Virus record (IMG/VR): IMGVR_UViG_2579779116_000018 | Coordinates: 1 to 37,371 of that record | Direction: 5' to 3' (one strand) | Origin: a virus | Taxonomy: Duplodnaviria > Heunggongvirae > Uroviricota > Caudoviricetes | DNA: 37,371 nt | Shown here: positions 1 through 37,371 of the stretch, one piece after another | How positions within the stretch are numbered: the stretch's first letter is position 1 | Layout: each line of letters starts with the position of its first letter | The notes under the pieces: generated by a model | Database searches by the model: none | What the model was told of the DNA's origin: nothing | The model's input: the letters and a program-made list of their open reading frames with translations, nothing else | Made by a program: the position numbers and the translations under genes

Positions 1-270
1 ATGAACATTACCAAAGCAATCCATAACTATGCTCGCCGCCGTGGAATCGAACTTCAACTCGAAGATGAGCAGGTTAGATTCTGGGAGATAGAACAAGATT
101 GTGAATGGATGTTCAGCTATTCGATTGCTCAATGTGGTTGCTTGTTCTGGAAAGGTAATGTGTATCTTCCTCGCGATATTAAAGAAGAACTTCCGGCGAT
201 GATTGGCACCGATAAGAAGTTAAAGGAAGTCTTAGATTTTATCTACAAAGAGTTTATTAGCAAGAAGTAA
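1..270 (+). CDS. hypothetical protein (89 aa)
   Basis: ORF starting at window edge, followed by intrinsic terminator at 281-307; no recognisable motif. May be 5' truncated by the window. Confidence 0.45.
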   Translation: MNITKAIHNYARRRGIELQLEDEQVRFWEIEQDCEWMFSYSIAQCGCLFWKGNVYLPRDIKEELPAMIGTDKKLKEVLDFIYKEFISKK

Positions 271-280
271 TTTCTAATTT

Positions 281-307
281 GGTGGGTGCAATTCCCACCG
301 CTTTTTA
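281..307 (+). terminator. rho-independent terminator
   Basis: Hairpin GGTGGG-tgcaattc-CCCACC followed by GCTTTTT directly after the stop of ORF 1-270. Confidence 0.6.
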
Positions 308-322
308 AATGGAGAATCAAAC

Positions 323-403
323 ATGTTAGCTTTTATCTCATTCGTGGGAGGTAGTCTCACAACTATGATCAGCCTTTCTTATATTGTCGTTAGTATGGGG
401 TGA
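323..403 (+). CDS. small hydrophobic peptide (26 aa)
   Basis: ATG at 323 preceded by TGGAGAA about 7 nt upstream; product MLAFISFVGGSLTTMISLSYIVVSMG is hydrophobic. Below the ORF-track size cutoff; found by hand. Confidence 0.3.
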   Translation: MLAFISFVGGSLTTMISLSYIVVSMG

Positions 404-406
404 GCA

Positions 407-532
407 ATGAAACAATTTCATGATGGCATTTCATCTAAGACATTCAAGAAAGAATATAGCGGATTGTGTATTAACTGGATTGATTTGATTGGTGCGGTTG
501 TGTTTGGTCTGGTAATCAGCATCAACTTTTAA
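407..532 (+). CDS. small membrane protein (41 aa)
   Basis: ATG at 407 preceded by GGGGTGAG; C-terminal hydrophobic stretch LIGAVVFGLVISINF. Found by hand. Confidence 0.35.
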   Translation: MKQFHDGISSKTFKKEYSGLCINWIDLIGAVVFGLVISINF

Positions 533-533
533 C

Positions 534-549
534 GATATAAATATATCGT
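534..549. promoter_or_regulatory. 16 bp perfect palindrome CGATATAAATATATCG (possible operator)
   Basis: Perfect inverted repeat 30 nt upstream of the start of the 578-1624 gene; AT-rich core resembles a -10 element. Confidence 0.3.
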
Positions 550-577
550 AATTCAGATAACAAGAGGAAATTCTACT

Positions 578-1624
578 ATGAAAATTAGGTTTGCGTGTGA
601 TATTGATTGGATTAAAAACAGTAGTCGTTCAATATCACCTAGTGTATTCGAATCTCGCATAATCGCTCTGTGTAAAGAAATTAACTATGAATTTCTTGGA
701 TTCTATGGTGAGTGGAAAGGGATTAAAACAAAACTTGTTCTAAAATGTAGTGAGGGGCATGTTTATAATTCTGCCACAATCGATGGATTTATTGGTTCTG
801 GGCGTCGTTGTCCTGAGTGCAAAAAGATTAATCTGGTAAAGAAAAAAATTCGTGCAATCTCTCCCGAAGAATATACGCGACGTCTTAATGATGTATGCCT
901 AGAAGATGGTTATACATTCATTGGATTCTATGGTGAGTGGAAAGGTAACGAGACAAAAGTAATCATGCGGTGTCCTCATGGTCATGAATATAACACAGCC
1001 ACTATAAACAGCTTTCTATGTGGTATTCGTTGTCCTGAATGTAAGCGAGACAAGCTAATAGCACGAAATACAATTTCTATTGAAGAGTATAACGAAAATA
1101 TAGAAAATATGTGTTCGTCTATCGGTTATGTTTATCATGGTATTGTTGGAGAATGGAAAGGGTATAACACTAAAATATCCCTTACTTGTTCGGCTGGTCA
1201 TACATTCAAGACGGCATCTATTAGAAGTTTTCTGTATAATGGTAGCCGTTGTCCTTGTTGTGCAAGTTACGGTTATAACGTGGCTAAAGCTGGTTATCTA
1301 TATGTACAGCACGTCACGGGCGAAGTTGAAGCCATTAAATTTGGAATCACCAACCGAAAACCGGAACAGCGAATGAGACAGCACATCAACCGTTCAAAGC
1401 TGAATCATGAACTTGTGTTCTCTATGAAATTTGAAGACGGGCAAAAGGCGCTGGATGTAGAAACGAGAATTAAGCAGATCTGGAAGGGGAAGACCGGATA
1501 TGTTTCAAGAGAGTTAATGGAAGATGGTTTTACAGAAACATTACCAGCCGAAATTATGAACGTTTTTTTAAAAGATGTTAAATCGATGTGCAATCTTGCT
1601 GTAATGAATATTAGCCTCGCCTAG
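578..1624 (+). CDS. protein with three tandem Zn-ribbon-like repeats and C-terminal T5orf172 (GIY-YIG-like) domain (348 aa)
   Basis: RBS AAGAGGAA before ATG. Three copies of about 50 aa unit F-x-G-E-W-K-G...T-K...C-x-x-G-H...R-C-P-x-C; C-terminal GYLYV...KFGIT.RKPEQRMRQH matches the T5orf172 signature from memory. Paralogous to 3405-4580 and 4735-5304. Confidence 0.75.
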   Translation: MKIRFACDIDWIKNSSRSISPSVFESRIIALCKEINYEFLGFYGEWKGIKTKLVLKCSEGHVYNSATIDGFIGSGRRCPECKKINLVKKKIRAISPEEYTRRLNDVCLEDGYTFIGFYGEWKGNETKVIMRCPHGHEYNTATINSFLCGIRCPECKRDKLIARNTISIEEYNENIENMCSSIGYVYHGIVGEWKGYNTKISLTCSAGHTFKTASIRSFLYNGSRCPCCASYGYNVAKAGYLYVQHVTGEVEAIKFGITNRKPEQRMRQHINRSKLNHELVFSMKFEDGQKALDVETRIKQIWKGKTGYVSRELMEDGFTETLPAEIMNVFLKDVKSMCNLAVMNISLA

Positions 1625-1637
1625 CGCGGGGCTTTTT
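1613..1637 (+). terminator. rho-independent terminator overlapping stop codon
   Basis: AGCCTCGC-ctagc-GCGGGGCT hairpin (one G-U pair) followed by TTTTT; stop TAG of the upstream gene lies in the loop. Confidence 0.6.
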
Positions 1638-1651
1638 ACTATGGGGTTATT

Positions 1652-3331
1652 ATGAAAACTAAGTTGTATTCATATATCCGCTTCTCGTCTATGAAGCAAG
1701 CGGATGGTAGTTCTTATGAACGCCAGAAGAGAACAGCGAAAGAGATAGCCGCAAAATATGATCTTGAGCTAGTTACAAGCTATCAGGATTTTGGTGTATC
1801 TGCATTCAAAGGGGCTAACAGTAGAACAGGTGCACTATCTCGCTTTCTGGATGAGATTGGTCGATCTGTTCCGGTTGGTAGCTGGCTGGTTGTGGAAAAC
1901 TTGGACCGTATCTCTCGCCAATCCATCATTGAAGCACAAGAGCTATTTCTCTCGATCATACGTAGGGGAATAACCATTGTCACTGGTATGGATGGGAAAG
2001 TGTATAGCCGCGAATCGGTTAATGCTAATCCCATCGATTTACTATTGAGTGTCATGTTGTTTGCGAGAGCTAACGAGGAAAGCCAGACTAAGCGCAATCG
2101 TACTAACTCAAGCGCACTGATTAAGATTAAGTCGCATCAAGAAAATCCCCAGAATCCGGCAGTGGCAATCGAGGAAGTTGGGAAGAATATGTGGTGGACG
2201 GATACCACTTCCGGTTATGTGTTGCCTCATCCTACATACTTCCCTGTTGTTCAGGAGATTGTGGAATTACGGAAGAATGGACGTTCAACCGCCGAAATAC
2301 TGGATCACCTTAACGAGACATATGCACCACCACCAGCAGTAAGCAACAAGAAGCATTCAAAATGGTCACGGGCAATGGTTGAAAGGTTGTTTCATACCCG
2401 CGCTTTGATTGGTATCAAGGAGGTCTCTGTCGATGGTGTTAACTATGAGTTAAAGGATTATTACCCTCGTGTTATTGATGATGCTACGTTCTATCACCTT
2501 AAGAAAAATATTGGTGCTAGAGCATGGAACTTTGGAGACAAGGAAGAAGTTAAACCGATCCCCCTGCTTAGTGGTATTGGCCTATTGAAATGTGATCATT
2601 GCGGTTGCGCTATGGTTAAAGTGAAGGGAACGAACAAACGTTCTGACCAGTATCGTTATACATGTGATGCGACCCGTTCACGTAGACTTGATTGCGAGCA
2701 TCCAAACTGGAGTTTTCGAGGTGATCAATTAGAGAAAGCTGTATTGCAATTGCTGGCTGATAAAATCTGGATTGCTGAGGACAAGGCTAATCCGGTTCCG
2801 GCGTTGAAAGTACAGGTTGATGAAATATCACGCAAGATTGATAACCTGATTGCCCTTTCTGCTATGACAGGAGCAACGAAGGAGCTAGCCGATCAGATTA
2901 CTACCCTCAATAGCGAGCGTGAAACACTCTACAATCAGATCAAGATGGCAGAAGAGGAAATGTATTCTGTTGACTCTCAAGGCTGGGAGAAGCTCGCAGA
3001 ATTTGATTTAGAAGATGTTTACAACGAGGAACGACTAAAGGTCCGGTTTAAGATTAAGCAAGCTCTAAAGCGGATCGGGTGTAGCAGGATTGACAGAAAC
3101 AAAAACTTGTTTGTACTGGAATACATCGATGGAAAGACCCAGAGAGTTGTAATAGAAAATTCAAGAGGAACGAGGAAAGGACAAATCTTTGTCGATTTGA
3201 AAACTATCAATGATAGGCAGATTCTGGAGAGTAACGGGCTTGTTCTGCATCCATGTTTAGACATGCTGACAGATAAGAACTGGAAACCAGAAGAGGAAAT
3301 ACCAGGTCCATTACAGGAATTTGGAATTTAA
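1652..3331 (+). CDS. large serine recombinase (559 aa)
   Basis: N-terminal resolvase-type catalytic domain (YSYIRFSSMKQ with candidate nucleophilic Ser), recombinase domain, Cys-rich zinc ribbon CDHCGC...YTCDATRSRRLDCEH, and C-terminal coiled coil: the typical large serine recombinase architecture. Confidence 0.9.
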   Translation: MKTKLYSYIRFSSMKQADGSSYERQKRTAKEIAAKYDLELVTSYQDFGVSAFKGANSRTGALSRFLDEIGRSVPVGSWLVVENLDRISRQSIIEAQELFLSIIRRGITIVTGMDGKVYSRESVNANPIDLLLSVMLFARANEESQTKRNRTNSSALIKIKSHQENPQNPAVAIEEVGKNMWWTDTTSGYVLPHPTYFPVVQEIVELRKNGRSTAEILDHLNETYAPPPAVSNKKHSKWSRAMVERLFHTRALIGIKEVSVDGVNYELKDYYPRVIDDATFYHLKKNIGARAWNFGDKEEVKPIPLLSGIGLLKCDHCGCAMVKVKGTNKRSDQYRYTCDATRSRRLDCEHPNWSFRGDQLEKAVLQLLADKIWIAEDKANPVPALKVQVDEISRKIDNLIALSAMTGATKELADQITTLNSERETLYNQIKMAEEEMYSVDSQGWEKLAEFDLEDVYNEERLKVRFKIKQALKRIGCSRIDRNKNLFVLEYIDGKTQRVVIENSRGTRKGQIFVDLKTINDRQILESNGLVLHPCLDMLTDKNWKPEEEIPGPLQEFGI

Positions 3332-3367
3332 GCGGCCTAAATCGACGTATAACGAGCTAAAACAGTT

Positions 3368-3396
3368 AAGGGGTACATTCGTACCCCTTTTTAATT
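3368..3396. terminator. bidirectional intrinsic terminator between convergent genes
   Basis: Perfect hairpin AAGGGGTAC-attc-GTACCCCTT followed by TTTTTAATTT; sits between the recombinase stop (3331) and the minus-strand gene stop (3405). Confidence 0.7.
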
Positions 3397-3404
3397 TAAT
3401 TGCA

Positions 3405-4580
3405 TTAGAGAGCGTTTAAGAGAGTATTAAAGTATTCATCCATTAAATCAGGATTGTTGTCATCAATACAGAAAAATTCCGGTTTATTGATGCCGTAGAA
3501 GTGAGTATGTAGCTTGAATGTATCGTCATCAAATACATCTTTCGGAGATACCCACATATTAGCCTCGTCCGGTTGATTGGTTAGGTAGTCATAAACCAGT
3601 TGCTGTAAGTGCGGCAACTCATCAATAGTCAGAGTTTCCGACCATCCATCCTTGAAATCTTTGTAGGGTGCTGCATGAGTCTTGAAGCGTTGTTTTACTT
3701 CATGCTCTAAATCGGCAGCTTTCCAACCATCCTCAAACTCATGAGTAAAGATTAAGCGGTGAGTGAAGTTGCTCTTTCTGGTTTGTTCTCTCATTCGTTC
3801 TTCTGGTTTTCGGGTAGTGATTCCAAATTTAATAAATTTGTCATCTAATAATTGAATGTAGAAACTAGCCTTACCCTGATAAGTCCGGTTAGACAGTTGC
3901 ACCAGTTGGTCTTTAATGCAAAGCGGACAAGTGAAAGAATCAGCACATCTTAAATGAGATTCCCATTCGTGGTTATGTGACTTGCAATAGGTTTTAAATT
4001 TAACATCCTTTAGGTGTGGGGTGTTTATGGTAAATCCTTTGAAGATGTAAGGTGTAGTCTCGCAACGTGCATTGATGATTGTCTCTTTGTCCTTAATAAC
4101 TTCATCAAAAGTCTTGCCACTTCTTACCCGTTGGGATTTTTCAGCCATACAGATTTTACAATCAAAATCAAAATCATCCTTGAGAGCATGTAATAGAGAT
4201 GGCGTCATGATTTGATTGTGTATAGGACACAAAACACGGGCTTTTGTCTTGTTGCGCCCTTTCCATTCTCCTTGCCATCCTAGAAACTTCTTTCCCTTCT
4301 CATTACAACGAGATTCCATTTTCAACCATACAGCCTTTTCAGTCTGGAATAACTCACCCCCGTTAGTATCTTCCAGTTTGCGTAATTTGTAGTCCTTATA
4401 TTCTTGTGTATCTAAATTGTAGATTCGAAAGTAAGTGTGATTACCCTTCCACGGTAGGATAAATCCACCAAATACGAAAGCAGGTTCCAGTTTAGCGATG
4501 ATTCGTTGTTGGTACTCTTCCGGCGATAAACCGCGAGTTTTCTTAACAAAAGGAATTTCGGCAGCGTAAGCAAGTTTCAT
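3405..4580 (-). CDS. Zn-ribbon-repeat / T5orf172 domain protein, paralog B (391 aa)
   Basis: Start moved from ORF-track 4691 to the internal ATG at 4578-4580, which has RBS AGAGGAAACTACT upstream and gives an N-terminus (MKLAYAAEIPFVKKTRGLSPEEY) matching the paralogs. WKG/C...CP.C repeats and C-terminal FYIQL...KFGITTRKPEERMREQ. Confidence 0.75.
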   Translation of the reverse strand: MKLAYAAEIPFVKKTRGLSPEEYQQRIIAKLEPAFVFGGFILPWKGNHTYFRIYNLDTQEYKDYKLRKLEDTNGGELFQTEKAVWLKMESRCNEKGKKFLGWQGEWKGRNKTKARVLCPIHNQIMTPSLLHALKDDFDFDCKICMAEKSQRVRSGKTFDEVIKDKETIINARCETTPYIFKGFTINTPHLKDVKFKTYCKSHNHEWESHLRCADSFTCPLCIKDQLVQLSNRTYQGKASFYIQLLDDKFIKFGITTRKPEERMREQTRKSNFTHRLIFTHEFEDGWKAADLEHEVKQRFKTHAAPYKDFKDGWSETLTIDELPHLQQLVYDYLTNQPDEANMWVSPKDVFDDDTFKLHTHFYGINKPEFFCIDDNNPDLMDEYFNTLLNAL

Positions 4581-4639
4581 AGTAGTTTCCTCTAAAATAA
4601 TAAGTTCACTACTATTTATTAGAGAAAATTGTCTTACTA

Positions 4640-4667
4640 TTGCATTCTCTATCTGAATGTGTATAAT
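4640..4667 (+). promoter_or_regulatory. putative sigma70 promoter for the 4735 gene
   Basis: TTGCAT (4640-4645), 16 bp spacer, TATAAT (4662-4667), in the divergent intergenic region 4581-4734. Confidence 0.4.
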
Positions 4668-4734
4668 ACGCGACCCTAAATCCCAAACCAACCATATTGA
4701 GGTTATGCCTATAAGTTAAAAAAGTGAGGTCTAT

Positions 4735-5304
4735 ATGATTCCAGTAATGGCTAAAGATATTGTTTTTACTCCTAAATCCTCCCGTGCTGTAACTCCATCG
4801 GCATTAGAACAACGCATTCTGACTCACATCAAAGATAAGGACTTACCATTAGTCTTTCATGGCTTTCTGGGTGAGTTTAAAGGGCTTCATTCAAGAATTG
4901 CTCTAACATGTACCCGATGCGGTAATAGAGCCGACAAATCAGCTACTAACCTGCTTAATGAAGGTAAACGATGTGTTTGCTTCAATAGTGACTACTTTCA
5001 ATATAAAGCGGGTGTGCCTTATCTCTATGTAATGAAGTCTGGGGATATTGGTAAATTTGGTGTTACAAAGTCAATCATCAAGCGACGTGTTAATCTGGGT
5101 GTACGCAATCCCGGTCATAACTTTGATATTGTCTTTGCTGGTGAAATGCCATCAATGAAACATGCTTTAGCCACTGAAAGAGCAATAAAGAGATTACTGG
5201 ATGTGGGTATAGGCGGGATTGAATACGGCAAAACTGAAACATTCCACTACTGCAATAAATCACTAAACAATATAAAGAATATTGCAAGTGTGGAGTGGAA
5301 CTAA
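4735..5304 (+). CDS. Zn-ribbon / T5orf172 domain protein, paralog C (189 aa)
   Basis: RBS GTGAGGT before ATG; one GEFKG...C..C...RCVC repeat and C-terminal PYLYV...GKFGVTKSIIKRR T5orf172-like segment. Confidence 0.75.
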   Translation: MIPVMAKDIVFTPKSSRAVTPSALEQRILTHIKDKDLPLVFHGFLGEFKGLHSRIALTCTRCGNRADKSATNLLNEGKRCVCFNSDYFQYKAGVPYLYVMKSGDIGKFGVTKSIIKRRVNLGVRNPGHNFDIVFAGEMPSMKHALATERAIKRLLDVGIGGIEYGKTETFHYCNKSLNNIKNIASVEWN

Positions 5305-6794
5305 TGCAAGATATTAAAATTCATTTTCAAGATTACAGTTTCGTTAAGGTTGATTGCTCTCCTTCTATCGGAATGGAATTAAGAGATTATTTCTCTTTTG
5401 AGGTTGAAGGGGCTAGGTTTAGCCCCCGATACAAGTATTCAGGCTGGGATGGACGAATAAGACTGTTTACGCATGAGAATACCCTACCAATTGGACTATT
5501 AAAAACGTTGGGTGTCTTTGTTAAAAATATGGGGTATTCAGTCTGGATTGACCCGCGATTGCTTGAGAAGGAAGATGTAACCAAAGAACAGATTGATTCA
5601 TGGATTGATTCTTTAGAAGTGTATTCCGGTAGCAATAAAATCAATCCTTACTGGTATCAGCGTGAAGCAGTCTTTCAGGGTATTCATAATCGCCGTAGAA
5701 TGCTGGTTCTTCCTACCAGTGCGGGTAAGTCATTGATTGCTTGTATGCTGTCTCGTTGGTACTTAGAGCATTACACCGGAAAGGTGTTAATCATTGTCCC
5801 GACTACATCGCTAGTGGTTCAAATGAGGGATGATTTCATCGATTATCGGTTATTCCCTTATGAAGCAATCCATACAATGATGAGTGGTAGCGGGAAACAT
5901 CCGGGAGACAGGTTAATCACGGTTAGTACCTGGCAATCAGCTTGCAAGATGCCTCCTGAATGGTTCAAACAATATGGAATGTTGATAGTTGATGAATCGC
6001 ATAAGGCTAGTGCCAAAAATATTACCAATATCATTAACGGAATGAATCATTGCCAATTTAAGATCGGCATGACTGGTTCCCCGAAAGAATCAAAGTGCCA
6101 TTTAATGCAGTATGTCGGGCTTTTCGGTGATATTTCCAAGATCGTGAGTATTGACCGCCTGATGGAAGAAGGGCAGGTGACAAAACTGAAAATTAACTGT
6201 CTTTTCCTTCGTTATACCGATGAGGAATGTAGCGCGGTTAAGGGGAGAGAATATGCGGAAGAGATCAAGTATATTACATCTAACCCACGACGTAATAAGT
6301 TTGCTTGCAATTTGGCGCTAAAACTCGCTAAGAAGGGCGAAAACGTATTCCTGATGTTCCGCAATACTAAGCACGGAAAACTTATGTATGACGCGTTACA
6401 GAAGGTACACGACAAGGTTTATTATATTGACGGTGGAGTTAAGACAGAAGAACGTGATGAATTTAAGAAAATGGCGGAGGGTGACACCGGGATCATTTGT
6501 GTTGCGTCTTATGGTGTGTTCTCTACTGGTGTTTCAATTAAGAATTTGCACCATGTTATTTTCGGTCATCCAGTGAAGGAATCAACTATCGTTCGTCAGA
6601 GTATCGGTCGTGCATTGCGTAAACATGGTTCTAAGGATATTGCAACGGTCTGGGATCTTATAGATCATCTGTGTATATTCGGTCGTAACGGAAAAATCAA
6701 GCATAAAAATTATGCGGTAAAACATGCACTTGAGAGAATCCGCTATTATCTAACCGACAAGTTCAGATATGCAACTAAAACAATTGCTATATAA
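5304..6794 (+). CDS. SF2 DEAD/DEAH-box DNA helicase (about 496 aa)
   Basis: Walker A LPTSAGKS, DESH box (LIVDESHKAS), motif III MTGSPK, motif VI VRQSIGRALR. Start taken as ATG 5304 (RBS GGAGTGG) rather than the ORF-track GTG at 5295. Confidence 0.85.
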   Translation: MQDIKIHFQDYSFVKVDCSPSIGMELRDYFSFEVEGARFSPRYKYSGWDGRIRLFTHENTLPIGLLKTLGVFVKNMGYSVWIDPRLLEKEDVTKEQIDSWIDSLEVYSGSNKINPYWYQREAVFQGIHNRRRMLVLPTSAGKSLIACMLSRWYLEHYTGKVLIIVPTTSLVVQMRDDFIDYRLFPYEAIHTMMSGSGKHPGDRLITVSTWQSACKMPPEWFKQYGMLIVDESHKASAKNITNIINGMNHCQFKIGMTGSPKESKCHLMQYVGLFGDISKIVSIDRLMEEGQVTKLKINCLFLRYTDEECSAVKGREYAEEIKYITSNPRRNKFACNLALKLAKKGENVFLMFRNTKHGKLMYDALQKVHDKVYYIDGGVKTEERDEFKKMAEGDTGIICVASYGVFSTGVSIKNLHHVIFGHPVKESTIVRQSIGRALRKHGSKDIATVWDLIDHLCIFGRNGKIKHKNYAVKHALERIRYYLTDKFRYATKTIAI

Positions 6795-6796
6795 CA

Positions 6797-6827
6797 AAAA
6801 AGCGCCCACTAGAGGCGCTTTAATTTT
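6797..6827. terminator. bidirectional intrinsic terminator
   Basis: AGCGCC-cactaga-GGCGCT hairpin flanked by A-run on one side and T-run on the other, between convergent helicase and M15 peptidase genes. Confidence 0.65.
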
Positions 6828-7179
6828 ATCCATTCCATCGTGATTTTTTCGATCTGGAATCGATATGCGTAAAGGTTTTATATTTGCCTAAGCCGTATTG
6901 AGTAGGATATTTCCCATCAAGATAAGCATGGACAATATCAGGGGAGACACCCTTGATCACAATGTCAGCCGCACGGCCTCGAACGTGATAGCTGTTGGTT
7001 GCACCGCCTACATTCTTGTTATGAGTTGGGCAACGGTTCCCACTGTTAATAATTACTGGTTTCCCGAAGTGTTCGCGTACATCCTCAAGAATTACCAGTA
7101 ATTCAGCGTCGATTGTATCATAATCACATTTTCCACATTTACATTTAAATTCCTTGCGAGAAAAATGTTTGCTTAACAT
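6826..7179 (-). CDS. peptidase M15-family zinc peptidase, candidate endolysin (117 aa)
   Basis: N-terminal LSKHFSRKEF and SGNRCPTHNKNVGGATNSYHVRGRAADI ... THID match the M15 (VanY / L-Ala-D-Glu peptidase-like) metal-binding signature; strong RBS TAAGGGGGT; last gene of the late operon. Confidence 0.7.
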   Translation of the reverse strand: MLSKHFSRKEFKCKCGKCDYDTIDAELLVILEDVREHFGKPVIINSGNRCPTHNKNVGGATNSYHVRGRAADIVIKGVSPDIVHAYLDGKYPTQYGLGKYKTFTHIDSRSKKSRWNG

Positions 7180-7188
7180 ATTACCCCC

Positions 7189-7536
7189 TTAGATCATTTC
7201 GAAGATATAACCAATAAAGCGCATACCCTTGATATAATAAGGAGCAGTGCCTACACACACCGCGCGTGCATCACCCAGACAGTTAAAGCTATAAGGATTA
7301 ACTACATCGACTTCTTGCCCGACACGAAAACGATACTTAGGACGTTTAGCCAATGTAGCGACACAAAACACGGTCCCTTTTTCATGATCGCGGATACATT
7401 CTTTATATTGTTTATGTTTAACTCTCTTCGCCTCAAAATCATAGGTCATTGATTCTGGGCTAATGCCATTAATAAAAATACCGGAAAGCTGATCGACCGG
7501 ATAAGTAGGAAATTCAGTGAAAATATTTTTAGCCAT
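7189..7536 (-). CDS. hypothetical protein (115 aa)
   Basis: RBS TGGGGGTATAAC before ATG; tightly packed in the late operon; no motif recognised. Confidence 0.6.
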   Translation of the reverse strand: MAKNIFTEFPTYPVDQLSGIFINGISPESMTYDFEAKRVKHKQYKECIRDHEKGTVFCVATLAKRPKYRFRVGQEVDVVNPYSFNCLGDARAVCVGTAPYYIKGMRFIGYIFEMI

Positions 7537-7574
7537 GTTATACCCCCATAAGATTCTATGAGGGTATTTATGGA

Positions 7575-8258
7575 TTAAACGTATTTCATGCGCGATTTAA
7601 TGTGCTTATTAATGTTCTTAAGCATCATTTCCTCGTTGCTTTCCCACGATCCTAGCGTCGAATAACGAGTAGAAATTTTATCCGATTTAACGGCAACAAT
7701 TCGCTTACTCTGTTTCTGGATGCGTTTCTCTAAGCGACGTTTTGCCACCGCCGATCCATTCCTAGCGCGTTTGGTTCGGGATTTCTTAGGCTTGTACTTC
7801 TTCATGATAAAAGTCCCTTCCTTGTTCTCTACCTTGATGAAGTTGCCGTTTTCGATGTTACGCATCATCTTACCGCCTTTGATGGCCTTAATGTTCCCGT
7901 GGGAGTCTAAGACCTTACCGTTGGCGATTGGAACTAGCTTATTGATTTTGCCCCCATCGAAATAGTGTTTCAGATAGTCGTCCTGACTGCCGATCTTCTT
8001 GTCCTTATCCCTTGCGCCCTTGATGAAGATTTGGTGTCTGGTCCCTGATCGGTTCTTGTAGTTGGTATTACCTACAGCTTGCTGAGTCCAGCGAGTAGGT
8101 CTATCAACATTCTTGTTAATCTTCTTCTGGAGTGCTCTGGAAGCAAAGATCGCCCCTTCCCCTAGTGCCCTTTCGAATGTATCGGTTGCCTTTTCAGACC
8201 ATTGCCGTAACGCTTTCTTAGTCCTTAGAGCGTTTCGTTTATTGGTACTGGTTGCCAT
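7575..8258 (-). CDS. hypothetical basic protein (227 aa)
   Basis: RBS AGGGGGCTAAC before ATG; Lys/Arg-rich; function unknown. Confidence 0.6.
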   Translation of the reverse strand: MATSTNKRNALRTKKALRQWSEKATDTFERALGEGAIFASRALQKKINKNVDRPTRWTQQAVGNTNYKNRSGTRHQIFIKGARDKDKKIGSQDDYLKHYFDGGKINKLVPIANGKVLDSHGNIKAIKGGKMMRNIENGNFIKVENKEGTFIMKKYKPKKSRTKRARNGSAVAKRRLEKRIQKQSKRIVAVKSDKISTRYSTLGSWESNEEMMLKNINKHIKSRMKYV

Positions 8259-8259
8259 G

Positions 8260-8430
8260 TTAGCCCCCTAATAACGAAAAGACCCCCGCCAGTGTCCTTA
8301 GCAATTGTTCATCCACGGTCATAGCCGGGAGTTCAAGCCCAAAGGACGTTAGCAGAGGTCTAATTGCTACGTTATAAGTGAGGGCGATAATCAAGAGATA
8401 ACCAAAATATTTCTTAAGTTTATTCTTCAT
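8260..8430 (-). CDS. small membrane protein (56 aa), possible lysis accessory
   Basis: Hand-found ORF MKNKLKKYFGYLLIIALTYNVAI... with RBS AAAGGGGTGAAT; one hydrophobic helix; no Cys, so not a lipoprotein o-spanin. Confidence 0.4.
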   Translation of the reverse strand: MKNKLKKYFGYLLIIALTYNVAIRPLLTSFGLELPAMTVDEQLLRTLAGVFSLLGG

Positions 8431-8448
8431 ATATTCACCCCTTTATTA

Positions 8449-8727
8449 TTATTTTTGTCTGAGTAAATCGATAACTTGGTCAAATTTAGCGTCCATAGCA
8501 ACCACTTTCTTTTCTATACCGTGAAGGGTTTGTTCCATGCGATAAACTCTCTCGGCGATCTGGTCATGGTTACTTTGCATTGTTTCAAACTTCTGATTAA
8601 ACAATGCATCATTGGACTCTAATTTCGACAATCTATTTTCAGTTGCTAATTGATTTCGGTGAAGTCTCCATAATCCACCGCAAATTAAGGCGATAACACC
8701 GATACCGCCATATATAATTTCAGTCAT
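8449..8727 (-). CDS. membrane protein with N-terminal TM helix and coiled coil (92 aa), possible holin or i-spanin-like
   Basis: MTEIIYGGIGVIALICGGLW TM segment followed by a charged helical region; RBS GGGGGCGTA; follows the terminator after the tip gene. Confidence 0.5.
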   Translation of the reverse strand: MTEIIYGGIGVIALICGGLWRLHRNQLATENRLSKLESNDALFNQKFETMQSNHDQIAERVYRMEQTLHGIEKKVVAMDAKFDQVIDLLRQK

Positions 8728-8767
8728 TACGCCCCCGATATTTTTATATAGTTTAATGGCAGAATTA

Positions 8768-8813
8768 TTTAGATAAAAATAATCCCGCCTAACTCAAAAG
8801 AATTAAGCGGGAT
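8768..8813 (-). terminator. intrinsic terminator downstream of the tail tip gene
   Basis: On the minus strand, AATCCCGC...GCGGGATT stem (8 bp, 18 nt loop) followed by ATTATTTTTATCT. Confidence 0.55.
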
Positions 8814-8833
8814 TAATTATTAAAATTAAATTT

Positions 8834-11800
8834 TTAAGAAACAGTAATACCGGTAGTGGCTTTTTTAGTTACCATTACAGTTAAATCACTGATCCATGTG
8901 CTAGGCGTCCAGTTGTTGATTGCGCTTGATTGCACTTCAAAGGTCAAGGTCACAGCACCTTTACCCGCTGGCATATCAATAACACCTGAGTAAAGACCAG
9001 TATTACCGCCATACGCCCTATTATACAACTCTGACCCATTCTTACGAACAATAAGGCGACAGGTGTCGTAATAGGTATTATTGTTCGACCCTTCACGCGC
9101 TCGCAATCCACCAAAACTAATTGCCGGAATAACGATTTGACGATCGAACTTGTGATCATCTTCAACGCGAACAGTGACCGTACCCTGTGGATAACCAGCA
9201 TAACCAGTATCAACGTTAACATCACGATGCGGGAACTTACGTCCAATCACCTTAACGAAATCACCCTTAACCTGAGTAGCTTCGAGCATACCCTTAATAA
9301 CACAGCTAGAGTTAATCGTGACGTTGTTCAGAGTACCAGAATCAGCAGTGATATTACCTTTAACGGTTGCATTCATGAACGTAGCGGACCCGTTCTTGTT
9401 GATATGCCATCCGGTCGATCCGTTCCAGTTGGAAGACTGGATATAGTTACCGATTTTAGCGTTATCAATTGCACCGTTTACGATCTTCGCGTTAGTGATT
9501 GCCCCGTCCTGAATCTTCGCGCTGTTAATTGCAGCATTGCCGATTTTAGCCGTGGTAATCGCCGCATCATTAATCTGGGCTGTACCAATTGCAGCATTAC
9601 GAATCATCGCATTATCGAGATAAACCTTGTTACCTTCGATACCAAACGGGCATACTTCCGATCCGTTCTGTGGAGCTACCGCGATTTTATCAGCATTAAA
9701 GATGATTCTCGTCGGTTGCGCCGGATCGTTGGTTGCGCTCATGTGAATACCAGCCACGCGACCATCTGCATTAACTGCCAGATTGTATTTGCTGTTAATG
9801 GTTCCTTTCAAAGCATCGATTTTTACATCTGCTTCCTGATTCACACCAGCAATCTTGCCATCCATTTCTACCCGAACTTGATCAATCTTACTTGCGCTTG
9901 CTGCCTCACTGGTAGCAATAGCTTGTTTCAGGGTAGTAGCAGATGCGCTAACTTCTTTGGTGATATCGCCTTTCAGTTCAGCTTTAACCTGATCAATCTT
10001 AGTTGCACTGGCTTGATCACCAGAGACAATAAGACTCTTTAAGGTATCGGCTGAGGCTTGCACCGTCTGCCCTGTTTCGGTAGTGATTTGCTTATGCATT
10101 GCATCAATTTTAGCATCGGCATTAGCGCCAGCTTGAGCAATAGCATCCGCGATAGTTTCATCTAAGCGGTCTTGTAAACCAATCAGGTCTTCCAGTGCTT
10201 CTTTGTCCTGATCGTCCCAGCTAATGGTAGATTTCATTTGCATGAAATACGGTTCAGACCAAACAGCATCATCCATACCGAAAATATCGTAGTGAGCACC
10301 ACGGATATAATAATCACCGTCTGCCAAATCAAAGGAAGTATGGCTAACACTATTCGTGCTTACCGCCCTTGCATCGGAGAAAGTGTTATCGGTTGCATAC
10401 TGGATGATTGACCCTGCATAGTCATGTTCTACGTCATCCGCCCAGCTAACAAACGCAGTATTAAAGCCACCACGCGCACTAAAACCTTTCATTGGCTTAT
10501 GTTGTGGGTTGATAGCCACTAAACGCGCTGGGGCGCTCTCTGAGTTGTTATAGCCCTTAGCCGATACTTCTACCGTCAGTTGACGCGAAAGGCCGTTAAA
10601 CTGGTTCATATCAAGCGTATAAGTCCATGATTCAGGATCGCGGGTACGGTACTGAATAGACTTACCAGCCTTGTTAGTCACCTTGATAATGTATGCTTCA
10701 AACAGGTCACTAAACTTGTTAGTTTCACCGTTGATCTCAACATCTAAGCCTTGCTGGTTTTCCCATTCGATAATCAGATCATTACCTTCGAAAGTTCCTG
10801 GCGTGCTACCCTGATTTTTGATTCGAATAACCGGAGTCGGCAATTCATAGGTAACAGTCGGATTCTGGTTAATCAGTTCTACCCAATCGGATCGAGCGAT
10901 GATACCGAAAGCACAAACTCGGTAATCATAAGAGCGATCTTTAGCCAGTGCGTTGACACTGAAAATTTGCTGTGAAGTCTGTCCCAGCTTAATCCAGTTA
11001 GGCGATCCACTTACACGGTAATCAATCTGGAAACCGTAGCGGTTAAAATCTTCCGGTGCGTCCCATGTCAAAGTTACGTTTTTACCGTGGATTGTCTCAC
11101 CAGTTGCCTTAATTCTGAAATTAGTCGGTTTCTGTACTGTCATTGAATCCGGTAAACCGCTTGGTCGGTTGTCTGGGTTAGCCGCATAGTTCAGGTCAGT
11201 ATAAACCTGAGAATTATATTCTGTGGCAGTGATAGTCATCATCCCAGCAATACCAGAATCAATCGAGCGATCAATTGCAGTAATACGCCATAAGGAATTA
11301 TTCAGCTTCAATTCATCATAGGTTACGCTGATAACGTCCCAAACTTCGGCAGTGAATGCGTCAGTAGTCATAAAGCTGATAACCTGAGTGATACGAGATT
11401 TATTTCGTTCAATGCTCGCAAGTTTATCAATCTGGTCTTTAGACTTAACAAAACGATATTCAATATCTTTAGCGATAATTCGACCATCTTGACGAATAGT
11501 AGCATCGTTTTCAGCATCAGCCGGATAACGTAGCATTTGCTCTGAATAGTCGATTGATGGTTCTTGATACATCGCGTTAATGGTATTGAAATAACCGTTA
11601 GTGCCACCTGTTTTCAGTGATACCTTACCCATCATGATATTGTCTTCATTGAAGGTATGCTTAACAATATCAGGAGCATCCAGTTTCAGGGTAATACGTC
11701 CAAAGGATTCGAACATCACCCCGCCGAAAGTCTGCATAAGGCTAGTCAAGTTCTCTTTAAAGCTGGCGTTCGGATCACATGCACCGTTTGAATGTAGGTC

Positions 11801-12610
11801 CATCTGGCGTACTTGTTTACGTACTTTCAGGAATGAATCAACGTTAATGTTTTCAATTGGTACGGATAAGCCATATTTTTCATTTGTTAGGTAGTGGAAA
11901 ATCTGATCCACGCCGTTAGTGCTAGCCTCAATAGCATTGGTTTCAAGGTTACGGATTTTTAAGCCCATAACATCAACCGCTACTTGGCTATTAGGCTGGA
12001 GAATATCAACACCAGCAGCAAGAGATTTATCATCACGACGTAACACAATACACATGGTTGCAATACCATTGCCTTTGTAGTTGTCGTTCCAGTCTGATCC
12101 TAAATGACGTTTTGCCAGTGACAAAGCGGTGTTAGGATTCTTACCCGTGCGAAACTCAACTTCTAAAACTTTCCGGTATTCTTCTTTAATGTTGCCTTTG
12201 TCCAGTACACCATCACGGATCGTCATGTTCTTACCAACAAGAACATTTTTGTTATCGATAAACAGTGCTTTGTAATGGTCGATTTCACCCTCGGCAATAG
12301 CGAAGATTTGCACTAACTTATTGTTTTCTTGCTTGGAAATTGCTTTGTAAACGCAGATTGCACCTGTGCGGGTAGTACCGAAAAGAACGGGTAATACTGT
12401 CTTAGGATCGTTTGATGTTCCTAGTGTCACCGCATTATCTGGGCTTTGTACTTTCGGTGTTTTCGGTGCGCCTACAGTGGAAGCGATCAAGGTCATTGCA
12501 CCAGCAGCCATACCGATAGCGACTGCGGTCATAACAGAAAATGTTGCAGCAGCAGCCATCCCAGCAGACGCACCAGCAATAACCGCGCCTACCAATACTT
12601 CAAATCCCAT
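8834..12610 (-). CDS. tail tip / central fibre protein: gpI C-terminal-like N-terminus fused to gpJ-like host specificity protein (1258 aa)
   Basis: N-terminal Gly/Ala-rich hydrophobic region then PKTPKVQSPDN...LPVLFG resembles the C-terminal half of lambda gpI; central FN3-like repeats; AxI-type beta-helix repeats (NAAIGTAQINDAAITTAKIGNAAINSAKI); C-terminal about 150 aa (SGTLNNVTI..SC.IKG...DDHKFDRQIVIP...VIDMPAGKG) resemble the lambda J receptor-binding end. Start ATG overlaps upstream stop (TAATG). Confidence 0.85.
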   Translation of the reverse strand: MGFEVLVGAVIAGASAGMAAAATFSVMTAVAIGMAAGAMTLIASTVGAPKTPKVQSPDNAVTLGTSNDPKTVLPVLFGTTRTGAICVYKAISKQENNKLVQIFAIAEGEIDHYKALFIDNKNVLVGKNMTIRDGVLDKGNIKEEYRKVLEVEFRTGKNPNTALSLAKRHLGSDWNDNYKGNGIATMCIVLRRDDKSLAAGVDILQPNSQVAVDVMGLKIRNLETNAIEASTNGVDQIFHYLTNEKYGLSVPIENINVDSFLKVRKQVRQMDLHSNGACDPNASFKENLTSLMQTFGGVMFESFGRITLKLDAPDIVKHTFNEDNIMMGKVSLKTGGTNGYFNTINAMYQEPSIDYSEQMLRYPADAENDATIRQDGRIIAKDIEYRFVKSKDQIDKLASIERNKSRITQVISFMTTDAFTAEVWDVISVTYDELKLNNSLWRITAIDRSIDSGIAGMMTITATEYNSQVYTDLNYAANPDNRPSGLPDSMTVQKPTNFRIKATGETIHGKNVTLTWDAPEDFNRYGFQIDYRVSGSPNWIKLGQTSQQIFSVNALAKDRSYDYRVCAFGIIARSDWVELINQNPTVTYELPTPVIRIKNQGSTPGTFEGNDLIIEWENQQGLDVEINGETNKFSDLFEAYIIKVTNKAGKSIQYRTRDPESWTYTLDMNQFNGLSRQLTVEVSAKGYNNSESAPARLVAINPQHKPMKGFSARGGFNTAFVSWADDVEHDYAGSIIQYATDNTFSDARAVSTNSVSHTSFDLADGDYYIRGAHYDIFGMDDAVWSEPYFMQMKSTISWDDQDKEALEDLIGLQDRLDETIADAIAQAGANADAKIDAMHKQITTETGQTVQASADTLKSLIVSGDQASATKIDQVKAELKGDITKEVSASATTLKQAIATSEAASASKIDQVRVEMDGKIAGVNQEADVKIDALKGTINSKYNLAVNADGRVAGIHMSATNDPAQPTRIIFNADKIAVAPQNGSEVCPFGIEGNKVYLDNAMIRNAAIGTAQINDAAITTAKIGNAAINSAKIQDGAITNAKIVNGAIDNAKIGNYIQSSNWNGSTGWHINKNGSATFMNATVKGNITADSGTLNNVTINSSCVIKGMLEATQVKGDFVKVIGRKFPHRDVNVDTGYAGYPQGTVTVRVEDDHKFDRQIVIPAISFGGLRAREGSNNNTYYDTCRLIVRKNGSELYNRAYGGNTGLYSGVIDMPAGKGAVTLTFEVQSSAINNWTPSTWISDLTVMVTKKATTGITVS

Positions 12611-13029
12611 TATTCACCCCCGAATCTATAAACTTGTTCATAGTCAATGTCTGAAACAGGAATGGTCATCCAGATACCATCTTCTTCAACGAGGCCATAA
12701 CCGGAATAATGAGGAACTACGGAATAATAATTACGGTTTCCTAATTTGTGGGCTGTGACCAGTAAGTCGCCGTCCTGTAAATCATCAGTGACTAATTTGA
12801 AATGTTTCTTAATTGGTTGAAGGATATTTGAATACCCGCTTAATTCTTTGCAGATTTTCAAGCCTTCTTCTTTAGTTGAATATTTTTTATAAAGAGAATT
12901 ATATAGGTCAGTACCAGCGAGAATATCGATGATCTTACATGCAATTAGATTGCAATCATTCTCACCCTGAACGAACTCCTGACCTATTAAAGAATTGATG
13001 TAATCGGTGATAAGCCTAGTTTTTAGCAT
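12610..13029 (-). CDS. putative tail tip assembly protein with NlpC/P60-like Cys/His motif (gpK-like), about 139 aa
   Basis: Position between minor tail genes and the J-like gene; ENDCNLIACKI Cys motif and downstream His residues; start placed at internal ATG 13027-13029 with RBS GGAGGT. Family call is tentative. Confidence 0.5.
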   Translation of the reverse strand: MLKTRLITDYINSLIGQEFVQGENDCNLIACKIIDILAGTDLYNSLYKKYSTKEEGLKICKELSGYSNILQPIKKHFKLVTDDLQDGDLLVTAHKLGNRNYYSVVPHYSGYGLVEEDGIWMTIPVSDIDYEQVYRFGGE

Positions 13030-13075
13030 GTTGAATACCTCCATGCTGTTATTTACTAGGCTTAGGGAGAAGGGA

Positions 13076-13846
13076 TTATTTCTTGAAGTCTTCGTACATT
13101 CTACGAAGGTTGTATTTTGGATGGCCTAAGCTAACCATGATTTGACTCAATTTAACCGCGCCGGGTTTACCGTTTTCAATCCACACGCGCCGGATTTCAT
13201 CGTAATGCTGCCAACAGCCTTGACCTTTAGCAATACGTATAGAATGTGTATATTTCTTGGTAGAGCTTTCTGGTCGCTTGCGCCCTAGATGTGCTTTTCT
13301 AATCTTTTCGCGTGTTTCTTCTGATACAGGTTTACCATAACGGGGGTTATTCTCTCCACGAGTAGCAGCCGATAATTTAGCTAATATTTCTGGGTTTGTT
13401 ACTTTTTTGCCTCTCATTGCACTAGGTTTACCATAGCGATGGTTCTTTTCACCCATTCGAGATGCCGACATTTTAGCTCTAGATTCCGGTGTATGTTTTC
13501 TTCCGTAAAAAGGATGATTTTCACCACCATCAAAACCACCGACACCACCAGGAGCTATATTAAGACATACACCACGCCCCCATTTTTCGCGTGCTGCCTC
13601 CACTAACAGGATTTCACATTCAAACGCTTCCTCGGCAGTATCAAACAATTTTGAACGAACAACTTCAAATTCATATATCGGGGTTTCTGATTCTTTATTT
13701 TTACGCTTCATCATTTTAATAACTTTACCCGATCCCACATATCCATCGTCTAGATTTGTGGTTGTTCTTTTTCCGACGTAATGATAGATTTTACCAGAGC
13801 GATTAGATTTAATAGTGGTGTGATAAACGTAATGGAATTTTTGCAT
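13076..13846 (-). CDS. GIY-YIG homing endonuclease with NUMOD3-type repeats (256 aa)
   Basis: N-terminal HYVYHTT...SGKIYHYVGK...GYVGSG (GIY-YIG module) and three copies of N-x-P-x-Y-G-K/R-x-x-S/T-x-E-T/S-R-x-K-I/M (NUMOD3-like DNA-binding repeats); own RBS; inserted between minor tail genes. Confidence 0.85.
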   Translation of the reverse strand: MQKFHYVYHTTIKSNRSGKIYHYVGKRTTTNLDDGYVGSGKVIKMMKRKNKESETPIYEFEVVRSKLFDTAEEAFECEILLVEAAREKWGRGVCLNIAPGGVGGFDGGENHPFYGRKHTPESRAKMSASRMGEKNHRYGKPSAMRGKKVTNPEILAKLSAATRGENNPRYGKPVSEETREKIRKAHLGRKRPESSTKKYTHSIRIAKGQGCWQHYDEIRRVWIENGKPGAVKLSQIMVSLGHPKYNLRRMYEDFKK

Positions 13847-13920
13847 ATAGGAAAGCCCTCAAAAATAAAGAATCTCTCCTATATTTATTGAGGGCTTTAG
13901 TGTGCCATTTAGTTTCAGTC

Positions 13921-14574
13921 TTATTTTTTAGACGAGTGCCAGCGGCTTTCGCTATTCCACTTCCCGGCACGAGAGAAGAATAGATCATTCTCGTTTCCGG
14001 CATAGGATCGGTGGATACCATCGGAGGCATGACTACGAGCGTTTTTATCTAGAACTTCCCAGATACTATTAAGCTGAAATTCCGATTCGTTTTTACACTC
14101 ATCATCTTCATGTTCGATGTTAATACCGATGGAATCGACCACCCCACGGAAAACAGGGTAAGTAGTTTCAACCTTGCCCGTGTTAGGGTTCAGGAACACC
14201 ATTTCGATTTTTACATCAGATTTATCGAATTGCTTGTTTCGAATCAGGGTAATGTATTCCTCGCGAACGTTAGAAACGGTTACGTTAATCCCGTTGTTGT
14301 TGATCTCCTTCTCTTCGGTATTCGATGAGATTTGAAGAAAATCACCCGTTGCGAGATACGTAAATCCGTTATAGTCCAAATCGAAATACCCATCTGTAAG
14401 CCGTAGAACGTCCCCTGACGCGGTTACTACTTCGATAATGTGAAACATCGATCCAGTGGAGAAAAGCTGCGGTAGCGTCAATCTAGACACGTTCTGACCT
14501 GTCTGGTCGTTGTAGACCTCGATGAAGTCCAGATTAGTGCATAGTTTGCTGAATGATTCCTGAATAGTTGCCAT
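13921..14574 (-). CDS. minor tail protein (217 aa)
   Basis: Start at internal ATG 14572-14574 overlapping upstream stop (TAATG coupling); syntenic with lambda L/M-type minor tail genes downstream of the tape measure gene. Confidence 0.55.
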   Translation of the reverse strand: MATIQESFSKLCTNLDFIEVYNDQTGQNVSRLTLPQLFSTGSMFHIIEVVTASGDVLRLTDGYFDLDYNGFTYLATGDFLQISSNTEEKEINNNGINVTVSNVREEYITLIRNKQFDKSDVKIEMVFLNPNTGKVETTYPVFRGVVDSIGINIEHEDDECKNESEFQLNSIWEVLDKNARSHASDGIHRSYAGNENDLFFSRAGKWNSESRWHSSKK

Positions 14575-15134
14575 TATACATTCTCCACTAATTCGAATTT
14601 CATCTTGCCAATCTGGGCGATCTTCCAATCGATATTTTCAGTTTTGAGAACAAATTCGCCTTCTACGTTCTGATACTTGATCACCTCACCAGCCAGGACG
14701 TTTTGACGCAAGTTAGGGAAGAGTTTCATTTCACCACCTGATTTCACGTCTTCGGTGATCGTGTAGATTTTCTTGTGGTTCTCAAACTGGATGACAGTTC
14801 CCGCTTTCAGTGTTCCGGTGAAGTTGGAGAGTCTCACCTTACGCCCACCGCGAGCAGTACCAGCAGCAGCCGTTACCATCTGGCGTACATCACCTGTATA
14901 TTTTGAAAAGTAAGACAGTGGCACACTGAAAGGACGACCAAAAAGGTGACGTGCTACAAATTCTTTTACTTCGTTAATATCCTGAGCCATGAAATTCGCG
15001 GTAAATTCTGCTTCGTAAAAATGGATGCCAGTAAAGCGACGCTGGAACTTACCGGAGATAGATTGCGCCTTGAAGAAAGGTTGTTTTGATTTAAGAGTAA
15101 AATCTGTGATTTTAATATTCTTTGATTTGAACAT
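14574..15134 (-). CDS. minor tail protein (186 aa)
   Basis: First gene after the tape measure gene; its SD (GGGGG) lies in the 3' arm of a hairpin (15141-15179). Confidence 0.55.
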   Translation of the reverse strand: MFKSKNIKITDFTLKSKQPFFKAQSISGKFQRRFTGIHFYEAEFTANFMAQDINEVKEFVARHLFGRPFSVPLSYFSKYTGDVRQMVTAAAGTARGGRKVRLSNFTGTLKAGTVIQFENHKKIYTITEDVKSGGEMKLFPNLRQNVLAGEVIKYQNVEGEFVLKTENIDWKIAQIGKMKFELVENV

Positions 15135-15140
15135 AGAAAA

Positions 15141-15179
15141 GCCCCCATAGTTTTATGATTATTTATCACTATGGGGGGC
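15141..15179 (-). promoter_or_regulatory. intergenic stem-loop sequestering the SD of the downstream minor tail gene
   Basis: GCCCCCCATAG...CTATGGGGGC stem (10 bp, 18 nt loop) between the tape measure stop and ATG 15134; followed by UUUUCU-AUG on the minus strand. Confidence 0.45.
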
Positions 15180-15185
15180 TTTTAA

Positions 15186-17540
15186 TTACATCTTACGACG
15201 CTGTGCGTCTTCTACCGCCTGAGCAACTAACTTAGCGTGACGTTTGATAGCATCCATAACCATCTTGTCTGAGCTATTAACATTGCCGTTAATGTTCAAA
15301 GGTGCGTTAACTTCAATCGGCTGAGAGTTACCACCACCTGATTTTTGAGCAGCAAGGAAGTCTTTCAAATCACCGTTAGTACGCTGATCAACTACTCGTT
15401 CACCCTTATCAAGCAACCATGTACCCTCACGAGGGATGTTATCAATACCATCATGAGCCATACCGCTAACGTTAGTAGACTTGATGTTTGCGATGCTCCC
15501 CATGTTCTGAGAAACAGCCAATGCAGCAGCAGCGATTTTTTGACCTGTGGTTACGTTGGTCGGATCGTTCCATGCTTCGGTAGCAGCCGTCCACATGTTC
15601 ACCGTCGCTTGTCCAATGGAGAATGCCTTATGAGCATTGAAAGCCATCTGCATAGCTTTAGTGTTTTCCTGCCCGAAGAGAGTCATTGCAGCAGCAAAAC
15701 CGCCATACATATCATCGGCTATTGACTGGCGAGCATCAGCATATTTCTTTTCAATTGCAGCCATCCGTTTTTGATGGTTTTCATTGAGTTTTTCTAATGC
15801 AGCCATCCGTTTAGCTGGATCATTAATACCATCAATATTGAGTTTTTCGGTCTTATAATCTTGTTCAGCTTCCGATTTCTCTTGATCGATTGCATTAAAT
15901 TTAGCAAACGGGTTATTTGAATCCTGATAGTCTAAGCTATTAGTCAATTGATTGGTTTTAAAACCATCCATTCCCTGTAACTGACTATCAATCTGAGAAT
16001 AGTTTTGCTCGGTATCATTCACACGACGCATATATTCTTCGTAGGAGATAGCTTTACCATCAAGTAACCGTTTATGGCTTTCTAGCTCGTTGTCCCTGAT
16101 TTGTTGCAAAACTGTTAAGGCATTCAGAGCATCAATCGGATCAGCACCCAACATCATTTTATAGATGTTTTCTGCGTTCTGATCTAACAGTTGCTGACGT
16201 TTAGCGGCTGCGTCTTGCTGAGAGATTAAGCCCATATCTAAAGCAGTGTCTAAATCTTTCAAGCTGGCTTCTAACTGCTTGTTTTGAGAAGCAATAGACG
16301 CGGCTGTCTGTCCTTGCAATTTAACATCAAGAGCATTCAGTCGCTTGATTGCATCCTCGCGTGCTTTCTGTGCTTTTTCTGCGGCTTCCTTAGCCTTTTT
16401 AGCTGCCTCTTCCGCTTTCTTCTTGGCTTCTTCTTGTTCTTTTTTCGATGGTCCGGTGACGCCTCCACCTTGACCCGTTGGGGTAAATCCGGTATCCGAT
16501 TTATTTCCAGTGATAGTAATTACCGGATCACCGTTTTTATCACGGGTAACGCCTTCACTATCCACCCAACGATCAGGATAATTTGGTTTATTGTTGAAGC
16601 TGGCTTGTCCACCCGCTAGACCAGTAGAACTATAACCATGCTTGTTAATAAAACCACCGTTAGCCATAGCCATATTCTGGCGAGCTTTTTCAAACCTTTC
16701 ATTAAAAGTCTTTAATGCGTTGAATAAAGCGGTCTTTTCCCAATCTTTATCAAACCAGTTGTAAAGATTATTCATCCCTTCAACAACTGGATTTAGTGCA
16801 TTTGCAGCCATACCCTTTAAGTTATCGGTAAGGGTATCCATATTTTTAGAGAATTTATTATATTCTTCGGCTGTGTCATTGGTGATTTTAACAGTTTGCT
16901 GATTAATGGCGTTTACAGCTTCCTGATAAGATCCGTATTTCTGCAATTCATCAGCCATATGACTTGAATCACTGGCTAACGATTCCATCATAAACTTAAC
17001 ATCAGCGATAGACGCACCAGCCTTGCGCATATCATAGAAGACCTTGATCGCCGCTTTCATCCCGCCTTGTGGATCGTTCATAAACTCGGCATAATCTTTA
17101 ATCTTCAAACCTACACTTTCTAGGTCGTCTTCAATACCGCCACCGTTACGCCATGCATCAGCCAGCTTATCTAAGGTGTCTTTGTTAATATCACCAAATT
17201 TCTCAACGGTTAAGCCAGTACCGGAGAATTGCTTCTCTAATTTCTGGAGTGTTTCGACGGTTAAACCAGTTGCTTTTGAAACTTCGCTGTATTCCTTTAC
17301 ATAATCACCGATGGCATTTGCAGCAGAAATAGCGCCAGCAGCCAAACCAACAAAACCACCAGCAGCCAAAGCAAGCGATCCACCAGTTCCGCGAAGGGTT
17401 CCACTTAAACTAGATAAACCACCAGACAAATCAAGATTCATTGCCCTTTCTGAAAGGTTATCAAGCATCTCTATCGCCTGATTGGTACTTCTCCTTAGAC
17501 CGTCATTATCTCCTTCTATTGTTACTATATGTCTTGTCAT
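15186..17540 (-). CDS. tail tape measure protein (784 aa)
   Basis: Long alpha-helical protein with Gly/Ala-rich N-terminal region and Lys/Glu/Ala coiled-coil segment, directly downstream of the G/T chaperone pair; RBS GGGGTAATTT. Confidence 0.85.
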   Translation of the reverse strand: MTRHIVTIEGDNDGLRRSTNQAIEMLDNLSERAMNLDLSGGLSSLSGTLRGTGGSLALAAGGFVGLAAGAISAANAIGDYVKEYSEVSKATGLTVETLQKLEKQFSGTGLTVEKFGDINKDTLDKLADAWRNGGGIEDDLESVGLKIKDYAEFMNDPQGGMKAAIKVFYDMRKAGASIADVKFMMESLASDSSHMADELQKYGSYQEAVNAINQQTVKITNDTAEEYNKFSKNMDTLTDNLKGMAANALNPVVEGMNNLYNWFDKDWEKTALFNALKTFNERFEKARQNMAMANGGFINKHGYSSTGLAGGQASFNNKPNYPDRWVDSEGVTRDKNGDPVITITGNKSDTGFTPTGQGGGVTGPSKKEQEEAKKKAEEAAKKAKEAAEKAQKAREDAIKRLNALDVKLQGQTAASIASQNKQLEASLKDLDTALDMGLISQQDAAAKRQQLLDQNAENIYKMMLGADPIDALNALTVLQQIRDNELESHKRLLDGKAISYEEYMRRVNDTEQNYSQIDSQLQGMDGFKTNQLTNSLDYQDSNNPFAKFNAIDQEKSEAEQDYKTEKLNIDGINDPAKRMAALEKLNENHQKRMAAIEKKYADARQSIADDMYGGFAAAMTLFGQENTKAMQMAFNAHKAFSIGQATVNMWTAATEAWNDPTNVTTGQKIAAAALAVSQNMGSIANIKSTNVSGMAHDGIDNIPREGTWLLDKGERVVDQRTNGDLKDFLAAQKSGGGNSQPIEVNAPLNINGNVNSSDKMVMDAIKRHAKLVAQAVEDAQRRKM

Positions 17541-17543
17541 AAA

Positions 17544-17918
17544 TTACCCCAATTGTCCGCTCTTGAGCTTTTGTAATAATGAAGCGTCGAAAAAACTATC
17601 AACCAAAGCAGCGTTACGTTCTTCCTCTTTCTTACGAGCAATTTCTTTTATTTCTTCTTGCGTTTTAAATTGCTTGTCGTCCTTAATCATTCGGAATTGG
17701 TTAACATTGATTTTATTCAACCATTCACGAGTCATGTTAGGAGATGTAACGTGCATGTAATACATCGACTGTGCATGTCGCGCATCTTGAAACAGGGGGC
17801 TTTGTGGTTCAAGATATGTATCGAATATATGCAACGCCCAAAATAGCGTAATTGGCATATTATCCATCTCATCTTTACTCAAGCCCCGACGCATCATTTG
17901 CCGAAAATAAAAATTCAA
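17544..17918 (-). CDS. tail assembly chaperone T-frame ORF (expected C-terminal part of a G-T fusion)
   Basis: ORF lies in the -1 frame relative to the upstream G-like ORF and overlaps its end. The ORF-track start is a TTG, not a credible independent start; the T frame is open from 17942. Confidence 0.5.
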   Translation of the reverse strand: MNFYFRQMMRRGLSKDEMDNMPITLFWALHIFDTYLEPQSPLFQDARHAQSMYYMHVTSPNMTREWLNKINVNQFRMIKDDKQFKTQEEIKEIARKKEEERNAALVDSFFDASLLQKLKSGQLG

Positions 17919-17926
17919 GAGCGGGT

Positions 17927-18235
17927 TTACTTTACCTCGTTTTCAATTACCGCCGCATCTTTCATCAATGATGCTTGAGCAACTAAGCCGATTAATTCGC
18001 TGCGGACGCTAGTATACAATGCCTTAACTTGTTCAATAGATTCAAATACTGGCTTACCGTCTTCATCTTCAATACAACGAAGAATAGAGCGTTCATCACG
18101 GTCTTTTTTATCAGTATTGAAAACATGTTCATTAAATTCTTGTACCGACATAGGGCGAGCATAGAACGTAAATCCTCCGAGGGTTAAAGATTCACGTTTC
18201 GGAGAAAGAGCTTTCAGCATTTCATTCAGATTCAT
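17927..18235 (-). CDS. tail assembly chaperone, gpG-like (102 aa)
   Basis: Small acidic protein immediately upstream of the T-frame ORF and tape measure gene, the conserved G/GT/TMP arrangement. Confidence 0.6.
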   Translation of the reverse strand: MNLNEMLKALSPKRESLTLGGFTFYARPMSVQEFNEHVFNTDKKDRDERSILRCIEDEDGKPVFESIEQVKALYTSVRSELIGLVAQASLMKDAAVIENEVK

Positions 18236-18280
18236 TATTGTTTCCTCATTAATAGTGATTACGCTGTATTTATTTAGAAT

Positions 18281-18787
18281 TTAAGAGATTTTCAAAGTCT
18301 GCTTAGTGCCAGTCTTCTTAATGTTATTGAGGAAAGCAGCCGGAGGATTGCTTAACCAATAGTAATGAAAACCGCTTTGCATACTGTTATAAGGAACAGT
18401 GACAGCAGCACCACCCAAATTAACGGTTATATTCCCCGCTCTACCGTTCTGGAGATATACAGCCATAGTAGGAGTACCGCCATTGAATTGACCAACGATA
18501 ACGCCAACCAGATGGCCTACGCCCACGTTTTCGGGGTTCTCCATAGATCCTTTACCGCGCATGTCAGTTACTGGATAGTTTGAAGCAGTTACACCCCAGT
18601 TATTACCCAATGAAGTAGACCATGCAGCAGTAGCAACAACCGTATCCATACCACGACCAGCCATTGCCGACATATTACGCGGAGCCGGAACTTTTAAAGC
18701 TGTTAATGCTTCTTTCATCCATCGCTTACCCGTCACTGATACAGCCGATGACCCGATCCAGCCGGGAACTTTAACGACATTTGCCAT
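18281..18787 (-). CDS. hypothetical structural protein (168 aa)
   Basis: Gly-rich protein between the tail tube candidate and the chaperones; RBS GGAG; function unknown. Confidence 0.55.
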   Translation of the reverse strand: MANVVKVPGWIGSSAVSVTGKRWMKEALTALKVPAPRNMSAMAGRGMDTVVATAAWSTSLGNNWGVTASNYPVTDMRGKGSMENPENVGVGHLVGVIVGQFNGGTPTMAVYLQNGRAGNITVNLGGAAVTVPYNSMQSGFHYYWLSNPPAAFLNNIKKTGTKQTLKIS

Positions 18788-18802
18788 TTTGATTACTCCA
18801 AT

Positions 18803-18829
18803 AAAAAAGCCCCACCATTAAGGCAGGGC
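18803..18829 (-). terminator. intrinsic terminator (copy 1 of an identical pair)
   Basis: Minus-strand RNA GCCCUGCC-uuaa-GGUGGGGC (two G-U pairs) followed by UUUUUU; the same 27 nt recurs at 24578-24604. Confidence 0.7.
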
Positions 18830-18946
18830 TTATAATTAATCTTTAGCCTTGCGGCTTCGTTTAGCTGTGGCTTTCGCCGTAACAACCTCAATTTCAGGAA
18901 TCACCGTAGGTTCATCTTGAATTGGCTGGGGTTGTTCTTCGAAAGT

Positions 18947-19423
18947 TCAACCACCAGCGGTAAACACTTCCTGTTTGATCGGAGCACCATCAACAGCAAA
19001 GGTATATTCTTTAGTTACGACTTCTTCATCGCCACCCTGCATAGCCGCTTTAGAGATAAAGCCGTTGAAAGCGGTGCGAATACCAGTCTGCTTACCAGCA
19101 TCAACATAATATTCAATCTTAATCTGAATACGCGTGCCATCTTCGGCTGCCTTATCCAGTTTAGCGTGTACCGCATCACCTGGGATGTAGTTAACGGTCA
19201 GAGTCAGATCAGGAACGTTCAGTTTCCCTACCAGTTTACGGTTATACTGAGAAGAGAAGGATTTAACTTCTACAGTACCGCGTTCGATAGCAGTTTCAGG
19301 GAAGCCAGCGCACTCTTTAATTTCTTCGTAACCGGAGTGATCGAGAGTGGTATTAGTGGTATCCGCGTGATAGAACAGACTTACCAGACCACCAGTAAAA
19401 ATATCTTTAAATTGCTGAGACAT
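18947..19423 (-). CDS. putative major tail tube protein (158 aa)
   Basis: Size and position upstream of G/T chaperones; strong RBS AAGGGGTAATT; followed by the same terminator module as the capsid gene, consistent with a highly expressed major structural protein. Family not confirmed. Confidence 0.6.
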   Translation of the reverse strand: MSQQFKDIFTGGLVSLFYHADTTNTTLDHSGYEEIKECAGFPETAIERGTVEVKSFSSQYNRKLVGKLNVPDLTLTVNYIPGDAVHAKLDKAAEDGTRIQIKIEYYVDAGKQTGIRTAFNGFISKAAMQGGDEEVVTKEYTFAVDGAPIKQEVFTAGG

Positions 19424-19452
19424 AGAATTACCCCTTAATTAAATTGTTATTA

Positions 19453-19471
19453 CGGGGGAACTAGTCCCCCG
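19453..19471. other. GC-rich intergenic hairpin CGGGGGA-actag-TCCCCCG
   Basis: Perfect 7 bp stem between the fibre stop and the tail tube start; a similar hairpin occurs at 36743-36761. Confidence 0.4.
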
Positions 19472-19478
19472 ACTTTTA

Positions 19479-22400
19479 TTATTTAGTTGCTTTGAGTTCG
19501 GCTAATTCAGCTTTCGTTTCGGCAAGTTCTTTAGCCATAGCATCAAACTTAGCGCTCATTTCCTGAAACGCCTTAATTAAAAGAGCGTTGACAGCAGAGT
19601 TAGAAATTGTTAAGATCTCTTCTGGCTTATCAGGATCGCCGATCTTAGAAGTTGTTACTGCTTCCGGCAATTCTTTTTCAAGATCCTGAGCAATAATACC
19701 AACTTCATGAGCGATAACAGTGCGGTCCGTCAAAGACTTAACCTTATCGTAGGTGTACACAGTCAAGCGATTAACTTTATCGGTGGCATTCTCCTTATAC
19801 TCTTCCTTGTTGATTTTCAGACGAGCATCAGAACGAATATAAACATCGTTAAAGTTACCATTGCGTCCAGCTTGGAAATCACCGGAGGCGTTAAAGTCAA
19901 AGTTTGTGGTATGGATATGAAGACGTGCCATAGCATTAGTAATAACACCACTAGGAACGTGTACACCCATTGCCGCGATGTGGTCTAAACCCCATTTGGT
20001 CGCTTTCCATACGTTATATGCGGAAGTTTGAGCATTAGGACAATCAACCAATAAGCCAGCAGCGCGAGTTTTCCATTCTGACCATGCACCACCTTGTACT
20101 TCTCCGCGAATCAAACCACGGTCGCTACCGTTTGCATACCCACGTTCTAAGCGAATCATACCAGTCTGGAAAACATGGTCAAATTCTCCGCTGTTATAGT
20201 TTCGAATGCGCATTTGACCTGAGCCATCACCCCAGATAACACCACGGTTAGTACCATTAGCATCCTTAAACCAGAGTTCTTTATTACCATCTCTATACAT
20301 CTGAATTTGGTTATTGGTACGCAAAACATTAGTAACCACCAAATCACCATTTATCCGAGCACGACCACCCGTTTCTAAACTACCAGCAACTCTGAATTGA
20401 ATCGAACCGTTAGAATCACGCTGAGAATATAGATGATAGCTTGTTTCGTCAGCAAGTTCCCACACCTGAGCGCGAGTTTCATTACCCCAAGATTTAACAA
20501 AGAATACAGATTTCGATCCTTCGTCGTTACGTTCCCAATACAGTCTGCTTCCAAGATGTGTGGTTGCGTTCACTTCAACTCGTTTACGTTCGTTGTTGAG
20601 ACGCATTAAATGATTACCAGCATCGCTACCACCTAGTGTAACGTTACCATTGGCTAGGCTATAGATGAACGGCCTAAAGGTATTCCACGGACCCATAGTG
20701 TCGCCTGATTTTGTGCTCATCAGATAAACGTTACTACCGTCATTTCGCCACCATGAACCATAGTTACCATATACAGTACGGAAGCCATCAGCATATAAAG
20801 AAATGAATTGACCGTTAGTATAAACTCGCTTCATATTGCCAGTTTGAAGTTCTATCTGGCCGTCAATATGTTGACGAATAGAACTACCGCCTACATCACT
20901 ATACCATTCAAAAACGTTAGTATCAGCATTGGCATAACCGATCCATCCTTGACGAGTAATATCTCCAGTACGATTATCTTGAAACGCAATATGGTTGGAT
21001 TGACCAGCAGGTCGGCGTAGTGTAATGGCATTAGATCCGCCATTTAACAGCATACGACCAGAAATAATATTACCTTTATGAGTCCCAGCAATAGAGCTAC
21101 TAGATTCAACGGTTAGAATATCCTGAGCATCAGTGGCACCAGTAGCCAGACGATAGCTGGCACCTTGAACAGTCTCATGCCAGATCATTTCATTATAGTT
21201 ACTACGGAATTTACGAATATATTTCCGTCCAGTACCTCTATCATTGCTTAGATGAACAATGTCATAGCTGTTTTGTGTATTGTCGTCAAAACTCAACACA
21301 CCACGTTTATTTTCGGTGTTGAAAAGAGTTACGTTGCGACCACCGATAACACCAACGGAAGGTTTAATTAACGTGGCTTCCGGCGTATCATAAACCGTCA
21401 AACTTACATAAACAGATTTCCCATATTCGACAATAACGTTATCGGTATAACGCTGATATTTCACGTAGATATCATAGTTATCACCGGAAGTATTGACAGC
21501 AAATACCTCAAAATCTTTGTTTGTATTTCTACGGTATGCAATTACGTTAAGACCTTTAGGTCTATCGTTACCACTACGCAGAAGAATTTCTACTACGTCA
21601 ACCTGATCATATGCCGTAACGCTGTAACCATTACCACCATGAATACGGAAAAACACACTACGCCCGTTTTGTGGAATTGTTGCGGTTGCCAATTTGAAAT
21701 ATGCAGATACGTTTTCGCTAGAATTAGGAACAGACATAACGACGTTTTTAACAAACATCTTATCAACTTCTGCTTTAGTGTATGCACCAATCTCGCCAGG
21801 AGTCGGCTTATCACCTTCGTGATACATCTTATAGCTAAAGTTCTTCTGTCCTTCTCTATCAAAACCATAGGTTTCAACACGAGATCCACCAGACGCATAA
21901 CGGAAAGTAAATCCGCGACCGTGCGCTTTACCGGCAGAATGAGGAACGTTAAGGGTCAGATCCATGAGTCCATCTTGTCCATTGGTACGGAAAGCACCAA
22001 AGTAGTTAAGATCTCGCGCTGTCTGATCTTCCAGATAGTTAGCTGTCTTGCTTAACAAATACCCGCCATGCTTAGTATTGGTATTCTTCTTGATGTAAGC
22101 AGCATCGGCACTACCTTCAATAGAATCAATTCGCTGGTTAGCTGCGGCAATTGCGGCATCAGTAGAAGATTTATTCTGGTCTACCTTGTTGTTAATAGCG
22201 GTATGGTTGCTGTTAACAGTGCCAGTAAGGTTACTGATTTTAGTATCAGCATCTTTCTTGTTGTCGGAAACGACCTTTTCAATCGCTGTTTTGTTAGCTG
22301 CAACCGTGCTAGTTAAGCTAGAAATTTTGTTATCTGCATCGGTTTTATTTGCAGTAACAGTTTTAGTTAAGTTGCTAACGTTGGTGTTAGTGGTATTAAC

Positions 22401-22928
22401 TTTGTTGTTAATCGCGGTGTTATTGTCATTAACCGTCGTGGTTAAAGCTGCGATTTTATTGTCCGCATCTCGTTTATTATTTGCTACAGTAGTTTCTATA
22501 GCTGATTTGTTAGATGCAACTGTCCCTGTAAGGTTATTGATCTTAGTATCAGCATCGGTTTTATTTGCCGTGACTGTCTGGGTTAAGTTACTAACCGTGG
22601 TGTTAGTAGCATCAATGCGCTTATTGGTCGCTGTATCTTTCGTGGTAATAGTCTGATTCAGTTCAGCTTTAGCACTAGCCAGATTATTAGCGGCTTCTTG
22701 TTTGTTGGAAGCAATAACACGGTCAGTGCTAGTTTTGTTATTGTCTACTTTCGTATTCAGTTCAGCGTGTTTTTCTGGAGAAACACTAATTTGGACTACG
22801 TTATTATTTTTGTCTTTGGTGTAAATCACATGATCCGCCAACTGTAAGGCGATTTCACCCTGTGATAATTGTTCCGGCGTTGGTTTTTTACCAGCCGTTT
22901 GTGTGCGTTTAAATTGGATTGATTGCAT
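19479..22928 (-). CDS. fibre protein with C-terminal intramolecular chaperone (peptidase S74) domain (1149 aa)
   Basis: C-terminus SDARLKINKEEY...VIAHEVGIIAQDLEKELPEAV...LLIKAFQEM matches the auto-cleaving chaperone domain of T5 L-shaped fibre / endosialidase type; N-terminal third is Thr/Asn-rich tandem repeats; KPTPGEIGAYTKAEVD motif. Confidence 0.85.
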   Translation of the reverse strand: MQSIQFKRTQTAGKKPTPEQLSQGEIALQLADHVIYTKDKNNNVVQISVSPEKHAELNTKVDNNKTSTDRVIASNKQEAANNLASAKAELNQTITTKDTATNKRIDATNTTVSNLTQTVTANKTDADTKINNLTGTVASNKSAIETTVANNKRDADNKIAALTTTVNDNNTAINNKVNTTNTNVSNLTKTVTANKTDADNKISSLTSTVAANKTAIEKVVSDNKKDADTKISNLTGTVNSNHTAINNKVDQNKSSTDAAIAAANQRIDSIEGSADAAYIKKNTNTKHGGYLLSKTANYLEDQTARDLNYFGAFRTNGQDGLMDLTLNVPHSAGKAHGRGFTFRYASGGSRVETYGFDREGQKNFSYKMYHEGDKPTPGEIGAYTKAEVDKMFVKNVVMSVPNSSENVSAYFKLATATIPQNGRSVFFRIHGGNGYSVTAYDQVDVVEILLRSGNDRPKGLNVIAYRRNTNKDFEVFAVNTSGDNYDIYVKYQRYTDNVIVEYGKSVYVSLTVYDTPEATLIKPSVGVIGGRNVTLFNTENKRGVLSFDDNTQNSYDIVHLSNDRGTGRKYIRKFRSNYNEMIWHETVQGASYRLATGATDAQDILTVESSSSIAGTHKGNIISGRMLLNGGSNAITLRRPAGQSNHIAFQDNRTGDITRQGWIGYANADTNVFEWYSDVGGSSIRQHIDGQIELQTGNMKRVYTNGQFISLYADGFRTVYGNYGSWWRNDGSNVYLMSTKSGDTMGPWNTFRPFIYSLANGNVTLGGSDAGNHLMRLNNERKRVEVNATTHLGSRLYWERNDEGSKSVFFVKSWGNETRAQVWELADETSYHLYSQRDSNGSIQFRVAGSLETGGRARINGDLVVTNVLRTNNQIQMYRDGNKELWFKDANGTNRGVIWGDGSGQMRIRNYNSGEFDHVFQTGMIRLERGYANGSDRGLIRGEVQGGAWSEWKTRAAGLLVDCPNAQTSAYNVWKATKWGLDHIAAMGVHVPSGVITNAMARLHIHTTNFDFNASGDFQAGRNGNFNDVYIRSDARLKINKEEYKENATDKVNRLTVYTYDKVKSLTDRTVIAHEVGIIAQDLEKELPEAVTTSKIGDPDKPEEILTISNSAVNALLIKAFQEMSAKFDAMAKELAETKAELAELKATK
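22070..22720 (-). repeat. in-frame tandem coding repeats within the fibre gene
   Basis: Protein-level repeats of the type TVTANKTDADTKI(N/S)NLTGTV..N.TAIN(N)KV recur several times; nucleotide repeats visible. Approximate bounds. Confidence 0.6.
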
Positions 22929-22944
22929 CTAGAATCACCTCACT

Positions 22945-22977
22945 ATAAAACAGGAATAAGGGAGGCGTTAACCTCCC
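22945..22977 (-). terminator. terminator-like hairpin upstream of the fibre gene
   Basis: Minus-strand GGGAGG-uuaacg-CCUCCC followed by UUAUUCCUGUUUUAU. Confidence 0.45.
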
Positions 22978-23007
22978 AACGTTCATGTTTTATTTAGGTA
23001 AGCAATC

Positions 23008-23841
23008 TTAATACTCACCGAAATCGATCCGGTCAGTCTTAGCCACTGCGCCAATTTCGCTAGGTGTCGGTTTCTCATTGGTGGAATATACCTTGATCCA
23101 TTCAGAACGACCGTTTTCCTGAATATTTCGGACACGTAAACGCGGTGCGCCAGAAGTATTACAGGTTAATTGCCATGCGCCATGCTCATTAGCTTGAAGG
23201 TGAATTAATGCTGTGTCGGTTGAATATGGATTACCGCTAGCAGTTCCCTTGTAAGTTACGAAACGGTTTCCGGCTAATGCCTCGCTATCAATCGGACCCG
23301 TGAAAGGATTTACACCAGCACCGATACCAAAATCACCCTGACGTAAGATACGGCCTTCGGTCGCTATACCCCTTGCTAGAATCCCGCCATCTGGTTCAAG
23401 TTTAAATTCCAGTGTTACAGCTTTGTTATCACTACCACGGGTTTTATGTGATGTGACGTAAGCATCATAGATGACATAGTAACCAGTGTTAGCAGCACTA
23501 TAGCCAGAGTTCACAACATAGAACATACGGAAGCGTAAAGGTGTTTTATCCTCTACCGCTTTCATCAACATTGCTTGATGTTCATCGTCAAGAACACGGT
23601 TTAACGTGAGTGTCGTCGGTTCCAGTCTACGATAACCAGCAAGTTTCCCCGTAGCGTCCTGATCGTACTCTTCCAGAGTTTCTATCTCTGTGGATTCGGT
23701 TAGCGTAGGGAATGCTGCGACGTTCTCAATAGAACTAAAACTAGGATCGAAAAAGTCGACCTGATTGTCTATCTGGTTAGAGATCGACACTTCAACATGT
23801 GATCCAGTGAAAATATCTAAGTTATCTTGTGTAATATTCAT
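23008..23841 (-). CDS. structural protein (277 aa), possibly neck/collar or fibre-associated
   Basis: RBS AAGGGGTAATA; C-terminal EKPTPSEIGA motif shared with the downstream fibre; role not determined. Confidence 0.6.
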   Translation of the reverse strand: MNITQDNLDIFTGSHVEVSISNQIDNQVDFFDPSFSSIENVAAFPTLTESTEIETLEEYDQDATGKLAGYRRLEPTTLTLNRVLDDEHQAMLMKAVEDKTPLRFRMFYVVNSGYSAANTGYYVIYDAYVTSHKTRGSDNKAVTLEFKLEPDGGILARGIATEGRILRQGDFGIGAGVNPFTGPIDSEALAGNRFVTYKGTASGNPYSTDTALIHLQANEHGAWQLTCNTSGAPRLRVRNIQENGRSEWIKVYSTNEKPTPSEIGAVAKTDRIDFGEY

Positions 23842-23850
23842 TATTACCCC

Positions 23851-24273
23851 TTAAAAACGCGCTAGATAAGAAAATTTAAGGCTAAGTGTCCCAACGATAC
23901 CACCATCACTAGAATCATCGTCATAATCGGTATTAGAGGCTACTGGAGTGATATCTGAAATTGAGAAGCCCAAATCTTTAAAACGTGGGTTATCCGGCTG
24001 AATCTGGATTATCTGGCAAATACCCTCATGAATTTTGGTTTCATGAATCTGAGAATATAATTGCATTTCGATAACGCATTCAGCTTGCATTGCATTACCA
24101 CCACGAACACGCGTATAAGTTTCATTCATGCCAGTGATCCAACAAACCACGTCATCACTAAAGCCTTGCTGAGTTTGTTCTACGTTTAAAGCCAGACCTA
24201 AATCTTGTTCGATAATATCTTGCAAGGCGCGTTTGATTTTCAGTCTAGGCATATTATTAACGGTAGCGAGCAT
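23851..24273 (-). CDS. head-tail connector protein candidate (about 140 aa)
   Basis: Start placed at internal ATG 24271-24273 with RBS AGGGGGT; small protein directly after the capsid gene region, typical position of head completion proteins. Confidence 0.5.
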   Translation of the reverse strand: MLATVNNMPRLKIKRALQDIIEQDLGLALNVEQTQQGFSDDVVCWITGMNETYTRVRGGNAMQAECVIEMQLYSQIHETKIHEGICQIIQIQPDNPRFKDLGFSISDITPVASNTDYDDDSSDGGIVGTLSLKFSYLARF

Positions 24274-24547
24274 GTGTACCCCCTGCCAGAGTGATAAAGC
24301 AATCAGAAGTATTATCACCATTGCGCTTAACGTATTGAACTTTGAAACGCTGATTTTCTACAATGACAATATCACCCTGCTTTAAGTCTCCCTCACGACA
24401 AAATAGAAATTCTGTCTCTGTCATTACCCCTTGTTCGTCGGTAGTAGTAATTTCATGATAAGCACGAATTGATTTACCACCTTCCACCGAAAATACAGGA
24501 GCACTCTTAAACATTCTTGATAATTGTGATTCTGATAATTTGAACAT
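24257..24547 (-). CDS. head-tail connector protein candidate (96 aa)
   Basis: RBS AAGGGGGTAACT; first gene after the capsid terminator; typical position of a head-tail adaptor. Confidence 0.5.
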   Translation of the reverse strand: MFKLSESQLSRMFKSAPVFSVEGGKSIRAYHEITTTDEQGVMTETEFLFCREGDLKQGDIVIVENQRFKVQYVKRNGDNTSDCFITLAGGTHARYR

Positions 24548-24577
24548 AGTTACCCCCTTTATGGAGTATTTACATAC

Positions 24578-24604
24578 AAAAAAGCCCCACCATTAAGGCA
24601 GGGC
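24578..24604 (-). terminator. intrinsic terminator (copy 2 of an identical pair)
   Basis: Identical 27 nt to 18803-18829: GCCCUGCC-uuaa-GGUGGGGC then UUUUUU, immediately downstream of the capsid gene. Confidence 0.7.
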
Positions 24605-24697
24605 TAATTATTATTTTGCTTTCGGTGGACGTCCCACCTTTTTAGCTGTGGCTTTCGCCGTAACTACCGGAATTTCTTCCGGCAATTCTTCGTTATT

Positions 24698-26704
24698 TCA
24701 CTCTTCGCCCATTTTCAGAACTTTCAGAGCTTCCGGCTGAACTACGGTGAAGTCCAGGTCTACCCAGATACGCGGAACGATAGCAGACTGTGCGCGGTAA
24801 GTGGTGTCATCCATATCCAGTTCCAGACCACCCCATTCACCGATCATGATACCGGAGAAGTCACCCAGAACGATGTGGTCTGCCGGAATAACGCCAGAAG
24901 TAACTACATCGTAACCAGCCAGTTTGCCGTTTTCGATGATATAACCGGAAACGCCGTTATCTTTCAGGGTAGATTCCAGTTCAGCAGCAGTTGCACCGCT
25001 CATTGCAAACTTGATGGACTGTGCCGGAACGCCAGCGTCGGTCAGTGCTGCAATTTCTTTCAGGAAGTCTTTGTAAGAGAAGGCAGTTTTCTTAGTAACG
25101 CGACCACCGTCTACCAGTTGCTTAACCAGACCAGCCGGACCACGAGTATTATCTTTGTCAGACAGAATCAGTTGTTCCAGTTTGATCCGAACAGCTTTGT
25201 TAATGTGATCAGTGATCAGGGTAGCGATGCCGGGAACTTGCTTGATGCTCGCTCTGCTAATCGGGTTGCCTCCAGCAAACGTCTTAGGAGACATTTTCAC
25301 GTTCGAAAAGGTAGCCTTCGACTCGGGGGCACTTCCATTTTCATCAACAAAACCAAAGGCTTCGACGCTGGAAGCAGTCATTTTTGGTACTGCAATCGGG
25401 CTATTCAGACCAGACAGAACAGTCACACCCAGACGACCCAGACACGAAGCAGGAAGCAGCATTTCGATGTAGGATTCAGTCAGCAGTTTTTCATCGGTGA
25501 TAGCAGTCAGGTCAGCTTTGGTGTTGCCAGCAGCAGCAGCACGCATAGCAGCAGCCGGAACGAATACAGAGCCACCACGAGCAGCACGACCACGCTGCAT
25601 TGCAGCACCAGCAGCCATAGCGGAATATTCAGCTTCGTTAGCACCCAGAGCAGCACCATCTACCAGAGAGCGAATTACGTTGTTCAGGTCAAAAGTTTTT
25701 TCCATGTTTTTTTCCTTATTAATTTGTTCGTTATTACGTTGAGCATTGGTAATGTTATTTAGTGCCTTAGTGCGGAATGCTTCCGGCGTCATGTCTTTAA
25801 TTGCCAATGCGCGTTTCAATTCTTCGTCGTCAATATTTAGTTCGCGTGCAATTTCGCGAATTTCTAATTCGTCTTCTTCGGAACGTTCAGCCACTTCTTC
25901 GATTTTTTCTTCTTCAATCGGAGCGGCTTCACGTTCTTCTTTTACTTCTTCTTCTTCCCGAACAGTTGAACTATCATCATCAACACTTTCAGGATGTTCA
26001 GCGTCTTTTCCGTCTTCGAGATTTTCATCTTCTTTATTCTCTTCAACTTGGCGCTCTTGAGTTTCTTCAACTTCCGATTCTTTATTTTCTTCTACCGGAG
26101 TTTCTTCAACCTGAGCGGATTCTTGTTCTTCTTTGATTTCTTCGATTTGTTCTTTAGTCATATCGCGTTTAGCCCCCAAATTAACTGTGATAGTATTTAG
26201 AGAGCGATTTAAACCGACCGAATCATCGGCAGGGACCGTCACAAATGAAATTTCAAAAGGCGCCCACTTAGTAACAATCAATTGCCCTTTGGTGTAGTCG
26301 ATGTGATATTCTTTAATGTCATAACCGACAGAAATTTTTTCCATCGTACCTTCAATGACTTTATTGCGAATATCATTAGCCAAAGTGCCATGCTTAGAGA
26401 ATTTAACCAGAGCACGACCTACGTTATCCGTATCGATTCGAGCGTCGCAGACTACACCAATGTGATTATCGAAATTATGATTGAACAGCAACGGAGCGTT
26501 ATTATTCAGACGAGACAGATCAACCGCTTCCGGTGTATGTACCAGAATTTCATCTAATACCACCATTTCTTGATTTTGCTCATCCCAGAATTGGCGCTGG
26601 TAAGGCTGGGTACTGGAGAAAGCAATTTCAAATTCGTATTGATCGTTATGCCCTTCATTAATAACTCCACCGTAACCGTTAAGATCGCGGCGAAATTTAA
26701 GCAT
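24698..26704 (-). CDS. prohead protease (S78-like) - scaffold-like linker - HK97-fold major capsid protein fusion (668 aa)
   Basis: N-terminal domain with PLLFNHNFDNHIGVV, KISVGYDIKEYHID and FEISFVTVPADD (caudoviral prohead protease signature); Glu-rich about 120 aa linker; C-terminal about 350 aa typical of HK97-type capsid proteins; single uninterrupted ORF. Confidence 0.85.
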   Translation of the reverse strand: MLKFRRDLNGYGGVINEGHNDQYEFEIAFSSTQPYQRQFWDEQNQEMVVLDEILVHTPEAVDLSRLNNNAPLLFNHNFDNHIGVVCDARIDTDNVGRALVKFSKHGTLANDIRNKVIEGTMEKISVGYDIKEYHIDYTKGQLIVTKWAPFEISFVTVPADDSVGLNRSLNTITVNLGAKRDMTKEQIEEIKEEQESAQVEETPVEENKESEVEETQERQVEENKEDENLEDGKDAEHPESVDDDSSTVREEEEVKEEREAAPIEEEKIEEVAERSEEDELEIREIARELNIDDEELKRALAIKDMTPEAFRTKALNNITNAQRNNEQINKEKNMEKTFDLNNVIRSLVDGAALGANEAEYSAMAAGAAMQRGRAARGGSVFVPAAAMRAAAAGNTKADLTAITDEKLLTESYIEMLLPASCLGRLGVTVLSGLNSPIAVPKMTASSVEAFGFVDENGSAPESKATFSNVKMSPKTFAGGNPISRASIKQVPGIATLITDHINKAVRIKLEQLILSDKDNTRGPAGLVKQLVDGGRVTKKTAFSYKDFLKEIAALTDAGVPAQSIKFAMSGATAAELESTLKDNGVSGYIIENGKLAGYDVVTSGVIPADHIVLGDFSGIMIGEWGGLELDMDDTTYRAQSAIVPRIWVDLDFTVVQPEALKVLKMGEE

Positions 26705-26723
26705 TTAATCACCTTTAATTAAT

Positions 26724-26740
26724 TGGGGGCATTGCGCCCC
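26724..26740 (-). other. GC hairpin GGGGGC-attgc-GCCCCC between portal and capsid genes
   Basis: Perfect 6 bp G/C stem in the 45 nt intergenic spacer; no clear U-tract. Confidence 0.35.
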
Positions 26741-26749
26741 CGTTGGTTA

Positions 26750-28261
26750 TTAGGGATCGGCTGGGGAATTTTTTTCTTCACCCTCGCCATTAACGATAAT
26801 ATTTAGTGCGCTCTTTTCGGCTTGAATCTCTGAGAATACTTTTTCAGGATCATCACCACGTTCAAGAATAACGGCAGTACGTGATTTAAGTCCGTTATCA
26901 ATTAAAGCAATCTCGGCGCTTACGTCTTTAAATGGATCGACGGATTCAAAACGCGGACGGATAATAGTTGTATTATCGATAATATGCGGAATTGCAGTAA
27001 TACGAATCGGAACAATACCACGCGCGGAATAATGTCGAAGATAACTTTCGAAAATAGGCAATACAACCGTCTCAATTAATTTGTTTTGCAGTGCTTTAAC
27101 TCGTGTGCGCTGGGTTAGTTCCCCAAAACGCGCGGCTGAGTAGTTGATCTGTGAACAATCTCCTGTTAAGCCCTGTTTGAACACGCCTAAGCCCATTGAT
27201 ACGCTAGTAAACATCGCATCATTGAAGCTGTTAAAGTCATCACCGCTTTGCGTCGCCTGGATGCTCTTGATCGTTGCCCCTTCCGGTAATTCCTGAATAG
27301 TACCCGGTGCAAAATCCTGTACTACTTCCGGCGCTTGATATTGTTCATCATCTTCACCAGTATCAAAATCGTCACCAGAATCTTTCGGACGTTCGATAAA
27401 GCCCATAGAGCTAGCTGCAATACGTTTCTGGATGATCGCGGTTTCGCGGAATGCGTCTTGATGTGCGATATCCTTGATCACTGGCAGGAAGTCAGTCACA
27501 CCACGCAGGGATTCGGCTGTAAGTGGTTGATAATAATGGCATACTTGCGATGCATCTACGCGATAGTTATCACCTGTGTAAGTCTGAGTCAGTAGGTTGA
27601 TTTTACGAAACCAGTATGCAACAGGGCGCATTGTTTCTACGTCATACTCGATCCCCTGAAATATCGCACGGTCTTTGCTTACTTCACGATTGAGCGACCA
27701 GTCGCACTTATCAGCAGACAGGATAGAAACATTTAACTCATTGTTTTCTTTGGTTAAAACGATGAAGCACTCACCACCCATAACGCGCTCACGTTCAGCC
27801 ATTACCAGCAGTTCACGGAAGTTAAAGCGACCGTTACGAGAGAAGCGTTTAGCGTTCTGCGCCCACTTCCAGAAAGCATTCTCGATCTGCTTATTCAGTG
27901 CGCTATCAAGTTTGCCATTTGATTTAACGATTGACGGCTTAGGATCTAGGCCAGTAGCAACCACCATATCGGTGATGTATTGCGTGTAGCGACTGCCAAC
28001 GGAAGTGTTTAAGGCCAGAGTACGACCCTGATCATAAAGGCGCTTACCGTTCGATTTGAGAGCCTTATTGAAGGTTCCTGTAATGGTGTCTTGTTGAAGC
28101 TGCCCATCAATGCGATCACCGACTAAGCCCAAAGAACGCTTAGACAAATCTTTCTGGAATTTTTCTACTTGTTTGTCGATAAAGATTTTTTGTTGTTGCT
28201 GGCGGTGATTAGTTTTAACTGGAGTTTCTACCGCCTTTTTGCGTCGAAAAAGATTAAACAT
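26750..28261 (-). CDS. portal protein (503 aa)
   Basis: Size and position between large terminase and capsid genes; RBS AAGGGGTAAATC; acidic C-terminal tail. Confidence 0.85.
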   Translation of the reverse strand: MFNLFRRKKAVETPVKTNHRQQQQKIFIDKQVEKFQKDLSKRSLGLVGDRIDGQLQQDTITGTFNKALKSNGKRLYDQGRTLALNTSVGSRYTQYITDMVVATGLDPKPSIVKSNGKLDSALNKQIENAFWKWAQNAKRFSRNGRFNFRELLVMAERERVMGGECFIVLTKENNELNVSILSADKCDWSLNREVSKDRAIFQGIEYDVETMRPVAYWFRKINLLTQTYTGDNYRVDASQVCHYYQPLTAESLRGVTDFLPVIKDIAHQDAFRETAIIQKRIAASSMGFIERPKDSGDDFDTGEDDEQYQAPEVVQDFAPGTIQELPEGATIKSIQATQSGDDFNSFNDAMFTSVSMGLGVFKQGLTGDCSQINYSAARFGELTQRTRVKALQNKLIETVVLPIFESYLRHYSARGIVPIRITAIPHIIDNTTIIRPRFESVDPFKDVSAEIALIDNGLKSRTAVILERGDDPEKVFSEIQAEKSALNIIVNGEGEEKNSPADP

Positions 28262-28271
28262 GATTTACCCC

Positions 28272-28766
28272 TTATCGCGTAAGACGTAATTTGATATTTT
28301 TAATCGGGCTAATTCCCTGTTTACGTCGTTCGGCTTGAATTAATTTAGATAACTGACGTTCATAATCAGTCTTCAATTGCTGGAGAACACCCAATGACTC
28401 ATAGGCGAAAGTATTCCCTTTCACTGTCATTTGAGATAATGCGGCTTCGTCCCCAGATAAACGGGCGAAAATAACTTGCTCGATTAAGGCGATAGTTTCC
28501 CGCAGATAGTCTTTCTTGGTCTGTTTCTGGAATACTGGCAATACAGTTAATTCCTGCATAGAGATTAATTCATCGTCACGAGTAATAACGATGGTCATTT
28601 TTCCTTCTGGGAAGTCTAATGTTTTAATCTCGTGATTTTCCGGTGCATCATCGACTTGATAAACGATAGCTTTACTATTTCCGACCTGAATGGTTACACC
28701 CTCTTCATTCGCCAGCGTTATTTTTTCGCCTTTACGAATTACTAAGGGAATTAGTTCTAAACTCAT
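28272..28766 (-). CDS. hypothetical head morphogenesis protein (164 aa)
   Basis: Located between large terminase and portal genes (position of lambda W-type genes); RBS AAGGGGTAATT; no motif recognised. Confidence 0.55.
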   Translation of the reverse strand: MSLELIPLVIRKGEKITLANEEGVTIQVGNSKAIVYQVDDAPENHEIKTLDFPEGKMTIVITRDDELISMQELTVLPVFQKQTKKDYLRETIALIEQVIFARLSGDEAALSQMTVKGNTFAYESLGVLQQLKTDYERQLSKLIQAERRKQGISPIKNIKLRLTR

Positions 28767-28814
28767 AATTACCCCTTATTTAATTGTTATTGGATTAACA
28801 ATATTTAGGAGTAA

Positions 28815-28832
28815 GCCGCCCCGAAGGACGGC
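28815..28832 (-). other. UUCG-tetraloop hairpin downstream of the terminase gene
   Basis: Minus-strand RNA GCCGUCC-UUCG-GGGCGGC (one G-U), then a moderately U-rich segment. Confidence 0.4.
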
Positions 28833-28838
28833 GAGTTA

Positions 28839-30743
28839 TTAGAACGATGTTACCCAGCTACGGCCTCTATTTGGGCGTCTGGCGATGTTTTGACGTTGTG
28901 GTCGTGTGATTGGCTTAGTTTCTTCGATTTGCTCGTCAGATTGCGATTTAGGAGCTTCTACAGGTTCTTCTGGTTCACGGTTCAAACTATCTTTGATGGC
29001 TTCGAGTTTTTCCCATGACATTTTATTGAGTACATGACGAGAAGCAGCATAGGAATAAGCCAGGCAGTCGAGAGCCTCGTTTCGTTGCTGACCAACTTTT
29101 ACCCAACGTGTGGTATTACCCTGCCGTTTCAACTGTTCAGATAACAATTGCTCGCAATAGTCATCAGGAACGTCACCAATCTGGAAGACCGTATGAGGAT
29201 CGCTGTCTCTCAAGTTCCGGTTAATCATTTCACGGATCATCGTCTTAAGGTTGTTTACGCCCAGAATTTTGAGAGTAAAACCGCCCGTTCTTGTGTCCTT
29301 AGCCGGAAGGATTGGAGCATCAGCATTACTTGCGCCTTTAATGGCGCATAGGTTTTGCCACCTAGTGCAAAAACGGTAGATCACGTTTGTAGCTCGTCCG
29401 TTCGATGAGTCCACGAAAGCAGATAACATCGGGATTCGTTCACCGGATCGGGTATAGAATTTCGCTTTCAGGAAGTTATAAAGCTGGTCATATGCTGGCG
29501 ATTCGTGGCGTTCGCAGTTCACATCATAGAATGATCGGTGATCAACTACGCATATCCCCTTACGAGAGATACCCAGCAAGGTAGATTCCAGACGGTCTTT
29601 TTGCTGGTCAACTCCACCTACCAGAGCCAGTACATCATCAGGAATATTGTCTAGGCTAATATCAGTTTTCAGCGTTTCCAGTTCGTCGGCTGTGCGGTCT
29701 TCGTTAAGATCATCGAAGGTTTCGCCTAAGACAGTGTTATAGAACGTTGCCAGGGACATATTCGCGTAGCTATCAGCAAAGTCCACCACACACGCACGGA
29801 TAGAACTAAACGGAGACATAAGGCGGTTAGCATGAAAACCGATTACTTCCGCATTTGGTTCGGTGGCGACCCATTCTCCCTGAGCAACAGCACGGAGGCG
29901 ATCCCCTTCGGTCCAATCGGTTTCACATTCAGGGCAACGGTAAACGGCTGTATCTGGGTTGGGTAATGATTTACCGTTAATCGTATGCCAATCGAAATGT
30001 ACGTTACTCCATTCCATTACGTGCTTGTGTCCGCAATGCTGGCAAACGACATGATATTTTCTCTTATCCGAGAGTTCCCATTGTTGGTTAATCGCCCCAT
30101 CACGAGCGGTTGGAGTGGAAGCAATTACGATCCTTGCATCTTCCCCGAAAGTGGTTGCGCGTTGTTCCGCTAGCTGGATCGGGTTCCCTTCGTCTGACTC
30201 ATCAGCCGCATCAACTTCATCAAGAATAATCAAAGGGAGTGTTTTACCGCGAAGATGTGACGGACTATTCAACGACATGAAATACATAAACGATCCGTTA
30301 CGAAGCTGAATAATCGATGAGTTGTTAACGGCATTGCGATCTGATTTGTCGGTGATCATCGCTTTTAATTCTGGCGTTGCCTCTAATACTGGCTTCACCT
30401 TACCAGCGATCCAAGAATTTAGTTCCCTAACGTTACTTTGCAAGACCCCAATATTAGTAGGGTTACTCGCGATCCGATGGAAGATAATTCCGTTAAGAAT
30501 CATGGTCTTACCCAACTGCGCCGAACATTTAAACACAATTTTTCTACGGTCTTCGGTGATCGCGTCCATCATTCCACGTTGGAAGGGATGCAATTTAATT
30601 AGCGATCCGGCTTTAACACCATCGGTTGCAACTACATTAGCCTCTACCCATTCGCTAGGTTTCATGGCTTTAGGTGGGCGAATTGCAGCAGAGATATTTC
30701 TGAGAATCTTTTTTAATTTTGCCTTATTAGAAATCAGTTTCAT
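28839..30743 (-). CDS. terminase large subunit, lambda gpA-like (634 aa)
   Basis: HPFQRGMMDAI, Walker A-like KCSAQLGKTM, Asp-rich LIILDEVDAADE, Cys cluster CQHCGH...CPEC; first gene of the minus-strand late operon. Confidence 0.9.
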   Translation of the reverse strand: MKLISNKAKLKKILRNISAAIRPPKAMKPSEWVEANVVATDGVKAGSLIKLHPFQRGMMDAITEDRRKIVFKCSAQLGKTMILNGIIFHRIASNPTNIGVLQSNVRELNSWIAGKVKPVLEATPELKAMITDKSDRNAVNNSSIIQLRNGSFMYFMSLNSPSHLRGKTLPLIILDEVDAADESDEGNPIQLAEQRATTFGEDARIVIASTPTARDGAINQQWELSDKRKYHVVCQHCGHKHVMEWSNVHFDWHTINGKSLPNPDTAVYRCPECETDWTEGDRLRAVAQGEWVATEPNAEVIGFHANRLMSPFSSIRACVVDFADSYANMSLATFYNTVLGETFDDLNEDRTADELETLKTDISLDNIPDDVLALVGGVDQQKDRLESTLLGISRKGICVVDHRSFYDVNCERHESPAYDQLYNFLKAKFYTRSGERIPMLSAFVDSSNGRATNVIYRFCTRWQNLCAIKGASNADAPILPAKDTRTGGFTLKILGVNNLKTMIREMINRNLRDSDPHTVFQIGDVPDDYCEQLLSEQLKRQGNTTRWVKVGQQRNEALDCLAYSYAASRHVLNKMSWEKLEAIKDSLNREPEEPVEAPKSQSDEQIEETKPITRPQRQNIARRPNRGRSWVTSF

Positions 30744-30828
30744 GTAATTACCCTCATTACGAAATATGAAGGTATTTATTAAATTGTTGATATTTTGATA
30801 AATACGGGTATTAATTAAAGGGGGTTGT

Positions 30829-31431
30829 ATGCTAATTAATCAGCAACAAAGAGATGAATTAGAATTAGCCTTGTCTTGTACCGATCATGAATATCGTTTA
30901 CCAGTTAAGCATAAGCATTTAAAAACCGACTACACAACATCTGGCTTTAGTCGTGAGGAAGCGAAAGAGATTTTAATCGAGTTGTATCGCGATCATGGGT
31001 ATACCGATATTCATAACTTCTTTAAGAAGCATCGCACATCACAGACAGAGTTTCGGAGAGTCCGAGATTGGTTTGATTTTGATATCAAGCGTTATTATCG
31101 CATTGATGACGGTCCTATCTATAGGTTGCAGTGGAAGCCGATCCGAGAAGTGTTGAAACAGAAGAGATTGAATCACGCTATTACACGCTATCGTAACGTG
31201 GCTTTCAAGAAAGGCTATGGTGATACAAGGGAATTGTTTGTAGAACTCGCTAACGTGCGTTATAGCCACTATTACAACGATCCTAAAGGGTTCTTTGAAG
31301 TGCTTCGCAAGGTTGATATAAGTCGGGGGACATACTATTCACGGTTGAAGAAGTACGGGATTAAGGCAGAGTTCTTTATGTCGGTTGACGATGGAGAACT
31401 TTTTCCGATAAAATGTAAGTCCTCTAAATAA
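30829..31431 (+). CDS. hypothetical protein with C-terminal DNA-binding-like motif (200 aa)
   Basis: RBS AAAGGGGGTT; C-terminal RGTYYSRLKKYGIKAEF resembles the motif in 31467-31694 and 34911-35093. Confidence 0.6.
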   Translation: MLINQQQRDELELALSCTDHEYRLPVKHKHLKTDYTTSGFSREEAKEILIELYRDHGYTDIHNFFKKHRTSQTEFRRVRDWFDFDIKRYYRIDDGPIYRLQWKPIREVLKQKRLNHAITRYRNVAFKKGYGDTRELFVELANVRYSHYYNDPKGFFEVLRKVDISRGTYYSRLKKYGIKAEFFMSVDDGELFPIKCKSSK

Positions 31432-31466
31432 AGGTGAACATTCACTTTAATTTGGAGGAAGTAACT

Positions 31467-31694
31467 ATGACTACTAAAGCTACTCGCGGTCGCCCTGCCC
31501 GTTTTAACGCTGAACAGATGGCTGATATTGCCTACGCTTACTATACAGCGGATCGTGGTAAGGAAGCGAAAGAACAGATTCTTAGTGAACATGGGATCTC
31601 AATCGCCCAATTCTATAAGAATATGAAGAAGTTAGACATTAAATTCTATGTTCAGATCGGTGATGGTCAGATCGTAGAAGCAACAGGTTTTTGA
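31467..31694 (+). CDS. small putative DNA-binding protein (75 aa)
   Basis: Start at ATG 31467 with strong RBS GGAGGAAG; N-terminal TRGRPARF (AT-hook-like) and C-terminal IAQFYKNMKKLDIKF motif. Confidence 0.55.
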   Translation: MTTKATRGRPARFNAEQMADIAYAYYTADRGKEAKEQILSEHGISIAQFYKNMKKLDIKFYVQIGDGQIVEATGF

Positions 31695-31708
31695 GTTTTG
31701 ATTCTCTT

Positions 31709-31732
31709 TGCCACTCTTCGGAGTGGCTTTTT
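31709..31732 (+). terminator. rho-independent terminator
   Basis: GCCACTC-ttcg-GAGTGGC hairpin followed by TTTTTT, directly after the 31467-31694 gene. Confidence 0.7.
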
Positions 31733-31828
31733 TGTATGTAAAACAATCGGCGCAAAACTGCGCTCATCTCGAAGCTGAGTCCAAATCTTGACTGGTCTAT
31801 AGATGCCAGCAAAAATGCTGTTATCTAT

Positions 31829-31863
31829 AAAAACAAAAAGCCCAGCGCAATTATGCGCCGGGC
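31829..31863 (-). terminator. rho-independent terminator after the Rha gene
   Basis: Minus-strand GCCCGGCGCA-uaau-UGCGCUGGGC (one G-U) followed by UUUUUGUUUUU. Confidence 0.65.
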
Positions 31864-31869
31864 GATTAA

Positions 31870-32700
31870 TCAGATCCCAAAATCAACAAGGGAAATTACG
31901 TTACCTGATTCACGAATCTGTTTAGCAGCTTTGTTTTGAATCAGAATAGTGTTATTTGGCTGCGGTAGTTTAAGAGTTGCTTTTTGTTCTTCTTCCAGAA
32001 TACCCAATTCAACCAACACAGGAAGAACATCAACAGTAAACTCAAGTTGGTAGTGAGCATTCATGCGGCAGAAAGACAGAGAAGAGTCATTAGCAACATA
32101 CCCACACGGCTTGTTATTTTCATCGTAGACGCGCTCAATGTAGCCAGCAGTACGCAAGGCCGTCAGTGCTTCTTTAACCTTCGTAGCGCCCTTTTTAGCG
32201 CCTAACAGACGGGTCATTGAATGGCTATCTACGGATTTGCGAACATGAAGTTCAATCAGCTTTTTATTTTCGCGAGTTTTCTTTAATGCCAGTTCGATCC
32301 AGTCTGTTTCTTCAAAGTCTGCATACGGGTTAACGGCTAAACGTTCCTGACGCAGTTTTTCATTTTCTTCTTTCAGTCGCTTCCATTCCTGAATAACAAC
32401 CATTCGACGCTTAACATCGTAACCAGTGACAAGAGTCAGCGTCATTTCTTCGTCTAAGTGATATACTGGTTCTTTAACAGCATATCCTAAGTTATTGATT
32501 CTCTCGACAAATTCAGTTTTGAGCTGATCGATAATACCTAAAGATTCGTACATTTCGCGAATATCGCGCATTACATTGCTGTGCTTCTTATCGGTAAATT
32601 CAGCGATCTGACGAGAAGACATGGTCAGCGGTTTGGTGTTATCAACAACCAGAGACACGGAAGCAGTTTTAACAGTATTCATAGTAGTAACAGTATTCAT
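31870..32700 (-). CDS. Rha-family phage regulatory protein (276 aa)
   Basis: N-terminal LTMSSRQIAEFTDKKHSNVMRDIREM matches the Rha signature; RBS AAGGGGAATT; gene begins with an 18 nt direct repeat (MNTVTT-MNTVKT). Confidence 0.8.
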   Translation of the reverse strand: MNTVTTMNTVKTASVSLVVDNTKPLTMSSRQIAEFTDKKHSNVMRDIREMYESLGIIDQLKTEFVERINNLGYAVKEPVYHLDEEMTLTLVTGYDVKRRMVVIQEWKRLKEENEKLRQERLAVNPYADFEETDWIELALKKTRENKKLIELHVRKSVDSHSMTRLLGAKKGATKVKEALTALRTAGYIERVYDENNKPCGYVANDSSLSFCRMNAHYQLEFTVDVLPVLVELGILEEEQKATLKLPQPNNTILIQNKAAKQIRESGNVISLVDFGI

Positions 32701-32803
32701 AGTAAAAATTCCCCTTAAACGGTTTAGTGATTGATTCTCCTGTTTTTAACTGTCCACACGCCAACGGCGCGCGGAACAATTTTATTTATAAGAAGTTTTT
32801 ATC

Positions 32804-32950
32804 TCATTTAGATTCAGCAATCGCGCGATCAATTTCTTCTTGAATGCGACGCTGGCGTTCATGGAAGTCAACCATTGAGAAATTCAGGTTTGGGGTCCAC
32901 GGTTTGCGGTTCGGGTTTTTACGTCCATCAATTTTCTTAGTAGTGTTCAT
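32804..32950 (-). CDS. small basic protein (about 48 aa)
   Basis: Hand-found ORF MNTTKKIDGRKNPNRKPWTPNLNF... with RBS AAAGGGG, immediately downstream of the minus-strand promoter. Confidence 0.35.
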   Translation of the reverse strand: MNTTKKIDGRKNPNRKPWTPNLNFSMVDFHERQRRIQEEIDRAIAESK

Positions 32951-33008
32951 AATTAACATCCCCTTTACAAATCTAGGTCAAATAGGTTCAAAGTTGTCAA
33001 GTGCGATA

Positions 33009-33037
33009 ATCATAAAAAAGTCAGAAATTTTTGTCAA
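33009..33037 (-). promoter_or_regulatory. sigma70-type promoter (minus strand)
   Basis: On the minus strand TTGACA (33032-33037), 17 bp spacer, TATGAT (33009-33014); drives the small ORF and Rha gene. Confidence 0.5.
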
Positions 33038-33072
33038 TACCCCTTGACAAGACGCCAAAGGGTTGACCTAAC

Positions 33073-33525
33073 TTACAGCATATCTAAGCCTTCATCGTAA
33101 CCGTAGAAGCCACCGTGAGAAGAAAAACAGATTGGAGCGTAGTCTTCGTCTTCCTCATCTTCTTCATCTTGTTCTGGGGCTTCCTGAGCGGGTTGTTTAC
33201 CATAATCAGCCATAATCTGGTCAAGATCGGCGATCCCATAGTAAGAGCCTAAATCAACGTCATATTCACGAACATCAAACGGCAGGTCATCACGAACAAT
33301 AATTGCCGGAATGTTGTTGTATTGTTCACGACCTTCATCAGTAAAGCAGTCTACGATCACCGTAGGGCGACCATTACGTTTAAAAGCATAGAAAGCAGTT
33401 GAGAAATTGGAGTCTTCGGAATGACGAATGATGTTATAACCACGATTAGCGAAAACATGCATCATAGCCAGATTATCATCATGGTTCAGACCCAGAAGTA
33501 CGAAAGGAGTTTTAGTATTGATCAT
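33073..33525 (-). CDS. acidic hypothetical protein (about 150 aa)
   Basis: Start placed at ATG 33523-33525 with RBS AGAGGATACCACT; C-terminal acidic run EEDEEDED; first leftward gene leaving the control region. Confidence 0.6.
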   Translation of the reverse strand: MINTKTPFVLLGLNHDDNLAMMHVFANRGYNIIRHSEDSNFSTAFYAFKRNGRPTVIVDCFTDEGREQYNNIPAIIVRDDLPFDVREYDVDLGSYYGIADLDQIMADYGKQPAQEAPEQDEEDEEDEDYAPICFSSHGGFYGYDEGLDML

Positions 33526-33725
33526 AGTGGTATCCTCTAAAAGAAAGTGAATCAAACAAAGTACACTAGTATTTATAACGAGAATTTTTTATCTATTTGG
33601 AAGTGATTAGATTCAGTCGGCTTCGCCTCCTTCATAGATTTTGATTAAATCATCATCAAAACGAAGAAGTATCTTTAGAATATAAGAATCTTTCTTTTGG
33701 AGAAATTATAATCAGGAAGCAATTT

Positions 33726-34057
33726 AGCAACCGAAGGTTGCAATCCCGAAGGGATACCAATACCTTTCATGATCATTAAAGTGATCTAGAATCATCTAGT
33801 AACCAGTTAACTACTATTATCTTCAAAGTGATTATTACTATCTTTCTAGAATCAGTTAGTAACTAGTTTAAAATCCCTTTCAAGAAAATCCTTTCAGAAG
33901 TGATTCTCGATGCCACGCAGTGGCGTCGCAGACGTTTGAGAGTGAGCGAAGCGAGCGAGCAAACTAGTTAATTCCTTCTAAGACCATCTAGTATCATCTA
34001 GTTTAAATTAGTGTTACTAGAAGTAATTGGTTAGCGCTTCGCGCAGTCGGGCTACGC
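33726..34057. repeat. three pairs of short tandem hairpins interleaved with CTAG-rich AT-rich repeats
   Basis: Pairs at 33726-33753 (GCAACCgaaGGTTGC + ATCCCgaaGGGAT), 33911-33934 (GCCACgcaGTGGC + CGTCgcaGACG), 34032-34057 (GCGCttcGCGC + GGGCtacGCCC), separated by repeats such as TCTAGAATCATCTAGTAACCAGTT. Confidence 0.4.
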
Positions 34058-34203
34058 CCTCCTAATATCTTTTTGGTTATTTGTTGTTTTTGGTTTTACA
34101 CATGAGCGTAGCGAATGTGTTATATAATATCTATGCACGCCCGATCCCCGCTTTTGCCCCTCACTAAGTTAATGTTTTATAAAGAGTTTTTCTTACCAAT
34201 CCT

Positions 34204-34393
34204 TTTCGGGGGCAAATTTCAGGGGCAAAAATTAGATTTTCAGGGGCAATTATTGGCATTTCAGGGGCAAAAATGAGGGGCAAAATCACCGTTTCCCAGA
34301 ATTTCAGGGGCAAAAATAGTAGGTTTCAGGGGCAAAAATGGGATAGTGAAATCTAGGGGGATTTTGGTTCAGGGGCAAAATTCAGGGGCAATT
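34204..34393. repeat. iteron-like direct repeats, consensus TTCAGGGGCAAAA (about 10 copies)
   Basis: Copies at approx 34204, 34218, 34238, 34260, 34274, 34304, 34324, 34352 (degenerate), 34369, 34381, irregularly spaced; all same orientation; immediately upstream of the promoter at 34461. Confidence 0.7.
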
Positions 34394-34460
34394 TTCATAG
34401 TGTAGGGCTAGTGTAGGTTTGAAAGTCCTTTCTTGACACTATGTAGGTTTGGTGCTATAC

Positions 34461-34490
34461 TTGACAATTCGAGAAAAAATGTGGTATAAT
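34461..34490 (+). promoter_or_regulatory. strong sigma70 promoter with extended -10
   Basis: TTGACA (34461-34466), 18 bp spacer, TGGTATAAT (34482-34490). Confidence 0.6.
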
Positions 34491-34727
34491 ATTTGTATTG
34501 AAAGTGAAAATTTACCGATTTTCCTTCCTATTGTTATCACCGTGTTAAATTGTTATATGTTTGTGAAGATTTGGATCTGAGAGAAAATCTTGTAACAAAT
34601 CTTTACAATTCATAGCTCAATTAATGCTCACCGCTTTAGCAAAAAGTGCTATGCAATTTTCTAAATTGATTGAATAAACATCAATTTGGTTAATTCGTGT
34701 TCTTCTCTTTAGCAATTCGTGCTGCGG

Positions 34728-34780
34728 TTTAACACATTTAACACGTCTGATAACATCTGAATAACATTTTAACATATCTC
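34728..34780 (+). repeat. five phased TAACA repeats at about 10-11 bp spacing
   Basis: TTAACACA, TTAACACG, GATAACATC, AATAACATT, TTTAACATA in the same orientation, one per helical turn. Confidence 0.4.
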
Positions 34781-34817
34781 TGTTATAAATACATATATAA
34801 GAGATAAATGTGAGGGG

Positions 34818-34847
34818 TTGAAAAATAAAATACAATCCCCATATAAA
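34818..34847 (+). promoter_or_regulatory. possible second promoter
   Basis: TTGAAA (34818-34823), 18 bp spacer, TATAAA (34842-34847); weaker match. Confidence 0.3.
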
Positions 34848-34854
34848 TAATAGT

Positions 34855-34875
34855 GAGCGGTTAACGCTCTTTTTT
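34855..34875 (+). terminator. intrinsic terminator / attenuator within the leader
   Basis: GAGCG-gttaa-CGCTC hairpin followed by TTTTTT, 35 nt upstream of ATG 34911. Confidence 0.5.
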
Positions 34876-34910
34876 AAGAAATCATTAATCCAGATTTAGG
34901 AGGATTTAAG

Positions 34911-35093
34911 ATGGCACGACCTGTTAAGTTCACTCGTGAAATCGTTTTAGAAATGGCAAAGCGTTATTTTGAACTGACACCTGATGTAGTGATGGGTGAA
35001 TGGTTTAAAGGTGAAGGTATTGATCAATCAACCTTCCACAAACTCTTAAAGAAGTATGACATTAAAGTAAAGATTACCGCAGAGGTGTGGTAA
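34911..35093 (+). CDS. small putative DNA-binding protein (60 aa)
   Basis: Strong RBS AGGAGGA; MARPVKF N-terminus and STFHKLLKKYDIKVKI C-terminal motif, paralogous to 31467-31694. Confidence 0.6.
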   Translation: MARPVKFTREIVLEMAKRYFELTPDVVMGEWFKGEGIDQSTFHKLLKKYDIKVKITAEVW

Positions 35094-35206
35094 TAACCTT
35101 TCACTGAGAATTATATGATGGCTTTAAAAAAGAAAAAGCCTCCCTTGTTGCAGCAAAGGAGGCTTGAAATGAACAATTAAAACTAACTTTCCACGGAGTA
35201 TTTATA

Positions 35207-36148
35207 ATGTTATTTTCCGCTAACTTTTTCACTAACGAAGTAACCAACGCTAAAGCAGTTATCAAATTTGGCACCGAAGCAAACAAGAAGATTCAGCCGA
35301 AAGTTGTTGCTCATGTTTCCTTTGCACAGCAGAAATCCGCTTTCGCTGGCTTTAAAGCACATCGTGAAGCACTGATCGCGGCTGGCTTTGGTGTTGACGG
35401 TAAACTGCCTAACGGCATTCGTAAAGCAATCGACCGCGTTAAACCTGCTAAAGACGTTGCAGTAGACCACATCGTTACTTTTACCGTTAAGAACTCTTCT
35501 GAACTGTTCCACCTGGTTATTGCTGGTGATACTGCTATCGTTTCCGCTCCTAACATGGATTTTCAGGATACCGCTGATTGCCAGATCACCTTCGGTCGTC
35601 GTAAAGAAGTTACCGGAAAAGCTAAACTGAACTTCACTAAATCCGGCAATCCTTACTTTGCTGTTTTCTTTAACAGCCACGCTACCGAAAAAGAAGTTGT
35701 AGAACTGGTTGCTTATGAAGGTGAAGAGAAAGAACGTATTGAATCTTGCGAAGCATTTCTGGAACTGGAAGCACAGGTGAATGCTGTTTCTCCGGTTGTT
35801 GAAGATCGCTTTGCTGCACTGGAAGCACAGATCGCAGAACTGAAAGCTGCACTGGAAGAAAAAGACCAGATTATCGAAGCACAGAAAGCTGAGATTGAAG
35901 AACTGAAAGCTAAAGAAGTTGCTCCGGTGGCAGTAGTTGAAAACGCGGCTGATGAGGCCGCAAATGATGAAGTAGAAGTGAAAATCGATGTGATGCGTGA
36001 TCCGATGGCTGCACTGCAATTACTTCGTTCTTTTAAGGGCAAATCTCATTTTTCTAGTGATGTAGAAGATGAGGAAGAAGAACAGAAACGCAATGCTGCA
36101 ATGCTTCATGATGAAATGTACGGTACTAACTTTTCTTACTGCCAATAA
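35207..36148 (+). CDS. abundant hypothetical protein with coiled coil and acidic C-terminus (313 aa)
   Basis: RBS GGAG; codon usage visibly different from the rest of the window (CTG, GAA, AAA, GCT, CGT-rich, as in highly expressed E. coli genes); heptad-like EAQIAELKAALEEKDQIIEAQKAEIEELKAKE; followed by terminator. Confidence 0.75.
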   Translation: MLFSANFFTNEVTNAKAVIKFGTEANKKIQPKVVAHVSFAQQKSAFAGFKAHREALIAAGFGVDGKLPNGIRKAIDRVKPAKDVAVDHIVTFTVKNSSELFHLVIAGDTAIVSAPNMDFQDTADCQITFGRRKEVTGKAKLNFTKSGNPYFAVFFNSHATEKEVVELVAYEGEEKERIESCEAFLELEAQVNAVSPVVEDRFAALEAQIAELKAALEEKDQIIEAQKAEIEELKAKEVAPVAVVENAADEAANDEVEVKIDVMRDPMAALQLLRSFKGKSHFSSDVEDEEEEQKRNAAMLHDEMYGTNFSYCQ

Positions 36149-36171
36149 AAAAAGGGACTCCGAAGAGTCCC
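36146..36171. terminator. bidirectional hairpin terminator
   Basis: GGGACTC-cgaa-GAGTCCC flanked by AAAAAAA on the plus side (U-run for the minus-strand transcript) and TAGTAAGTTT on the other. Confidence 0.6.
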
Positions 36172-36245
36172 TAGTAAGTTTAGGTTAGGTTGCACAACAA
36201 AGATGAGGTTATAATGAACATAATGCTACATTATCTAGTAAAGCC

Positions 36246-36273
36246 AGAAAAATAACCGCCCCTTTCGAGGCGG
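36246..36273 (-). terminator. second minus-strand terminator (tandem)
   Basis: Minus-strand CCGCCUC-gaaa-GGGGCGG (one G-U) followed by UUAUUUUUCU. Confidence 0.5.
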
Positions 36274-36431
36274 GAGGATTAATACTCAATCTATACTTGT
36301 TATGTTTTTATGTTGTATAGTCACTGACTATGAAAACACTGTACTGAATGTGTTTTATGGCTTTTAATCGGGAACTCTCTTTCGAAAATTCCCTGTTAAA
36401 ACCACATAAGGAGAAATGGCAGATTACAATA

Positions 36432-36716
36432 TTATTTAGTCTGTTTGAAAACAAACGTTAAAAATTCGATTAAGCAATATACCCAGCATACAGTAAGCAG
36501 TAGATGCATAGAAATAGCCGGATGGAAGTTAAAAAGTGTCATACTAACTAGACCAACAATATAAGAAATCCCTTCGACAATTAAAGCTAGACTAGAAAAT
36601 GCAACAAACGCACCTAAGAATAATTCAGCACGTTCTCGATTTTCGGTTCCGAGTTTATAAGCAGAAATAACAGCCAGAATAGTAATGATGACAGCATAGG
36701 TAATAAAAGTAGCCAT
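36432..36716 (-). CDS. small integral membrane protein (94 aa)
   Basis: RBS AGAGGATATAAAACT; three predicted hydrophobic helices; function unknown, holin-like size. Confidence 0.55.
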   Translation of the reverse strand: MATFITYAVIITILAVISAYKLGTENRERAELFLGAFVAFSSLALIVEGISYIVGLVSMTLFNFHPAISMHLLLTVCWVYCLIEFLTFVFKQTK

Positions 36717-36742
36717 AGTTTTATATCCTCTTAAAAGTTAAG

Positions 36743-36761
36743 CGGGGGAGAACATCCCCCG
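36743..36761. other. GC-rich hairpin CGGGGGA-gaaca-TCCCCCG
   Basis: Same stem as the hairpin at 19453-19471 with a different loop; sits between the Nu1-like gene and the membrane protein gene. Confidence 0.4.
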
Positions 36762-36810
36762 TAGACGTTGACCCGTTCAACATCTTTCATACATTTATTT
36801 ATAACGCGTT

Positions 36811-37371
36811 TTAAGACACATCAAATTCATCGTCTTCTTCTGGTTCTTGTTCTTGTTCTTCCGGTTCATCCATTAATGGTAATTCTTCTTCCTCGTCTTC
36901 TCCCAAATCTGCATTTTCGAACAAGTCCCCTACTTCATTTAAACGACGCTCGATAATCTCCCTTAGCTTATTCTTTAATGTTTTCTGGTCAGTGGCAGAT
37001 TCGAGAATTTCTAAAGCGTCGATTGTGGCGATCTGCAAAATAGTCTGCTTCACTTTCCCGCAGTATTCCGCTAGTTCCTGTTCTACATACCCGACCGGAA
37101 TCAGGAGATTCATAGCTTCCTGGTTCTCTCGTTCGGCTGCATCCGCTAATGCTCTTTCCCGGCGCAACTTCTCAACATCTATTTGTTCTTTTATAGAAGT
37201 TTCTTTGAGCGGATTAATGATGTTCTTCAAGACCCATTCTGTCCCTTCTTTGGCTGGTACGCGTCGTGTATTGGTATTAAATGGCATTCCTCGTTCTTGC
37301 CATTTCTTAGCGGCGTTAATTGTATAGCCGTATAAGCGGGAAATTTCTGTAAGGGTTAATTCTTCTTTCAT
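36811..37371 (-). CDS. Nu1-like DNA-binding protein, candidate terminase small subunit (at least 186 aa)
   Basis: N-terminal LTLTEISRLYGYTINAAKKWQERGMPF resembles the lambda Nu1 winged-helix segment (IRTIQNWQEQGMPV); acidic C-terminus. The ATG coincides with the last 3 nt of the window, so the true 5' end is not verifiable. Confidence 0.6.
   Translation of the reverse strand: MKEELTLTEISRLYGYTINAAKKWQERGMPFNTNTRRVPAKEGTEWVLKNIINPLKETSIKEQIDVEKLRRERALADAAERENQEAMNLLIPVGYVEQELAEYCGKVKQTILQIATIDALEILESATDQKTLKNKLREIIERRLNEVGDLFENADLGEDEEEELPLMDEPEEQEQEPEEDDEFDVS

What the first reader, a model, noticed from the sequence alone, without database searches (positions are those of the whole stretch)
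17916..17945. G/T chaperone junction lacks a canonical slippery heptamer; candidate -1 shift at A-AAG placed directly on the G stop codon
The T frame is -1 relative to G and is open for only 14 nt before the G stop (minus strand TGA AAA CGA GGT AAA G|TAA). No X-XXY-YYZ heptamer exists in that window. The only shift-prone element is the last sense codon AAG (Lys) preceded by A, so the P-site tRNA-Lys can re-pair with AAA in the -1 frame while the A site holds the UAA stop; an SD-like GAGG sits just upstream. The predicted fusion junction is ...AAVIENEVK-VNPLLNFYFRQMM.... This would be a compact, non-canonical variant of the conserved G/GT frameshift.
Basis: partly seen in the sequence, partly recalled or inferred. 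Interest (0 to 1): 0.55.

Follow-up and report, generated by a model that had tools for sequence, protein, structure and literature searches.

The report
Non-canonical tail-chaperone frameshift site (GUA-AAG-stop)
An E. coli prophage most likely makes its tail-assembly fusion protein by a ribosome slipping back one base on the sequence G-GUA-AAG just before a stop codon; this kind of slip site is already known, and the case is well conserved but untested.

Summary
On the minus strand, chaperone gene G (18235-17927) ends GAG GTA AAG TAA. No X_XXY_YYZ heptamer lies in that overlap.

Comparison of 75 related loci supports a real -1 frameshift on the last sense codon:
- Every relative keeps an in-frame A_AAG or A_AAA at G residues about 98-104.
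- The 5' codon varies: GUA in the window's E. coli prophage clade and L109, GAA, UUA, or the canonical A_AAA_AAG/A in distant relatives.
- In 68 of 75 loci the G stop follows directly.
- The 30 nt between the G stop and the first T-frame ATG evolve as coding sequence in the T frame, and no start codon is conserved upstream of them.

The GAGG lies 1 nt from A_AAG, whereas -1 stimulation needs 9-14 nt, and relatives lose it. The adjacent stop is common but dispensable, so slippage dependent on the stop is unproven. No downstream RNA structure was found.

This is an unannotated member of the known A_AAG / NNA_AAG class of -1 sites, used for the known G/GT strategy. Interest is modest. No experiment has tested it.

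The parts
17927..18235 (-). Gene G, tail assembly chaperone (102 aa). This is the zero frame and the product of normal termination.
   Evidence: ORF. Hits phrog_344 'tail assembly chaperone' at E=1.8e-7. Hits Pfam Phage_TAC_13 at E=1.6e-4, below the curated cut-off; 10 of 17 family members hit the same model. It lies between the tail tube and the tape measure.
17930..17936 (-). Proposed shift site G_GUA_AAG, comprising the hexamer GUA_AAG and the core tetramer A_AAG at 17933-17930. These are the last two sense codons of G.
   Evidence: Read directly. It is invariant in 45 loci of the window's clade, including L032/L033 where the preceding codon changes from GAG to TCG. Homologous positions in other clades carry A_AAA_AAG/A, G_GAA_AAG, A_GAA_AAG, A_GTA_AAG or T_TTA_AAG.
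17927..17929 (-). G stop codon TAA, directly after the shift codon. It is a possible 'shifty stop' enhancer.
   Evidence: Adjacent in 68 of 75 loci, as TAA, TAG (L019) or TGA (L098). Not adjacent in L034, L109 and DCP80, and one codon away in L062, L107, L108 and L110.
17544..17933 (-). T frame (-1) from the re-paired AAA codon to its stop, encoding the 128-aa C-terminal extension of the G-T fusion (230 aa in total).
   Evidence: Translation. Aligns with relatives from the junction onward. 3 of 17 family fusions hit Pfam Phage_tail_T below threshold. The segment 17926-17897, upstream of any ATG, shows 8 synonymous against 4 non-synonymous changes in this frame.
17935..17938 (-). SD-like GAGG. 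It is present but not supported as a frameshift stimulator.
   Evidence: Spacing is 1 nt, against the documented 9-14 nt for -1 shifts. It is lost in L032/L033 and absent from other clades.
17943..17945 (-). TGA that closes the T frame upstream and sets the 5' limit of the window in which a shift can occur.
15186..17540 (-). Tape measure protein gene, immediately downstream of T.
   Evidence: Hits phrog_13674 at E=1.4e-70. ORF.
18947..19423 (-). Tail tube protein gene, upstream of G.
   Evidence: Hits phrog_158 'major tail protein' at E=3.2e-21. RefSeq names it 'phage tail tube protein' in near-identical prophages.

Best explanation
A small fraction of ribosomes translating chaperone gene G shift -1 on its last sense codon. 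E. coli's single tRNA-Lys (anticodon mnm5s2UUU), paired with AAG at 17932-17930, re-pairs with the overlapping AAA at 17933-17931. Translation then continues with GUA-AAC-CCG in the T frame. The product is a 230-aa G-T fusion, ...ENEVK-VNPLLNFYFRQMM..., made alongside the abundant 102-aa G.

The site belongs to the known A_AAG tetramer / NNA_AAG hexamer class, here GUA_AAG. It is not a two-tRNA X_XXY_YYZ heptamer. After the slip, tRNA-Val on GUA could re-pair with GGU at only two of three positions.

The directly adjacent stop probably helps, either by pausing the ribosome or simply by keeping the G-only tail at zero length. It is not essential. By analogy with lambda gpG/gpGT, the G part would bind the tape measure and the T part would recruit tail tube protein.

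What is shown: the frames, the motif, its conservation, and coding selection on T upstream of any start codon. What is inferred: that the shift happens, its efficiency, which ribosomal site the tRNA slips in, and the protein functions.
For: 1. The gene order tube - (adhesin) - G - T(-1) - tape measure carries chaperone signatures.
2. All 75 related loci keep an in-frame A_AAG or A_AAA at G residues about 98-104, while the encoded dipeptide changes (V-K, E-K, K-K, L-K). 19 loci have the canonical A_AAA_AAG/A, and DCP80 has T_TTA_AAG at the homologous spot.
3. GGTAAAGTAAACCCGCT is the most conserved DNA block in the G-T region across 30 distinct clade sequences.
4. The 30 nt between the G stop and the first T-frame ATG show 8 synonymous and 4 non-synonymous changes in the T frame, against 1/10 and 1/9 in the other two frames. 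Variable columns fall 8:2:2 on codon positions 3:1:2. The TTG at 17918 is CTG or TTA in relatives, and DCP80 has no Met where the window has ATG-ATG.
5. In-frame A_AAG is avoided elsewhere in the window (38 observed, 73 +/- 7 expected). Other slippery motifs open only 12-38 codons in the -1 frame, against 128 at G.
6. The host is E. coli: the element is in 50 of 5,426 complete genomes. In E. coli, A_AAG is the most shift-prone tetramer (PMC4066793). NNA_AAG sites are documented in B. subtilis cdd (A_CGA_AAG) and IS1222 (G_CGA_AAG) (PMC5009743).
Against: There is no experimental evidence of any kind, such as a junction peptide or a reporter assay.

In E. coli reporters, A_AAG without a stimulator was barely above background (about 0.15%) and reached 5.6% only with the IS3 pseudoknot. 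I found no stimulator here:
- The downstream fold is no better than shuffled sequence (z = +0.7).
- No structure is conserved across the clade.
- No Rfam frameshift element matches.
- The GAGG is at the wrong spacing.

The efficiency may therefore be low. ATG-ATG in the T frame is conserved within the window's clade, so some independent initiation cannot be excluded. RefSeq annotates G and T as separate genes. The Pfam and PDB chaperone matches are all below curated thresholds.
Confidence: 0.78

Rival explanations
1. T is a separate protein, made by independent initiation at the ATG-ATG (17897-17892) or a later ATG, or by re-initiation after termination at the G stop. No frameshift occurs.
For: RefSeq/PGAP annotates G and T as two separate hypothetical proteins in near-identical prophages. 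ATG-ATG is conserved within the window's clade. A Met occurs near this position in several other clades.
Against: The 10 codons upstream of the ATG are under T-frame purifying selection: 8 synonymous and 4 non-synonymous changes, against 1/10 and 1/9 in the other frames. They align with relatives back to the shift-site Lys. The 20 nt before the ATG (TGAATTTTTATTTTCGGCAA) contain no SD-like sequence. DCP80 has Leu-Ile-Leu at that position. PGAP picks different T starts in different strains. This rival does not explain why A_AAR is conserved at the end of G in every clade.
Confidence: 0.1
2. The shift is a stop-dependent, one-tRNA 'shifty stop' event. It occurs only when AAG is in the P site and the slowly decoded UAA is in the A site, so the adjacent stop is the essential stimulator. 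This is the reader's specific mechanism, and it is a sub-model of the best explanation.
For: The stop is adjacent in 68 of 75 loci, across clades with tape-measure identity down to about 30%. It persists as TAA, TAG and TGA. 'Shifty stops' are a documented principle (PMC3082878). One-tRNA P-site slippage of tRNA-Lys needs no downstream structure (PMC6771820), which would explain why none is found here.
Against: L034 (G_GTA_AAG AAA ...), L109 (A_GTA_AAG, stop 11 codons later) and DCP80 (stop 10 codons after the site) lack an adjacent stop. L062, L107, L108 and L110 have a sense codon in between. The documented natural shifty stops I could read about are +1 events such as CCC_UGA. Adjacency could equally reflect selection for a minimal G-specific tail. 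Adjacency is largely inherited, so the 68 of 75 are not independent events.
Confidence: 0.3
3. The shift occurs four codons upstream, on the other in-frame tetramer A_AAC (GAA AAC, 17942-17939), giving ...VIEN-RGKVNPLL...
For: A_AAC lies inside the 13-nt overlap and is formally a Z_ZZN tetramer.
Against: A_AAC is not among the six tetramers that were shift-prone in E. coli. It is destroyed in L095 and L096 (AAC to AGC) and absent in L032-L034, while G_GTA_AAG is retained.
Confidence: 0.03
4. The G-T fusion arises from transcriptional slippage by RNA polymerase rather than from ribosomal slippage.
For: Some relatives (L078, L083) have an A10 run at the junction with T in the +1 frame, where transcriptional slippage is plausible.
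Against: The window's overlap has no homopolymer run longer than A4 (GAAAAC) or A3. That is too short for polymerase slippage according to established knowledge of runs of about 9 or more A/T. This rests on my own knowledge and was not tested.
Confidence: 0.02
5. T is a decaying remnant and no fusion protein is needed.
For: Nothing positive. The only point is that no expression data exist.
Against: The T frame stays open for 96-159 codons and aligns in sequence across clades with tape-measure identity down to about 30%.
Confidence: 0.02

Closest known systems
Phage lambda gpG/gpGT -1 programmed frameshift (G_GGA_AAG), and the conserved tail assembly chaperone frameshift of long-tailed phages (Levin 1993 and Xu 2004, as summarised in PMC5009743)
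   Same: Two overlapping ORFs sit between the tail tube and tape measure genes. T is in the -1 frame. The shift lies at the very 3' end of G on an ...A_AAG codon read by tRNA-Lys. No strong stimulatory structure is evident. The window's heptamer differs from lambda's by one base (G_GUA_AAG against G_GGA_AAG).
   Different: The P-site codon cannot re-pair fully (GUA to GGU), so the site is not X_XXY_YYZ. The G stop follows the shift codon directly. Sequence similarity to the lambda G and T families is only sub-threshold. A Gp38-like adhesin gene is inserted between tube and G.
A_AAG tetramer / NNA_AAG hexanucleotide -1 sites: B. subtilis cdd A_CGA_AAG, IS1222 G_CGA_AAG, and the IS3-context study of all NNA_AAG (Licznar 2003)
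   Same: The core event is the same: tRNA-Lys re-pairs from AAG to AAA, and a 5' NNA codon supplies the A. Efficiency is reported to depend on the wobble properties of the tRNA that reads NNA (PMC5009743). A_AAG is the best tetramer in E. coli.
   Different: Those sites have stimulators, either an upstream SD or a downstream pseudoknot or hairpin. None is detectable here. I could not read the measured value for GUA_AAG because Licznar 2003 is not held.
'Shifty stop' frameshifting (Weiss 1987; CCC_UGA in pheL, antizyme, and Listeria and SPP1 phage tail genes)
   Same: The shift-prone codon is directly followed by a stop. A slow A-site stop gives the P-site tRNA time to re-pair (PMC3082878).
   Different: The documented natural cases I could read about are +1 shifts, whereas this one would be -1. 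The stop is dispensable in several relatives.
E. coli dnaX and IS3/IS911 A_AAA_AAG -1 sites
   Same: The distant relatives of this chaperone use exactly A_AAA_AAG or A_AAA_AAA. The same tRNA-Lys is involved.
   Different: dnaX and the IS elements use an SD 9-14 nt upstream and a 3' hairpin or pseudoknot. The window has a degenerate 5' half and no such stimulators.

Membership tests
Tail assembly chaperone G/GT frameshift module (lambda-like) | Two consecutive ORFs located between the major tail (tube) gene and the tape measure gene | tested here: met
   The order is tube 18947-19423, G 17927-18235, T frame to 17544, tape measure 15186-17540. One extra Gp38-like gene lies between tube and G.
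Tail assembly chaperone G/GT frameshift module (lambda-like) | The second ORF overlaps the 3' end of the first in the -1 frame and lacks its own conserved start and RBS | tested here: met
   The frame is -1 with a 13-nt overlap. No start codon is conserved upstream of the T-frame coding region, and no SD is present.
Tail assembly chaperone G/GT frameshift module (lambda-like) | Canonical X_XXY_YYZ slippery heptamer in the overlap | tested here: not met
   The window's overlap has none. Relatives do have A_AAA_AAG/A and T_TTA_AAG. According to PMC10885494, most annotated chaperone overlaps also lack the canonical motif, so this feature is typical rather than strictly defining.
Tail assembly chaperone G/GT frameshift module (lambda-like) | Sequence or fold membership of G in a chaperone family and of T in the gpT family | tested here: inconclusive
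   phrog_344 at E=1.8e-7. Pfam Phage_TAC_13 at 22.4 bits against a cut-off of 28.8, matched by 10 of 17 relatives. Phage_tail_T matched by 3 of 17, all below threshold. The PDB profile search gave only 2ob9_A 'Tail assembly chaperone' at E=0.37. No structure was predicted.
Tail assembly chaperone G/GT frameshift module (lambda-like) | A G-T fusion protein is actually produced at a low ratio to G and is needed for tail assembly | not testable with these tools
   This needs proteomics or genetics.
A_AAG tetramer / NNA_AAG hexamer -1 frameshift sites | In-frame A_AAG (NNA_AAG) positioned where the -1 frame is open | tested here: met
   GUA_AAG is at 17935-17930, in frame with G, and the -1 frame is open from 17942.
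A_AAG tetramer / NNA_AAG hexamer -1 frameshift sites | The host decodes AAA and AAG with a single tRNA-Lys (mnm5s2UUU) | tested here: met
   The host is E. coli: the prophage is in 50 of 5,426 complete genomes. [quoted passage not shown]
A_AAG tetramer / NNA_AAG hexamer -1 frameshift sites | Evolutionary conservation of the nucleotide motif beyond what the protein sequence requires | tested here: met
   A_AAR is kept in 75 of 75 loci while the dipeptide varies (V-K, E-K, K-K, L-K).
A_AAG tetramer / NNA_AAG hexamer -1 frameshift sites | A stimulator (SD 9-14 nt upstream, or a 3' hairpin or pseudoknot) that raises efficiency above background | tested here: not met
   GAGG is 1 nt upstream. The fold z-score is +0.7. 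The alignment fold is -4.5 kcal/mol with no covariation support. Rfam gives nothing.
'Shifty stop' sites | A re-pairable P-site codon immediately followed by a stop, with the stop required for shifting | tested here: inconclusive
   Adjacency holds in the window and in 68 of 75 loci. It is absent or offset in 7 loci from about six lineages. Whether the stop is required cannot be tested computationally.

The most novel reading that the evidence does not exclude
In this prophage family the zero-frame stop codon directly after A_AAG is the frameshift stimulator, replacing the RNA structure or SD used elsewhere. The G:GT ratio would then be set by competition between release factor on UAA and slippage of tRNA-Lys followed by Val-tRNA reading GUA. 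That would make it a natural -1 'shifty stop' whose output tracks host termination capacity. The family would also provide a natural allelic series (A_AAA, G_GUA, G_GAA, A_GAA, U_UUA; stop at 0, +1, +4 or +10 codons) for measuring the contributions of P-site re-pairing and of the stop.
Probability: 0.25. Interest if true: 0.5.

Novelty: new member of a known kind. Interest (0 to 1): 0.3.

Why it matters
In practice, this prophage family occurs in about 1% of complete E. coli genomes. RefSeq annotates G and T there as two unrelated hypothetical proteins with inconsistent T starts. The correct product is most likely a joined G-T chaperone, so the finding fixes an annotation and gives gene callers a concrete non-heptamer example.

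For the mechanism, the family offers a compact natural series of shift-site variants at one homologous position in a host where every reagent exists. The series runs from a canonical heptamer, to heptamers with a degenerate 5' half, to the bare tetramer, with and without an adjacent stop. It could be used to measure how much P-site re-pairing and a flanking stop contribute to -1 slippage when no RNA structure is present.

It does not reveal a new recoding principle.

Tried and rejected
- **Close DNA relatives among deposited phages:** none (megablast). tblastn found only Escherichia phage DCP80.
- **Word-indexed protein search with the fusion protein:** no hits.
- **Genome-contig scan:** one locus only, L089.
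- **Metagenome scan with the 17-sequence alignment:** It worked with a 6-sequence alignment.
- **Downstream stimulatory structure:** rejected. Folds of 57 and 90 nt are no better than shuffles. The alignment fold has no covariation support.
- **Rfam frameshift elements:** only sub-threshold chance hits (RNA-OUT, HOTAIR_2, sR35).
- **SD-like GAGG as stimulator:** rejected on spacing and on lack of conservation.
- **A_AAC as the shift site:** rejected.
- **Literature search for the strings GGUAAAG / GUA_AAG:** returned only microRNA and primer papers.
- **Licznar et al. 2003,** the primary NNA_AAG study: not held under its DOI or PMC id. I do not know the measured shiftiness of GUA_AAG.
- **My first -1 frame script** misread L078 and L083, where T is in the +1 frame. 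It also gave a spurious 'stop +22' for L030, corrected.
- **Structure prediction and the exhaustive HMM search:** not run, because they would not bear on the shift site.

Full report
**1. The observation**

On the minus strand the window carries a siphovirus-type tail module:
- a tail tube gene (18947-19423; phrog_158, E=3e-21);
- a Gp38-like adhesin gene (18281-18787);
- a 102-codon ORF G (18235-17927; phrog_344 'tail assembly chaperone', E=1.8e-7; Pfam Phage_TAC_13, sub-threshold);
- an ORF in another frame, T;
- the tape measure gene (17540-15186; phrog_13674, E=1e-70).

G ends ATT GAA AAC GAG GTA AAG TAA, with the stop at 17929-17927. The T frame is -1 relative to G. It is closed by TGA at 17945-17943, then reads AAA CGA GGT AAA GTA AAC CCG... 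for 128 codons after the junction, ending 3 nt before the tape-measure ATG.

It contains no X_XXY_YYZ heptamer. It holds two Z_ZZN tetramers in the G frame:
- A_AAG, the last sense codon.

**2. Is it more than chance?**

Within the window's own long ORFs, in-frame A_AAG is avoided: 38 observed against 72.9 +/- 7.3 expected from codon shuffling. The chance of finding one in four codon slots is about 0.014. G is the only one of 30 ORFs that ends in A_AAG plus a stop. Other in-frame slippery motifs in the window open only 12-38 codons in the -1 frame, against 128 at G.

**3. Relatives**

No deposited phage is close at the DNA level. tblastn found only Escherichia phage DCP80, at 35% identity. Scans of IMG/VR, genome contigs and metagenome contigs yielded relatives that allowed 75 junctions to be analysed. 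The element itself is an E. coli prophage, present in 50 of 5,426 complete genomes at 80-99% identity. RefSeq calls G and T separate 'hypothetical proteins', with different T starts in different strains.

**4. What the junctions show**

Every locus has an in-frame A_AAG or A_AAA at G residues about 98-104. In a 17-sequence alignment of the fusions this falls within four columns after an invariant Glu.

| Motif | Position of G stop | Loci |
|---|---|---|
| G_GTA_AAG | adjacent (TAA 42, TAG 1, TGA 1) | 44 |
| G_GTA_AAG | +4 codons (TAA mutated to AAA) | 1 (L034) |
| A_GTA_AAG | +11 codons | 1 (L109) |
| G_GAA_AAG | adjacent | 5 |
| G_GAA_AAG | +1 codon | 3 |
| A_GAA_AAG | +1 codon | 1 (L110) |
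| T_TTA_AAG | +10 codons | 1 (DCP80) |
| A_AAA_AAG | adjacent (TAA) | 12 |
| A_AAA_AAA | adjacent (TAA) | 7 |

The last two rows are distant relatives whose tape measure is 30-43% identical to the window's.

Further points:
- The dipeptide encoded at the site varies (V-K, E-K, K-K, L-K), but the nucleotide motif A_AAR is always kept.
- In L032/L033 the codon before GTA changes from GAG to TCG. This removes the GAGG and keeps G_GTA_AAG.
- In L095 and L096, AAC becomes AGC. This removes the alternative A_AAC tetramer.
- Within the window's clade (30 distinct sequences), GGTAAAGTAAACCCGCT is the most conserved DNA block of the whole G-T region.

**5. Is T translated through the junction?**

The 30 nt between the G stop and the first T-frame ATG (17926-17897) show 8 synonymous and 4 non-synonymous codon changes in the T frame, against 1/10 and 1/9 in the other two frames. 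Variable columns fall 8:2:2 on codon positions 3:1:2. The TTG at 17918 is CTG or TTA in relatives. DCP80 has Leu-Ile-Leu where the window has Met-Met. The 20 nt before the ATG-ATG contain no SD-like sequence. The T frame is therefore read upstream of any usable start, which requires entry from G.

**6. Stimulators**

- The downstream 57 and 90 nt fold no better than shuffled sequence (z = +0.6 to +0.7).
- An eight-sequence alignment fold gives -4.5 kcal/mol with no covariation support.
- Rfam has no match to any frameshift element.
- The GAGG ends 1 nt before A_AAG. The documented spacing is about 3 nt for +1 shifts and 9-14 nt for -1 shifts (PMC5009743), and the GAGG is not conserved. It is not supported as a stimulator.

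**7. Mechanism**

According to the recoding literature I could read:
- Z_ZZN tetramers are the minimal -1 sites. A_AAG is by far the best of them in E. coli, giving 5.6% with the IS3 pseudoknot but about 0.15% without a stimulator (PMC4066793).
- NNA_AAG hexamers are used naturally (cdd A_CGA_AAG, IS1222 G_CGA_AAG). Their efficiency depends on the tRNA that reads NNA (PMC5009743, citing Licznar 2003).
- A slow stop in the A site together with a re-pairable P-site tRNA is the definition of a 'shifty stop' (PMC3082878).
- One-tRNA slippage of P-site tRNA-Lys needs no downstream structure (PMC6771820).

The best-supported reading is that tRNA-Lys re-pairs from AAG to AAA on the hexamer GUA_AAG, giving ...ENEVK-VNPLL... 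Sequence alone cannot decide between them, and both give the same protein. The stop is adjacent in 68 of 75 loci. It is missing or offset in seven loci from about six lineages, so it may help but cannot be essential.

The P-site codon re-pairs imperfectly: GUA to GGU is 2 of 3 positions, and in L109 and L110 even the first base is lost. This favours the tetramer/hexamer class over a degenerate two-tRNA heptamer.

**8. Comparison with known systems and novelty**

Functionally this is the lambda G/GT strategy (PMC5009743). The window's heptamer differs from lambda's G_GGA_AAG by one base. Family membership at the sequence level is only weakly supported:
- Phage_TAC_13 is matched by 10 of 17 members and Phage_tail_T by 3 of 17, all below the curated cut-offs.
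- The PDB profile search gives only 2ob9_A at E=0.37.

Non-canonical motifs are reported to be the majority among annotated chaperone frameshifts (PMC10885494), where the mean distance from slippery site to stop is 26 nt. The case is therefore an unannotated, well-conserved new member of known kinds: G/GT recoding, an A_AAG/NNA_AAG site, and possibly a shifty stop. It is not a new mechanism.

**9. Limits**

- There is no expression evidence.
- The efficiency is unknown and could be low, because no stimulator was found.
- The measured behaviour of GUA_AAG in Licznar 2003 could not be read.
- Many of the 75 loci are near-duplicates, with only 8 distinct 44-nt contexts for the window's motif. The effective number of independent lineages is about ten.

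Noticed in passing
L078 3604-3638 and L083 3592-3632: In these two relatives the T ORF is in the +1 frame, not -1. G ends ACT GAA AAA AAA AAT AAG AAG TGA, with an A10 run inside the overlap. This suggests transcriptional slippage or a -2/+1 shift in the same chaperone family.
   Followed up: partly
L064-L082, the 10-12 nt after the G stop (e.g. L065 3599-3610): In the distant clade, A_AAA_AAG_TAA is directly followed by GAGGTGAT or GGGGTGAT. TAAGAGGTGAT is close to a perfect Shine-Dalgarno sequence, but it also encodes the conserved T-frame K-V-R-G-D. Its role is unknown.
   Followed up: no
window 18281-18787 (-): A Gp38-like tail fibre adhesin gene (Pfam Gp38_N, E=4e-15; phrog_1121, E=1e-34) sits between the tail tube gene and chaperone G. 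A 1149-aa fibre gene lies just upstream at 19479-22928. This is an unusual position inside a siphovirus-type tube-G-T-tape measure block.
   Followed up: no
whole window, 30 long ORFs: In-frame A_AAG tetramers are strongly under-represented: 38 observed against 72.9 +/- 7.3 expected from codon shuffling. This is consistent with selection against accidental -1 slippage in an E. coli-adapted genome.
   Followed up: partly
window 30708-30714 (-), 4290-4296 (-), 835-841 (+), 17295-17301 (-): Other in-frame slippery motifs occur inside long ORFs. They are A_AAA_AAG near the 5' end of ORF 28839-30743, G_GGA_AAG in ORF 3405-4691, a second G_GTA_AAG in ORF 578-1624, and T_GTA_AAG in the tape measure gene. 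Their -1 frames run only 12-38 codons.
   Followed up: partly
L001 (PQ671644.1 7777-20366): Escherichia phage DCP80 is filed as Straboviridae/Tevenvirinae (141 kb). It nevertheless carries this siphovirus-like tube-G-T-tape measure module, with every gene annotated 'hypothetical protein'. The record may be chimeric or misclassified.
   Followed up: no
L030 2938-3102: The N-terminal half of G is replaced by unrelated sequence, while the C-terminal 40 residues and the GAG GTA AAG TAA junction are intact. This could be a recombination mosaic or a damaged copy.
   Followed up: no
L089 (JBEBQJ010000175.1): A contig binned as a Sphingobacterium MAG carries the G_GAA_AAG_TAA variant. Its junction sequence is identical to that of the metagenome contigs L103-L106, so the host assignment by binning looks doubtful.
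   Followed up: no
L019 3298-3315: A 3-nt insertion at the junction gives GAG GTA AAG TAG TAA ACC. The G stop becomes TAG and the T frame gains one Val. Both frames and the G_GTA_AAG motif are preserved.
   Followed up: no
L090 3066-3757 and L091 1563-2251: RefSeq/PGAP annotates T as an independent CDS. It starts at the second ATG of ATG-ATG in strain 39EVA and 36 nt further downstream in strain ETEC4090. No joined frameshift product is annotated in either.
   Followed up: yes

Follow-up and report, generated by a model that had tools for sequence, protein, structure and literature searches.

The window, meaning the whole 37,371-nt stretch of prophage DNA analysed here (IMG/VR record IMGVR_UViG_2579779116_000018), probably carries a portable, programmed UGA-readthrough cassette in two copies, one behind the major capsid gene and one behind a tail tube gene, each yielding a minor, extended form of the protein in front of it. 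A small share of the capsid and tube proteins would thus probably bear an extension composed of an acidic linker and a basic tip. Judged from sequence comparison, this is a comparatively well-supported readthrough case, in which one duplicated cassette would serve both major virion proteins.

The tail tube gene (18950..19423, minus strand) has 158 codons; including its stop, the ORF spans 18947..19423(-). Its standard product ends ...VFTAGG, the 3′ end of the gene reading GGT GGT TGA A. A PHROG search assigns the ORF to ‘major tail protein’ (E=3e-21). Scores for the Pfam TTP families fall short of the cut-offs of those families, and searching the PDB by sequence with the tube profile returned no matches. 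The relationship was instead given by a fold search: the AF2 model of the 158-aa protein (pLDDT 71) resembles the tube proteins of 80alpha, YDC107, lambda gpV and NF5 (E 6e-7 to 1e-6, TM about 0.6), and by fold comparison it can be aligned to the N-terminal tube domain of lambda gpV. Going by the PHROG match together with this modelled fold, the 158-aa ORF encodes a genuine tail tube protein. A gp38-like adhesin gene is all that separates the tube gene from the chaperone and tape-measure genes downstream of it; in gene order, the tube gene is followed by the gp38-like adhesin, a chaperone (102 aa), a 124-aa ORF and the tape measure (784 aa). A second tube paralog of 277 aa is present as well, and the major tube subunit could be either paralog.

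The tube gene ends in UGA followed by A (18947..18949, minus strand), within the conserved context TGA ACT xxC GAA GAA. From here the same frame stays open for 36 codons (18839..18946, minus strand; TFEEQPQPIQDEPTVIPEIEVVTAKATAKRSRKAKD) up to a UAA (18836..18838, minus strand) that stands about 5 nt (4–6 nt) ahead of a terminator stem, an arrangement already described in the first-pass annotation and confirmed here. The extension begins with an acidic, Pro-rich linker (TFEEQPQPIQDEPTVIPEIEVV, net charge −6) and finishes in a basic tip (TAKATAKRSRKAKD, +5 over the final 12 residues); were the UGA decoded as X, the junction would read ...QEVFTAGG-X-TFEEQPQPIQDEPTVIPEIEVVTAK. Within it lies a 20-nt box, TTAGCTGTGGCTTTCGCCGT (18861..18880, minus strand), which is common to the capsid copy, holds a GGC-GAAA-GCC mini-hairpin and does encode VTAKATAK in the extension frame, as had been stated. 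The extension is followed by a G+C-rich hairpin, an intrinsic terminator (18800..18831, minus strand) of the form GCCCUGCC-UUAAU-GGUGGGGC plus a U-run. In dinucleotide shuffles, frame 0 of the tube extension stays open in 17.5% of trials; with a P of about 0.18 for this open frame alone, its significance has to come entirely from comparison with relatives.

The box is present in exactly two copies, at 18861-18880 and 24642-24661, where chance would give 0. The second copy lies behind the major capsid gene (24701..26704, minus strand), whose 668 codons specify a prohead protease, a scaffold-like region and an HK97-type capsid domain (Pfam Peptidase_S78 and Phage_capsid both above cut-off; PHROG major head protein E=4e-94). 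The capsid gene likewise stops at UGA-A (24698..24700, minus strand), which is invariant in relatives with a capsid extension, and is continued by 28 open in-frame codons (24614..24697, minus strand; NNEELPEEIPVVTAKATAKKVGRPPKAK) that contain a CCGGAA-GAAA-UUCCGG hairpin, the box and a GGUGG...CCACC hairpin. Decoding of this UGA as X would give the junction ...MGEE-X-NNEELPEEIPVVTAK, and the extension closes with a tandem UAA UAA and the second terminator copy (24577..24613, minus strand). In both terminators a 9-bp stem (about −16 kcal/mol) leads into six U residues, as is typical of intrinsic terminators, and the two share a stretch of 28 identical nt (18803-18830 and 24578-24605). The duplication of box and terminator behind the capsid gene, claimed earlier, is therefore real, with the 20-nt box repeated exactly. 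Since the capsid box copy is also in frame behind TGA-A, the arrangement amounts to a two-gene system.

Stop-codon usage sets these two genes apart. TAA ends 30 of the 34 ORFs in the window, and within the structural module (3405-30743, minus strand) TGA is confined to the capsid and tube genes, all others ending in TAA. Among relatives, TGA-A occurs at every extension-bearing end, capsid types merely 40% identical included, and the first ~13 nt past the stop are conserved between the tube and capsid copies and across genera. Tube or capsid ends that carry no extension use TAA in 13 or more cases, with one exception, and the resulting table of stop type versus extension (7/0 vs 1/13) gives a hand-calculated Fisher P of about 7e-5. 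The first-pass annotation had called UGA-A the leakiest stop context in E. coli. This rank is backed in part only: UGAC is reportedly the weakest context (Poole et al. 1995). UGAA does bind RF2 relatively weakly, and the UGAA stop of pheL is read through in K-12 (PMC5373646). Readthrough in bacteria is, moreover, regarded as rare, and it is undetectable at pheL and nudL in E. coli with RF2-B, a more active RF2 variant (PMC5373646), so that, short of stimulation by the RNA, basal leakiness may be very low.

What makes the case is a comparison of relatives from E. coli, Salmonella and Providencia, for which about 50 loci were sampled and in which the unique extensions number 16 for the tube and 24 for the capsid. 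Frame 0 is free of stops in 16/16 tube and 24/24 capsid extensions, each other frame having 1–6. The shuffle probability of an open frame 0 is 0.13–0.37 per type, and its product over seven types is about 1e-5. Lengths vary by whole codons: tube extensions have 36, 39 or 41 and capsid extensions 25, 28, 33, 42, 43, 44 or 45, all in frame, with 33 in Salmonella L028 and 25 each in Salmonella L082 and Providencia L036. All of the approximately nine indel blocks in the extensions are multiples of 3; the adjacent terminator loop has indels of 1–2 nt. Frame-disrupting indels next to a retained terminator, a possibility raised in the first-pass annotation, were absent from the E. coli, Salmonella and Providencia copies examined, and the arrangement is kept across genera and differing terminators. 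A gene-blind search of IMG/VR with the box placed 44/44 matches in frame behind the TGA-A of a capsid-length or tube-length ORF, and in six further complete E. coli genomes 12/12 ends are intact, one prophage being IS-disrupted. This E. coli prophage family occurs in about 1% of complete genomes.

This comparison argues against the extensions being a non-functional relic, that is, a former C-terminal tail that was cut off by a nonsense mutation and duplicated along with the terminator, and whose frame is open through recent descent. A single frame of this length can be open by chance easily enough (P about 0.18), the residues are near neutral and Hafnia L033 illustrates that nonsense truncation of this sort does occur; yet a relic should have gathered stop codons and indels other than triplets, the way the terminator loop beside it has. 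Instead, the arrangement persists across E. coli, Salmonella and Providencia despite diverged sequence, terminators and capsid types and in-frame length variants, and none of their sequences includes a frameshifted copy. The comparative data thus largely rule out the relic reading, which we regard as very improbable. They also favour translation over the non-coding duplicated terminator module that had been offered as the alternative at the outset, and the earlier proposal that readthrough produces a minor, basic-tailed tube protein draws its support from this comparative genomics.

Outside the extension-bearing set, relatives without the leaky stop have short basic tails within the ORF (...GRK, ...RSK, ...AKSKD). 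The end of the Edwardsiella tube protein, ...NVIPEAVAAKEK, resembles the extension, and an Edwardsiella capsid-side remnant is out of frame. Several viable-looking relatives have no tube or capsid extension, which indicates that the extension is dispensable. GenBank yielded no close phage relatives, the megablast match being a 48-nt fibre stretch only; DCP80, the single distant phage relative, is without the feature, and a scan of species-representative genomes with the tube alignment found nothing. A plasmid origin was considered and gave no match. P0001, which looked like a naturally fused long form, is an artefact of TGA translated under genetic code 4, and an in-ORF (fused) homologue was not found. 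An exhaustive phmmer search of 1.84e9 proteins with the 36-aa extension produced 0 matches, a result made uninformative by the short, low-complexity query.

The place of the extension stop suggests another explanation, which we consider quite unlikely: that the act of translation matters rather than the peptide. Readthrough ribosomes would then hinder the terminator hairpin and so couple downstream head-completion and tail transcription, or mRNA 3′-end stability, to UGA readthrough and thereby to RF2/tRNA status. Such coupling would fit a frame that is conserved far more strongly than its residues and an extension stop that lies 5–7 nt from the stem, inside the ribosome footprint, in 10/10 cases; in E. 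coli, whether a stop codon is occupied also affects what happens at attenuators (PMC5373646). However, this spacing is not specific, because extension-less ends are also tightly spaced, with TAA 5–8 nt from the stem in 6/13 such relatives. Readthrough of a few percent would, furthermore, change termination marginally at most, and both the acidic-then-basic composition and the length range of 25–45 codons would be left unexplained.

The region is also strongly structured as RNA, with folding z-scores from −3.3 to −6.3. The tube extension forms a long imperfect stem-loop (18871..18945, minus strand; MFE fold z=−3.8), and a small hairpin with a GNRA loop, AGCC-GCAA-GGCU, lies among the basic-tip codons (18845..18856, minus strand; helix 3, 100% paired). 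A covarying closing stem that begins at column 14, 10 nt past the UGA, is common to 3/3 alignments. RNAalifold places the tube closing stem at columns 14-19/79-84 with two covarying pairs; 98.8% of the cells in the tube helices are paired and 0/500 shuffles match the covariation score. The internal hairpins are 98–99% paired and show three compensatory pairs per alignment, above shuffled and slid controls. One compensatory change (CG to AU) affects the tube mini-hairpin, and further ones are found in Salmonella hairpin 1 and in hairpin 3 of L020. An A/U-rich stretch precedes the terminator, and Rfam returned no match either at the gathering threshold or at E<=1.

A hairpin that starts about 10 nt past the UGA recalls the SECIS of E. 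coli fdhF, which is spaced 11 nt from its UGA and has a conserved SelB-binding loop and a bulged U. Decoding of the UGA as selenocysteine via a SECIS-like hairpin is nevertheless vanishingly improbable: hairpin sequence, size and loop (GAAA, GAUUU, large multiloops) differ between types, no type has the conserved SelB-binding loop or the bulged U of fdhF, the region lacks an Rfam match and we know of no selenoprotein among phage structural proteins. A suppressor tRNA was sought as well, and the lone call, a 91-nt ‘tRNA-Gln’ antisense inside an ORF, was judged a false positive and would in any case be no opal suppressor. Nor does the extension look like an independent small ORF, with no conserved in-frame start codon and no ribosome-binding site obvious by eye.

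Coding conservation, which the first-pass annotation had named as a check, gave a divided answer. In the tube extension, pN/pS is 0.43, compared with 0.81 and 1.19 in the shifted frames; in the capsid extension a value of 0.79 is no different from the shifted frames (0.71 and 0.53). Third codon positions in the extensions are hardly more variable than first and second positions, and within the box it is the third positions that are conserved and the first and second that vary. The residues of the extensions are under weak purifying selection and almost neutral. Synonymous divergence in the extensions (0.15–0.21) is below that of the adjoining genes (0.28–0.36), which together with the covarying hairpins points to constraint at the nucleotide level. 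The in-frame capsid copy, the RNA structure and the weak amino-acid constraint had all been overlooked in the earlier reading.

Such constraint is what would be expected if the cassette were foremost an RNA element—a structured 3′ UTR or a 3′ UTR-derived sRNA present in two sibling copies, in which the box would serve as a seed or bind a protein and the U-tailed terminator would be the handle for Hfq—and if translation past the UGA were incidental. Strong folding (z −3.3 to −6.3), paired hairpins with compensatory changes, conserved third positions in the box, a pS below that of the adjoining gene and the A/U-rich stretch ahead of the terminator would all suit this reading. Still, we rate it as unlikely, because an RNA element has no need for an in-register open frame, whole-codon indels or an invariant UGA-A, all three of which are universal here, and has no Rfam match even at E<=1. 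It also gives no reason for the acidic and basic pattern of the frame-0 translation to survive non-homologous segments: in all extension types, an acidic, Pro-rich N-terminal part (−4 to −9) is followed by a basic tip (+5 to +7), despite the replacement of segments by non-homologous ones. For the tip, an AT-hook (GRP / RGRK) was considered and dropped, as types such as KKQRKTKE and KRRKSK are without the core motif, and the description ‘basic’ was kept. The RNA-element and readthrough readings are compatible, in that the structure could serve readthrough or stabilise the mRNA.

According to the preferred reading of programmed readthrough, most ribosomes would terminate at UGA-A and release the normal protein, and a small fraction would decode the UGA via a near-cognate tRNA, with Trp as the most likely insertion. 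These ribosomes would translate a further 28 codons (capsid) or 36 codons (tube) in the same frame before reaching the UAA near the intrinsic terminator. The structured RNA 10 nt past the UGA may stimulate this event or else shield the 3′ region, which is mostly left untranslated, against degradation, and we infer that readthrough reaches a useful level. Each virion would hence contain a few capsid and tube subunits with a disordered tail, built from an acidic, Pro-rich spacer and a Lys/Arg-rich tip, which by analogy with lambda gpV and T7 10B would project from the outer surface of tube and head. Our guess is that such tails might provide weak electrostatic sticking to polyanions of the cell surface or matrix, similar to the role proposed for Ig-like decorations. 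The tube copy was apparently gained by copying of the whole cassette, from UGA-A through the terminator, from behind a capsid gene. A more far-reaching and rather doubtful proposal is that the cassette constitutes a mobile readthrough-tail module, made up of UGA-A, its conserved context, RNA whose structure stimulates readthrough by bacterial ribosomes, the peptide with its acidic linker and basic tip and the terminator, which tailed phages can graft in frame after any abundant virion gene so that the particle bears a small number of charged tethers.

To our knowledge, recoding in tailed phages that generates minor extended capsid or tail forms is known through frameshifting only, readthrough among phages is known from small RNA phages only and hairpin-stimulated readthrough in bacteria is not established apart from SECIS. 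In the literature searched, no readthrough-extended capsid or tail proteins of dsDNA phages were found. If the mobile-module reading were true, it would be the first case of programmed stop-codon readthrough in the structural genes of Caudoviricetes, and its RNA would be the first readthrough stimulator in bacteria other than SECIS. Readthrough at these two genes, if real, would widen the repertoire of bacterial recoding, allow RNA-stimulated readthrough and the effects of RF2 variants to be studied in a natural setting, reveal a site for low-copy display that a coliphage naturally has on its head and tail and bear on the long-standing question of what purpose T7 10B-like minor capsid proteins serve. 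Since the extensions of both genes are unannotated in RefSeq, a part of the virion proteome would also be escaping gene callers and PGAP systematically.

Several known systems invite comparison. Structured regions with their own intrinsic terminator and a conserved short box upstream of it are also a hallmark of the 3′ UTR-derived, Hfq-dependent sRNAs of enterobacteria; these, however, require no in-register open frame, and no Rfam family matches here. The extended 3′ stem-loop stimulators of Firth et al. 2011 (cited in PMC5009743) share with the present cassette a leaky UGA, a spacer of ~8–10 nt and an extended pairing that covaries, but they belong to eukaryotic viruses and act on eukaryotic ribosomes, and the stimulatory role proposed here is putative.

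Extended capsid and major tail proteins made by recoding have been described for T3/T7, A2 and A118/A500/PSA, and the T3 capsid extension is an Ig-like domain (PMC5009743). In Listeria PSA, A118 and A500 and Lactobacillus A2, one siphovirus lengthens its major capsid protein and its major tail protein alike (PMC5009743), the gene pair concerned here. These phages rely on +1 or −1 frameshifts that typically add folded Ig-like domains, whereas the prophage described here would use UGA readthrough to add low-complexity tails of 25–45 residues that are encoded by homologous copies of one cassette. The extensions, being in frame 0, of this length and of low complexity, accordingly differ from frameshift-derived Ig-like extensions.

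The 10A/10B pair of T7 and T3 offers a similar precedent, in which recoding at the gene end gives rise to a minor version of the major capsid protein with a longer C-terminus, although it depends on a −1 frameshift, adds about 50 residues and concerns the capsid only, not the tail. In T7, the extension ORF fills the gap from the normal stop to the strong terminator behind the capsid gene. Lambda gpV, whose tube domain continues into an external Ig-like domain, likewise bears an appendage on the C-terminus of the tube domain, but one that is folded, encoded within the ORF and found on every subunit, unlike the unfolded, charged tail that only readthrough products would carry here. Finally, Qbeta A1 and the luteovirus CP-RTD resemble the proposed mechanism in that a leaky UGA ending the coat gene leads to a few extended subunits per particle, and the coat stop of Qbeta is UGA-A, too. 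Both are small ssRNA viruses in which large, folded readthrough domains are essential for infection or transmission; in the present tailed dsDNA prophage, by contrast, the extension is dispensable in some relatives, would form a short, disordered tail and is found on the tube as well as the capsid.

The tail tube gene, a 158-codon ORF on the minus strand (18950-19423), ends in GGT GGT TGA A and is followed in frame 0 by 36 open codons (TFEEQPQPIQDEPTVIPEIEVVTAKATAKRSRKAKD) up to a TAA at 18838-18836, with a G+C-rich hairpin and U-run starting ~5 nt further on. The leaky-type stop, the in-frame extension and the TAA near the terminator hairpin, from which the first-pass annotation had proposed readthrough or, alternatively, a non-coding duplicated terminator module, are all present in the window. 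So is the duplication it had described: a 20-nt box within the extension has exactly two copies (none expected by chance), and the terminators behind the tube and capsid genes are identical over 28 nt. Taken alone, the open frame is unremarkable in this composition, as it persists in 17.5% of dinucleotide shuffles.

The second box copy lies in the frame of the capsid gene (24701-26704, minus strand), which encodes 668 residues comprising a protease, a scaffold-like region and an HK97-type capsid domain. Its stop is likewise TGA A, and its extension, NNEELPEEIPVVTAKATAKKVGRPPKAK, is followed by TAA TAA and then the terminator. The terminator and box of the two copies are offset by 5775 and 5781 nt, respectively, and the copies therefore differ by a frame-preserving 6-nt indel. 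TAA ends 30 of the 34 ORFs in the window, and the only TGA users in the minus-strand structural module (3405-30743) are the capsid and tube genes, both with TGA-A. As the two most highly expressed virion genes, they would normally be expected to carry a tight stop.

A PHROG ‘major tail protein’ match (E=3e-21) and a predicted fold uphold the assignment of the 158-aa product as a genuine tail tube protein: its AlphaFold model, based on 16 homologues and with a pLDDT of 71, matches experimental structures of the 80alpha, YDC107 and lambda gpV tube proteins at E ~1e-6. Sequence-only Pfam matches scored under the cut-offs, and a profile search of PDB sequences with the tube protein gave no match. 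A 277-aa paralog (23011-23841, minus strand), 29% identical over the whole tube domain, has an additional C-terminal domain of ~115 residues and stops at TAA without an extension; both paralogs are candidates for the bulk tube subunit.

On either side of the tube gene with its extension and terminator lie a gp37-like long tail fibre gene (19482-22928, minus strand; 1149 aa, C-terminal S74 chaperone domain) and a gp38-like adhesin gene (18284-18787, minus strand). In the Edwardsiella relative, the adhesin gene directly follows the fibre gene, and the fibre/tube/adhesin module is mosaic. Over 48 nt at its 3′ end (~19553-19600), the fibre gene matches the gp37 distal tail fibre gene of RB49-like T-even phages (Krischvirus) with 100% identity, which suggests that a temperate siphovirus and virulent myoviruses recently exchanged the fibre tip/chaperone region. 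A tail assembly chaperone pair (17544-18235, minus strand) consists of a 102-aa G-like ORF and a 124-aa ORF in a different frame, the usual G/GT layout; no canonical slippery heptamer was seen at the end of the 102-aa ORF. Elsewhere, the window encodes three CapR-domain proteins (348, 428 and 189 aa), a large serine recombinase (559 aa) and a UvsW-like helicase (499 aa) at 578-6794, and its non-coding stretch at 34205-34391 holds at least six iteron-like direct repeats (TTCAGGGGCAAAAAT; spacing 21-43 nt), probably a replication origin or regulator-binding array. CapR-domain genes are also inserted beside the capsid or tube genes in three related loci (L037, L040 and L041).

This E. coli prophage family occurs in 56 of 5,426 complete genomes, always on the chromosome and never on plasmids, so that the host reads UGA as a normal stop codon. 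Both extensions are unannotated in RefSeq/PGAP. No isolated phage is closely related; the only relative among GenBank phages, DCP80 (PQ671644), shares 42% protein identity and lacks the feature. Its 141-kb record is classified as Straboviridae/Gaprivervirus yet contains a siphovirus-type head-tail module, with all genes labelled hypothetical; the taxonomy or assembly may be wrong.

For a comparative test of the frame, we sampled 23 IMG/VR loci via the tube protein, 38 stretches via the bare 19-nt box, 8 complete E. coli genomes, and distant tube-homologue loci from Salmonella, Edwardsiella, Providencia, Hafniaceae and divergent E. coli. Frame 0 is free of stops in 16/16 unique tube and 24/24 unique capsid extensions, frames +1 and +2 having 1-6 stops each, and the stop before the extension is TGA-A without exception. 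Although the extensions vary in length (36, 39 or 41 codons behind the tube gene; 25, 28, 33, 42, 43, 44 or 45 behind the capsid gene), their indel blocks are all multiples of three, while the terminator loop, an internal control a few bases past the extension, has indels of 1-2 nt. The arrangement is kept despite an exchanged terminator hairpin (Salmonella L028 and L082, Providencia L036) and where the capsid protein is swapped for a type only 40% identical, and the frame is intact even in a prophage interrupted by an IS5-family element. In a gene-blind search, all 44 box occurrences lay in frame after the TGA-A of a capsid-length or tube-length ORF. Extension-less ends carry TAA, both in tube genes (Salmonella, Providencia, Hafniaceae, Edwardsiella, two divergent E. 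coli types and DCP80) and in capsid genes (Salmonella L040, L041 and L081, Hafniaceae and DCP80), giving a Fisher P of ~7e-5 for the association of TGA with an extension (hand-calculated, types as units); in some lineages the feature is dispensable. By shuffling, the open frame has P 0.13-0.37 per type, with a product of ~1e-5 over seven types that are not fully independent. No E. coli, Salmonella or Providencia copy combines frame-breaking indels with a kept terminator, a pattern that would speak against readthrough, and conservation across genera contradicts the idea that the cassette, from UGA-A through the terminator, is a neutral relic.

Edwardsiella is a partial exception. Its tube protein has an extension-like tail within the ORF (...NVIPEAVAAKEK), and its capsid gene in E. 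tarda (L031/L032, 2780-2870) ends CAG GGG TGA T, with an extension-like peptide in the -1 frame (...GREEVSVKSGRKPKTDN; (V)IPTGREEVSVKSGRKPKTDN). The cassette may have decayed here, or readthrough may have given way to -1 slippage at the G GGG that precedes a slow UGA. As to the origin of the duplication, the tube cassette looks derived from a capsid cassette, because the two share TGA ACT AAC GAA GAA..., box and terminator, and because the former is found in a single E. coli tube clade and the latter in three genera. In some genomes the terminators at both sites are alike though unlike those of E. coli (L028/L029; in L028, GCCGTCCTTCGGGGCGGC at both), which suggests copying or gene conversion between the sites; in L036 and L082 they are unlike each other.

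What is conserved in the peptides is frame and composition. The tube extension has a pooled Nei-Gojobori pN/pS of 0.43 (shifted frames, 0.81 and 1.19); the capsid extension, at 0.79, does not improve on its shifted frames. The last 100 codons of the tube and capsid genes have 0.13 and 0.29. Third codon positions are just slightly more variable than the others, and residue-level purifying selection is weak. All types, including mutually unalignable segments, nevertheless begin with an acidic stretch rich in proline (net -4 to -9) and close with 9-16 residues rich in lysine/arginine (+5 to +7). In relatives without the leaky stop, the normal proteins finish in short basic tails (...GRK, ...ARK, ...RSK, ...AKSKD). 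Six codons upstream of the normal capsid end in Hafniaceae, L033 has TAA where L034/L035 have GAA (...PAGV* AKSKD* vs ...PAGAEAKSKD*), a natural nonsense truncation of a short basic tail. An exhaustive search with the 36-residue extension peptide found nothing. The only database protein that looks fused, a public 198-aa ‘tail tube’ protein (P0001; L027, ENA ERZ27280761 k141_243218), was rejected as a natural long form: its contig is short and was translated with genetic code 4 during gene calling, which wrote W for the TGA. Miscalls of this type could lead to further candidate readthrough genes.

Constraint also acts on the nucleotides, as indicated by RNA pairing together with a synonymous divergence that is smaller in the extensions than in the genes next to them. 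Folding of the 3′ regions is much stronger than that of shuffles (z -3.3 to -6.3), and RNAalifold on three alignment sets gave a common plan: a closing stem from column 14 (10 nt after UGA) enclosing one or two variable hairpins, a GGC-GAAA-GCC mini-hairpin within the box and a third small hairpin whose loop is often GNRA; the extension stop and then the terminator come next. When the terminator is masked, pairing covers 98-99% of cells, three pairs per alignment show compensatory changes, and pairing scores exceed shuffled and slid controls (reached by 3/500 shuffles in one alignment and 0/500 in the other). Further compensatory changes are visible by eye (Salmonella CTCTCCCC/GGGGAGAG vs E. 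coli CTTCCCCC/GGGGGAAG; L020 GGCGG/CCGCC vs GGTGG/CCACC). No Rfam family matches these regions. A purely RNA-level element, be it a 3′ UTR or an sRNA, would account for structure and box but leaves the frame, whole-codon indels, invariant UGA-A and charge pattern unexplained. If translation served regulation only, with the ribosome hindering the terminator, the 5-7 nt between extension stop and stem would fit, yet spacing is equally tight at 6 of 13 extension-less ends.

Programmed UGA readthrough is most likely the mechanism producing extended capsid and tube proteins, judging from comparative genomics: conserved weak stop, context, frame and charge pattern back the proposal made for the tube stop, which now covers the capsid gene too. 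The majority of ribosomes would terminate at UGA, while a few would insert a near-cognate amino acid, at a presumed useful level and with a presumed residue, adding a disordered tail of 28 (capsid) or 36 (tube) residues. Selenocysteine insertion at the UGA is not supported, given hairpin loops that differ among types. An ARAGORN-predicted 91-nt tRNA-Gln(UUG) (23996-24086, plus strand), inside and antisense to a structural ORF, was rejected as an opal suppressor, being not opal-reading and probably a false positive.

In lambda gpV, the N-terminal tube domain runs on into an externally displayed Ig-like domain, and HK97-fold capsid proteins such as T7 gp10 display their C-termini outside. Since the 158-aa protein aligns with the tube domain of gpV, both tails would, by analogy, probably project outward; weak electrostatic attachment to polyanionic surfaces is our guess at their role. 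The hairpins may stimulate readthrough, and are similar in geometry to the extended 3′ stems of eukaryotic viral readthrough (Firth et al. 2011, as relayed in PMC5009743); alternatively, they may shield a largely untranslated 3′ end from Rho or nucleases. UGAA binds RF2 weakly, and natural UGA readthrough (pheL, nudL) is visible in K-12 but not with the more active E. coli B RF2 variant (PMC5373646); where the host RF2 is efficient, basal leakiness may therefore be very small.

A full-text literature search of incomplete coverage turned up no tailed dsDNA phage whose structural proteins are described as extended by readthrough, though an earlier description may exist. In small RNA viruses, Qbeta A1 and luteovirus CP-RTD are made by reading through the stop of the coat gene, and the prophage would resemble them in the decoding event, a leaky UGA. 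In T3/T7, -1 frameshifting yields a minor capsid protein with a C-terminal extension, and in Lactobacillus phage A2 as well as Listeria phages A118, A500 and PSA, frameshifting extends both the capsid and the major tail protein (PMC5009743). With this group, the prophage would share the gene pair and a minor extended form. Unlike either group, it would add a short disordered tail, and it carries one cassette in duplicate.

Follow-up and report, generated by a model that had tools for sequence, protein, structure and literature searches.

A tail-tube paralogue with a T-even gp36-type end is a probable fibre anchor in a siphovirus-type prophage of E. coli

Results

Gene content of the fibre locus

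We analysed a stretch of 37,371 nucleotides from a tailed virus of the class Caudoviricetes, a prophage of E. coli (IMG/VR record IMGVR_UViG_2579779116_000018, hereafter the window), in which a long fibre gene lies between head-completion genes and the tail-tube gene. The gene positions given in a first-pass annotation were confirmed. The locus comprises the following features.

24257..24547, minus strand: gpFII-like head-tail joining (stopper) protein, 96 aa (weak Phage_attach match, E 2e-4)
23851..24273, minus strand: tail terminator, 140 aa (an alternative ORF start at 24321 would give 156 aa)
23353..23841, minus strand: residues 1-163 of the 277-aa protein, domain of tail-tube fold, paralogous to the major tube protein
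23077..23352, minus strand: residues 164-255 of the 277-aa protein, Gly-rich linker (GDFGIGAG) and fibre-type knob, with invariant family columns
23047..23076, minus strand: EKPTPSEIGA in the 277-aa protein, generic fibre-module junction motif
23008..23046, minus strand: C-terminal peptide of the 277-aa protein, VAKTDRIDFGEY, and stop; gp36-type terminal joint ('plug')
22776..22928, minus strand: fibre residues 1-51, gp37-type N-terminal joint ('socket'), MQSIQFKRTQTAGKKPTPEQLSQGEIALQLADHVIYTKD (BLASTP)
22062..22775, minus strand: fibre residues 52-289, Asn/Thr-rich repetitive shaft, probably coiled coil
19553..22061, minus strand: fibre residues ~290-1125, gp37 body from RB49-like (Krischvirus) T-even phages
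21783-21812, minus strand: DKPTPGEIGA inside the gp37 body
20661-20957, minus strand: Gp34_trimer domain inside the gp37 body (Pfam)
19653-19832, minus strand: S74 intramolecular chaperone in the fibre (Pfam)
18947..19423, minus strand: major tail-tube protein, 158 aa (phrog_158, E 3e-21)
18807..18831, minus strand: intrinsic-terminator-like hairpin 3' of the tube gene
18281..18787, minus strand: gp38-type tail-fibre adhesin, 168 aa, with a T2/T6/S16-type N-terminal attachment domain

The Phage_attach match to the stopper protein recurred in seven of nine family members. A near-identical copy of the tube-gene hairpin lies 3' of the capsid gene (24583-24605). The window also encodes a plain distal tail protein as a gene product of its own (186 aa, phrog_1302). 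Profile and domain matches revealed no gp35-like or gp34-like gene in the tail module, and no candidate Ig-like collar gene was noticed among the conserved module genes, which were not searched specifically for one.

Tail-tube paralogy of the 277-aa protein

The 277-aa protein matches the tail-tube family phrog_158 and shares 29% identity with the 158-aa tube protein (E 8e-15). It has the tail-tube fold in a single domain, which is colinear with the major tube protein, less conserved than it, and not obviously deprived of ring-contact elements. Since sequences of the two types form separate clades, the duplication of the tube gene is old. The 277-aa protein is not the tail terminator, because the gene upstream of it has the terminator fold. 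The 158-aa protein, on the other hand, was assigned as the major tube protein on account of its higher conservation, the capsid-type terminator after its gene (the same hairpin as that of the capsid gene), and a gene position that is the usual one for a major tube protein, just upstream of the chaperone genes, bar the interposed gp38-like gene. The 277-aa protein was also considered as the bulk (major) tube subunit and rejected, the position upstream of the chaperones being held by the 158-aa gene.

The gene is under purifying selection (dN/dS 0.05-0.09). Forms of 275-281 aa are kept at 49-97% identity in E. coli, Salmonella, Providencia, Edwardsiella and Proteus, and each of the three parts of the protein contains invariant residues. 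These observations bear on the idea that the gene is decaying and once belonged to a longer fused fibre gene, such as that encoding a 698-aa protein in DCP80, and that the 1149-aa fibre has another attachment site, the distal tail protein or J for instance. Compared with relatives of 465-698 aa, the 277-aa form does resemble an internal deletion between two KPT..IGA motifs. Nevertheless, we regard a remnant as highly improbable, given the selection and the conservation from E. coli to Proteus, and given that the terminal DFGE(F/Y) is kept and the next protein always has a gp37 N-terminal joint.

The 277-aa protein and the fibre carry the two halves of a T-even joint

The C-terminal part of the 277-aa protein is related to gp36 of the T-even phage GEC-3S. 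Its residues 180-277 align end to end with gp36 residues 396-496 (BLASTP, E 1e-5), the linker-knob region corresponding to residues 396-484, and comparison of the C-terminus with gp36 by hhalign gave a probability of 90% (E 1.6e-6). The terminal sequences are ...KPTPSEIGAV...IDFGEY* in the 277-aa protein, ...AVIDFGTF* in GEC-3S gp36, and ...VQDFGYY* in T4 gp36, and likeness to T4 gp36 itself is confined to the last few residues (DFGYY). The homology is with Krischvirus-type gp36 and covers the last ~70-100 residues only. In an alignment of 26 sequences, D273 and G275 were invariant and F274 was kept in at least 90%. An AF2 monomer model was unreliable for the C-terminal half (pLDDT <50 at residues 163-218).

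The 1149-aa fibre begins with the complementary gp37 N-terminal joint (IQFKR...GEIA...TKD). Residues 1-62 match T4 gp37 residues 4-65 (BLASTP, E 1e-10), and the N-terminus also matches GEC-3S gp37 residues 4-54 (BLASTP, E 4e-10). The shaft that follows (residues 52-289) is homologous to a separate 198-aa connector of a Proteus prophage (BLASTP, 39% identity, E 2e-33). Residues 290-1146 are 86% identical at the amino acid level to GEC-3S gp37 residues 71-920, with about 81-92% DNA identity between the fibre body and Krischvirus gene 37, and the gp37 body is a recent import from RB49-like phages into this temperate siphovirus. A Peptidase_S74 domain (PF13884, E 1.4e-11) occupies residues 1033-1092 of the fibre. 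Downstream, the 168-aa protein matches Gp38_N (PF21721, E 4e-15), phrog_1121 (E 1e-34) and, by tblastn, the N-termini of T2 and T6 gp38; its C-terminal part is unlike the T2 GP38 domain.

The shared motif is a generic junction between fibre modules

The first-pass annotation had linked the two proteins through a KPTP.EIGA motif, placed at the C-terminus of the 277-aa protein and at two sites in the fibre. The strict motif does occur once in each protein (residue 373 in the fibre), and the 10-residue pattern is found nowhere else in the window. The additional copy claimed at the fibre N-terminus consists only of KKPTPEQLSQGEIA, that is, KPTP and a displaced GEIA, and is part of the gp37-type joint. 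Nor is the motif in the 277-aa protein strictly C-terminal: 12 further residues follow it (VAKTDRIDFGEY*), and these are more informative than the motif.

Could the motif itself be the contact surface between the two proteins? Its identical pattern, unique to them in the window, is what such a proposal would draw on. However, the fibre copy (~gp37 residue 154) sits within the Krischvirus-derived gp37 body, ~80 residues beyond the start of Krischvirus homology. Furthermore, the motif recurs four times in GEC-3S gp36, and it is frequent in unrelated fibres, many of the long ones having 4-8 matched stretches each. We therefore find a contact through the motif hardly credible. Rather than a sign of interaction, as had been suggested, it is a generic, repeated fibre-module junction, found where, inside a single trimer, a knob gives way to the shaft segment that follows.

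Joint halves are paired across relatives, and most relatives are fused

Proteins ending in (I/M/Q)D(F/L)G.. were always followed by a gene product starting with an IQFKR-type joint. This held for seven of seven prophage-type junctions (the window, Salmonella L089, Edwardsiella L091, two in Proteus L090, L004, and DCP80) and for both T-even gp36/gp37 pairs. In Proteus L090, the 198-aa connector carries both plug and socket, and the joint would chain three proteins.

Matches to the anchor were found in 165 representatives of 50%-identity clusters, many of which, dozens at least, are proteins of 400-1560 aa that start with tube domain, linker and knob. Most relatives have the tube domain in one covalent chain with a whole fibre of 700-1350 aa. 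None of 60 one-piece relatives had a C-terminal joint or a second fibre gene. The inspected ends of long fused relatives were a coiled-coil tail after the S74 domain, other C-terminal domains, or a gp36-type joint. The fused gene always lies between the tail-terminator and tube genes, and the order of terminator, tube-fibre fusion, tube, chaperones and tape measure is conserved in >60 IMG/VR contigs. The module was found in prophages of E. coli, Salmonella, Serratia, Pantoea, Proteus and others. Apart from one apparently chimeric record, our searches turned up no sequenced phage isolate built in this way, and no paper describing this method of attachment. In L004, the second paralogue has a domain that resembles, on visual inspection, the Ig-type decoration domain typical of major tube proteins.

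Discussion

A model for fibre anchoring

In T4, the N-terminus of gp37 is bound by the C-terminus of gp36, which makes the 277-aa protein very probably the fibre anchor. We know of no atomic-level structure of the gp36-gp37 contact, so that the terminal peptides as its site are something we infer. As a whole, the evidence argues that the 277-aa protein is probably a minor tail-tube protein anchoring the fibre, the product of an old duplication of the major tube gene and of a fusion with the knob and terminal peptide that end a T-even gp36. The earlier proposal that this protein anchors the fibre is thereby supported, on grounds other than the shared motif: tube-fold paralogy, the gp36 C-terminus, the gp37 joint and the fused relatives.

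We infer incorporation into the tube, stoichiometry and docking as follows. The tube-fold domain would enter the tail tube as a ring or half-ring, and three adjacent C-terminal extensions would trimerise into a gp36-like knob. With three extensions per knob, a hexameric ring would hold two fibres, and the 40-residue linker would have to gather three neighbouring chains to reconcile a six-fold ring with three-fold fibres. The ...IDFGEY peptide would then dock the IQFKR...GEIA...TKD joint of the 1149-aa gp37 homologue, pairing as in T4. The fibre would fold with its own S74 chaperone, which would be released, and the 168-aa gp38-type adhesin would cap the tip. The outcome would be a T-even distal half-fibre (gp36 C-terminus, gp37 and gp38) on a siphovirus tail, besides the J-like central fibre.

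Comparison with known attachment systems

Tube domains with an outward C-terminal extension are known from lambda gpV (Ig domain), SPP1 gp17.1* and T5 pb6, in which all or many subunits bear a monomeric Ig or FN3 domain. The window anchor has the same layout of tube domain and outward-facing extension, whereas its extension would be a trimer-forming fibre module on a separate minor paralogue.

The closest likeness is to the T-even distal half-fibre (Krischvirus RB49 and GEC-3S), with which the locus shares the knob and the ...KPTP..GAV...IDFG.F peptide at the end of gp36, the gp37 joint IQFKR...GEL/IA...TKD, the gp37 body 86% identical to that of GEC-3S, the S74 chaperone and the gp38 N-terminal attachment domain. 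Unlike T-even phages, the window phage is not a myovirus with a baseplate. Neither the gp35 hinge nor gp34, the proximal half-fibre protein, is encoded in the module (the fibre itself contains a trimerisation domain of gp34 type), the gp35-binding N-terminal part of gp36 is swapped for a tail-tube domain, a repetitive shaft of ~240 residues is inserted after the gp37 joint, and the tube gene separates the gp38-like gene from the fibre gene. Attachment through a gp36 N-terminus to gp35 hinge, gp34 and baseplate was thus not found in the window.

Lateral fibres of T5 and DT57C involve the minor tube protein p140 (TTMP), the Ig-like collar p132/LtfC and pb1/LtfA. Each chain of T5 p140 contains two tube domains, so that the ring is trimeric, and lacks a fibre part, the fibres being held non-covalently by a dodecameric Ig-like collar. 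In contrast, the window anchor has a single tube domain, fused to the fibre base and, in relatives, to the whole fibre; the T5-type combination of two tube domains and an Ig-like collar was not seen, the collar being judged from the conserved module genes. The T5 authors described p140/p132 as a landmark of T5-like phages only, and the authors of the T5 structure held that anchoring must be different in other siphoviruses. In monocin (FtbK), 80alpha and TP901-1, trimeric side fibres sit on a tube-fold ring at the tip, with the six-fold/three-fold mismatch (PMC11830787). The proposed anchor would resemble these distal-tail-protein-anchored fibres in a tube-fold ring carrying trimeric fibres, and differs from them as a paralogue of the major tube protein rather than of the distal tail protein, encoded upstream of the tube gene.

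Fixation of side fibres on non-contractile tails is known for few systems, namely the T5 collar, distal-tail-protein loops (Gram-positive phages and monocin) and the lambda tip. A third solution is suggested by the window, in which a duplicate of the tube domain is fused to a fibre base or a whole fibre, an arrangement conserved across many 50%-identity protein clusters and whole prophage modules. The T-even gp36/gp37 joint appears to be a portable connector outside myoviruses as well, and in the window it accompanies the recently imported gp37 body. These findings bear on host-range prediction from prophage sequences, and the joint itself and the KPT..IGA module junctions offer defined splice points for fibre engineering.

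Position of the anchor on the virion

If the 277-aa protein is the anchor, a single dedicated ring beside the distal tail protein, close to the tip, is the site we favour, with a roughly even chance, by analogy with T5 p140; the gene's position between terminator and tube fits such a site poorly. An anchor ring under the tail terminator would be distinctly less probable, and scattered incorporation along the tail less probable again.

A neck location had been suggested earlier from the closeness of the gene to head-completion genes, a closeness also known for T4 fibritin whiskers and the lactococcal collar/whisker (NPS). To our knowledge, neither system has a tube-fold anchor, and no similarity in sequence or fold to either was found. 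With the same anchor and joint, the tube-fold ring might still be the last head-proximal ring under the terminator, the long fibres hanging from the neck. The order of terminator (140 aa), anchor, fibre and major tube is kept in all related loci examined, and phage gene order often parallels physical order; moreover, the anchor tube domain and the terminator both evolve faster than the tube protein and the distal tail protein, and the knob weakly matches the collar spike of phage XM1 (E 0.3). We consider a neck fibre unlikely, given the precedent of other tube paralogues (T5 p140, T4 gp54 and Pvc5) and the negative outcome of the length-scaling test, in which fibre length did not scale with tape-measure length.

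A broader proposal, which we judge doubtful, is that receptor-binding fibres of a large, uncultured group of Enterobacterales prophages carry their own tube domains, built in as a ring of two trimers, either head-proximal under the terminator or at several levels of the tail. If true, it would mean long neck- or tail-mounted receptor-binding fibres on a siphovirus, and a free exchange of segments between these phages and T-even myoviruses, made possible by a portable gp36-C/gp37-N plug-and-socket joint.

It is very unlikely, finally, that the 277-aa protein co-polymerises with the 158-aa protein, or replaces it, along the whole tube, so that knobs and fibres would decorate the tail in the manner of the lambda gpV Ig domain and SPP1 gp17.1*. 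Its colinearity with the major tube protein and its apparently intact ring-contact elements are compatible with such decoration, and no sequence feature dictates a single position. Against this, the homologue in most relatives is a fibre of 700-1350 aa, which makes a role as bulk subunit of the tube implausible; it is the 158-aa gene that lies at the canonical site, is the better conserved of the two and is followed by the capsid-type terminator; and L004 has its second paralogue with the domain that looks Ig-like on inspection.

Probable anchor gene, fibre gene, and their shared motif

The 277-aa protein encoded immediately upstream of the long fibre is rather likely to serve as the anchor of that fibre, and it is hereafter called the anchor when compared across genomes. 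Every structural gene of the window is carried on the minus strand, in the order listed below.

Structural genes of the window in gene order
28839-30743, minus strand: large terminase, first in the order
Minus strand: 164-aa protein, then lambda-type portal, between the large terminase and the capsid gene
24698-26704, minus strand: protease-capsid fusion, after the portal
Minus strand: 96-aa protein, then 140/156-aa protein, between the capsid gene and the 277-aa gene
23008-23841, minus strand: 277-aa protein, after the 140/156-aa gene
19479-22928, minus strand: 1149-aa fibre, after the 277-aa gene
18947-19423, minus strand: 158-aa tube protein, after the fibre gene
18281-18787, minus strand: 168-aa gp38-like protein, after the tube gene
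Minus strand: two tail assembly chaperones, between the gp38-like gene and the tape measure
15186-17540, minus strand: tape measure, after the chaperones
Minus strand: distal tail protein, hub proteins, and 1258-aa J-like tip protein, in that order, after the tape measure

The first-pass annotation had the fibre flanked by head-completion genes on one side and the tube gene on the other; this location, the fibre coordinates, and the S74 domain (residues 1033-1092) were all correct. It had also described a motif shared by the two proteins, which was borne out for one copy in each. Across all six frames the window has exactly two copies of the strict form, [ED]KPTP[SG]EIGA: the 277-aa protein carries it at residues 256-265 and the fibre at residues 373-382. 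Both copies lie inside a homologous 42-residue module (E = 4e-4). The second fibre copy claimed near the N-terminus is absent, and the sequence in question, KKPTPEQLSQGEIA, is another motif that belongs to the gp37-type N-terminal joint. Nor does the 277-aa protein end with the motif, which is followed by a further twelve residues.

A tube domain joined to a gp36-type end

Residues 1-163 of the 277-aa protein are a tail-tube domain. They matched phrog_158 "major tail protein" (E = 7e-9) and shared 29% identity with the 158-aa tube protein over the latter's full length (E = 8e-15). The AF2 model had pLDDT values of 70-93 across these residues, and the BFVD matches of the protein were tube proteins without exception, while Pfam gave no match. 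The remaining residues, 164-277, are fibre-like and can be aligned along their whole length with the C-terminal ~100 residues of gp36 from the Krischvirus (T-even) phage GEC-3S (hhalign probability 90%, E = 1.6e-6). The C-terminal ends read WIKVYSTNEKPTPSEIGAVAKTDRIDFGEY in the window, YQLYHEGNKPTPADVGAVPLNAVIDFGTF in GEC-3S gp36, and VQDFGYY in T4 gp36. Beyond these last residues T4 gp36 gave no significant profile match, and we therefore claim gp36 homology for the Krischvirus type only. In a sequence profile search of the PDB, the sole match to the knob was the XM1 collar spike, which was weak (E = 0.3).

Phylogenetically, the anchor tube domains and the major tube proteins formed separate clades, and the duplication is therefore older than the diversification of the group. 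Mean identity was 44% for the major tube proteins vs 31% for the anchor tube domains. Three marks, namely position, conservation, and a terminator hairpin, show that the major tube protein is the 158-aa one: its gene lies upstream of the chaperone genes, the usual position for a major tube gene (with the gp38-like gene intervening here), it is the better-conserved paralogue, and its downstream hairpin is almost identical to that following the capsid gene. It follows that the 277-aa protein is an additional component with the tube fold rather than the terminator. The role of terminator was also rejected because that fold was found in the upstream 140-aa protein. Neither translational coupling nor frameshifting was accepted as a link between the 277-aa and fibre genes, which use different frames; the 79 nt separating them include a hairpin as well as a Shine-Dalgarno sequence belonging to the fibre gene.

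A T-even distal half-fibre

By comparison with T4 gp37, the first ~50 residues of the fibre are a gp37 N-terminal joint (MQSIQFKRTQTAGKKPTPEQLSQGEIALQLADHVIYTKD, set against T4 gp37). Residues 52-289 make up a repetitive, Asn/Thr-rich shaft, in which Tandem Repeats Finder detected no DNA tandem repeat. Residues 290-1146 share 86% protein identity with residues 71-920 of GEC-3S gp37, and the DNA identity of this body to RB49-like phages is ~81-92%. Judging from these identities, the gp37 body is a recent import; the KPTP motif of the fibre lies within it, ~80 residues beyond the start of the Krischvirus homology. The 168-aa protein has a Gp38_N attachment domain, as in T2/T6/S16-type adhesins, and would, like those of T2/T6/S16, be expected to recognise an outer-membrane protein. 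Given the gp36 C-terminal end, gp37, and the gp38-type adhesin, the window therefore encodes a T-even distal half-fibre.

The last third of the fibre (19479-20370), after approximately residue 855, has only 52% amino-acid identity to its counterpart (16559-17450) in L001, an E. coli prophage otherwise 99% identical to the window. The receptor-binding end was thus swapped between these near-identical prophages. As for the adhesin, the tube gene and its terminator separate the gp38-like gene (18281-18787) from the fibre gene in E. coli, and in the Edwardsiella relative (L091, 11524-12294) a full T2-type gp38 (Gp38_N plus GP38, 256 aa) comes directly after the fibre and before the tube gene. Gp38_N-like genes are far from gene 37 in the record coordinates of the Krischvirus (RB49-like) phages JK32 (MK962753, 47682-47801) and ELT4 (OM803178, 4382-4501), possibly an effect of the record start.

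Short anchors, long anchors, and one-piece fibres

A form of 275-281 aa is kept in E. coli, Salmonella, Providencia, Edwardsiella, and Proteus (49-97% identity), with invariant residues in the tube domain, the Gly-rich linker (GDFGIGAG), the knob, and the terminal D.G, and the dN/dS of the anchor is 0.05-0.09. Forms of 465, 482, and 698 aa share the terminal D(F/L)G.. peptide, and their sole difference is extra shaft segments between two KPT..IGA motifs. Furthermore, each protein with a D(F/L)G.. end precedes one starting with an IQFKR-type joint (Salmonella, Edwardsiella, the compared locus L004, and DCP80). A Proteus mirabilis prophage (L090, 7001-10516) has a three-link fibre chain, consisting of a 275-aa anchor ending in IDFGEF, a 198-aa connector (N-terminal gp37 joint, coiled coil, and MDFGTF end), and a 675-aa fibre with an N-terminal gp37 joint. 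At the sequence level, the fibre of the window looks like such a Proteus-type connector fused to gp37 without its first 70 residues.

According to an exhaustive HMMER search, 165 cluster representatives match the anchor. Dozens of them are proteins of 400-1560 aa that open with the same tube domain, linker, and knob, and the ends inspected comprised a coiled-coil tail after the S74 chaperone, other C-terminal domains, or a gp36-type joint. The named hosts, taken from cluster look-ups, were Serratia, Pantoea, Atlantibacter, and Rouxiella. Synteny covers the entire module in IMG/VR contigs of ~26-36 kb, running from terminase, 160-aa protein, portal, capsid, 95-aa protein, and 135-aa protein to a tube domain covalently fused to a whole fibre, followed by a 150-aa tube, chaperones, tape measure, distal tail protein, hub, and J. 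At 60 loci the one-piece fibre has neither a C-terminal joint nor a second fibre gene.

All of the parts are known (tube fold, gp36/gp37/gp38 modules, and S74 chaperone), and their combination was not found in any sequenced phage isolate except the probably chimeric record of DCP80, which was also the only match in tblastn searches with the anchor and a distant one-piece homologue. We found no description of a tube-domain/fibre fusion in the literature searched; known anchoring modes are non-covalent, relying on Ig-like domains arranged in a collar or on distal tail protein loops. In the DCP80 record (GenBank PQ671644, "Escherichia phage DCP80"), the first ~26 kb is a siphovirus module of the window's type and the remainder is T4-like, with two oppositely oriented copies of rIIA. 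A phage of the window's type may have existed as particles if the siphovirus portion derives from the lysate.

Proposed mounting of the fibre

The tube domains of the anchor would be inserted into the tail tube as a ring, and the C-terminal parts of three adjacent subunits would trimerise into a gp36-like knob, giving two fibres per hexamer. The terminal peptide of the anchor would dock the gp37-type N-terminus of the fibre, which would be folded by the S74 chaperone (then released) and capped at its tip by the gp38-like adhesin. Each fibre trimer of a one-piece relative would offer three tube "feet", i.e., half a ring.

Such a ring might be tip-proximal, by analogy with T4 gp54 and Pvc5, tube paralogues that also lie at the tip or baseplate end. 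The same level is suggested by T5 p140, a tube-gene duplicate that supports the fibre collar and has the distal tail protein on one side and the first tube ring on the other (PMC10038345; PMC10713586). Gene order, on the other hand, points to a ring at the neck. One-piece fibre length was not significantly correlated with tape-measure length (rho 0.19, p 0.16, n = 55), which is uninformative for neck mounting and not decisive.

Terminator duplication and candidate read-through

Two 36-nt direct repeats (18803-18838/24578-24613 and 18860-18895/24641-24676; 94% and 92% identical) show that a ~100-nt stretch containing the terminator, downstream of the capsid and tube genes, was duplicated. Both genes terminate at TGA-A, after which the reading frame stays open on the minus strand (24613-24700 and 18839-18949), and these extensions encode a shared peptide. 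The capsid reads MGEE, stop, NNEELPEEIPVVTAKATAKKVGRPPKAK, and two stops, and the tube protein TAGG, stop, TFEEQPQPIQDEPTVIPEIEVVTAKATAKRSRKAKD, and one stop. The TGA and extension are also found in three further E. coli variants, which have diverged and show in-frame indels (108/117/123 nt); a similar tail lies inside the ORF of the Edwardsiella tube protein, and a looser likeness was seen in the Proteus tube protein. Programmed TGA read-through may yield C-extended capsid and tube proteins, resembling the frameshifted Cps/Tsh of Listeria phages PSA and A118. The dN/dS of the extension was weak (0.3-0.6).

Carriers and variable genes

A prophage in ycdX of E. coli VTB96775v (NZ_CP178634) is 99% identical to the window, whose G+C is ~41%, and related prophages were found in 55 of the 5426 complete E. 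coli genomes. Among 50,697 phage records there was no close DNA relative outside the fibre body. Positions 17500-19500 had no DNA match, and positions 22000-26000 matched only at the 62-nt gp37 edge, weakly in the capsid gene against DCP80 (70%, 232 nt), and over two short stretches against Klebsiella fibres.

Between the hub gene and a DUF6950 gene, a 256-aa ORF (13076-13846, minus strand) has three NUMOD3 motifs, a type occurring in homing endonucleases; it is missing from the prophage in NZ_CP178634. A cargo block (578-6794) adjoining a serine recombinase (1652-3331) encodes three CapR-homology-domain proteins (578-1624, plus strand; 3405-4691, minus strand, also with a MUG113/T5orf172 domain; 4735-5304, plus strand) and a UvsW-like helicase (5295-6794, plus strand). 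This block is unlike the corresponding region in the near-identical prophage.

Follow-up and report, generated by a model that had tools for sequence, protein, structure and literature searches.

A candidate UGA readthrough module conserved downstream of the major capsid and tail tube genes of an Escherichia coli prophage

The window analysed here, the whole 37,371-nucleotide stretch of IMG/VR record IMGVR_UViG_2579779116_000018, is an Escherichia coli prophage whose major capsid and tail tube genes are both located on the minus strand, as are all of the features described below. The capsid gene (24698..26704) encodes a 668-residue fusion in which an acidic, scaffold-like linker joins an S78 prohead protease to an HK97-type capsid domain. 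Both Pfam domains exceed their curated cut-offs (Phage_capsid, 8e-26 and 91.5 bits against a cut-off of 24.2; Peptidase_S78, 9e-11 and 42.6 bits against a cut-off of 21), as befits an HK97-type major capsid protein with a fused prohead protease, and the product matches PHROG 617, major head protein, at 4e-94. The tail tube gene (18947..19423, 158 amino acids) encodes a protein that matches PHROG 158, major tail protein (3e-21), scores 23.1 bits with Pfam Phage_TTP_11 against a cut-off of 28.4 and 20.3 bits with Phage_TTP_12 against a cut-off of 26.1, and carries the RefSeq name "phage tail tube protein". It is found upstream of chaperone-like genes and the tape measure gene, and on the combined evidence of Pfam, PHROG and synteny the two genes are those for the major capsid and major tail proteins. 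They are the two most highly expressed genes of the late operon and also the only two that end in TGA, TAA being used by 20 of its 22 genes. The PGAP annotation closes both of them at this UGA.

The capsid TGA (24700-24698) is followed by an A, giving a putative leaky UGA-A stop signal at 24697..24700, and beyond it the same frame remains open for 28 codons (24614..24697; NNEELPEEIPVVTAKATAKKVGRPPKAK). This extension begins as an acidic, proline-containing linker and finishes in a basic tip, and its frame is kept across all length variants. It is closed by tandem TAA TAA stops (24608..24613), found as TAATAA in nearly all capsid copies, which sit 5 nt upstream of an intrinsic terminator (24577..24605) with a 9-bp stem, a TTAAT loop and a T-run. 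The tube TGA (18949-18947) is likewise followed by A and by an in-frame extension, here of 36 codons (18839..18946; TFEEQPQPIQDEPTVIPEIEVVTAKATAKRSRKAKD), which closes at a TAA (18838-18836) and precedes a second intrinsic terminator (18801..18831). A 24-nt box, GTTACGGCGAAAGCCACAGCTAAA, which codes for VTAKATAK, is identical in the capsid copy (24641..24664) and the tube copy, where it lies at 18860-18880, and so is the 28-nt hairpin plus T-run, AGCCCTGCCTTAATGGTGGGGCTTTTTT, that forms the terminator after each gene. In the window the 21-nt box core has exactly two occurrences, where shuffles predict 0, and the two module hairpins are the top two terminator-like sites on the minus strand from 17 to 31 kb. 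Terminators among the relatives keep their stems and differ in their loops, one relative having a different hairpin at the same place. The capsid box contains a mini-hairpin, GGC-GAAA-GCC (24650-24659), which in Providencia takes the compensatory form GGA-GAAA-UCC, and a further hairpin, GGUGG-GACGU-CCACC (24624..24638), falls within the codons of the basic tip and is represented by GGCGG..CCGCC in relatives. When this last hairpin is read on the plus strand, TTTTT comes next.

An earlier, sequence-only reading of this DNA had pointed out that the capsid gene ends at UGA-A in front of an open frame and that the same box and terminator lie behind the capsid and tail genes, and both observations stand. 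It also judged the sharing of one module by two structural genes unlikely to be due to chance, which is borne out by conservation of the module in all related copies examined, and the attention it drew to the two UGA-A stops was justified. The extra A and resulting 1-nt frame offset that it described in the capsid copy, and took as a ground for caution, arose from a misread sequence, which is GTT ACG GCG and not GTT AAC GGC. The relevant stretch of the capsid extension is ccg gta gtt acg gcg aaa gcc aca gct aaa aag gtg gga cgt and continues as cca ccg aaa gca aaa taa taa, so that frame 0 gives the 28 codons listed above in place of the 18 codons previously given (NNEELPEEIPVVNGESHS). The basic TAKATAK peptide, assigned earlier to the +1 frame of the capsid copy, is in frame 0 just as it is in the tail copy, and therefore no frameshift is needed in the window.

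The comparison across relatives that had been proposed as a check was made with loci from IMG/VR and metagenomes, a second E. coli capsid lineage (L042) and representatives from Salmonella (L077) and Providencia (L084). TGA followed by A is present in all related copies examined from E. coli, Salmonella and Providencia, and the in-frame extension closes at TAA or TGA beside the terminator, or at TAG in the Providencia copy. We collected 44 distinct extension DNAs falling into ten length classes (90, 105, 132, 135, 138 and 141 nt for the capsid; 114, 123, 126 and 129 nt for the tube), and every length is divisible by three. Frame 0 is free of stops and the +1 and +2 frames each contain at least one in all 30 tabulated distinct variants from IMG/VR and the window, and the representatives from Salmonella and Providencia likewise have frame 0 as their one open frame. 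The chance of an open frame from composition alone is 0.08-0.32 per sequence, or about 4e-4 when multiplied over four non-homologous linkers. None of the classes has a conserved in-frame start codon inside the extension (30 tabulated variants), so that it is reachable solely from the upstream gene and an independent small open reading frame can be rejected. The locus thus combines an in-frame open reading frame past the stop, a conserved TGA-A and coding-like retention of the frame.

Prophages that are otherwise almost identical can carry another tube allele without the extension (strain ES2), and the Salmonella and Providencia tube genes also lack it, so the tube extension is dispensable. The capsid region is 99% identical in E. 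coli VTB96775v and BS74R-D, and STEC1575 has the tube extension. Megablast of the capsid and tube regions against GenBank phages gave no match, and in a one-genome-per-species collection both a capsid-protein scan and a box-pattern scan were empty, so the module is absent from those species representatives. Among the homologues searched none has a sense codon in place of the UGA. A 198-residue fused tube protein (P0015) proved to be a gene-calling artefact, the DNA of which still has the TGA.

The RNA downstream of the UGA is structured. An 11-bp stem (AAUUGCCGGAA / UUCCGGUAGUU) with a GAAA loop is located at 24662..24687, its 5' arm beginning 10 nt past the UGA, and the tube copy has an equivalent base stem in which 18926-18936 pairs with 18881-18891. 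The 10-nt spacer is the same in every class, with a stem beginning at nt 14 in each, and between 7 and 11 of the 11 pairs form in register across classes. Compared with shuffled sequences, folding of the extension gives z = -5.5 for the capsid and z = -3.0 for the tail. A covariation test covering 30 distinct variants found pairing in 85% of cells, as against 20-47% with slid partners, and in nine of 14 pairs both sides have changed. Covariation scored 0.30, a value attained by none of 500 shuffles, compared with 0.13 in shuffles and 0.05-0.15 in the slid controls. Owing to the invariance of its stems, the long capsid class by itself yielded no compensatory pairs with RNAalifold (only 3 of the 25 variable columns of this class lie inside stems, p = 1e-6); covariation becomes visible only when different classes and genera are compared in register. 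The compensatory changes sometimes alter amino acids, as in L046 and in Providencia. Synonymous divergence in the extension is 4-5 times below that upstream (0.07 vs 0.30, equal-length pairs only), which implies that much of the conservation acts at the nucleotide or RNA level. The pN/pS ratio is 0.4-0.5 in the extension and 0.1-0.3 in the upstream 100 codons, a comparison that is biased by its restriction to equal-length pairs and confounded by the overlapping RNA constraint and the choice of pairs, and amino-acid constraint on the extension appears to be weak.

Comparable tails occur in more distant relatives, where they are reached in other ways. In many capsid homologues the native C-terminus is a short basic tail, rich in Ala and Lys and located right before a terminator, for example ..AEAKSKA, ..PAEAKAAKQ, ..TAVAKAK and ..AGRSK, and the tube protein of Edwardsiella has the native end ..NVIPEAVAAKEK, which is similar to ..VVIPEVEEVTAKATAK. 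Other distant capsid relatives possess a -1 frame ORF of 12-31 codons that opens 6-12 codons upstream of the stop, finishes 25-28 nt short of the T-run (44 nt in DCP80) and encodes a similar tail, preceded by A_AAA_AAG, A_AAA_AAA or A_AAG sites. Judged from these sequences, the tails of the relatives are evidence that the tail is probably a protein. The question left by the sequence-only reading, whether the module is coding or an RNA element, is best answered by both, since the frame is kept across ten length classes while the RNA stems covary.

We consider it probable, on this comparative evidence, that the capsid and tube genes are subject to programmed readthrough at UGA-A, giving an extended minority of both proteins. 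Most ribosomes would terminate at the UGA and release the normal capsid and tube proteins, which end in ..KMGEE and ..FTAGG respectively. A minority would insert an amino acid at the UGA, expected to be tryptophan from near-cognate tRNA-Trp as in Qbeta, then translate 28 (capsid) or 36 (tube) codons in frame and halt at the TAA(TAA) right before the terminator. The predicted readthrough junctions are ..GEE-W-NNEELPEEIPVVTAK for the capsid and ..FTAGG-W-TFEEQPQPIQDEPTVIPEIEVVTAK (..AGG-W-TFEEQPQ...) for the tube. The product would be a sub-stoichiometric subunit carrying an acidic, proline-rich flexible linker and a Lys/Arg-rich tip (V-T-A-K-A-T-A-K-K/R...), and this tail may be exposed on the surface of the particle. 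As to what the basic tip might do, we can only guess that it binds anionic surfaces weakly or contributes to assembly.

The UGA-A context is reportedly one described by Engelberg-Kulka in 1981. UGA is read as tryptophan in E. coli at about 2% (PMC8954436), and binding of RF2 to UGAA is relatively weak (PMC5373646). The natural E. coli RF2 is a more active variant, with which products of spontaneous UGA readthrough in host genes were undetected (PMC5373646), and readthrough at the sites described here would therefore need real stimulation. Stems that stimulate readthrough are located 7-12 nt past the stop (PMC3159437), and the 5' arm of the stem in the prophage falls in this range and shows compensatory substitutions. 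With the UGA in the A site, the stem, behind which come two small hairpins, would be positioned where mRNA enters the ribosome, and by analogy with the eukaryotic viral signals it most likely raises readthrough.

The strongest competitor, which we nevertheless regard as unlikely, is an element of the 3' UTR that acts as RNA only, its three hairpins and terminator protecting or processing the 3' end of the abundant mRNAs for capsid and tube or binding a factor, with no meaningful translation. The reduced synonymous divergence, the covariation of stems even where amino acids change, the identity of the 24-nt box between the two copies and the avoidance of stems by variable sites all agree with such an element. 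It provides no reason, however, for frame 0 to be open through ten length classes that are all multiples of three, for TGA-A to be used where all other late genes use TAA or for an in-frame TAA-TAA end; nor does it explain why relatives carry comparable tails natively or behind frameshift sites. Somewhat less probable still is a translation-coupled attenuator, in which readthrough ribosomes near the terminator lower termination and tune the downstream late genes while the peptide itself is irrelevant. This would fit the weak amino-acid constraint and the position of the extension stop, which is always 5-9 nt from the terminator stem in the copies examined, but the stop of relatives without an extension is also within 9-21 nt of the terminator, so that there is nothing distinctive in such spacing. 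Termination, moreover, could be shifted only marginally by readthrough of a few percent, and the combination of acidic linker and basic tip recurs in non-homologous sequences and with different recoding modes.

We give little credence to the idea of a decaying remnant, in which a nonsense mutation severed a fused tail of the ancestor and the extension has not yet degenerated. Relatives do have natively fused tails, and a Hafnia-like homologue (L082) has undergone such a nonsense change, with TAA at the position of a Glu codon. Against this, UGA-A and the open frame are kept in E. coli (in two capsid lineages), Salmonella and Providencia, the frame has come through numerous substitutions and six or more in-frame indels, and a second gene has acquired a copy of the module. 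It is extremely improbable that the UGA specifies selenocysteine under the direction of the downstream hairpin, which would then be a SECIS element of the bacterial kind. E. coli possesses the Sec machinery and the hairpin follows the UGA at a roughly SECIS-like distance, but the hairpins are wholly different between classes (loops of GAAA or GAUUU, or a long multi-branch domain) and a search of Rfam gave no match at the gathering threshold and noise alone up to E = 10. E. coli SelB needs a GGUC-type apical loop and a bulged U, and none of the class hairpins has these. Access by frameshift to a basic peptide in the +1 frame of the capsid copy, the alternative raised by the sequence-only reading, has virtually no chance of being correct given that the claimed extra A is absent and the peptide is in frame 0, such access being plausible only in the distant relatives with -1 tails behind A-runs.

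Two other routes to translation past the UGA were considered and rejected. The sole ARAGORN call in the window is a dubious antisense tRNA-Gln, so a phage suppressor tRNA is not indicated. Reassignment of TGA is rejected since TGA also closes other genes of the window that are followed by no conserved module, and table 11 leaves every long gene intact.

Returning to programmed readthrough at the two UGA-A stops, a broader proposal can be made, although we advance it only tentatively and at rather less than even confidence. The stem may be a true stimulator that acts on the bacterial ribosome and RF2, a prokaryotic equivalent of the extended 3' stem-loops in eukaryotic viruses, and the capsid family may reach its sub-stoichiometric basic tail interchangeably by fusion, by -1 frameshifting or by stimulated readthrough. 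The cassette of UGA, spacer, stem, box and terminator would then be portable, and may have been copied from the capsid gene to the tube gene. We know of no such extended 3' stem-loop stimulator described for the bacterial ribosome and RF2. If the reading holds, the locus would represent a clean, conserved case of readthrough in E. coli that is backed by comparative genomics and includes a candidate RNA stimulator, and annotation pipelines now truncate the capsid and tube proteins. It would also mean that one family of structural proteins sets how much of a surface tail is made by switching among native fusion, frameshift and readthrough, and a compact UGA-stem cassette could serve to display peptides at low copy number on the heads and tails of phages.

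Tailed dsDNA phages are known to extend capsid and tail proteins by frameshifting, and to our knowledge programmed readthrough in bacteria is known essentially from Qbeta, selenocysteine and pyrrolysine aside; a literature search aimed at this question found no readthrough case in tailed dsDNA phage capsid or tail genes. The closest parallel is the A1 protein of Qbeta, which also has E. coli as host and in which a UGA likewise ends the major coat gene (PMC8067240, PMC7026636). Near-cognate tRNA-Trp reads this UGA, and the virion accordingly contains a minority of coat subunits with a longer C-terminus, made by readthrough at about 5% (PMC7026636); the A1 extension starts with a proline-rich flexible stretch (PMC8067240, PMC7026636) comparable to the extension described here. 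Qbeta, on the other hand, belongs to the ssRNA leviviruses and has a 4-kb genome, its coat fold is unrelated, and its readthrough domain is structured and 196 amino acids long. The present example is a tailed dsDNA prophage whose capsid is of the HK97 type, with low-complexity extensions of 28-45 amino acids behind two of its genes and a covarying stem 10 nt past the stop.

Recoding at the 3' end of capsid and/or tail genes is found in T7/T3 gene 10B, in the Listeria phages PSA, A118 and A500 (cps, tsh), in SPP1 gp17.1* and in Lactobacillus phage A2, and these frameshift systems give a fixed minority of C-terminally extended subunits. The Listeria phages resemble the prophage in that both the capsid and the tail-shaft genes are recoded (PMC5009743). 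In systems of the T7 10B and Listeria type, however, the extensions are often Ig-like domains and are reached by -1 or +1 frameshifting, whereas in the window the extension lies in frame 0 behind a UGA rather than in another frame behind a slippery site, is too short for a domain, and belongs to one module duplicated in two genes. The stems described by Firth et al. (2011) in eukaryotic viruses and Drosophila, which are about 10-12 bp long with the 5' arm 7-12 nt past the stop, have very variable loop lengths, compensatory changes and less synonymous variation (PMC3159437), as is the case here, but those signals act on 80S ribosomes and eRF1. Finally, a site of the dnaX/IS911 type, A_AAA_AAG, is present a few codons before the stop in the distant relatives L127 and L122, where the -1 ORF at this site encodes a comparable basic tail. 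The site is absent from the window, and we propose that the clade to which the window belongs uses readthrough instead.

The capsid gene of the window (24698-26704, minus strand) encodes a 668-aa fusion of a prohead protease, a scaffold-like linker and an HK97-type major capsid protein, in which Phage_capsid and Peptidase_S78 each exceed the Pfam cut-offs and which also matches PHROG 617. The gene ends in gag-TGA-a, and frame 0 continues past this stop as NNEELPEEIPVVTAKATAKKVGRPPKAK (28 codons), closed by a tandem TAA TAA; the stem of the terminator hairpin (AGCCCTGCC-TTAAT-GGTGGGGCT, followed by a T-run) lies 5 nt beyond the first TAA. A sequence-only reading had placed an extra A and a resulting frame offset in this copy, but the window sequence is ccg gta gtt acg gcg aaa gcc aca gct aaa aag gtg gga cgt cca ccg aaa gca aaa taa taa, from which the extra A is absent (gta gtt acg gcg), and the basic peptide lies in frame 0. 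The tail tube gene (18947-19423, minus strand, 158 aa) matches PHROG 158 (major tail protein; 3e-21), its RefSeq name is 'phage tail tube protein', and downstream of it lie the chaperone-like genes and the gene for the tape measure. The tube gene ends in ggt-TGA-a, followed in frame by TFEEQPQPIQDEPTVIPEIEVVTAKATAKRSRKAKD-TAA and then by the same hairpin as in the capsid copy. PGAP annotation terminates both genes at the TGA. The proposal of that reading that two structural genes share one downstream module is borne out: a 24-nt box and a 28-nt terminator are identical in the two copies, and the window contains exactly two occurrences of the 21-nt core of the box, where zero are expected. Between box and terminator the copies differ in sequence and in length (6 nt), and both encode a basic peptide.

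Programmed UGA readthrough of the capsid and tube stops is the best-supported interpretation, on evidence that is comparative and drawn from sequence throughout. The sample consisted of 32 close IMG/VR relatives, 18 further loci recovered with the box pattern, and 20 loci from metagenomes. Without exception, the capsid and tube copies in it stop at TGA followed by A, and the extension that continues in frame runs to a stop codon adjoining the terminator. A second, different capsid lineage (locus L042) is among them, and homologues of the tube protein provided a route to more distant prophages of Salmonella (L077) and Providencia (L084), where capsid-TGA-A is followed by TPVEPSEPLPDNGESETPSVTAKATKRGRKPKE and TNEELPEEEPLPVATEKSTKRRKSK, respectively. 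All 44 distinct extension DNAs have lengths that are multiples of 3 (90, 105, 132, 135, 138 and 141 nt for capsid; 114, 123, 126 and 129 nt for tube); stops never occur in frame 0 and always occur in frames +1 and +2, and every indel among them keeps the frame. Given composition, the probability of an open frame of such length is 0.08-0.32 per sequence, unremarkable singly, and the product over four non-homologous linkers is ~4e-4. Within the late operon of the window, 20 of the 22 genes stop at TAA and TGA is used only by the capsid and tube genes, the two for which the highest expression would be predicted. No in-frame start codon is conserved inside the extension in any class, so that the extension could be translated only from the upstream gene. 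In pairs of equal length, to which this comparison is confined, synonymous divergence is 0.07 in extensions versus 0.30 in the upstream 100 codons and extension pN/pS is 0.4-0.5, values compatible with a disordered tail under an overlapping RNA constraint.

Folding of the extension RNA, compared with shuffles, gave z = -5.5 for capsid and z = -3.0 for tube. Folding covered the short and long capsid classes, a variant with a 9-codon deletion, two tube types, Salmonella and Providencia. Every one of these classes has a stem that begins at nt 14, 10 nt past the UGA, and closes 2 nt ahead of the mini-hairpin GGN-GAAA-NCC at the core of the box; 3' of this come another small hairpin, the third, and then the terminator. 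For a covariation test, nt 1-24, the 11 nt preceding the box and the box were joined in each of 30 distinct variants; 85% of cells are paired in register versus 20-47% with partners slid by 1-3 columns. Changes on both sides are seen in 9 of the 14 pairs, and the covariation score of 0.30 (0.13 in shuffles) was equalled in none of 500 shuffles. Compensatory changes occur, for example, in the tube stem (AACUUC/GAAGUU versus AACAAC/GUUGUU), the stem of related locus L046 (U-A to C-G), the Providencia box (GGC..GCC to GGA..UCC), the Salmonella inner hairpin (UUCCCCC..GGGGGAA to CUCCCC..GGGGAG) and the third hairpin (AGCC-GCAA-GGCU to CGAC-GCAA-GUCG). Of 25 variable columns in the long capsid class, only 3 lie within stems (p = 1e-6); this test is biased, since the alignment it uses is also the one from which the structure was predicted. 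On the plus strand, a hairpin (GGTGGACGTCCCACC) followed by TTTTT at 24624-24638 resembles a terminator that would stop antisense transcription into the capsid gene; it covaries in relatives, which show a GGCGG..CCGCC form.

An element acting solely as RNA would account for the conservation of nucleotides, but leaves unexplained why the frame is conserved, why TGA-A alone is used and why relatives have tails that are protein. Some capsid homologues end natively, without recoding, in short Ala/Lys-rich basic tails right before the terminator (..AEAKSKA, ..PAEAKAAKQ, ..EAGETRKAK, ..TAVAKAK, ..AGRSK and ..TRVKK). A third capsid group (related loci L127, L122, L121, L139 and L128, Escherichia phage DCP80 and Edwardsiella locus L080) has a TAA or TGA-T stop and a -1 frame ORF of 12-31 codons, which opens 6-12 codons before the capsid stop, encodes a similar basic tail and ends 25-28 nt (44 nt in DCP80) before the T-run. 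The -1 tail of L127 (LTDTGAQAAPVRKPRALKVTK) is downstream of a perfect A_AAA_AAG site and that of L122 follows A_AAA_AAA; L121 and L139 encode LRKAKAKAKAKAETAE, the sites in L128, DCP80 and Edwardsiella are A_AAA_A or A_AAG, and a covarying 8-bp hairpin is present in L127 and L128. These A-runs are candidate -1 frameshift or slippage sites. Basic C-terminal tails are thus attached within one capsid family by three routes: constitutive fusion, what appears to be -1 frameshifting or slippage, and placement behind UGA-A. Of two Hafnia-like capsids, one (L083) ends natively in ..AGAEAKSKD; in the other (L082) TAA replaces a Glu codon and the last five residues are lost, the basic tail being shortened by a naturally occurring nonsense change.

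As a side effect, coupling to translation may influence the terminator, but the spacing from stop to terminator is ordinary for this phage group. Conservation of the module across genera excludes a decaying remnant, and selenocysteine at the UGA is excluded because no SECIS-like loop is conserved and Rfam gave no match. The window contains no suppressor tRNA; a 91-nt ARAGORN tRNA-Gln call (anticodon ttg; 23996-24086, plus strand), antisense inside a coding gene, is not a suppressor and is probably a false positive.

As regards readthrough, tRNA-Trp of E. coli reads UGA at about 2% (PMC8954436), RF2 binding of UGAA is relatively weak (PMC5373646), and the essential A1 protein of Qbeta is produced by the same UGA readthrough at about 5% (PMC7026636, PMC8067240). 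The RF2 of natural E. coli is more active, and spontaneous readthrough products of host genes were not seen with it (PMC5373646), which argues that a stimulator is needed. In eukaryotic viruses, the stems that stimulate readthrough are spaced 7-12 nt from the stop and close loops that differ widely in length (PMC3159437), a geometry shared by the stem described here with its 10-nt spacing, which would, we infer, stimulate readthrough. We estimate that readthrough of a few percent would yield on the order of ten tails per capsid and a handful per tail tube. The tails would presumably sit on the outer surface, by analogy with T7 10B and the C-terminal domain of lambda gpV, and our guess is that they would serve in weak binding to anionic cell-surface polymers, or in assembly.

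The tube extension and the short capsid extension are homologous over their first 20 nt past the UGA, the tube-type tip KRGRKPKE is present in some capsid copies (L056 and L073), and the capsid terminator loop of the window is that of the tube copy, where most relatives have TAAC. It follows that copying and conversion of the cassette have taken place between the two genes. The E. coli ES2 prophage carries a different 156-aa tube allele (28576-29046 of that locus; 18947-19423 in the window) that ends in ..AVFQKL-TAA without an extension, despite a capsid module 99.5% identical to that of the window. The tube extension is limited to certain alleles, dispensable and younger than the capsid extension. 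Tube proteins end natively in ..GSRK, ..SARK or ..AARK in Salmonella and Providencia, and in ..NVIPEAVAAKEK in Edwardsiella. In the Salmonella (L077) and Providencia prophages one terminator hairpin per genome is repeated after the capsid gene, a 276-aa gene and the tube gene, and the terminators of any one genome in this phage group undergo concerted evolution. Salmonella relatives (L146-L150) carry DUF723/CapR genes after the capsid or the tube terminator, and these terminators seem to flag positions at which accessory genes are inserted. In the window a gp38-like adhesin gene (18281-18787, minus strand) immediately follows the tube terminator, the tube gene separating it from its fibre gene. 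Directly upstream of the T4 gp34/gp37-like 1149-aa fibre gene (19479-22928, minus strand) is a gene for a 277-aa protein (23008-23841, minus strand), the N-terminal half of which matches PHROG 158 like the 158-aa tube gene; the protein also has an extra C-terminal domain, and it may represent a second tube-like protein, serving to anchor side fibres.

The window is a prophage of the E. coli chromosome, and its capsid region is present in 55 of 5,426 complete genomes; the ES2 prophage is inserted in ycdX, with a gene for a serine recombinase at one end. At 34204-34393 at least six iteron-like direct repeats (TTTCAGGGGCAAAAAT; 21-22 nt each, 21-43 nt apart) resemble sites to which a replication or regulatory protein would bind. 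No close phage was found in GenBank, the nearest being DCP80 (43% amino-acid identity). The DCP80 record (PQ671644) is filed as a 141-kb Straboviridae (T4-like) genome, and at its left end (1-22000) there is a module of lambda-like terminase, portal, protease-capsid and siphovirus tail genes, so that the assembly may be chimeric.

For tailed dsDNA phages, a targeted literature search brought up no account of capsid or tail genes undergoing stop-codon readthrough. The present case is notable in that the same putative readthrough affects two genes, that a candidate stimulator covaries in a bacterial system, and that the recoding mode has apparently been swapped among relatives. Functionally, the closest systems are the frameshift-derived long capsid or tail forms of T7/T3, Listeria phages and SPP1, with Listeria phages PSA, A118 and A500 producing such forms from both cps and tsh (PMC5009743); mechanistically, the closest is Qbeta A1.

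Follow-up and report, generated by a model that had tools for sequence, protein, structure and literature searches.

The gene analysed here encodes an S78-type prohead protease, an acidic linker, a helical scaffold-like domain and an HK97-fold major capsid protein in a single polypeptide. It is an ordinary member of a widespread and already known family of S78-scaffold-capsid fusions. Taken together, the observations are very probably best explained by a fusion protein that is cut by its own protease and that is probably made as two products, one with and one without the protease. The window, i.e., the whole stretch of 37,371 nucleotides that was analysed, carries the gene on its minus strand. 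The strand was absent from the first-pass annotation, which had otherwise correctly read protease and capsid domain as one uninterrupted frame of 668 codons. According to the ORF listing, this frame begins with ATG and ends with TGA at 24698-24700, without any stop or frame break; it is continuous, and there is no second frame with homology. The pertinent features are compiled in the table.

Table. Features of the fusion gene and its flanks, in window coordinates (aa, residues of the 668-aa protein)
Feature	Coordinates	Strand	Remarks
Intrinsic terminator	24583..24605	-	9-bp GC-rich stem, then TTTTTT; ~95 nt after the capsid stop
Whole 668-aa ORF	24698..26704	-	73.5 kDa, pI 4.6; protease, acidic linker, helical scaffold-like domain, HK97-fold capsid
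HK97-fold major capsid domain, aa 405-668	24701..25492	-	Pfam, AF2 model, structure matches
Predicted maturation-cleavage zone, aa 389-404	25493..25540	-	contains low-confidence hinge 395-404
Conserved helical scaffold-like domain, aa 275-391	25532..25882	-	confidently predicted, pLDDT 82-97; conserved across the family
SD-like TAAGGA (25713-25718) and in-frame ATG of Met334 (25703-25705)	25703..25718	-	lineage-specific, weaker candidate start
Acidic linker, aa 171-274	25883..26194	-	40% Asp+Glu, net charge -29; mostly predicted disordered
In-frame ATG of Met182, candidate internal start	26159..26161	-	just after the protease domain
Internal Shine-Dalgarno-like GGGGG	26173..26177	-	11 nt upstream of the Met182 ATG; GGAGG in copy L010
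S78 (HK97-type) prohead serine protease domain, aa 21-169	26198..26644	-	assemblin / T4 gp21 fold
Glu151 codon (EIS motif)	26252..26254	-	invariant in 151/151 family members; candidate third active-site residue
Ser125 codon	26330..26332	-	aligned with catalytic Ser114 of HK97 gp4; invariant in 151/151 family members
His76 codon	26477..26479	-	aligned with catalytic His65 of HK97 gp4; invariant in 151/151 family members
Shine-Dalgarno-like AAGGTGA of the main start	26709..26715	-	ends 4 nt before the annotated ATG (26702-26704)
GC-rich stem-loop	26724..26742	-	GGGGGC/GCCCCC, 5-nt loop; between portal stop and capsid-gene SD

The fusion gene sits in the lambda-type head module of an E. coli prophage. 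This module comprises a gpA-type large terminase (PF05876 and PF20454), a gpW-like protein (phrog_5774) and a portal protein of the lambda family (PF05136, E 1.8e-62), whose gene (26750..28261) adjoins the fusion gene directly upstream. The ORFs next downstream encode head-tail proteins. A separate gene for a protease, a scaffold or a decoration protein was not found in the head module by the ORF list and profile searches. The Shine-Dalgarno (SD) sequence of the main start has a predicted anti-SD pairing energy of -4.3 kcal/mol. The stem-loop that precedes it lacks a U-tract on the sense strand and is identical in diverged E. coli copies; in the relative DCP80 a different stem-loop takes its place.

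That separate protease and capsid genes could have been joined by an error of assembly or sequencing can be considered as effectively refuted. In 48 complete E. coli genomes, which were sequenced independently, the ORF is found uninterrupted at 93-98% nucleotide identity, with neither a stop nor a frameshift between the domains. Also, in 121 protein variants of 665-670 aa every indel comprises whole codons. Resequencing, which the first-pass annotation had proposed, is therefore not needed to exclude an artefact. The fused length (550-720 aa) recurs in 144 of the best 150 cluster representatives, the fusion is present in cultured phages, and the one split copy found is due to an IS1 element. 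Locus L022 was rejected as a split gene; it is a divergent or truncated match inside an open frame. The parts of the gene differ in their selective constraint: dN/dS is 0.12-0.13 in the protease, 0.26-0.29 in the capsid domain, 0.46-0.50 in the scaffold-like part and ~0.8-1.7 in the linker. The protease is under strong purifying selection, with the lowest value in the gene.

The fusion had initially been regarded as unusual among HK97-fold phages, a view that did not hold. The protein matches PHROG 617 practically from end to end (aa 23-664 versus profile positions 26-622 of 626, E 3.7e-94), and the fusion family comprises 490 clusters (50% identity) at E<=1e-30. The architecture has been described (PMC6563490, PMC13611946, PMC7924643), and the term “major capsid and protease fusion protein” is in use for it, with PHROG 617 and 4523 as the families. 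Cultured phages with the same fusion are VP882 (gp07), phiHAP-1 (ORF5), ep3 (ep3_0031), RcCronus (gp7), R4C (gp006), Miki (gp39) and KIRK (Fhv_0017). When a large protein collection was searched with a profile once more, most of the hits belonged to the enterobacterial cluster already seen, and the diversity hardly increased. At the nucleotide level, megablast with the head region gave no match among deposited phages; only protein-level searches were informative. In short, the layout of the gene was read correctly but is common among head genes, and the finding as originally stated changes little.

The assignment of the N-terminal domain to the S78 proteases is supported by the profile search: Peptidase_S78 (PF04586) covers aa 40-162 with an E of 9e-11 and 42.6 bits, the cutoff being 21 (Pfam-A). 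The domain has the assemblin-like fold known from herpesvirus protease and T4 gp21. The motifs FFNH/LFNH and GMSVGF/KISVGY align with HK97 gp4 around the catalytic His and Ser. In the copy split by IS1, the N-terminal fragment was named “HK97 family phage prohead protease” by PGAP. Judged from these sequence features, the domain should be proteolytically active, and Glu151 may be the third residue of its active site.

What the first-pass annotation had called a Glu-rich scaffold-like linker is indeed acidic, but it really consists of two parts, a disordered acidic stretch and a helical domain. Within the former, residues 170-182 and 198-270 have pLDDT values below 50, and a short helix is predicted around residues 184-195. 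Measured from R167 to I282, the linker is 114 aa long versus a family median of 59, which is longer than in most relatives, and its net charge in the family comparison is -34 versus a median of -5; several other clusters share a long acidic linker. The helical domain is predicted to form helices at residues 276-288, 293-301, 307-337, 340-349, 355-370 and 384-391, and a near-invariant Arg388 lies close to its end. Its position, its helicity and analogy suggest a role as scaffold.

The C-terminal part is predicted to be the shell-forming one. Phage_capsid (PF05065) matches aa 413-665 with an E of 8e-26 and 91.5 bits versus a cutoff of 24.2 (Pfam-A). In a Foldseek search with the AF2 model, the capsid domain matched R4C (8GTA) with a TM score of 0.72 and HK97 with TM scores of 0.67-0.75. 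Comparison with HK97 gp5 by hhalign, at a probability of 95.7%, paired aa 395-663 with gp5 108-379 only; nothing was paired with gp5 1-103, and a similarity of the helical domain to the HK97 delta domain was not seen in this alignment. The authors who described Miki report a T5-like similarity for their homologue. The AF2 model of the 668-aa protein has a mean pLDDT of 83.4 and clear domain limits. Structure prediction, which had been proposed as a check of the three segments, recovered the protease and capsid folds and, between them, the disordered linker followed by the helical domain.

Several observations bear on the site of maturation. HK97 Ser104 corresponds to about residue 391, and the R4C shell chain begins at a position equivalent to residues 399-404. 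The low-pLDDT hinge at 395-404 coincides with this shell-chain boundary. By sequence comparison, R4C gp006 is a fusion of 629 aa, and the shell chain of 8GTA corresponds to its last 268 residues (362-629); the link between 8GTA and the fused gene was drawn from the sequences. That the R4C shell is devoid of the N-terminal 361 residues supports removal of the N-terminal part. However, the R4C structure paper, which reports 415 copies of the shell chain, mentions neither a protease nor a cleavage, so that the 268-residue chain may represent what could be modelled instead of a mapped N-terminus. We infer that cleavage occurs within about residues 389-404. The mature shell protein is accordingly predicted to have ~265-280 aa and 28-30 kDa. 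In databases, genes of this kind mostly carry the name “major capsid protein” alone, which conceals the protease and makes the capsid protein look too large. For annotation and structural work, the mature shell protein to be expected is one of about the predicted mass and not of 73 kDa.

From the single reading frame, a fixed 1:1 stoichiometry of protease and capsid protein had been deduced. This does not follow from a single ORF, and an SD sequence combined with an ATG, as seen at Met182, recurs in the family well above controls. A start at Met182 would yield a protease-free linker-scaffold-capsid protein of 487 aa and 52.9 kDa. The predicted anti-SD pairing of the internal GGGGG amounts to -8.4 kcal/mol, which ranks it among the strongest 1.2% of the gene's codon positions. 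In seven of eight characterised loci, the first Met after the protease has an SD pairing at least as strong as that of the annotated start; the relatives with a strong SD at this Met are DCP80, VP882, phiHAP-1, RcCronus, ep3 and R4C. The position of the Met is not random either: it lies at offset 8-30 in 102 of 149 sequences, as compared with 63.9 +/- 5.5 in shuffles.

The statistics of independent loci point in the same direction. Among 70 independent IMG/VR loci, 32 fall into the top 10% of SD strength, versus 7.3% of 970 other in-frame ATGs (Mann-Whitney p 1.9e-7 for SD strength, loci versus these controls). An SD core 4-12 nt upstream is found in 44% of the 70 loci and in 7% of the control ATGs, with a mode of 7-8 nt. 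Of course, the purine-rich linker raises the background of SD-like sequences, yet the signal persists when the same 70 loci are compared with local linker codons only (binomial p 2.9e-6). Of 157 close variants that were checked, 152 have either Gly (GGG) or Glu (GAG) at residue 176; in the other five, the search for the anchoring motif gave no match. GAG is favoured over GAA more strongly just upstream of the Met (54%) than in the rest of the linker (36%; p 0.007), and the choice of Lys codons shows no bias there. In the window itself, the spacing of 11 nt is beyond the optimum of 7-8 nt, and part of the internal SD is paired in the predicted local RNA fold. Nor is the signal universal in the family: the equivalent Met has no SD in about one third of the independent loci, and the ATG itself is missing from 8 of 78. 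That the loci without an internal SD belong to hosts with generally weak SDs received marginal support, the link between a weak main-start SD and a weak internal one having a Fisher p of 0.066.

The recurrence of SD and ATG behind the protease domain makes it likely that a protease-free scaffold-capsid product is also made; the sequence suggests an internal ribosome-binding site for this second product. We slightly favour the view that the fusion genes, including the present one, are nested genes, in which the protease-free scaffold-capsid protein would be the main building block and the full-length chain a minority that brings in the tethered protease. A literature search of limited coverage retrieved no paper describing nested expression for protease-capsid fusions.

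Assembly could then proceed as follows. Two products would probably be made, 73.5 kDa from the annotated ATG and 52.9 kDa from Met182. Their C-terminal capsid domains would form the procapsid shell with the N-terminal parts facing inward, and the helical domain (aa 275-391) would serve as a built-in scaffold, like the delta domain of HK97 or T5. The protease, with His76 and Ser125, would cut within the predicted zone and probably elsewhere too. The N-terminal ~390-400 residues would be degraded and leave, and their loss would reduce the subunit to the shell protein of ~28-30 kDa. With the Met182 product, there would be less than one protease per capsid subunit, an arrangement comparable to lambda C/Nu3, HSV-1 UL26/UL26.5 and HFTV1 gp17/gp17.5.

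The most serious competitor, which we rate as distinctly possible but short of an even chance, is a polyprotein with a single product. Only the 668-aa chain would be made, with one protease per subunit, and the SD and Met182 would be a non-functional relic of an ancient fusion event, an effect of composition or a translational pause site. It is in line with the one uninterrupted ORF having its own SD, with the suboptimal spacing and possible partial pairing of the window's internal SD, and with the loci that lack the internal SD or ATG and yet presumably assemble; P2 gpO can be cited as a full-length protease-scaffold chain that processes itself. It does not readily account for the roughly 6-fold enrichment of SD plus ATG, at canonical spacing, over other in-frame ATGs. 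Further, the signal persists across lineages with only 24-40% protein identity, a divergence at which neutral motifs would be expected to have disappeared, and it exceeds the local linker codons, with the GAG preference upstream and with SD substitutions limited to GGG/GAG. As a rough estimate, 415 N-terminal parts of 44.9 kDa would add up to ~18.6 MDa in a T=7 procapsid, which is several times the typical scaffold load. The N-terminal domain could also be an inactive relic that acts as scaffold or cargo only, maturation being left to a host protease or not taking place at all. This is most improbable in view of the invariance of His76, Ser125 and Glu151, the low dN/dS of the protease, the lack of another protease gene in the head module and the R4C shell without its N-terminal 361 residues.

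An internal start at Met334, used besides or instead of Met182, appears unlikely. It would yield a 35.1-kDa capsid precursor of 335 aa with a truncated scaffold. Its SD pairs with -6.2 kcal/mol (top 2.7% of codon positions) at the canonical spacing of 7 nt, Met334 is kept in 121 of 121 close variants, and diverged copies keep AAGGA plus ATG even though there is an indel nearby; in DCP80, an SD with its ATG is located 13 residues upstream of the position that corresponds to Met334. In more distant relatives, however, Met334 is replaced by Leu, Val, Ile or Ala, and the other in-frame ATGs, as a group, show no SD enrichment. Moreover, Met334 lies within the long predicted helix 307-337, and the product would have lost most of the helical domain.

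The fusions of PHROG 617/4523 share with the present protein the domain order of S78 protease, linker, helical region and HK97-fold capsid. They also share the gpA-type TerL and gpW-like neighbours, the invariant His, Ser and Glu and, in most cases, the SD plus ATG after the protease. The gene order around the fusion, with a lambda-family portal directly upstream, is the same in VP882, phiHAP-1, RcCronus, ep3, S-CBS1 and R4C. The fusions of the cultured phages are, in contrast, only 23-44% identical to the window protein, and the window copy is a prophage known from its sequence.

With HK97, the gene has in common the S78 family of gp4, with aligned His and Ser, and the capsid fold of gp5. In both, an N-terminal scaffold, here a putative one, is built into the capsid protein and, here presumably, removed by the protease, and a stem-loop or terminator flanks the protease-capsid unit on each side. 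In HK97 the protease is encoded by a separate gene and targeted non-covalently to the procapsid by its C-terminal tail. Here, the protease is covalently joined and the targeting tail is absent; also, no alignment of the helical domain with the delta domain was obtained.

A precedent for the second product is provided by the nested protease/scaffold genes lambda C/Nu3, HSV-1 UL26/UL26.5, HFTV1 gp17/gp17.5 and those of OsHV-1, in which initiation in frame just behind the protease domain gives rise to large amounts of an assembly protein without protease, besides a rarer protease-bearing form (10.64898/2026.09.13.751334, PMC11565193). The present gene carries a corresponding signal in its sequence. 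In the known nested genes, however, both products share a C-terminal part that is purely scaffold, the capsid protein having a gene of its own, whereas here the shared part would comprise the capsid as well as the scaffold. Should the internal start prove real, it would explain how fused genes avoid one protease per subunit, and the nested-gene control of the protease:scaffold ratio, known from lambda, herpesviruses and an archaeal virus, would recur in a third gene layout. The strategy of C/Nu3, UL26/UL26.5 and gp17/gp17.5 would thereby extend to genes that include the capsid protein. The lambda C protease belongs to a family different from S78, and in the present head module a single S78-capsid fusion replaces the separate C/Nu3, gpD and gpE of lambda. 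P2 gpO and the prohead protease of the T1-like Drexlerviridae resemble the fusion in having an N-terminal protease followed by a helical scaffold in one self-processing chain; they differ from it in that their capsid protein is encoded by a separate gene.

The uninterrupted ORF that the first-pass annotation had placed at 24698-26704 is present at exactly these coordinates, on the minus strand. Its protease and capsid domains were also correctly assigned, both Pfam-A scores exceeding their cutoffs, and the acidic linker between them is found at aa 171-274 (40% Asp+Glu, net charge -29). The catalytic His65 (FFNH) and Ser114 (GMSVGF) of HK97 gp4, an S78 protease, align with His76 (LFNH) and Ser125 (KISVGY) of the fusion. 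These two residues and Glu151 are invariant in 7 fused proteins of cultured phages and in 151 of 151 representatives of 50%-identity clusters. An AlphaFold2 model built from 108 sequences (mean pLDDT 83.4) yields the domains listed in the table. The window is a siphovirus-type prophage with serine integrase, tape measure and tail fibres. The fusion gene is preceded by genes for a lambda-family portal, a gpW-like protein and a large terminase of the gpA type; the head-tail and tail genes lie downstream. ORF calls, Pfam-A and PHROG revealed no separate protease, scaffold or decoration gene in the window.

Features of the fusion gene, its product and its surroundings (nucleotide positions refer to the window, aa positions to the fusion protein)
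Feature	Position	Strand	Basis or remark
Fusion ORF	24698-26704	minus	ATG start, 668 codons, TGA stop
Lambda-family portal gene	26750-28261		precedes fusion gene
GC-rich stem-loop GGGGGC-GCAAT-GCCCCC	26724-26742		between portal stop and fusion-gene ribosome-binding site
Second SD-like motif and ATG	25703-25718	minus	TAAGGA 7 nt before in-frame Met334 ATG
Strong intrinsic terminator	24583-24605	minus	~95 nt past capsid stop
Peptidase_S78	aa 40-162		Pfam-A, 42.6 bits, cutoff 21
Phage_capsid	aa 413-665		Pfam-A, 91.5 bits, cutoff 24.2
Beta-rich domain	aa 21-169		AlphaFold2, pLDDT >90
Disordered stretches	aa 170-182 and 198-270		AlphaFold2
All-helical domain	aa 276-391		AlphaFold2, confident
Short hinge	aa 395-404		AlphaFold2, low confidence
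Capsid fold	aa 405-668		AlphaFold2

An assembly or indel artefact behind the fusion is ruled out by intact copies across genomes and by indels of whole codons. Many E. coli, Salmonella and Shigella assemblies encode proteins of 95-100% identity. Among 5,426 complete E. coli genomes, 55 carry the region; in 48 of these 55, query coverage is 80% or more, nucleotide identity is 93-98% and the annotation shows an intact ORF. The sole split copy is interrupted by IS1; its N-terminal piece bears the PGAP name 'HK97 family phage prohead protease'. The close variants (n=121) measure 665-670 aa, all their indels comprise whole codons, and most of these indels fall within the linker and the scaffold-like region. 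Against two copies of ~93% identity, dN/dS is 0.12-0.13 in the protease, 0.26-0.29 in the capsid and 0.46-0.50 in the helical middle domain; the ~0.8-1.7 of the acidic linker rests on few substitutions. Judged by these values and the whole-codon indels, the entire frame is translated and under selection, only the exact sequence of the linker being free to vary.

The fused layout had been regarded as a departure from usual phages. It is, in fact, common and published: since fused genes have been described for thaumarchaeal proviruses (PMC6563490) and Francisella phage KIRK (PMC7924643), the protease-scaffold-capsid arrangement is already known. Over aa 23-664 the fusion aligns end to end with PHROG 617 ('major head protein', 626 positions; E 3.7e-94), and PHROG 4523 is labelled 'major head and protease protein'. 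An exhaustive search over 1.84 billion cluster representatives gave 6,995 matches at E<=1e-3 and 490 at E<=1e-30; among the best 150, 144 are 550-720 aa long with both halves matched. The cultured phages VP882, phiHAP-1, RcCronus, ep3, S-CBS1 and R4C share fusion and gene order; ECO1230-10, Bas97, PPpW-3, Mica and the Xanthomonas FoX phages, compared for the fusion only, also have the fused gene. Deposited labels include 'major capsid and protease fusion protein', 'putative major capsid protein and peptidase U35' and 'major capsid protein and protease'. Between Arg167 and Ile282 the linker has 114 aa here versus a median of 59 (7th of 149) and a net charge of -34 versus a median of -5; long acidic linkers are found in other clusters too.

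The closest deposited 'phage' relative is Escherichia phage DCP80 (PQ671644.1, 43.6% identity). Its 141-kb record, filed under Straboviridae (T4-like), has near its left end a lambda-type terminase-portal-fusion head module in which every gene is annotated as hypothetical; a chimeric assembly or a misclassification may lie behind this.

Self-processing of the fusion had been proposed, and the proposal is a reasonable one. R4C gp006 is a 629-aa protease-scaffold-capsid fusion, and the 268-residue capsid chain of the virion structure (8GTA) is exactly its residues 362-629; this boundary maps to residue 399-404 of our fusion. The known mature N-terminus of the HK97 capsid protein, Ser104, falls by hhalign alignment at about residue 391, shortly after the near-invariant Arg388. 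The hinge at aa 395-404 is the only low-confidence gap between helical and capsid domains in the model. Together, these three lines would place the maturation cleavage inside aa 389-404, leaving a shell protein of probably ~265-280 aa (28-30 kDa). The R4C structure paper reports 415 capsid-protein copies per capsid and mentions neither protease nor cleavage; the loss of 361 N-terminal residues is left unremarked.

Some novelty attaches only to a conserved putative internal start signal after the protease domain, the use of which is predicted from sequence. Every fused protein examined has a Met 14-34 residues beyond the conserved protease-domain end. At offset 8-30, it is present in 102 of 149 fused representatives versus 63.9 +/- 5.5 (maximum 81) in 2,000 within-linker shuffles. 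Here it is Met182, preceded by GGGGG at a spacing of 11 nt; its predicted anti-Shine-Dalgarno (anti-SD) pairing, -8.4 kcal/mol, ranks within the top 1.2% of the gene's codon positions, while the annotated start reaches just -4.3 kcal/mol. The predicted local fold may pair part of this SD. Residue 176 of the enterobacterial variants is limited to Gly (GGG) and Glu (GAG), with GGAGG in one copy. SD pairing at the homologous Met at least equals that of the annotated start in DCP80, VP882, phiHAP-1, RcCronus, ep3 and R4C; cyanophage S-CBS1 is the sole locus compared without an SD there. The remaining Mets of the region score near the median.

A broader test covered 80 independent IMG/VR loci of 24-40% identity, 78 of them usable. 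An ATG lies within 45 codons of the protease end in 70 of the 78, and 32 of these 70 are in the top 10% of SD strength; for 970 other in-frame ATGs the share is 7.3% (Mann-Whitney p 1.9e-7). Ranked against local linker codons only, 21 of 70 reach the top 10% (binomial p 2.9e-6). SD-to-ATG spacing peaks at 7-8 nt and is flat in controls. Just upstream of the Met, 54% of Glu codons are GAG, compared with 36% in the rest of the linker (p 0.007); the same test revealed no codon bias for Lys. An SD core 4-12 nt upstream accompanies 44% of post-protease ATGs versus 7% of 1,149 controls. The 1:1 stoichiometry previously assumed is probably wrong. About one third of the independent loci have no SD at this ATG; for an origin of these loci in low-SD hosts the support is weak. 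The SD and ATG of Met334, within the helical domain, are conserved in 121 of 121 close variants and not in distant relatives, a lineage-specific and weaker candidate than Met182.

Lambda C/Nu3 and HSV-1 UL26/UL26.5 are established cases of nested in-frame starts that yield protease-free scaffold in abundance; for gp17/gp17.5 of the archaeal virus HFTV1 the nested start was shown by ribosome profiling, and OsHV-1 has a similar layout. For protease-capsid fusions we found no report of an internal start. Multiplying product masses by 415 subunits roughly estimates the interior load of a T=7 procapsid at ~18.6 MDa with full-length subunits versus ~10.1 MDa with the Met182 product. The lower load counts in favour of an internal start and of a protease-free product.

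As in HK97, the protease-capsid unit is flanked by hairpins. The upstream stem-loop has no U-tract on the sense strand and is identical in ~93% identical copies; DCP80 has an unrelated stem-loop at that position. It may serve mRNA stabilisation or processing and raise capsid over portal expression. Other E. coli copies keep the stem of the downstream terminator with a different loop, and DCP80 has a different terminator in the same place. The ~95 nt from the capsid TGA to the terminator (24606-24700, minus) are 100% identical in three copies, the capsid ORFs of which differ at 18-30% of synonymous sites. Past the TGA the capsid frame stays open for 28 codons (NNEELPEEIPVVTAKATAKKVGRPPKAK). The stretch also holds a possible TTG-started 25-codon ORF, and DCP80 has a 21-codon ATG ORF there. 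It might be a readthrough extension or a small gene.

A typical E. coli chromosome has a GC content of roughly 51%, well above the ~41% throughout the window; this low-GC element is nonetheless present in the 55 complete E. coli genomes, and Salmonella and Shigella assemblies encode identical capsid proteins as well. On either side of the large serine recombinase gene (1652-3331, within 578-4691) lies a gene matching endonuclease family phrog_681, the two being on opposite strands. The gene immediately after that of the major tail protein and ahead of the tape-measure gene (19479-22928, minus) encodes a 1,149-aa protein homologous to the distal subunit of T4-type long tail fibres, with an N-terminal part made of repeated NK(T/S)DAD.KI-like motifs; this position is unusual in a siphovirus-type tail module. 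Another fibre protein (1,258 aa) is encoded further downstream (8834-12610, minus). Finally, ARAGORN calls a 91-nt tRNA-Gln(ttg) at 23996-24086 (plus); its odd length and its location within the minus-strand head-tail ORF 23851-24321 suggest a false positive.

Follow-up and report, generated by a model that had tools for sequence, protein, structure and literature searches.

In phage lambda the genes of the two terminase subunits overlap (nu1, 191-736; A, 711-2636), 190 bp from cosN. Where, then, is the small subunit of a lambda-type phage whose large terminase gene stands alone at the head of its operon? The question arises from a window of 37,371 nucleotides (the whole stretch of DNA that was analyzed), which is nearly an entire E. 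coli prophage that a serine integrase inserted in ycdX. A sequence-only reading of this window had placed the sole Nu1-like gene about 6 kb from the large terminase gene, beyond opposite-strand genes and terminators. It had proposed that either the small subunit is encoded remotely, or the Nu1-like protein has a regulatory role and an unassigned small protein, for example the product of 30829-31431, serves as the true small subunit. The features on which the question turns are as follows:

36811 to 37371, minus strand: terS, 186 aa, a Nu1-family small terminase whose ATG is the last triplet of the window
36743 to 36761, minus strand: terminator-like hairpin directly 3' of terS, part of which (36756-36770) is kept in the Salmonella and L047 relatives
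30829 to 31431, plus strand: p200, a predicted tandem pair of winged-helix-like modules with h60 and h86 as paralogues, divergent from terL
30744 to 30828: divergent intergenic region of 85 bp, the presumed promoters of the terL operon and of p200
28839 to 30743, minus strand: terL, 634 aa, a lambda gpA-type large terminase
24698 to 28766, minus strand: head module, with gp164 (28272-28766), a lambda-family portal (26750-28261) and a protease-capsid fusion (24698-26704)

The arrangement is as the sequence-only reading described it. From the terS stop codon to the terL ATG there are 6,067 bp, which hold eight ORFs in four alternating transcription units: m94 (minus); p313 and h60 (plus); p160, p51, and rha (minus); and h86 and p200 (plus). 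Six terminator-like sites punctuate them, five on the minus strand (36761-36743, 36273-36256, 36172-36153, 35165-35136, and 31863-31840) and one on the plus strand (31710-31727). Since only 85 bp lie between the terL ATG and the divergent p200 ATG, terL is the first gene of its own strand block. In the window, TerS is thus neither immediately upstream of nor co-transcribed with the gpA-type TerL. A second TerS copy was not found among the 531 six-frame ORFs of the window by searches with a terS-family profile and with lambda Nu1, and no window ORF other than 36811-37371 resembled TerS by PHROGs match or profile search.

The large subunit is readily classified. TerL matches both gpA domains above the curated Pfam thresholds, namely the N-terminal ATPase (GpA_ATPase, PF05876; 5.4e-62, 210.1 bits against a cut-off of 25.6) and the C-terminal endonuclease (GpA_nuclease, PF20454; 4e-47, 161.3 bits against 22.5), and it matches phrog_15 at 1e-144. 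Like lambda, the prophage has a lambda-family portal and, between that portal and TerL, a gene at the gpW position. Identity to lambda is low (~28% for TerL).

The remote gene very probably encodes a genuine, divergent TerS of the lambda Nu1 family, and the partner of this TerL despite the 6 kb and the separate transcription units. A match to phrog_57 (terminase small subunit; 6e-15) spans residues 1-174 of its protein, which is full length; lambda Nu1 falls in that family too, at 1.3e-76. Among Pfam families Phage_Nu1 (PF07471) likewise comes out best, at a sub-threshold score (E 0.016; 15.3 bits, where the cut-off is 30), and NCBIfam gave no match. A PDB search with the terS-family profile, which aligns with lambda Nu1 residues 2-126, ranked Nu1-type DNA-binding domains first (6hn7_B, 1.2e-4; 1j9i, 8.6e-4; and 7lw0). 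According to the AF2 model, TerS has an N-terminal beta-helix-helix-beta winged helix-turn-helix (wHTH; E4-6, H7-13, H20-26, E37-39), long helices that extend to approximately residue 153, and an acidic, disordered tail with DDEFDVS at its end. The top Foldseek matches of the model are TerS DNA-binding domains (7lw0, 7lxs, 1j9i, and 6hn7_B; probability 0.97-0.99). Profile, model, and fold search thus agree on a predicted wHTH of the Nu1/MerR-like type, followed, as in Nu1, by helical regions. The acidic, disordered C-terminal tail is unlike that of lambda, and its terminal motif [DE][DE]F[DE][VIL]S is conserved.

Could the Nu1-like protein instead regulate transcription or other processes by binding DNA, or act in excision as a recombination directionality factor encoded beside the attachment site, with the real TerS a small protein near terL (p200, h86, or gp164)? 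In this prophage, which has a serine integrase, terS lies ~366 bp from the attR junction, a position that would suit such a role, as would the fold: the wHTH is common to excisionases and MerR-type regulators, with Foldseek matches to the excisionase RdfS, Pukovnik Xis, and MerR and BldC proteins. Lambda Nu1 itself weakly matches excisionase PHROGs, and the Pfam Nu1 match of TerS is below threshold. However, the phrog_57 match reaches past the DNA-binding domain, and homologues of terS lie directly upstream of TerL in ~25 distant relatives. The protein, with 186 aa and helical and acidic extensions, does not fit the description of an excisionase or directionality factor; it is also encoded in the 30.6-kb unit of PQ671644, which has no integrase-sized gene. 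Nor do the substitutes for it look like TerS. p200 and h86 are divergently transcribed and have no TerS similarity; distant relatives lack them, and they show no co-variation with TerL. The two small genes upstream of the PQ671644 TerL have no counterpart here and no PHROG match.

No terminase match was found for p200 in PHROGs, Pfam, NCBIfam, PDB sequences, or PDB folds. Its AF2 model has a pLDDT of 75, and it matched nothing in the PDB by fold or by sequence. The p200 family is confined to this phage lineage; neither the distant relatives nor the PQ671644 unit has a homologue, and p200 identity is still 90-96% at loci whose TerL and TerS are both down to ~53-56%. These results, and its divergent transcription, give no support to p200 as the true TerS. 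A regulator or excision factor is very unlikely as the identity of the Nu1-like protein. The first alternative of the sequence-only reading, a remotely encoded small subunit, is well supported; the second, with p200 as the candidate, gains no support.

Evidence for a genuine TerS also comes from related loci. The reading had suggested a check of synteny, and split order was found in all 35 of the related loci holding both genes, with gaps of 5.8-8.6 kb. The region is carried by 64 of 5,426 E. coli genomes, where the split is seen in complete chromosomes, and Salmonella contigs are split as well (gap ~6.3-6.4 kb). Intermediate contigs keep the split (L105, L106, L107, and L134; 4.8-6.7 kb), as does the circular unit of PQ671644 (6,082 bp). 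On the other hand, ~25 distant relatives with the same TerL-portal-capsid module have the terS homologue immediately upstream of TerL. In these loci (within L108-L136), TerL is 35-43% identical, the portal and protease-capsid genes are the same, and the terS homologue (E 1e-15 to 1e-32) lies on the TerL strand; the homologues of L124 and L105 match phrog_57 at ~1e-20. Because counterparts of the remote gene directly adjoin the large subunit in more distant relatives, it is very probably the real small subunit. In a neighbor-joining tree the PQ671644 TerL is basal to both arrangement types, which fits more than one direction and number of rearrangements.

The same loci bear on whether the split is merely the mark of a decaying, non-functional prophage whose packaging operon was broken by rearrangement, or an assembly artefact. 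Close relatives are all known from prophages alone, none of the isolated virion genomes gives a DNA-level match, and in at least one relative (L038) terS is interrupted by a 1.6-kb insertion. Against this, the ORFs are intact and in the same order in the 64 complete E. coli genomes and in Salmonella, so that neither chance nor an assembly artefact accounts for the order, and the split persists at TerL identities down to ~43-51%, which implies long-term selection. The breaks of Logan contigs fall precisely on the att junctions, a pattern that a mixture of occupied and empty or excised forms would produce. The PQ671644 relative comes from a phage preparation, in which it was co-assembled, and its wrap-around repeat indicates a circular or concatemeric 30.6-kb genome. 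Decay or artefact is thus a most improbable explanation. These data indicate that the gene order of TerL and its very probable TerS is unusual but explainable, and that it is not a new packaging mechanism.

What separates the two genes is an early/regulatory region, with a Rha-like regulator, three paralogous winged-helix proteins, and a non-coding stretch of 1.35 kb that includes strong early promoters. From terS toward terL, its features are:

36432 to 36716, minus strand: m94, small hydrophobic protein downstream of terS, missing from many relatives
35207 to 36148, plus strand: p313, 313 aa, acidic coiled-coil protein
34911 to 35093, plus strand: h60, 60 aa, winged-helix-like, paralogue of h86 and of both p200 halves
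33556 to 34910: non-coding, ori-like control region of 1.35 kb
34433 to 34461 and 34461 to 34490, plus strand: near-consensus promoters in the control region
34204 to 34397: ~11 CAGGGGCAAAA iterons in the control region
33785 to 34010: TCTAGnATCATCTAGTA repeats in the control region
33943 and 34103: TGAGCGWAGCGA motifs in the control region
33073 to 33555, minus strand: p160, with an acidic C-terminus
32804 to 32959, minus strand: p51, small ORF preceded by a promoter-like site (33037-33009)
31870 to 32700, minus strand: rha, Rha/anti-repressor-like regulator, followed by a terminator (31863-31840)
31434 to 31694, plus strand: h86, winged-helix-like paralogue, followed by a terminator (31710-31727)

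The Rha-like assignment is based on Pfam (Phage_pRha, 3.2e-12) and on phrog_8235/63. m94 is probably accessory, as it is variable among relatives. p313 has no family match in PHROGs, Pfam, or NCBIfam; because its presence or absence co-varies with GGGGCAAA iterons, it is a putative iteron-binding, replication-initiator-like protein.

Separated terminase genes have precedents. The cos phages P2/186 (gpM, gpP) and PaP3 (p01, p03) have non-contiguous small and large terminase genes, and P2 gpM belongs to the divergent O-N-M-L operon, away from P. Those proteins are of other families, the gaps are short, spanning one to a few structural genes, and the genes in between belong to the morphogenesis module, whereas here the early/replication region intervenes. 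PaP3 is treated in PMC3488191. Proximity of terS and terL "is not a universal feature", and in Pseudomonas phage E217 TerS is encoded ~58 kb from TerL (PMC9611059). Novelty is thus modest, since a remote terS is already documented. E217 is an unrelated myovirus with another terminase type, and its report does not describe a split order conserved across a temperate lambda-type lineage with adjacent-type relatives for comparison. The closest sequenced relative in the phage collection is the 30.6-kb unit of PQ671644 ("Escherichia phage DCP80"; TerL 43%, TerS 33%), which shares the split, small genes on the opposite strand, TGAGCGWAGCGA motifs, and a non-coding region of 1.3 kb. It differs in having no integrase, terS straight after the lysis genes, and two small co-oriented genes before TerL. 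The PQ671644 record is a chimera with a T4-like genome.

The region upstream of terS offers one possible reason for the order. A 73-bp element was found in 80 loci, which represent 54 distinct sequences and include both gene orders. Each locus has exactly one copy, invariably upstream of terS and in the terS orientation, and the rest of the 1.65 Mb searched has none. In split genomes the element accompanies terS, not terL. Nearby, an invariant GC-rich block, GCGGTCGCTACGCGAC, lies at -141 to -126 of terS, unchanged in all 37 close loci holding the region. The element is a candidate cos, and because it falls just outside the window here, the earlier suggestion of a cos just past the window edge is plausible. 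If so, gene order would be set by the position of cos: TerS would be genuine, cos and terS would form one unit at the left virion end, and the virion map would run cos-terS-early region-terL...lysis. In PQ671644 the lysis genes are followed by terS, just as in lambda they are followed, across cos, by Nu1, which is consistent with such a map. However, the 73-bp element was not detected in PQ671644, neither its profile nor BLAST picks out cos in the lambda genome, it has no visible dyad symmetry, and it does not fall at the end of any contig; a late promoter or an activator site would be an equally good reading of it. Gene order set by cos, which refines the reading of a genuine remote TerS, is accordingly offered as a tentative possibility.

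How the two subunits are matched is suggested by natural TerL cassette swaps, which leave codons 1-16 and approximately the last 50 codons untouched. The core of TerL allele B is 77-91% identical to that of allele C, yet the ends of allele B, 16 aa at the N-terminus and 54 aa at the C-terminus, are those of allele A, and alleles A and B are paired with the same TerS. The N-terminus of allele C is its own, and its partner TerS is only 52% identical, while the adjoining p200 is 94% identical. Across swaps, then, the N-terminal 16 aa of TerL follow the TerS allele. From lambda and from these mosaic boundaries we infer a TerS-TerL contact, although recombination needs flanking homology, so the boundaries are explicable without one. 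In the mechanism proposed from the lambda example, the N-terminal wHTH of TerS would bind sites beside cos, TerS would oligomerize through its long helices, and the conserved acidic/aromatic C-terminal tail would recruit TerL by docking on its basic N-terminal peptide MKLISNKAKLKKILKN; TerL would then nick cos and translocate the DNA. A stronger version holds that cos and terS are a self-contained recognition cassette uncoupled from the TerL motor gene, such that the virion chromosome starts cos-terS, the entire early/replication region lies between the terminase genes, and the subunits are matched only through docking between the acidic ...DEFDVS tail on TerS and residues 1-16 of TerL. This version is doubtful; were it true, whole ATPase-nuclease cores could be swapped between phages with packaging specificity retained.

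Annotation pipelines and prophage tools often seek terS beside terL, and NCBI PGAP calls TerS a "hypothetical protein" in the genomes inspected, so that the whole E. coli/Salmonella prophage lineage looks TerS-less. The lineage also holds natural experiments, in its adjacent and split orders and in exchanges of the TerL core that leave the first 16 and the last ~50 residues in place, which could help to map the TerS-docking and portal-docking peptides of gpA-type terminases. Separation of the genes would alter the expression of terS and terL, not the function of the proteins. Expression would differ because each gene has its own upstream region, and the lineage permits testing whether coupled expression of both subunits matters. 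On the terL side, the 85-bp region shared with p200 contains a conserved block (30766-30782) and DATAAATA motifs on both strands.

The large terminase (TerL) encoded at 28839-30743 contains both lambda gpA domains, which score far over the Pfam thresholds. The ORF at 36811-37371 (terS) matches phrog_57, "terminase small subunit," along its whole length, and a search of all 531 six-frame ORFs found no second phrog_57-type ORF in the window. The sequence-only reading, that a gpA-type terL and the only Nu1-like gene lie about 6 kb apart, is therefore borne out: the distance is 6,067 bp, with opposite-strand genes and terminators between. From terS to terL, the order is m94 (-), p313 (+), h60 (+), a 1.35-kb non-coding stretch, p160 (-), p51 (-), a gene for a Rha-family regulator (-), h86 (+), and p200 (+). 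Each transcription unit is closed by terminator-like hairpins, and the start of terL is 85 bp from the divergent p200.

Features of the window and of related loci (window coordinates unless a locus is named; L002 is the PQ671644 unit)
1652-3331: large serine recombinase, 559 aa
28839-30743, minus strand: terL, gpA-type large terminase
30829-31431, plus strand: p200
31434-31694, plus strand: h86
34911-35093, plus strand: h60
35207-36148, plus strand: p313, 313-aa coiled-coil protein
36811-37371, minus strand: terS, Nu1-like protein
33943-33954 and 34103-34114; L002 728-739 and 877-888: 12-mer TGAGCGWAGCGA
536-543, 13882-13889, 15160-15167, 18267-18274, 30773-30780, 30797-30804, 32783-32790, 33570-33577, 34784-34849, 36796-36803: DATAAATA sites
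About 165-237 bp past window position 37371, terS strand; e.g., L041 152-224, L016 13662-13734: 73-bp element (GGTaCT ... GcGAGTTTCGgcaGCCCGtTcTTTT ... CGTgTATa)

The terS product is annotated as hypothetical in the lineage genomes inspected. It matches phrog_57 at 6e-15, compared with 9e-20 for its homolog in PQ671644 (a circular phage genome discussed below), 1e-18 for a 53%-identical relative, and 1.3e-76 for lambda Nu1; over its first ~70 residues, the Nu1 query used is consistent with the PDB chains of the profile search. A profile of 11 family members has Nu1-type DNA-binding domains (6hn7_B, 1j9i, 7lw0) as its best PDB matches and aligns with lambda Nu1 residues 2-126, i.e., past the DNA-binding domain; a scan of genome contigs with a TerS profile found nothing. 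The protein scores under the threshold of the Pfam Phage_Nu1 model. According to the AlphaFold model (pLDDT 70.6), it has a beta-helix-helix-beta winged helix-turn-helix, a 49-residue helix, more helical segments as far as residue 153, and an acidic tail that is disordered. Foldseek places TerS DNA-binding domains on top, followed by excisionases and MerR-like proteins; as modeled, the fold by itself cannot distinguish a TerS from an excisionase. What decides the matter is comparison, namely the position of the gene in relatives.

With a divergent TerL allele as the query, 54 loci were recovered. In about 25 of these (L108, L109, L111-L124, L126, L128, L131-L133, L135, L136), TerL is 35-43% identical, and the portal and protease-capsid fusion that come after it are the same. 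The gene just ahead of TerL, on its strand, encodes a homolog of the Nu1-like protein (28-34% identity; profile E 1e-15 to 1e-32); the two genes either overlap or have no more than ~70 bp between them, the same layout as lambda Nu1 and A. Closer relatives (L105, L106, L107, L134; TerL 47-57%) have the homolog 4.8-6.7 kb upstream of terL, and in the window's own clade the distance is 5.8-8.6 kb (Salmonella, about 6.3-6.4 kb). Synteny in related genomes, to which the sequence-only reading had pointed, thus shows a split kept in close relatives and an adjacent pair in distant ones. A scan of viral contigs by exact 16-mers returned the known relatives plus further contigs. In one related sequence (L038 / L092 1383-3581), terS is broken by a ~1.6 kb insertion, with residues 1-63 and 58-186 on separate pieces; this copy is presumably defective.

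The phage collection contains a single relative, PQ671644 ("Escherichia phage DCP80"). This record is chimeric, and its bases 1-111 recur at 30600-30710, giving a circular 30.6-kb unit. PQ671644.1 (L002, 1-30710) is classified as a T4-like Gaprivervirus, and its T4-like genes (motA, rIIA) start after the unrelated 30.6-kb lambda-terminase genome. In the unit, terS comes straight after the endolysin gene, 6,082 bp ahead of terL; here too the gap contains small genes on the opposite strand and 1.3 kb of non-coding DNA. The unit has no integrase-sized gene. In a neighbor-joining tree of TerL, the adjacent-type and the split-type loci form separate clades and PQ671644 is basal, a topology that fits either one or several origins of the split.

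These data support a remotely encoded small subunit: given the full-length phrog_57 match, the PDB profile matches, and the homologs directly upstream of TerL, the gene at 36811-37371 is very probably the genuine one. The sequence-only reading had also entertained a Nu1-like regulator, with the true TerS hidden elsewhere, for example in p200. The placement of excisionases and MerR-like proteins in the Foldseek list is compatible with such a protein, but p200 resembles no terminase and occurs only in this lineage, and the PQ671644 unit keeps the Nu1-like protein with no integrase-sized gene, which also disfavors a role in excision. The regulator is rejected on present evidence. Split terminase genes are already known elsewhere; P2-like phages also separate gpM and gpP. 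According to a review, terS typically neighbors terL, but this "is not a universal feature," and in phage E217 the two are about 58 kb apart (PMC9611059). The present case is a variant of this known situation; here, a lambda-type Nu1/gpA pair is split by a whole early region, and the split is conserved across the prophage lineage.

Comparison of the window TerL with those of L036, L020, and L040 distinguishes three alleles (A, B, and C). In residues 17-580, alleles A and B show 49-58% identity; they have in common residues 1-16 (MKLISNKAKLKKIL[K/R]N) and the last ~54 residues, and have the same TerS partner and the same portal; their DNA identity profile has sharp cassette boundaries within terL. 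The core of allele C is 77-91% identical to that of B, with N- and C-termini of its own. Its partner TerS is only 52% identical, yet the immediate upstream neighbors p200 and h86 are 90-96% identical to those of the window. At its extreme C-terminus, TerS has a variable acidic linker and then the conserved motif [DE][DE]F[DE][VIL]S. In lambda, the C-terminus of Nu1 binds the N-terminus of gpA, and the C-terminus of gpA binds the portal. The co-variation fits this division of roles; as evidence it is suggestive, not conclusive, since homology in the flanks is also a requirement of recombination. With the adjacent-type relatives and the natural swaps of the TerL core, the subunit interfaces can be put to the test.

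The terS-terL interval is an early and control region, not a random insertion. In a smaller version of the prophage, the only other non-structural DNA is the integrase arm, which supports placing replication and control functions in the interval. The 1.35-kb non-coding stretch has two near-consensus sigma-70 promoters (12/12 and 11/12 matches; 34433-34490) directed at h60-p313, and beside them about 11 phased CAGGGGCAAAA repeats (iterons; 34204-34397). These repeats occur only in relatives with p313; AAACCTACACTA repeats take over where an unrelated 331-aa protein substitutes for it. The substitute has a similar coiled-coil and acidic layout, but no significant similarity to p313 outside one coiled-coil stretch, so the two are positional analogs only. 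Assignment of the GGGGCAAA iteron array to TerS (as cosB) was rejected, since the array tracks p313 and is swapped for AAACCTACACTA irrespective of the TerS allele. From this co-variation, the iterons are predicted to be sites for p313, an initiator-like or regulator protein, and together they look like an exchangeable iteron/initiator (or operator/regulator) module.

Every relative, those in Salmonella and PQ671644 included, has 1-2 copies of the 12-mer TGAGCGWAGCGA in its long non-coding region; the early proteins of PQ671644 have no detectable similarity to those of the window. Similar GCGAAGCGA clusters occur in a non-coding region of an adjacent-type relative (L115 2570-2760). TGAGCGWAGCGA contains GCGNAGC, known from certain phage origins as a DNA mini-hairpin motif of high stability, and may signal an origin or single-strand initiation. 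One ~55-aa module (R-P-x-x-F ... G-I-x-x-x-T-[FY]-[YH] ... K-K-[YL]-x-I-K) recurs in h60, h86, and each half of p200; these paralogs are predicted to form three helices and a hairpin and have no match in Pfam, PHROGs, or PDB. They may represent an uncharacterized family of phage DNA-binding proteins. DATAAATA occurs 13 times in the window, and 12 of these copies precede a same-strand start codon by 15-120 nt, those of terL and p200 among them; in relatives, the motif also precedes terS. Its placement looks promoter-like, with an overall frequency not above chance (13 vs. 9.2 expected). An Rfam search of 30700-37371 gave no match.

Upstream of terS, beyond the window, close relatives have in common A-tracts, a TTGACA that never varies, and GC-rich blocks that are likewise invariant (GTGCAGTGCAGCCC and GCGGTCGCTACGCGAC, -161 to -126 of terS). 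The 73-bp element is found here. Each of 80 loci (54 distinct sequences), with both gene orders represented, has exactly one copy, on the terS strand and ahead of terS every time; the 1.65 Mb searched has no other copy, and none was detected in PQ671644. In split genomes it remains with terS. The element could be a candidate cos or a late-control site. A by-eye likeness to lambda cosN ("CCTCGCG..GTTTCGGC") was not supported by objective searches, as neither nhmmer (element profile) nor blastn-short (individual elements) picked the cos junction of a circularized lambda genome. RNA structure and a terminator were likewise discarded for both the terS leader and the element (fold z-scores +1.1 and +0.07), RNAalifold giving no pairs and no consensus structure for the element. 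Contig ends were dismissed as physical genome ends; those from Logan and IMG/VR fall at att junctions or in host genes, with no common phage site. Four of seven genomic CTTTCCC copies cluster around the terS start, a motif chosen post hoc and not conserved in L040; as candidate lambda-like R sites, they are a weak lead.

The window approximates a complete prophage of an enterobacterial host (about 41% G+C), and 64 of 5,426 complete E. coli genomes carry related DNA. It starts at the ATG of a plus-strand ORF and ends at that of terS, and misses only the att-proximal non-coding ends, because the att junctions lie ~40 bp from position 1 and 366 bp from the terS ATG. In strain VTB96775v, the element (2889481-2924272) interrupts ycdX and adjoins ghrA. 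ycdX, which encodes a PHP-family phosphatase, is where the prophage integrates by means of its 559-aa serine recombinase (L016 13864-14268, L017 11140-11481); a literature search on prophages in ycdX found nothing relevant. In locus L044, terS adjoins the phn operon rather than ycdX, which suggests a second integration site. Around the serine integrase lie the genes of a UvsW-like helicase and of three proteins with CapR-homology domains, of which one has a MUG113/T5orf172 domain as well (578-1624, 3405-4691, 4735-5304, 5295-6794). These are variable cargo, because they are missing from the otherwise similar VTB96775v prophage, and are possibly defense-related. In the single 668-aa ORF at 24698-26704, a prohead serine protease (Peptidase_S78) domain is fused through an acidic linker to a major capsid domain of the HK97 type.
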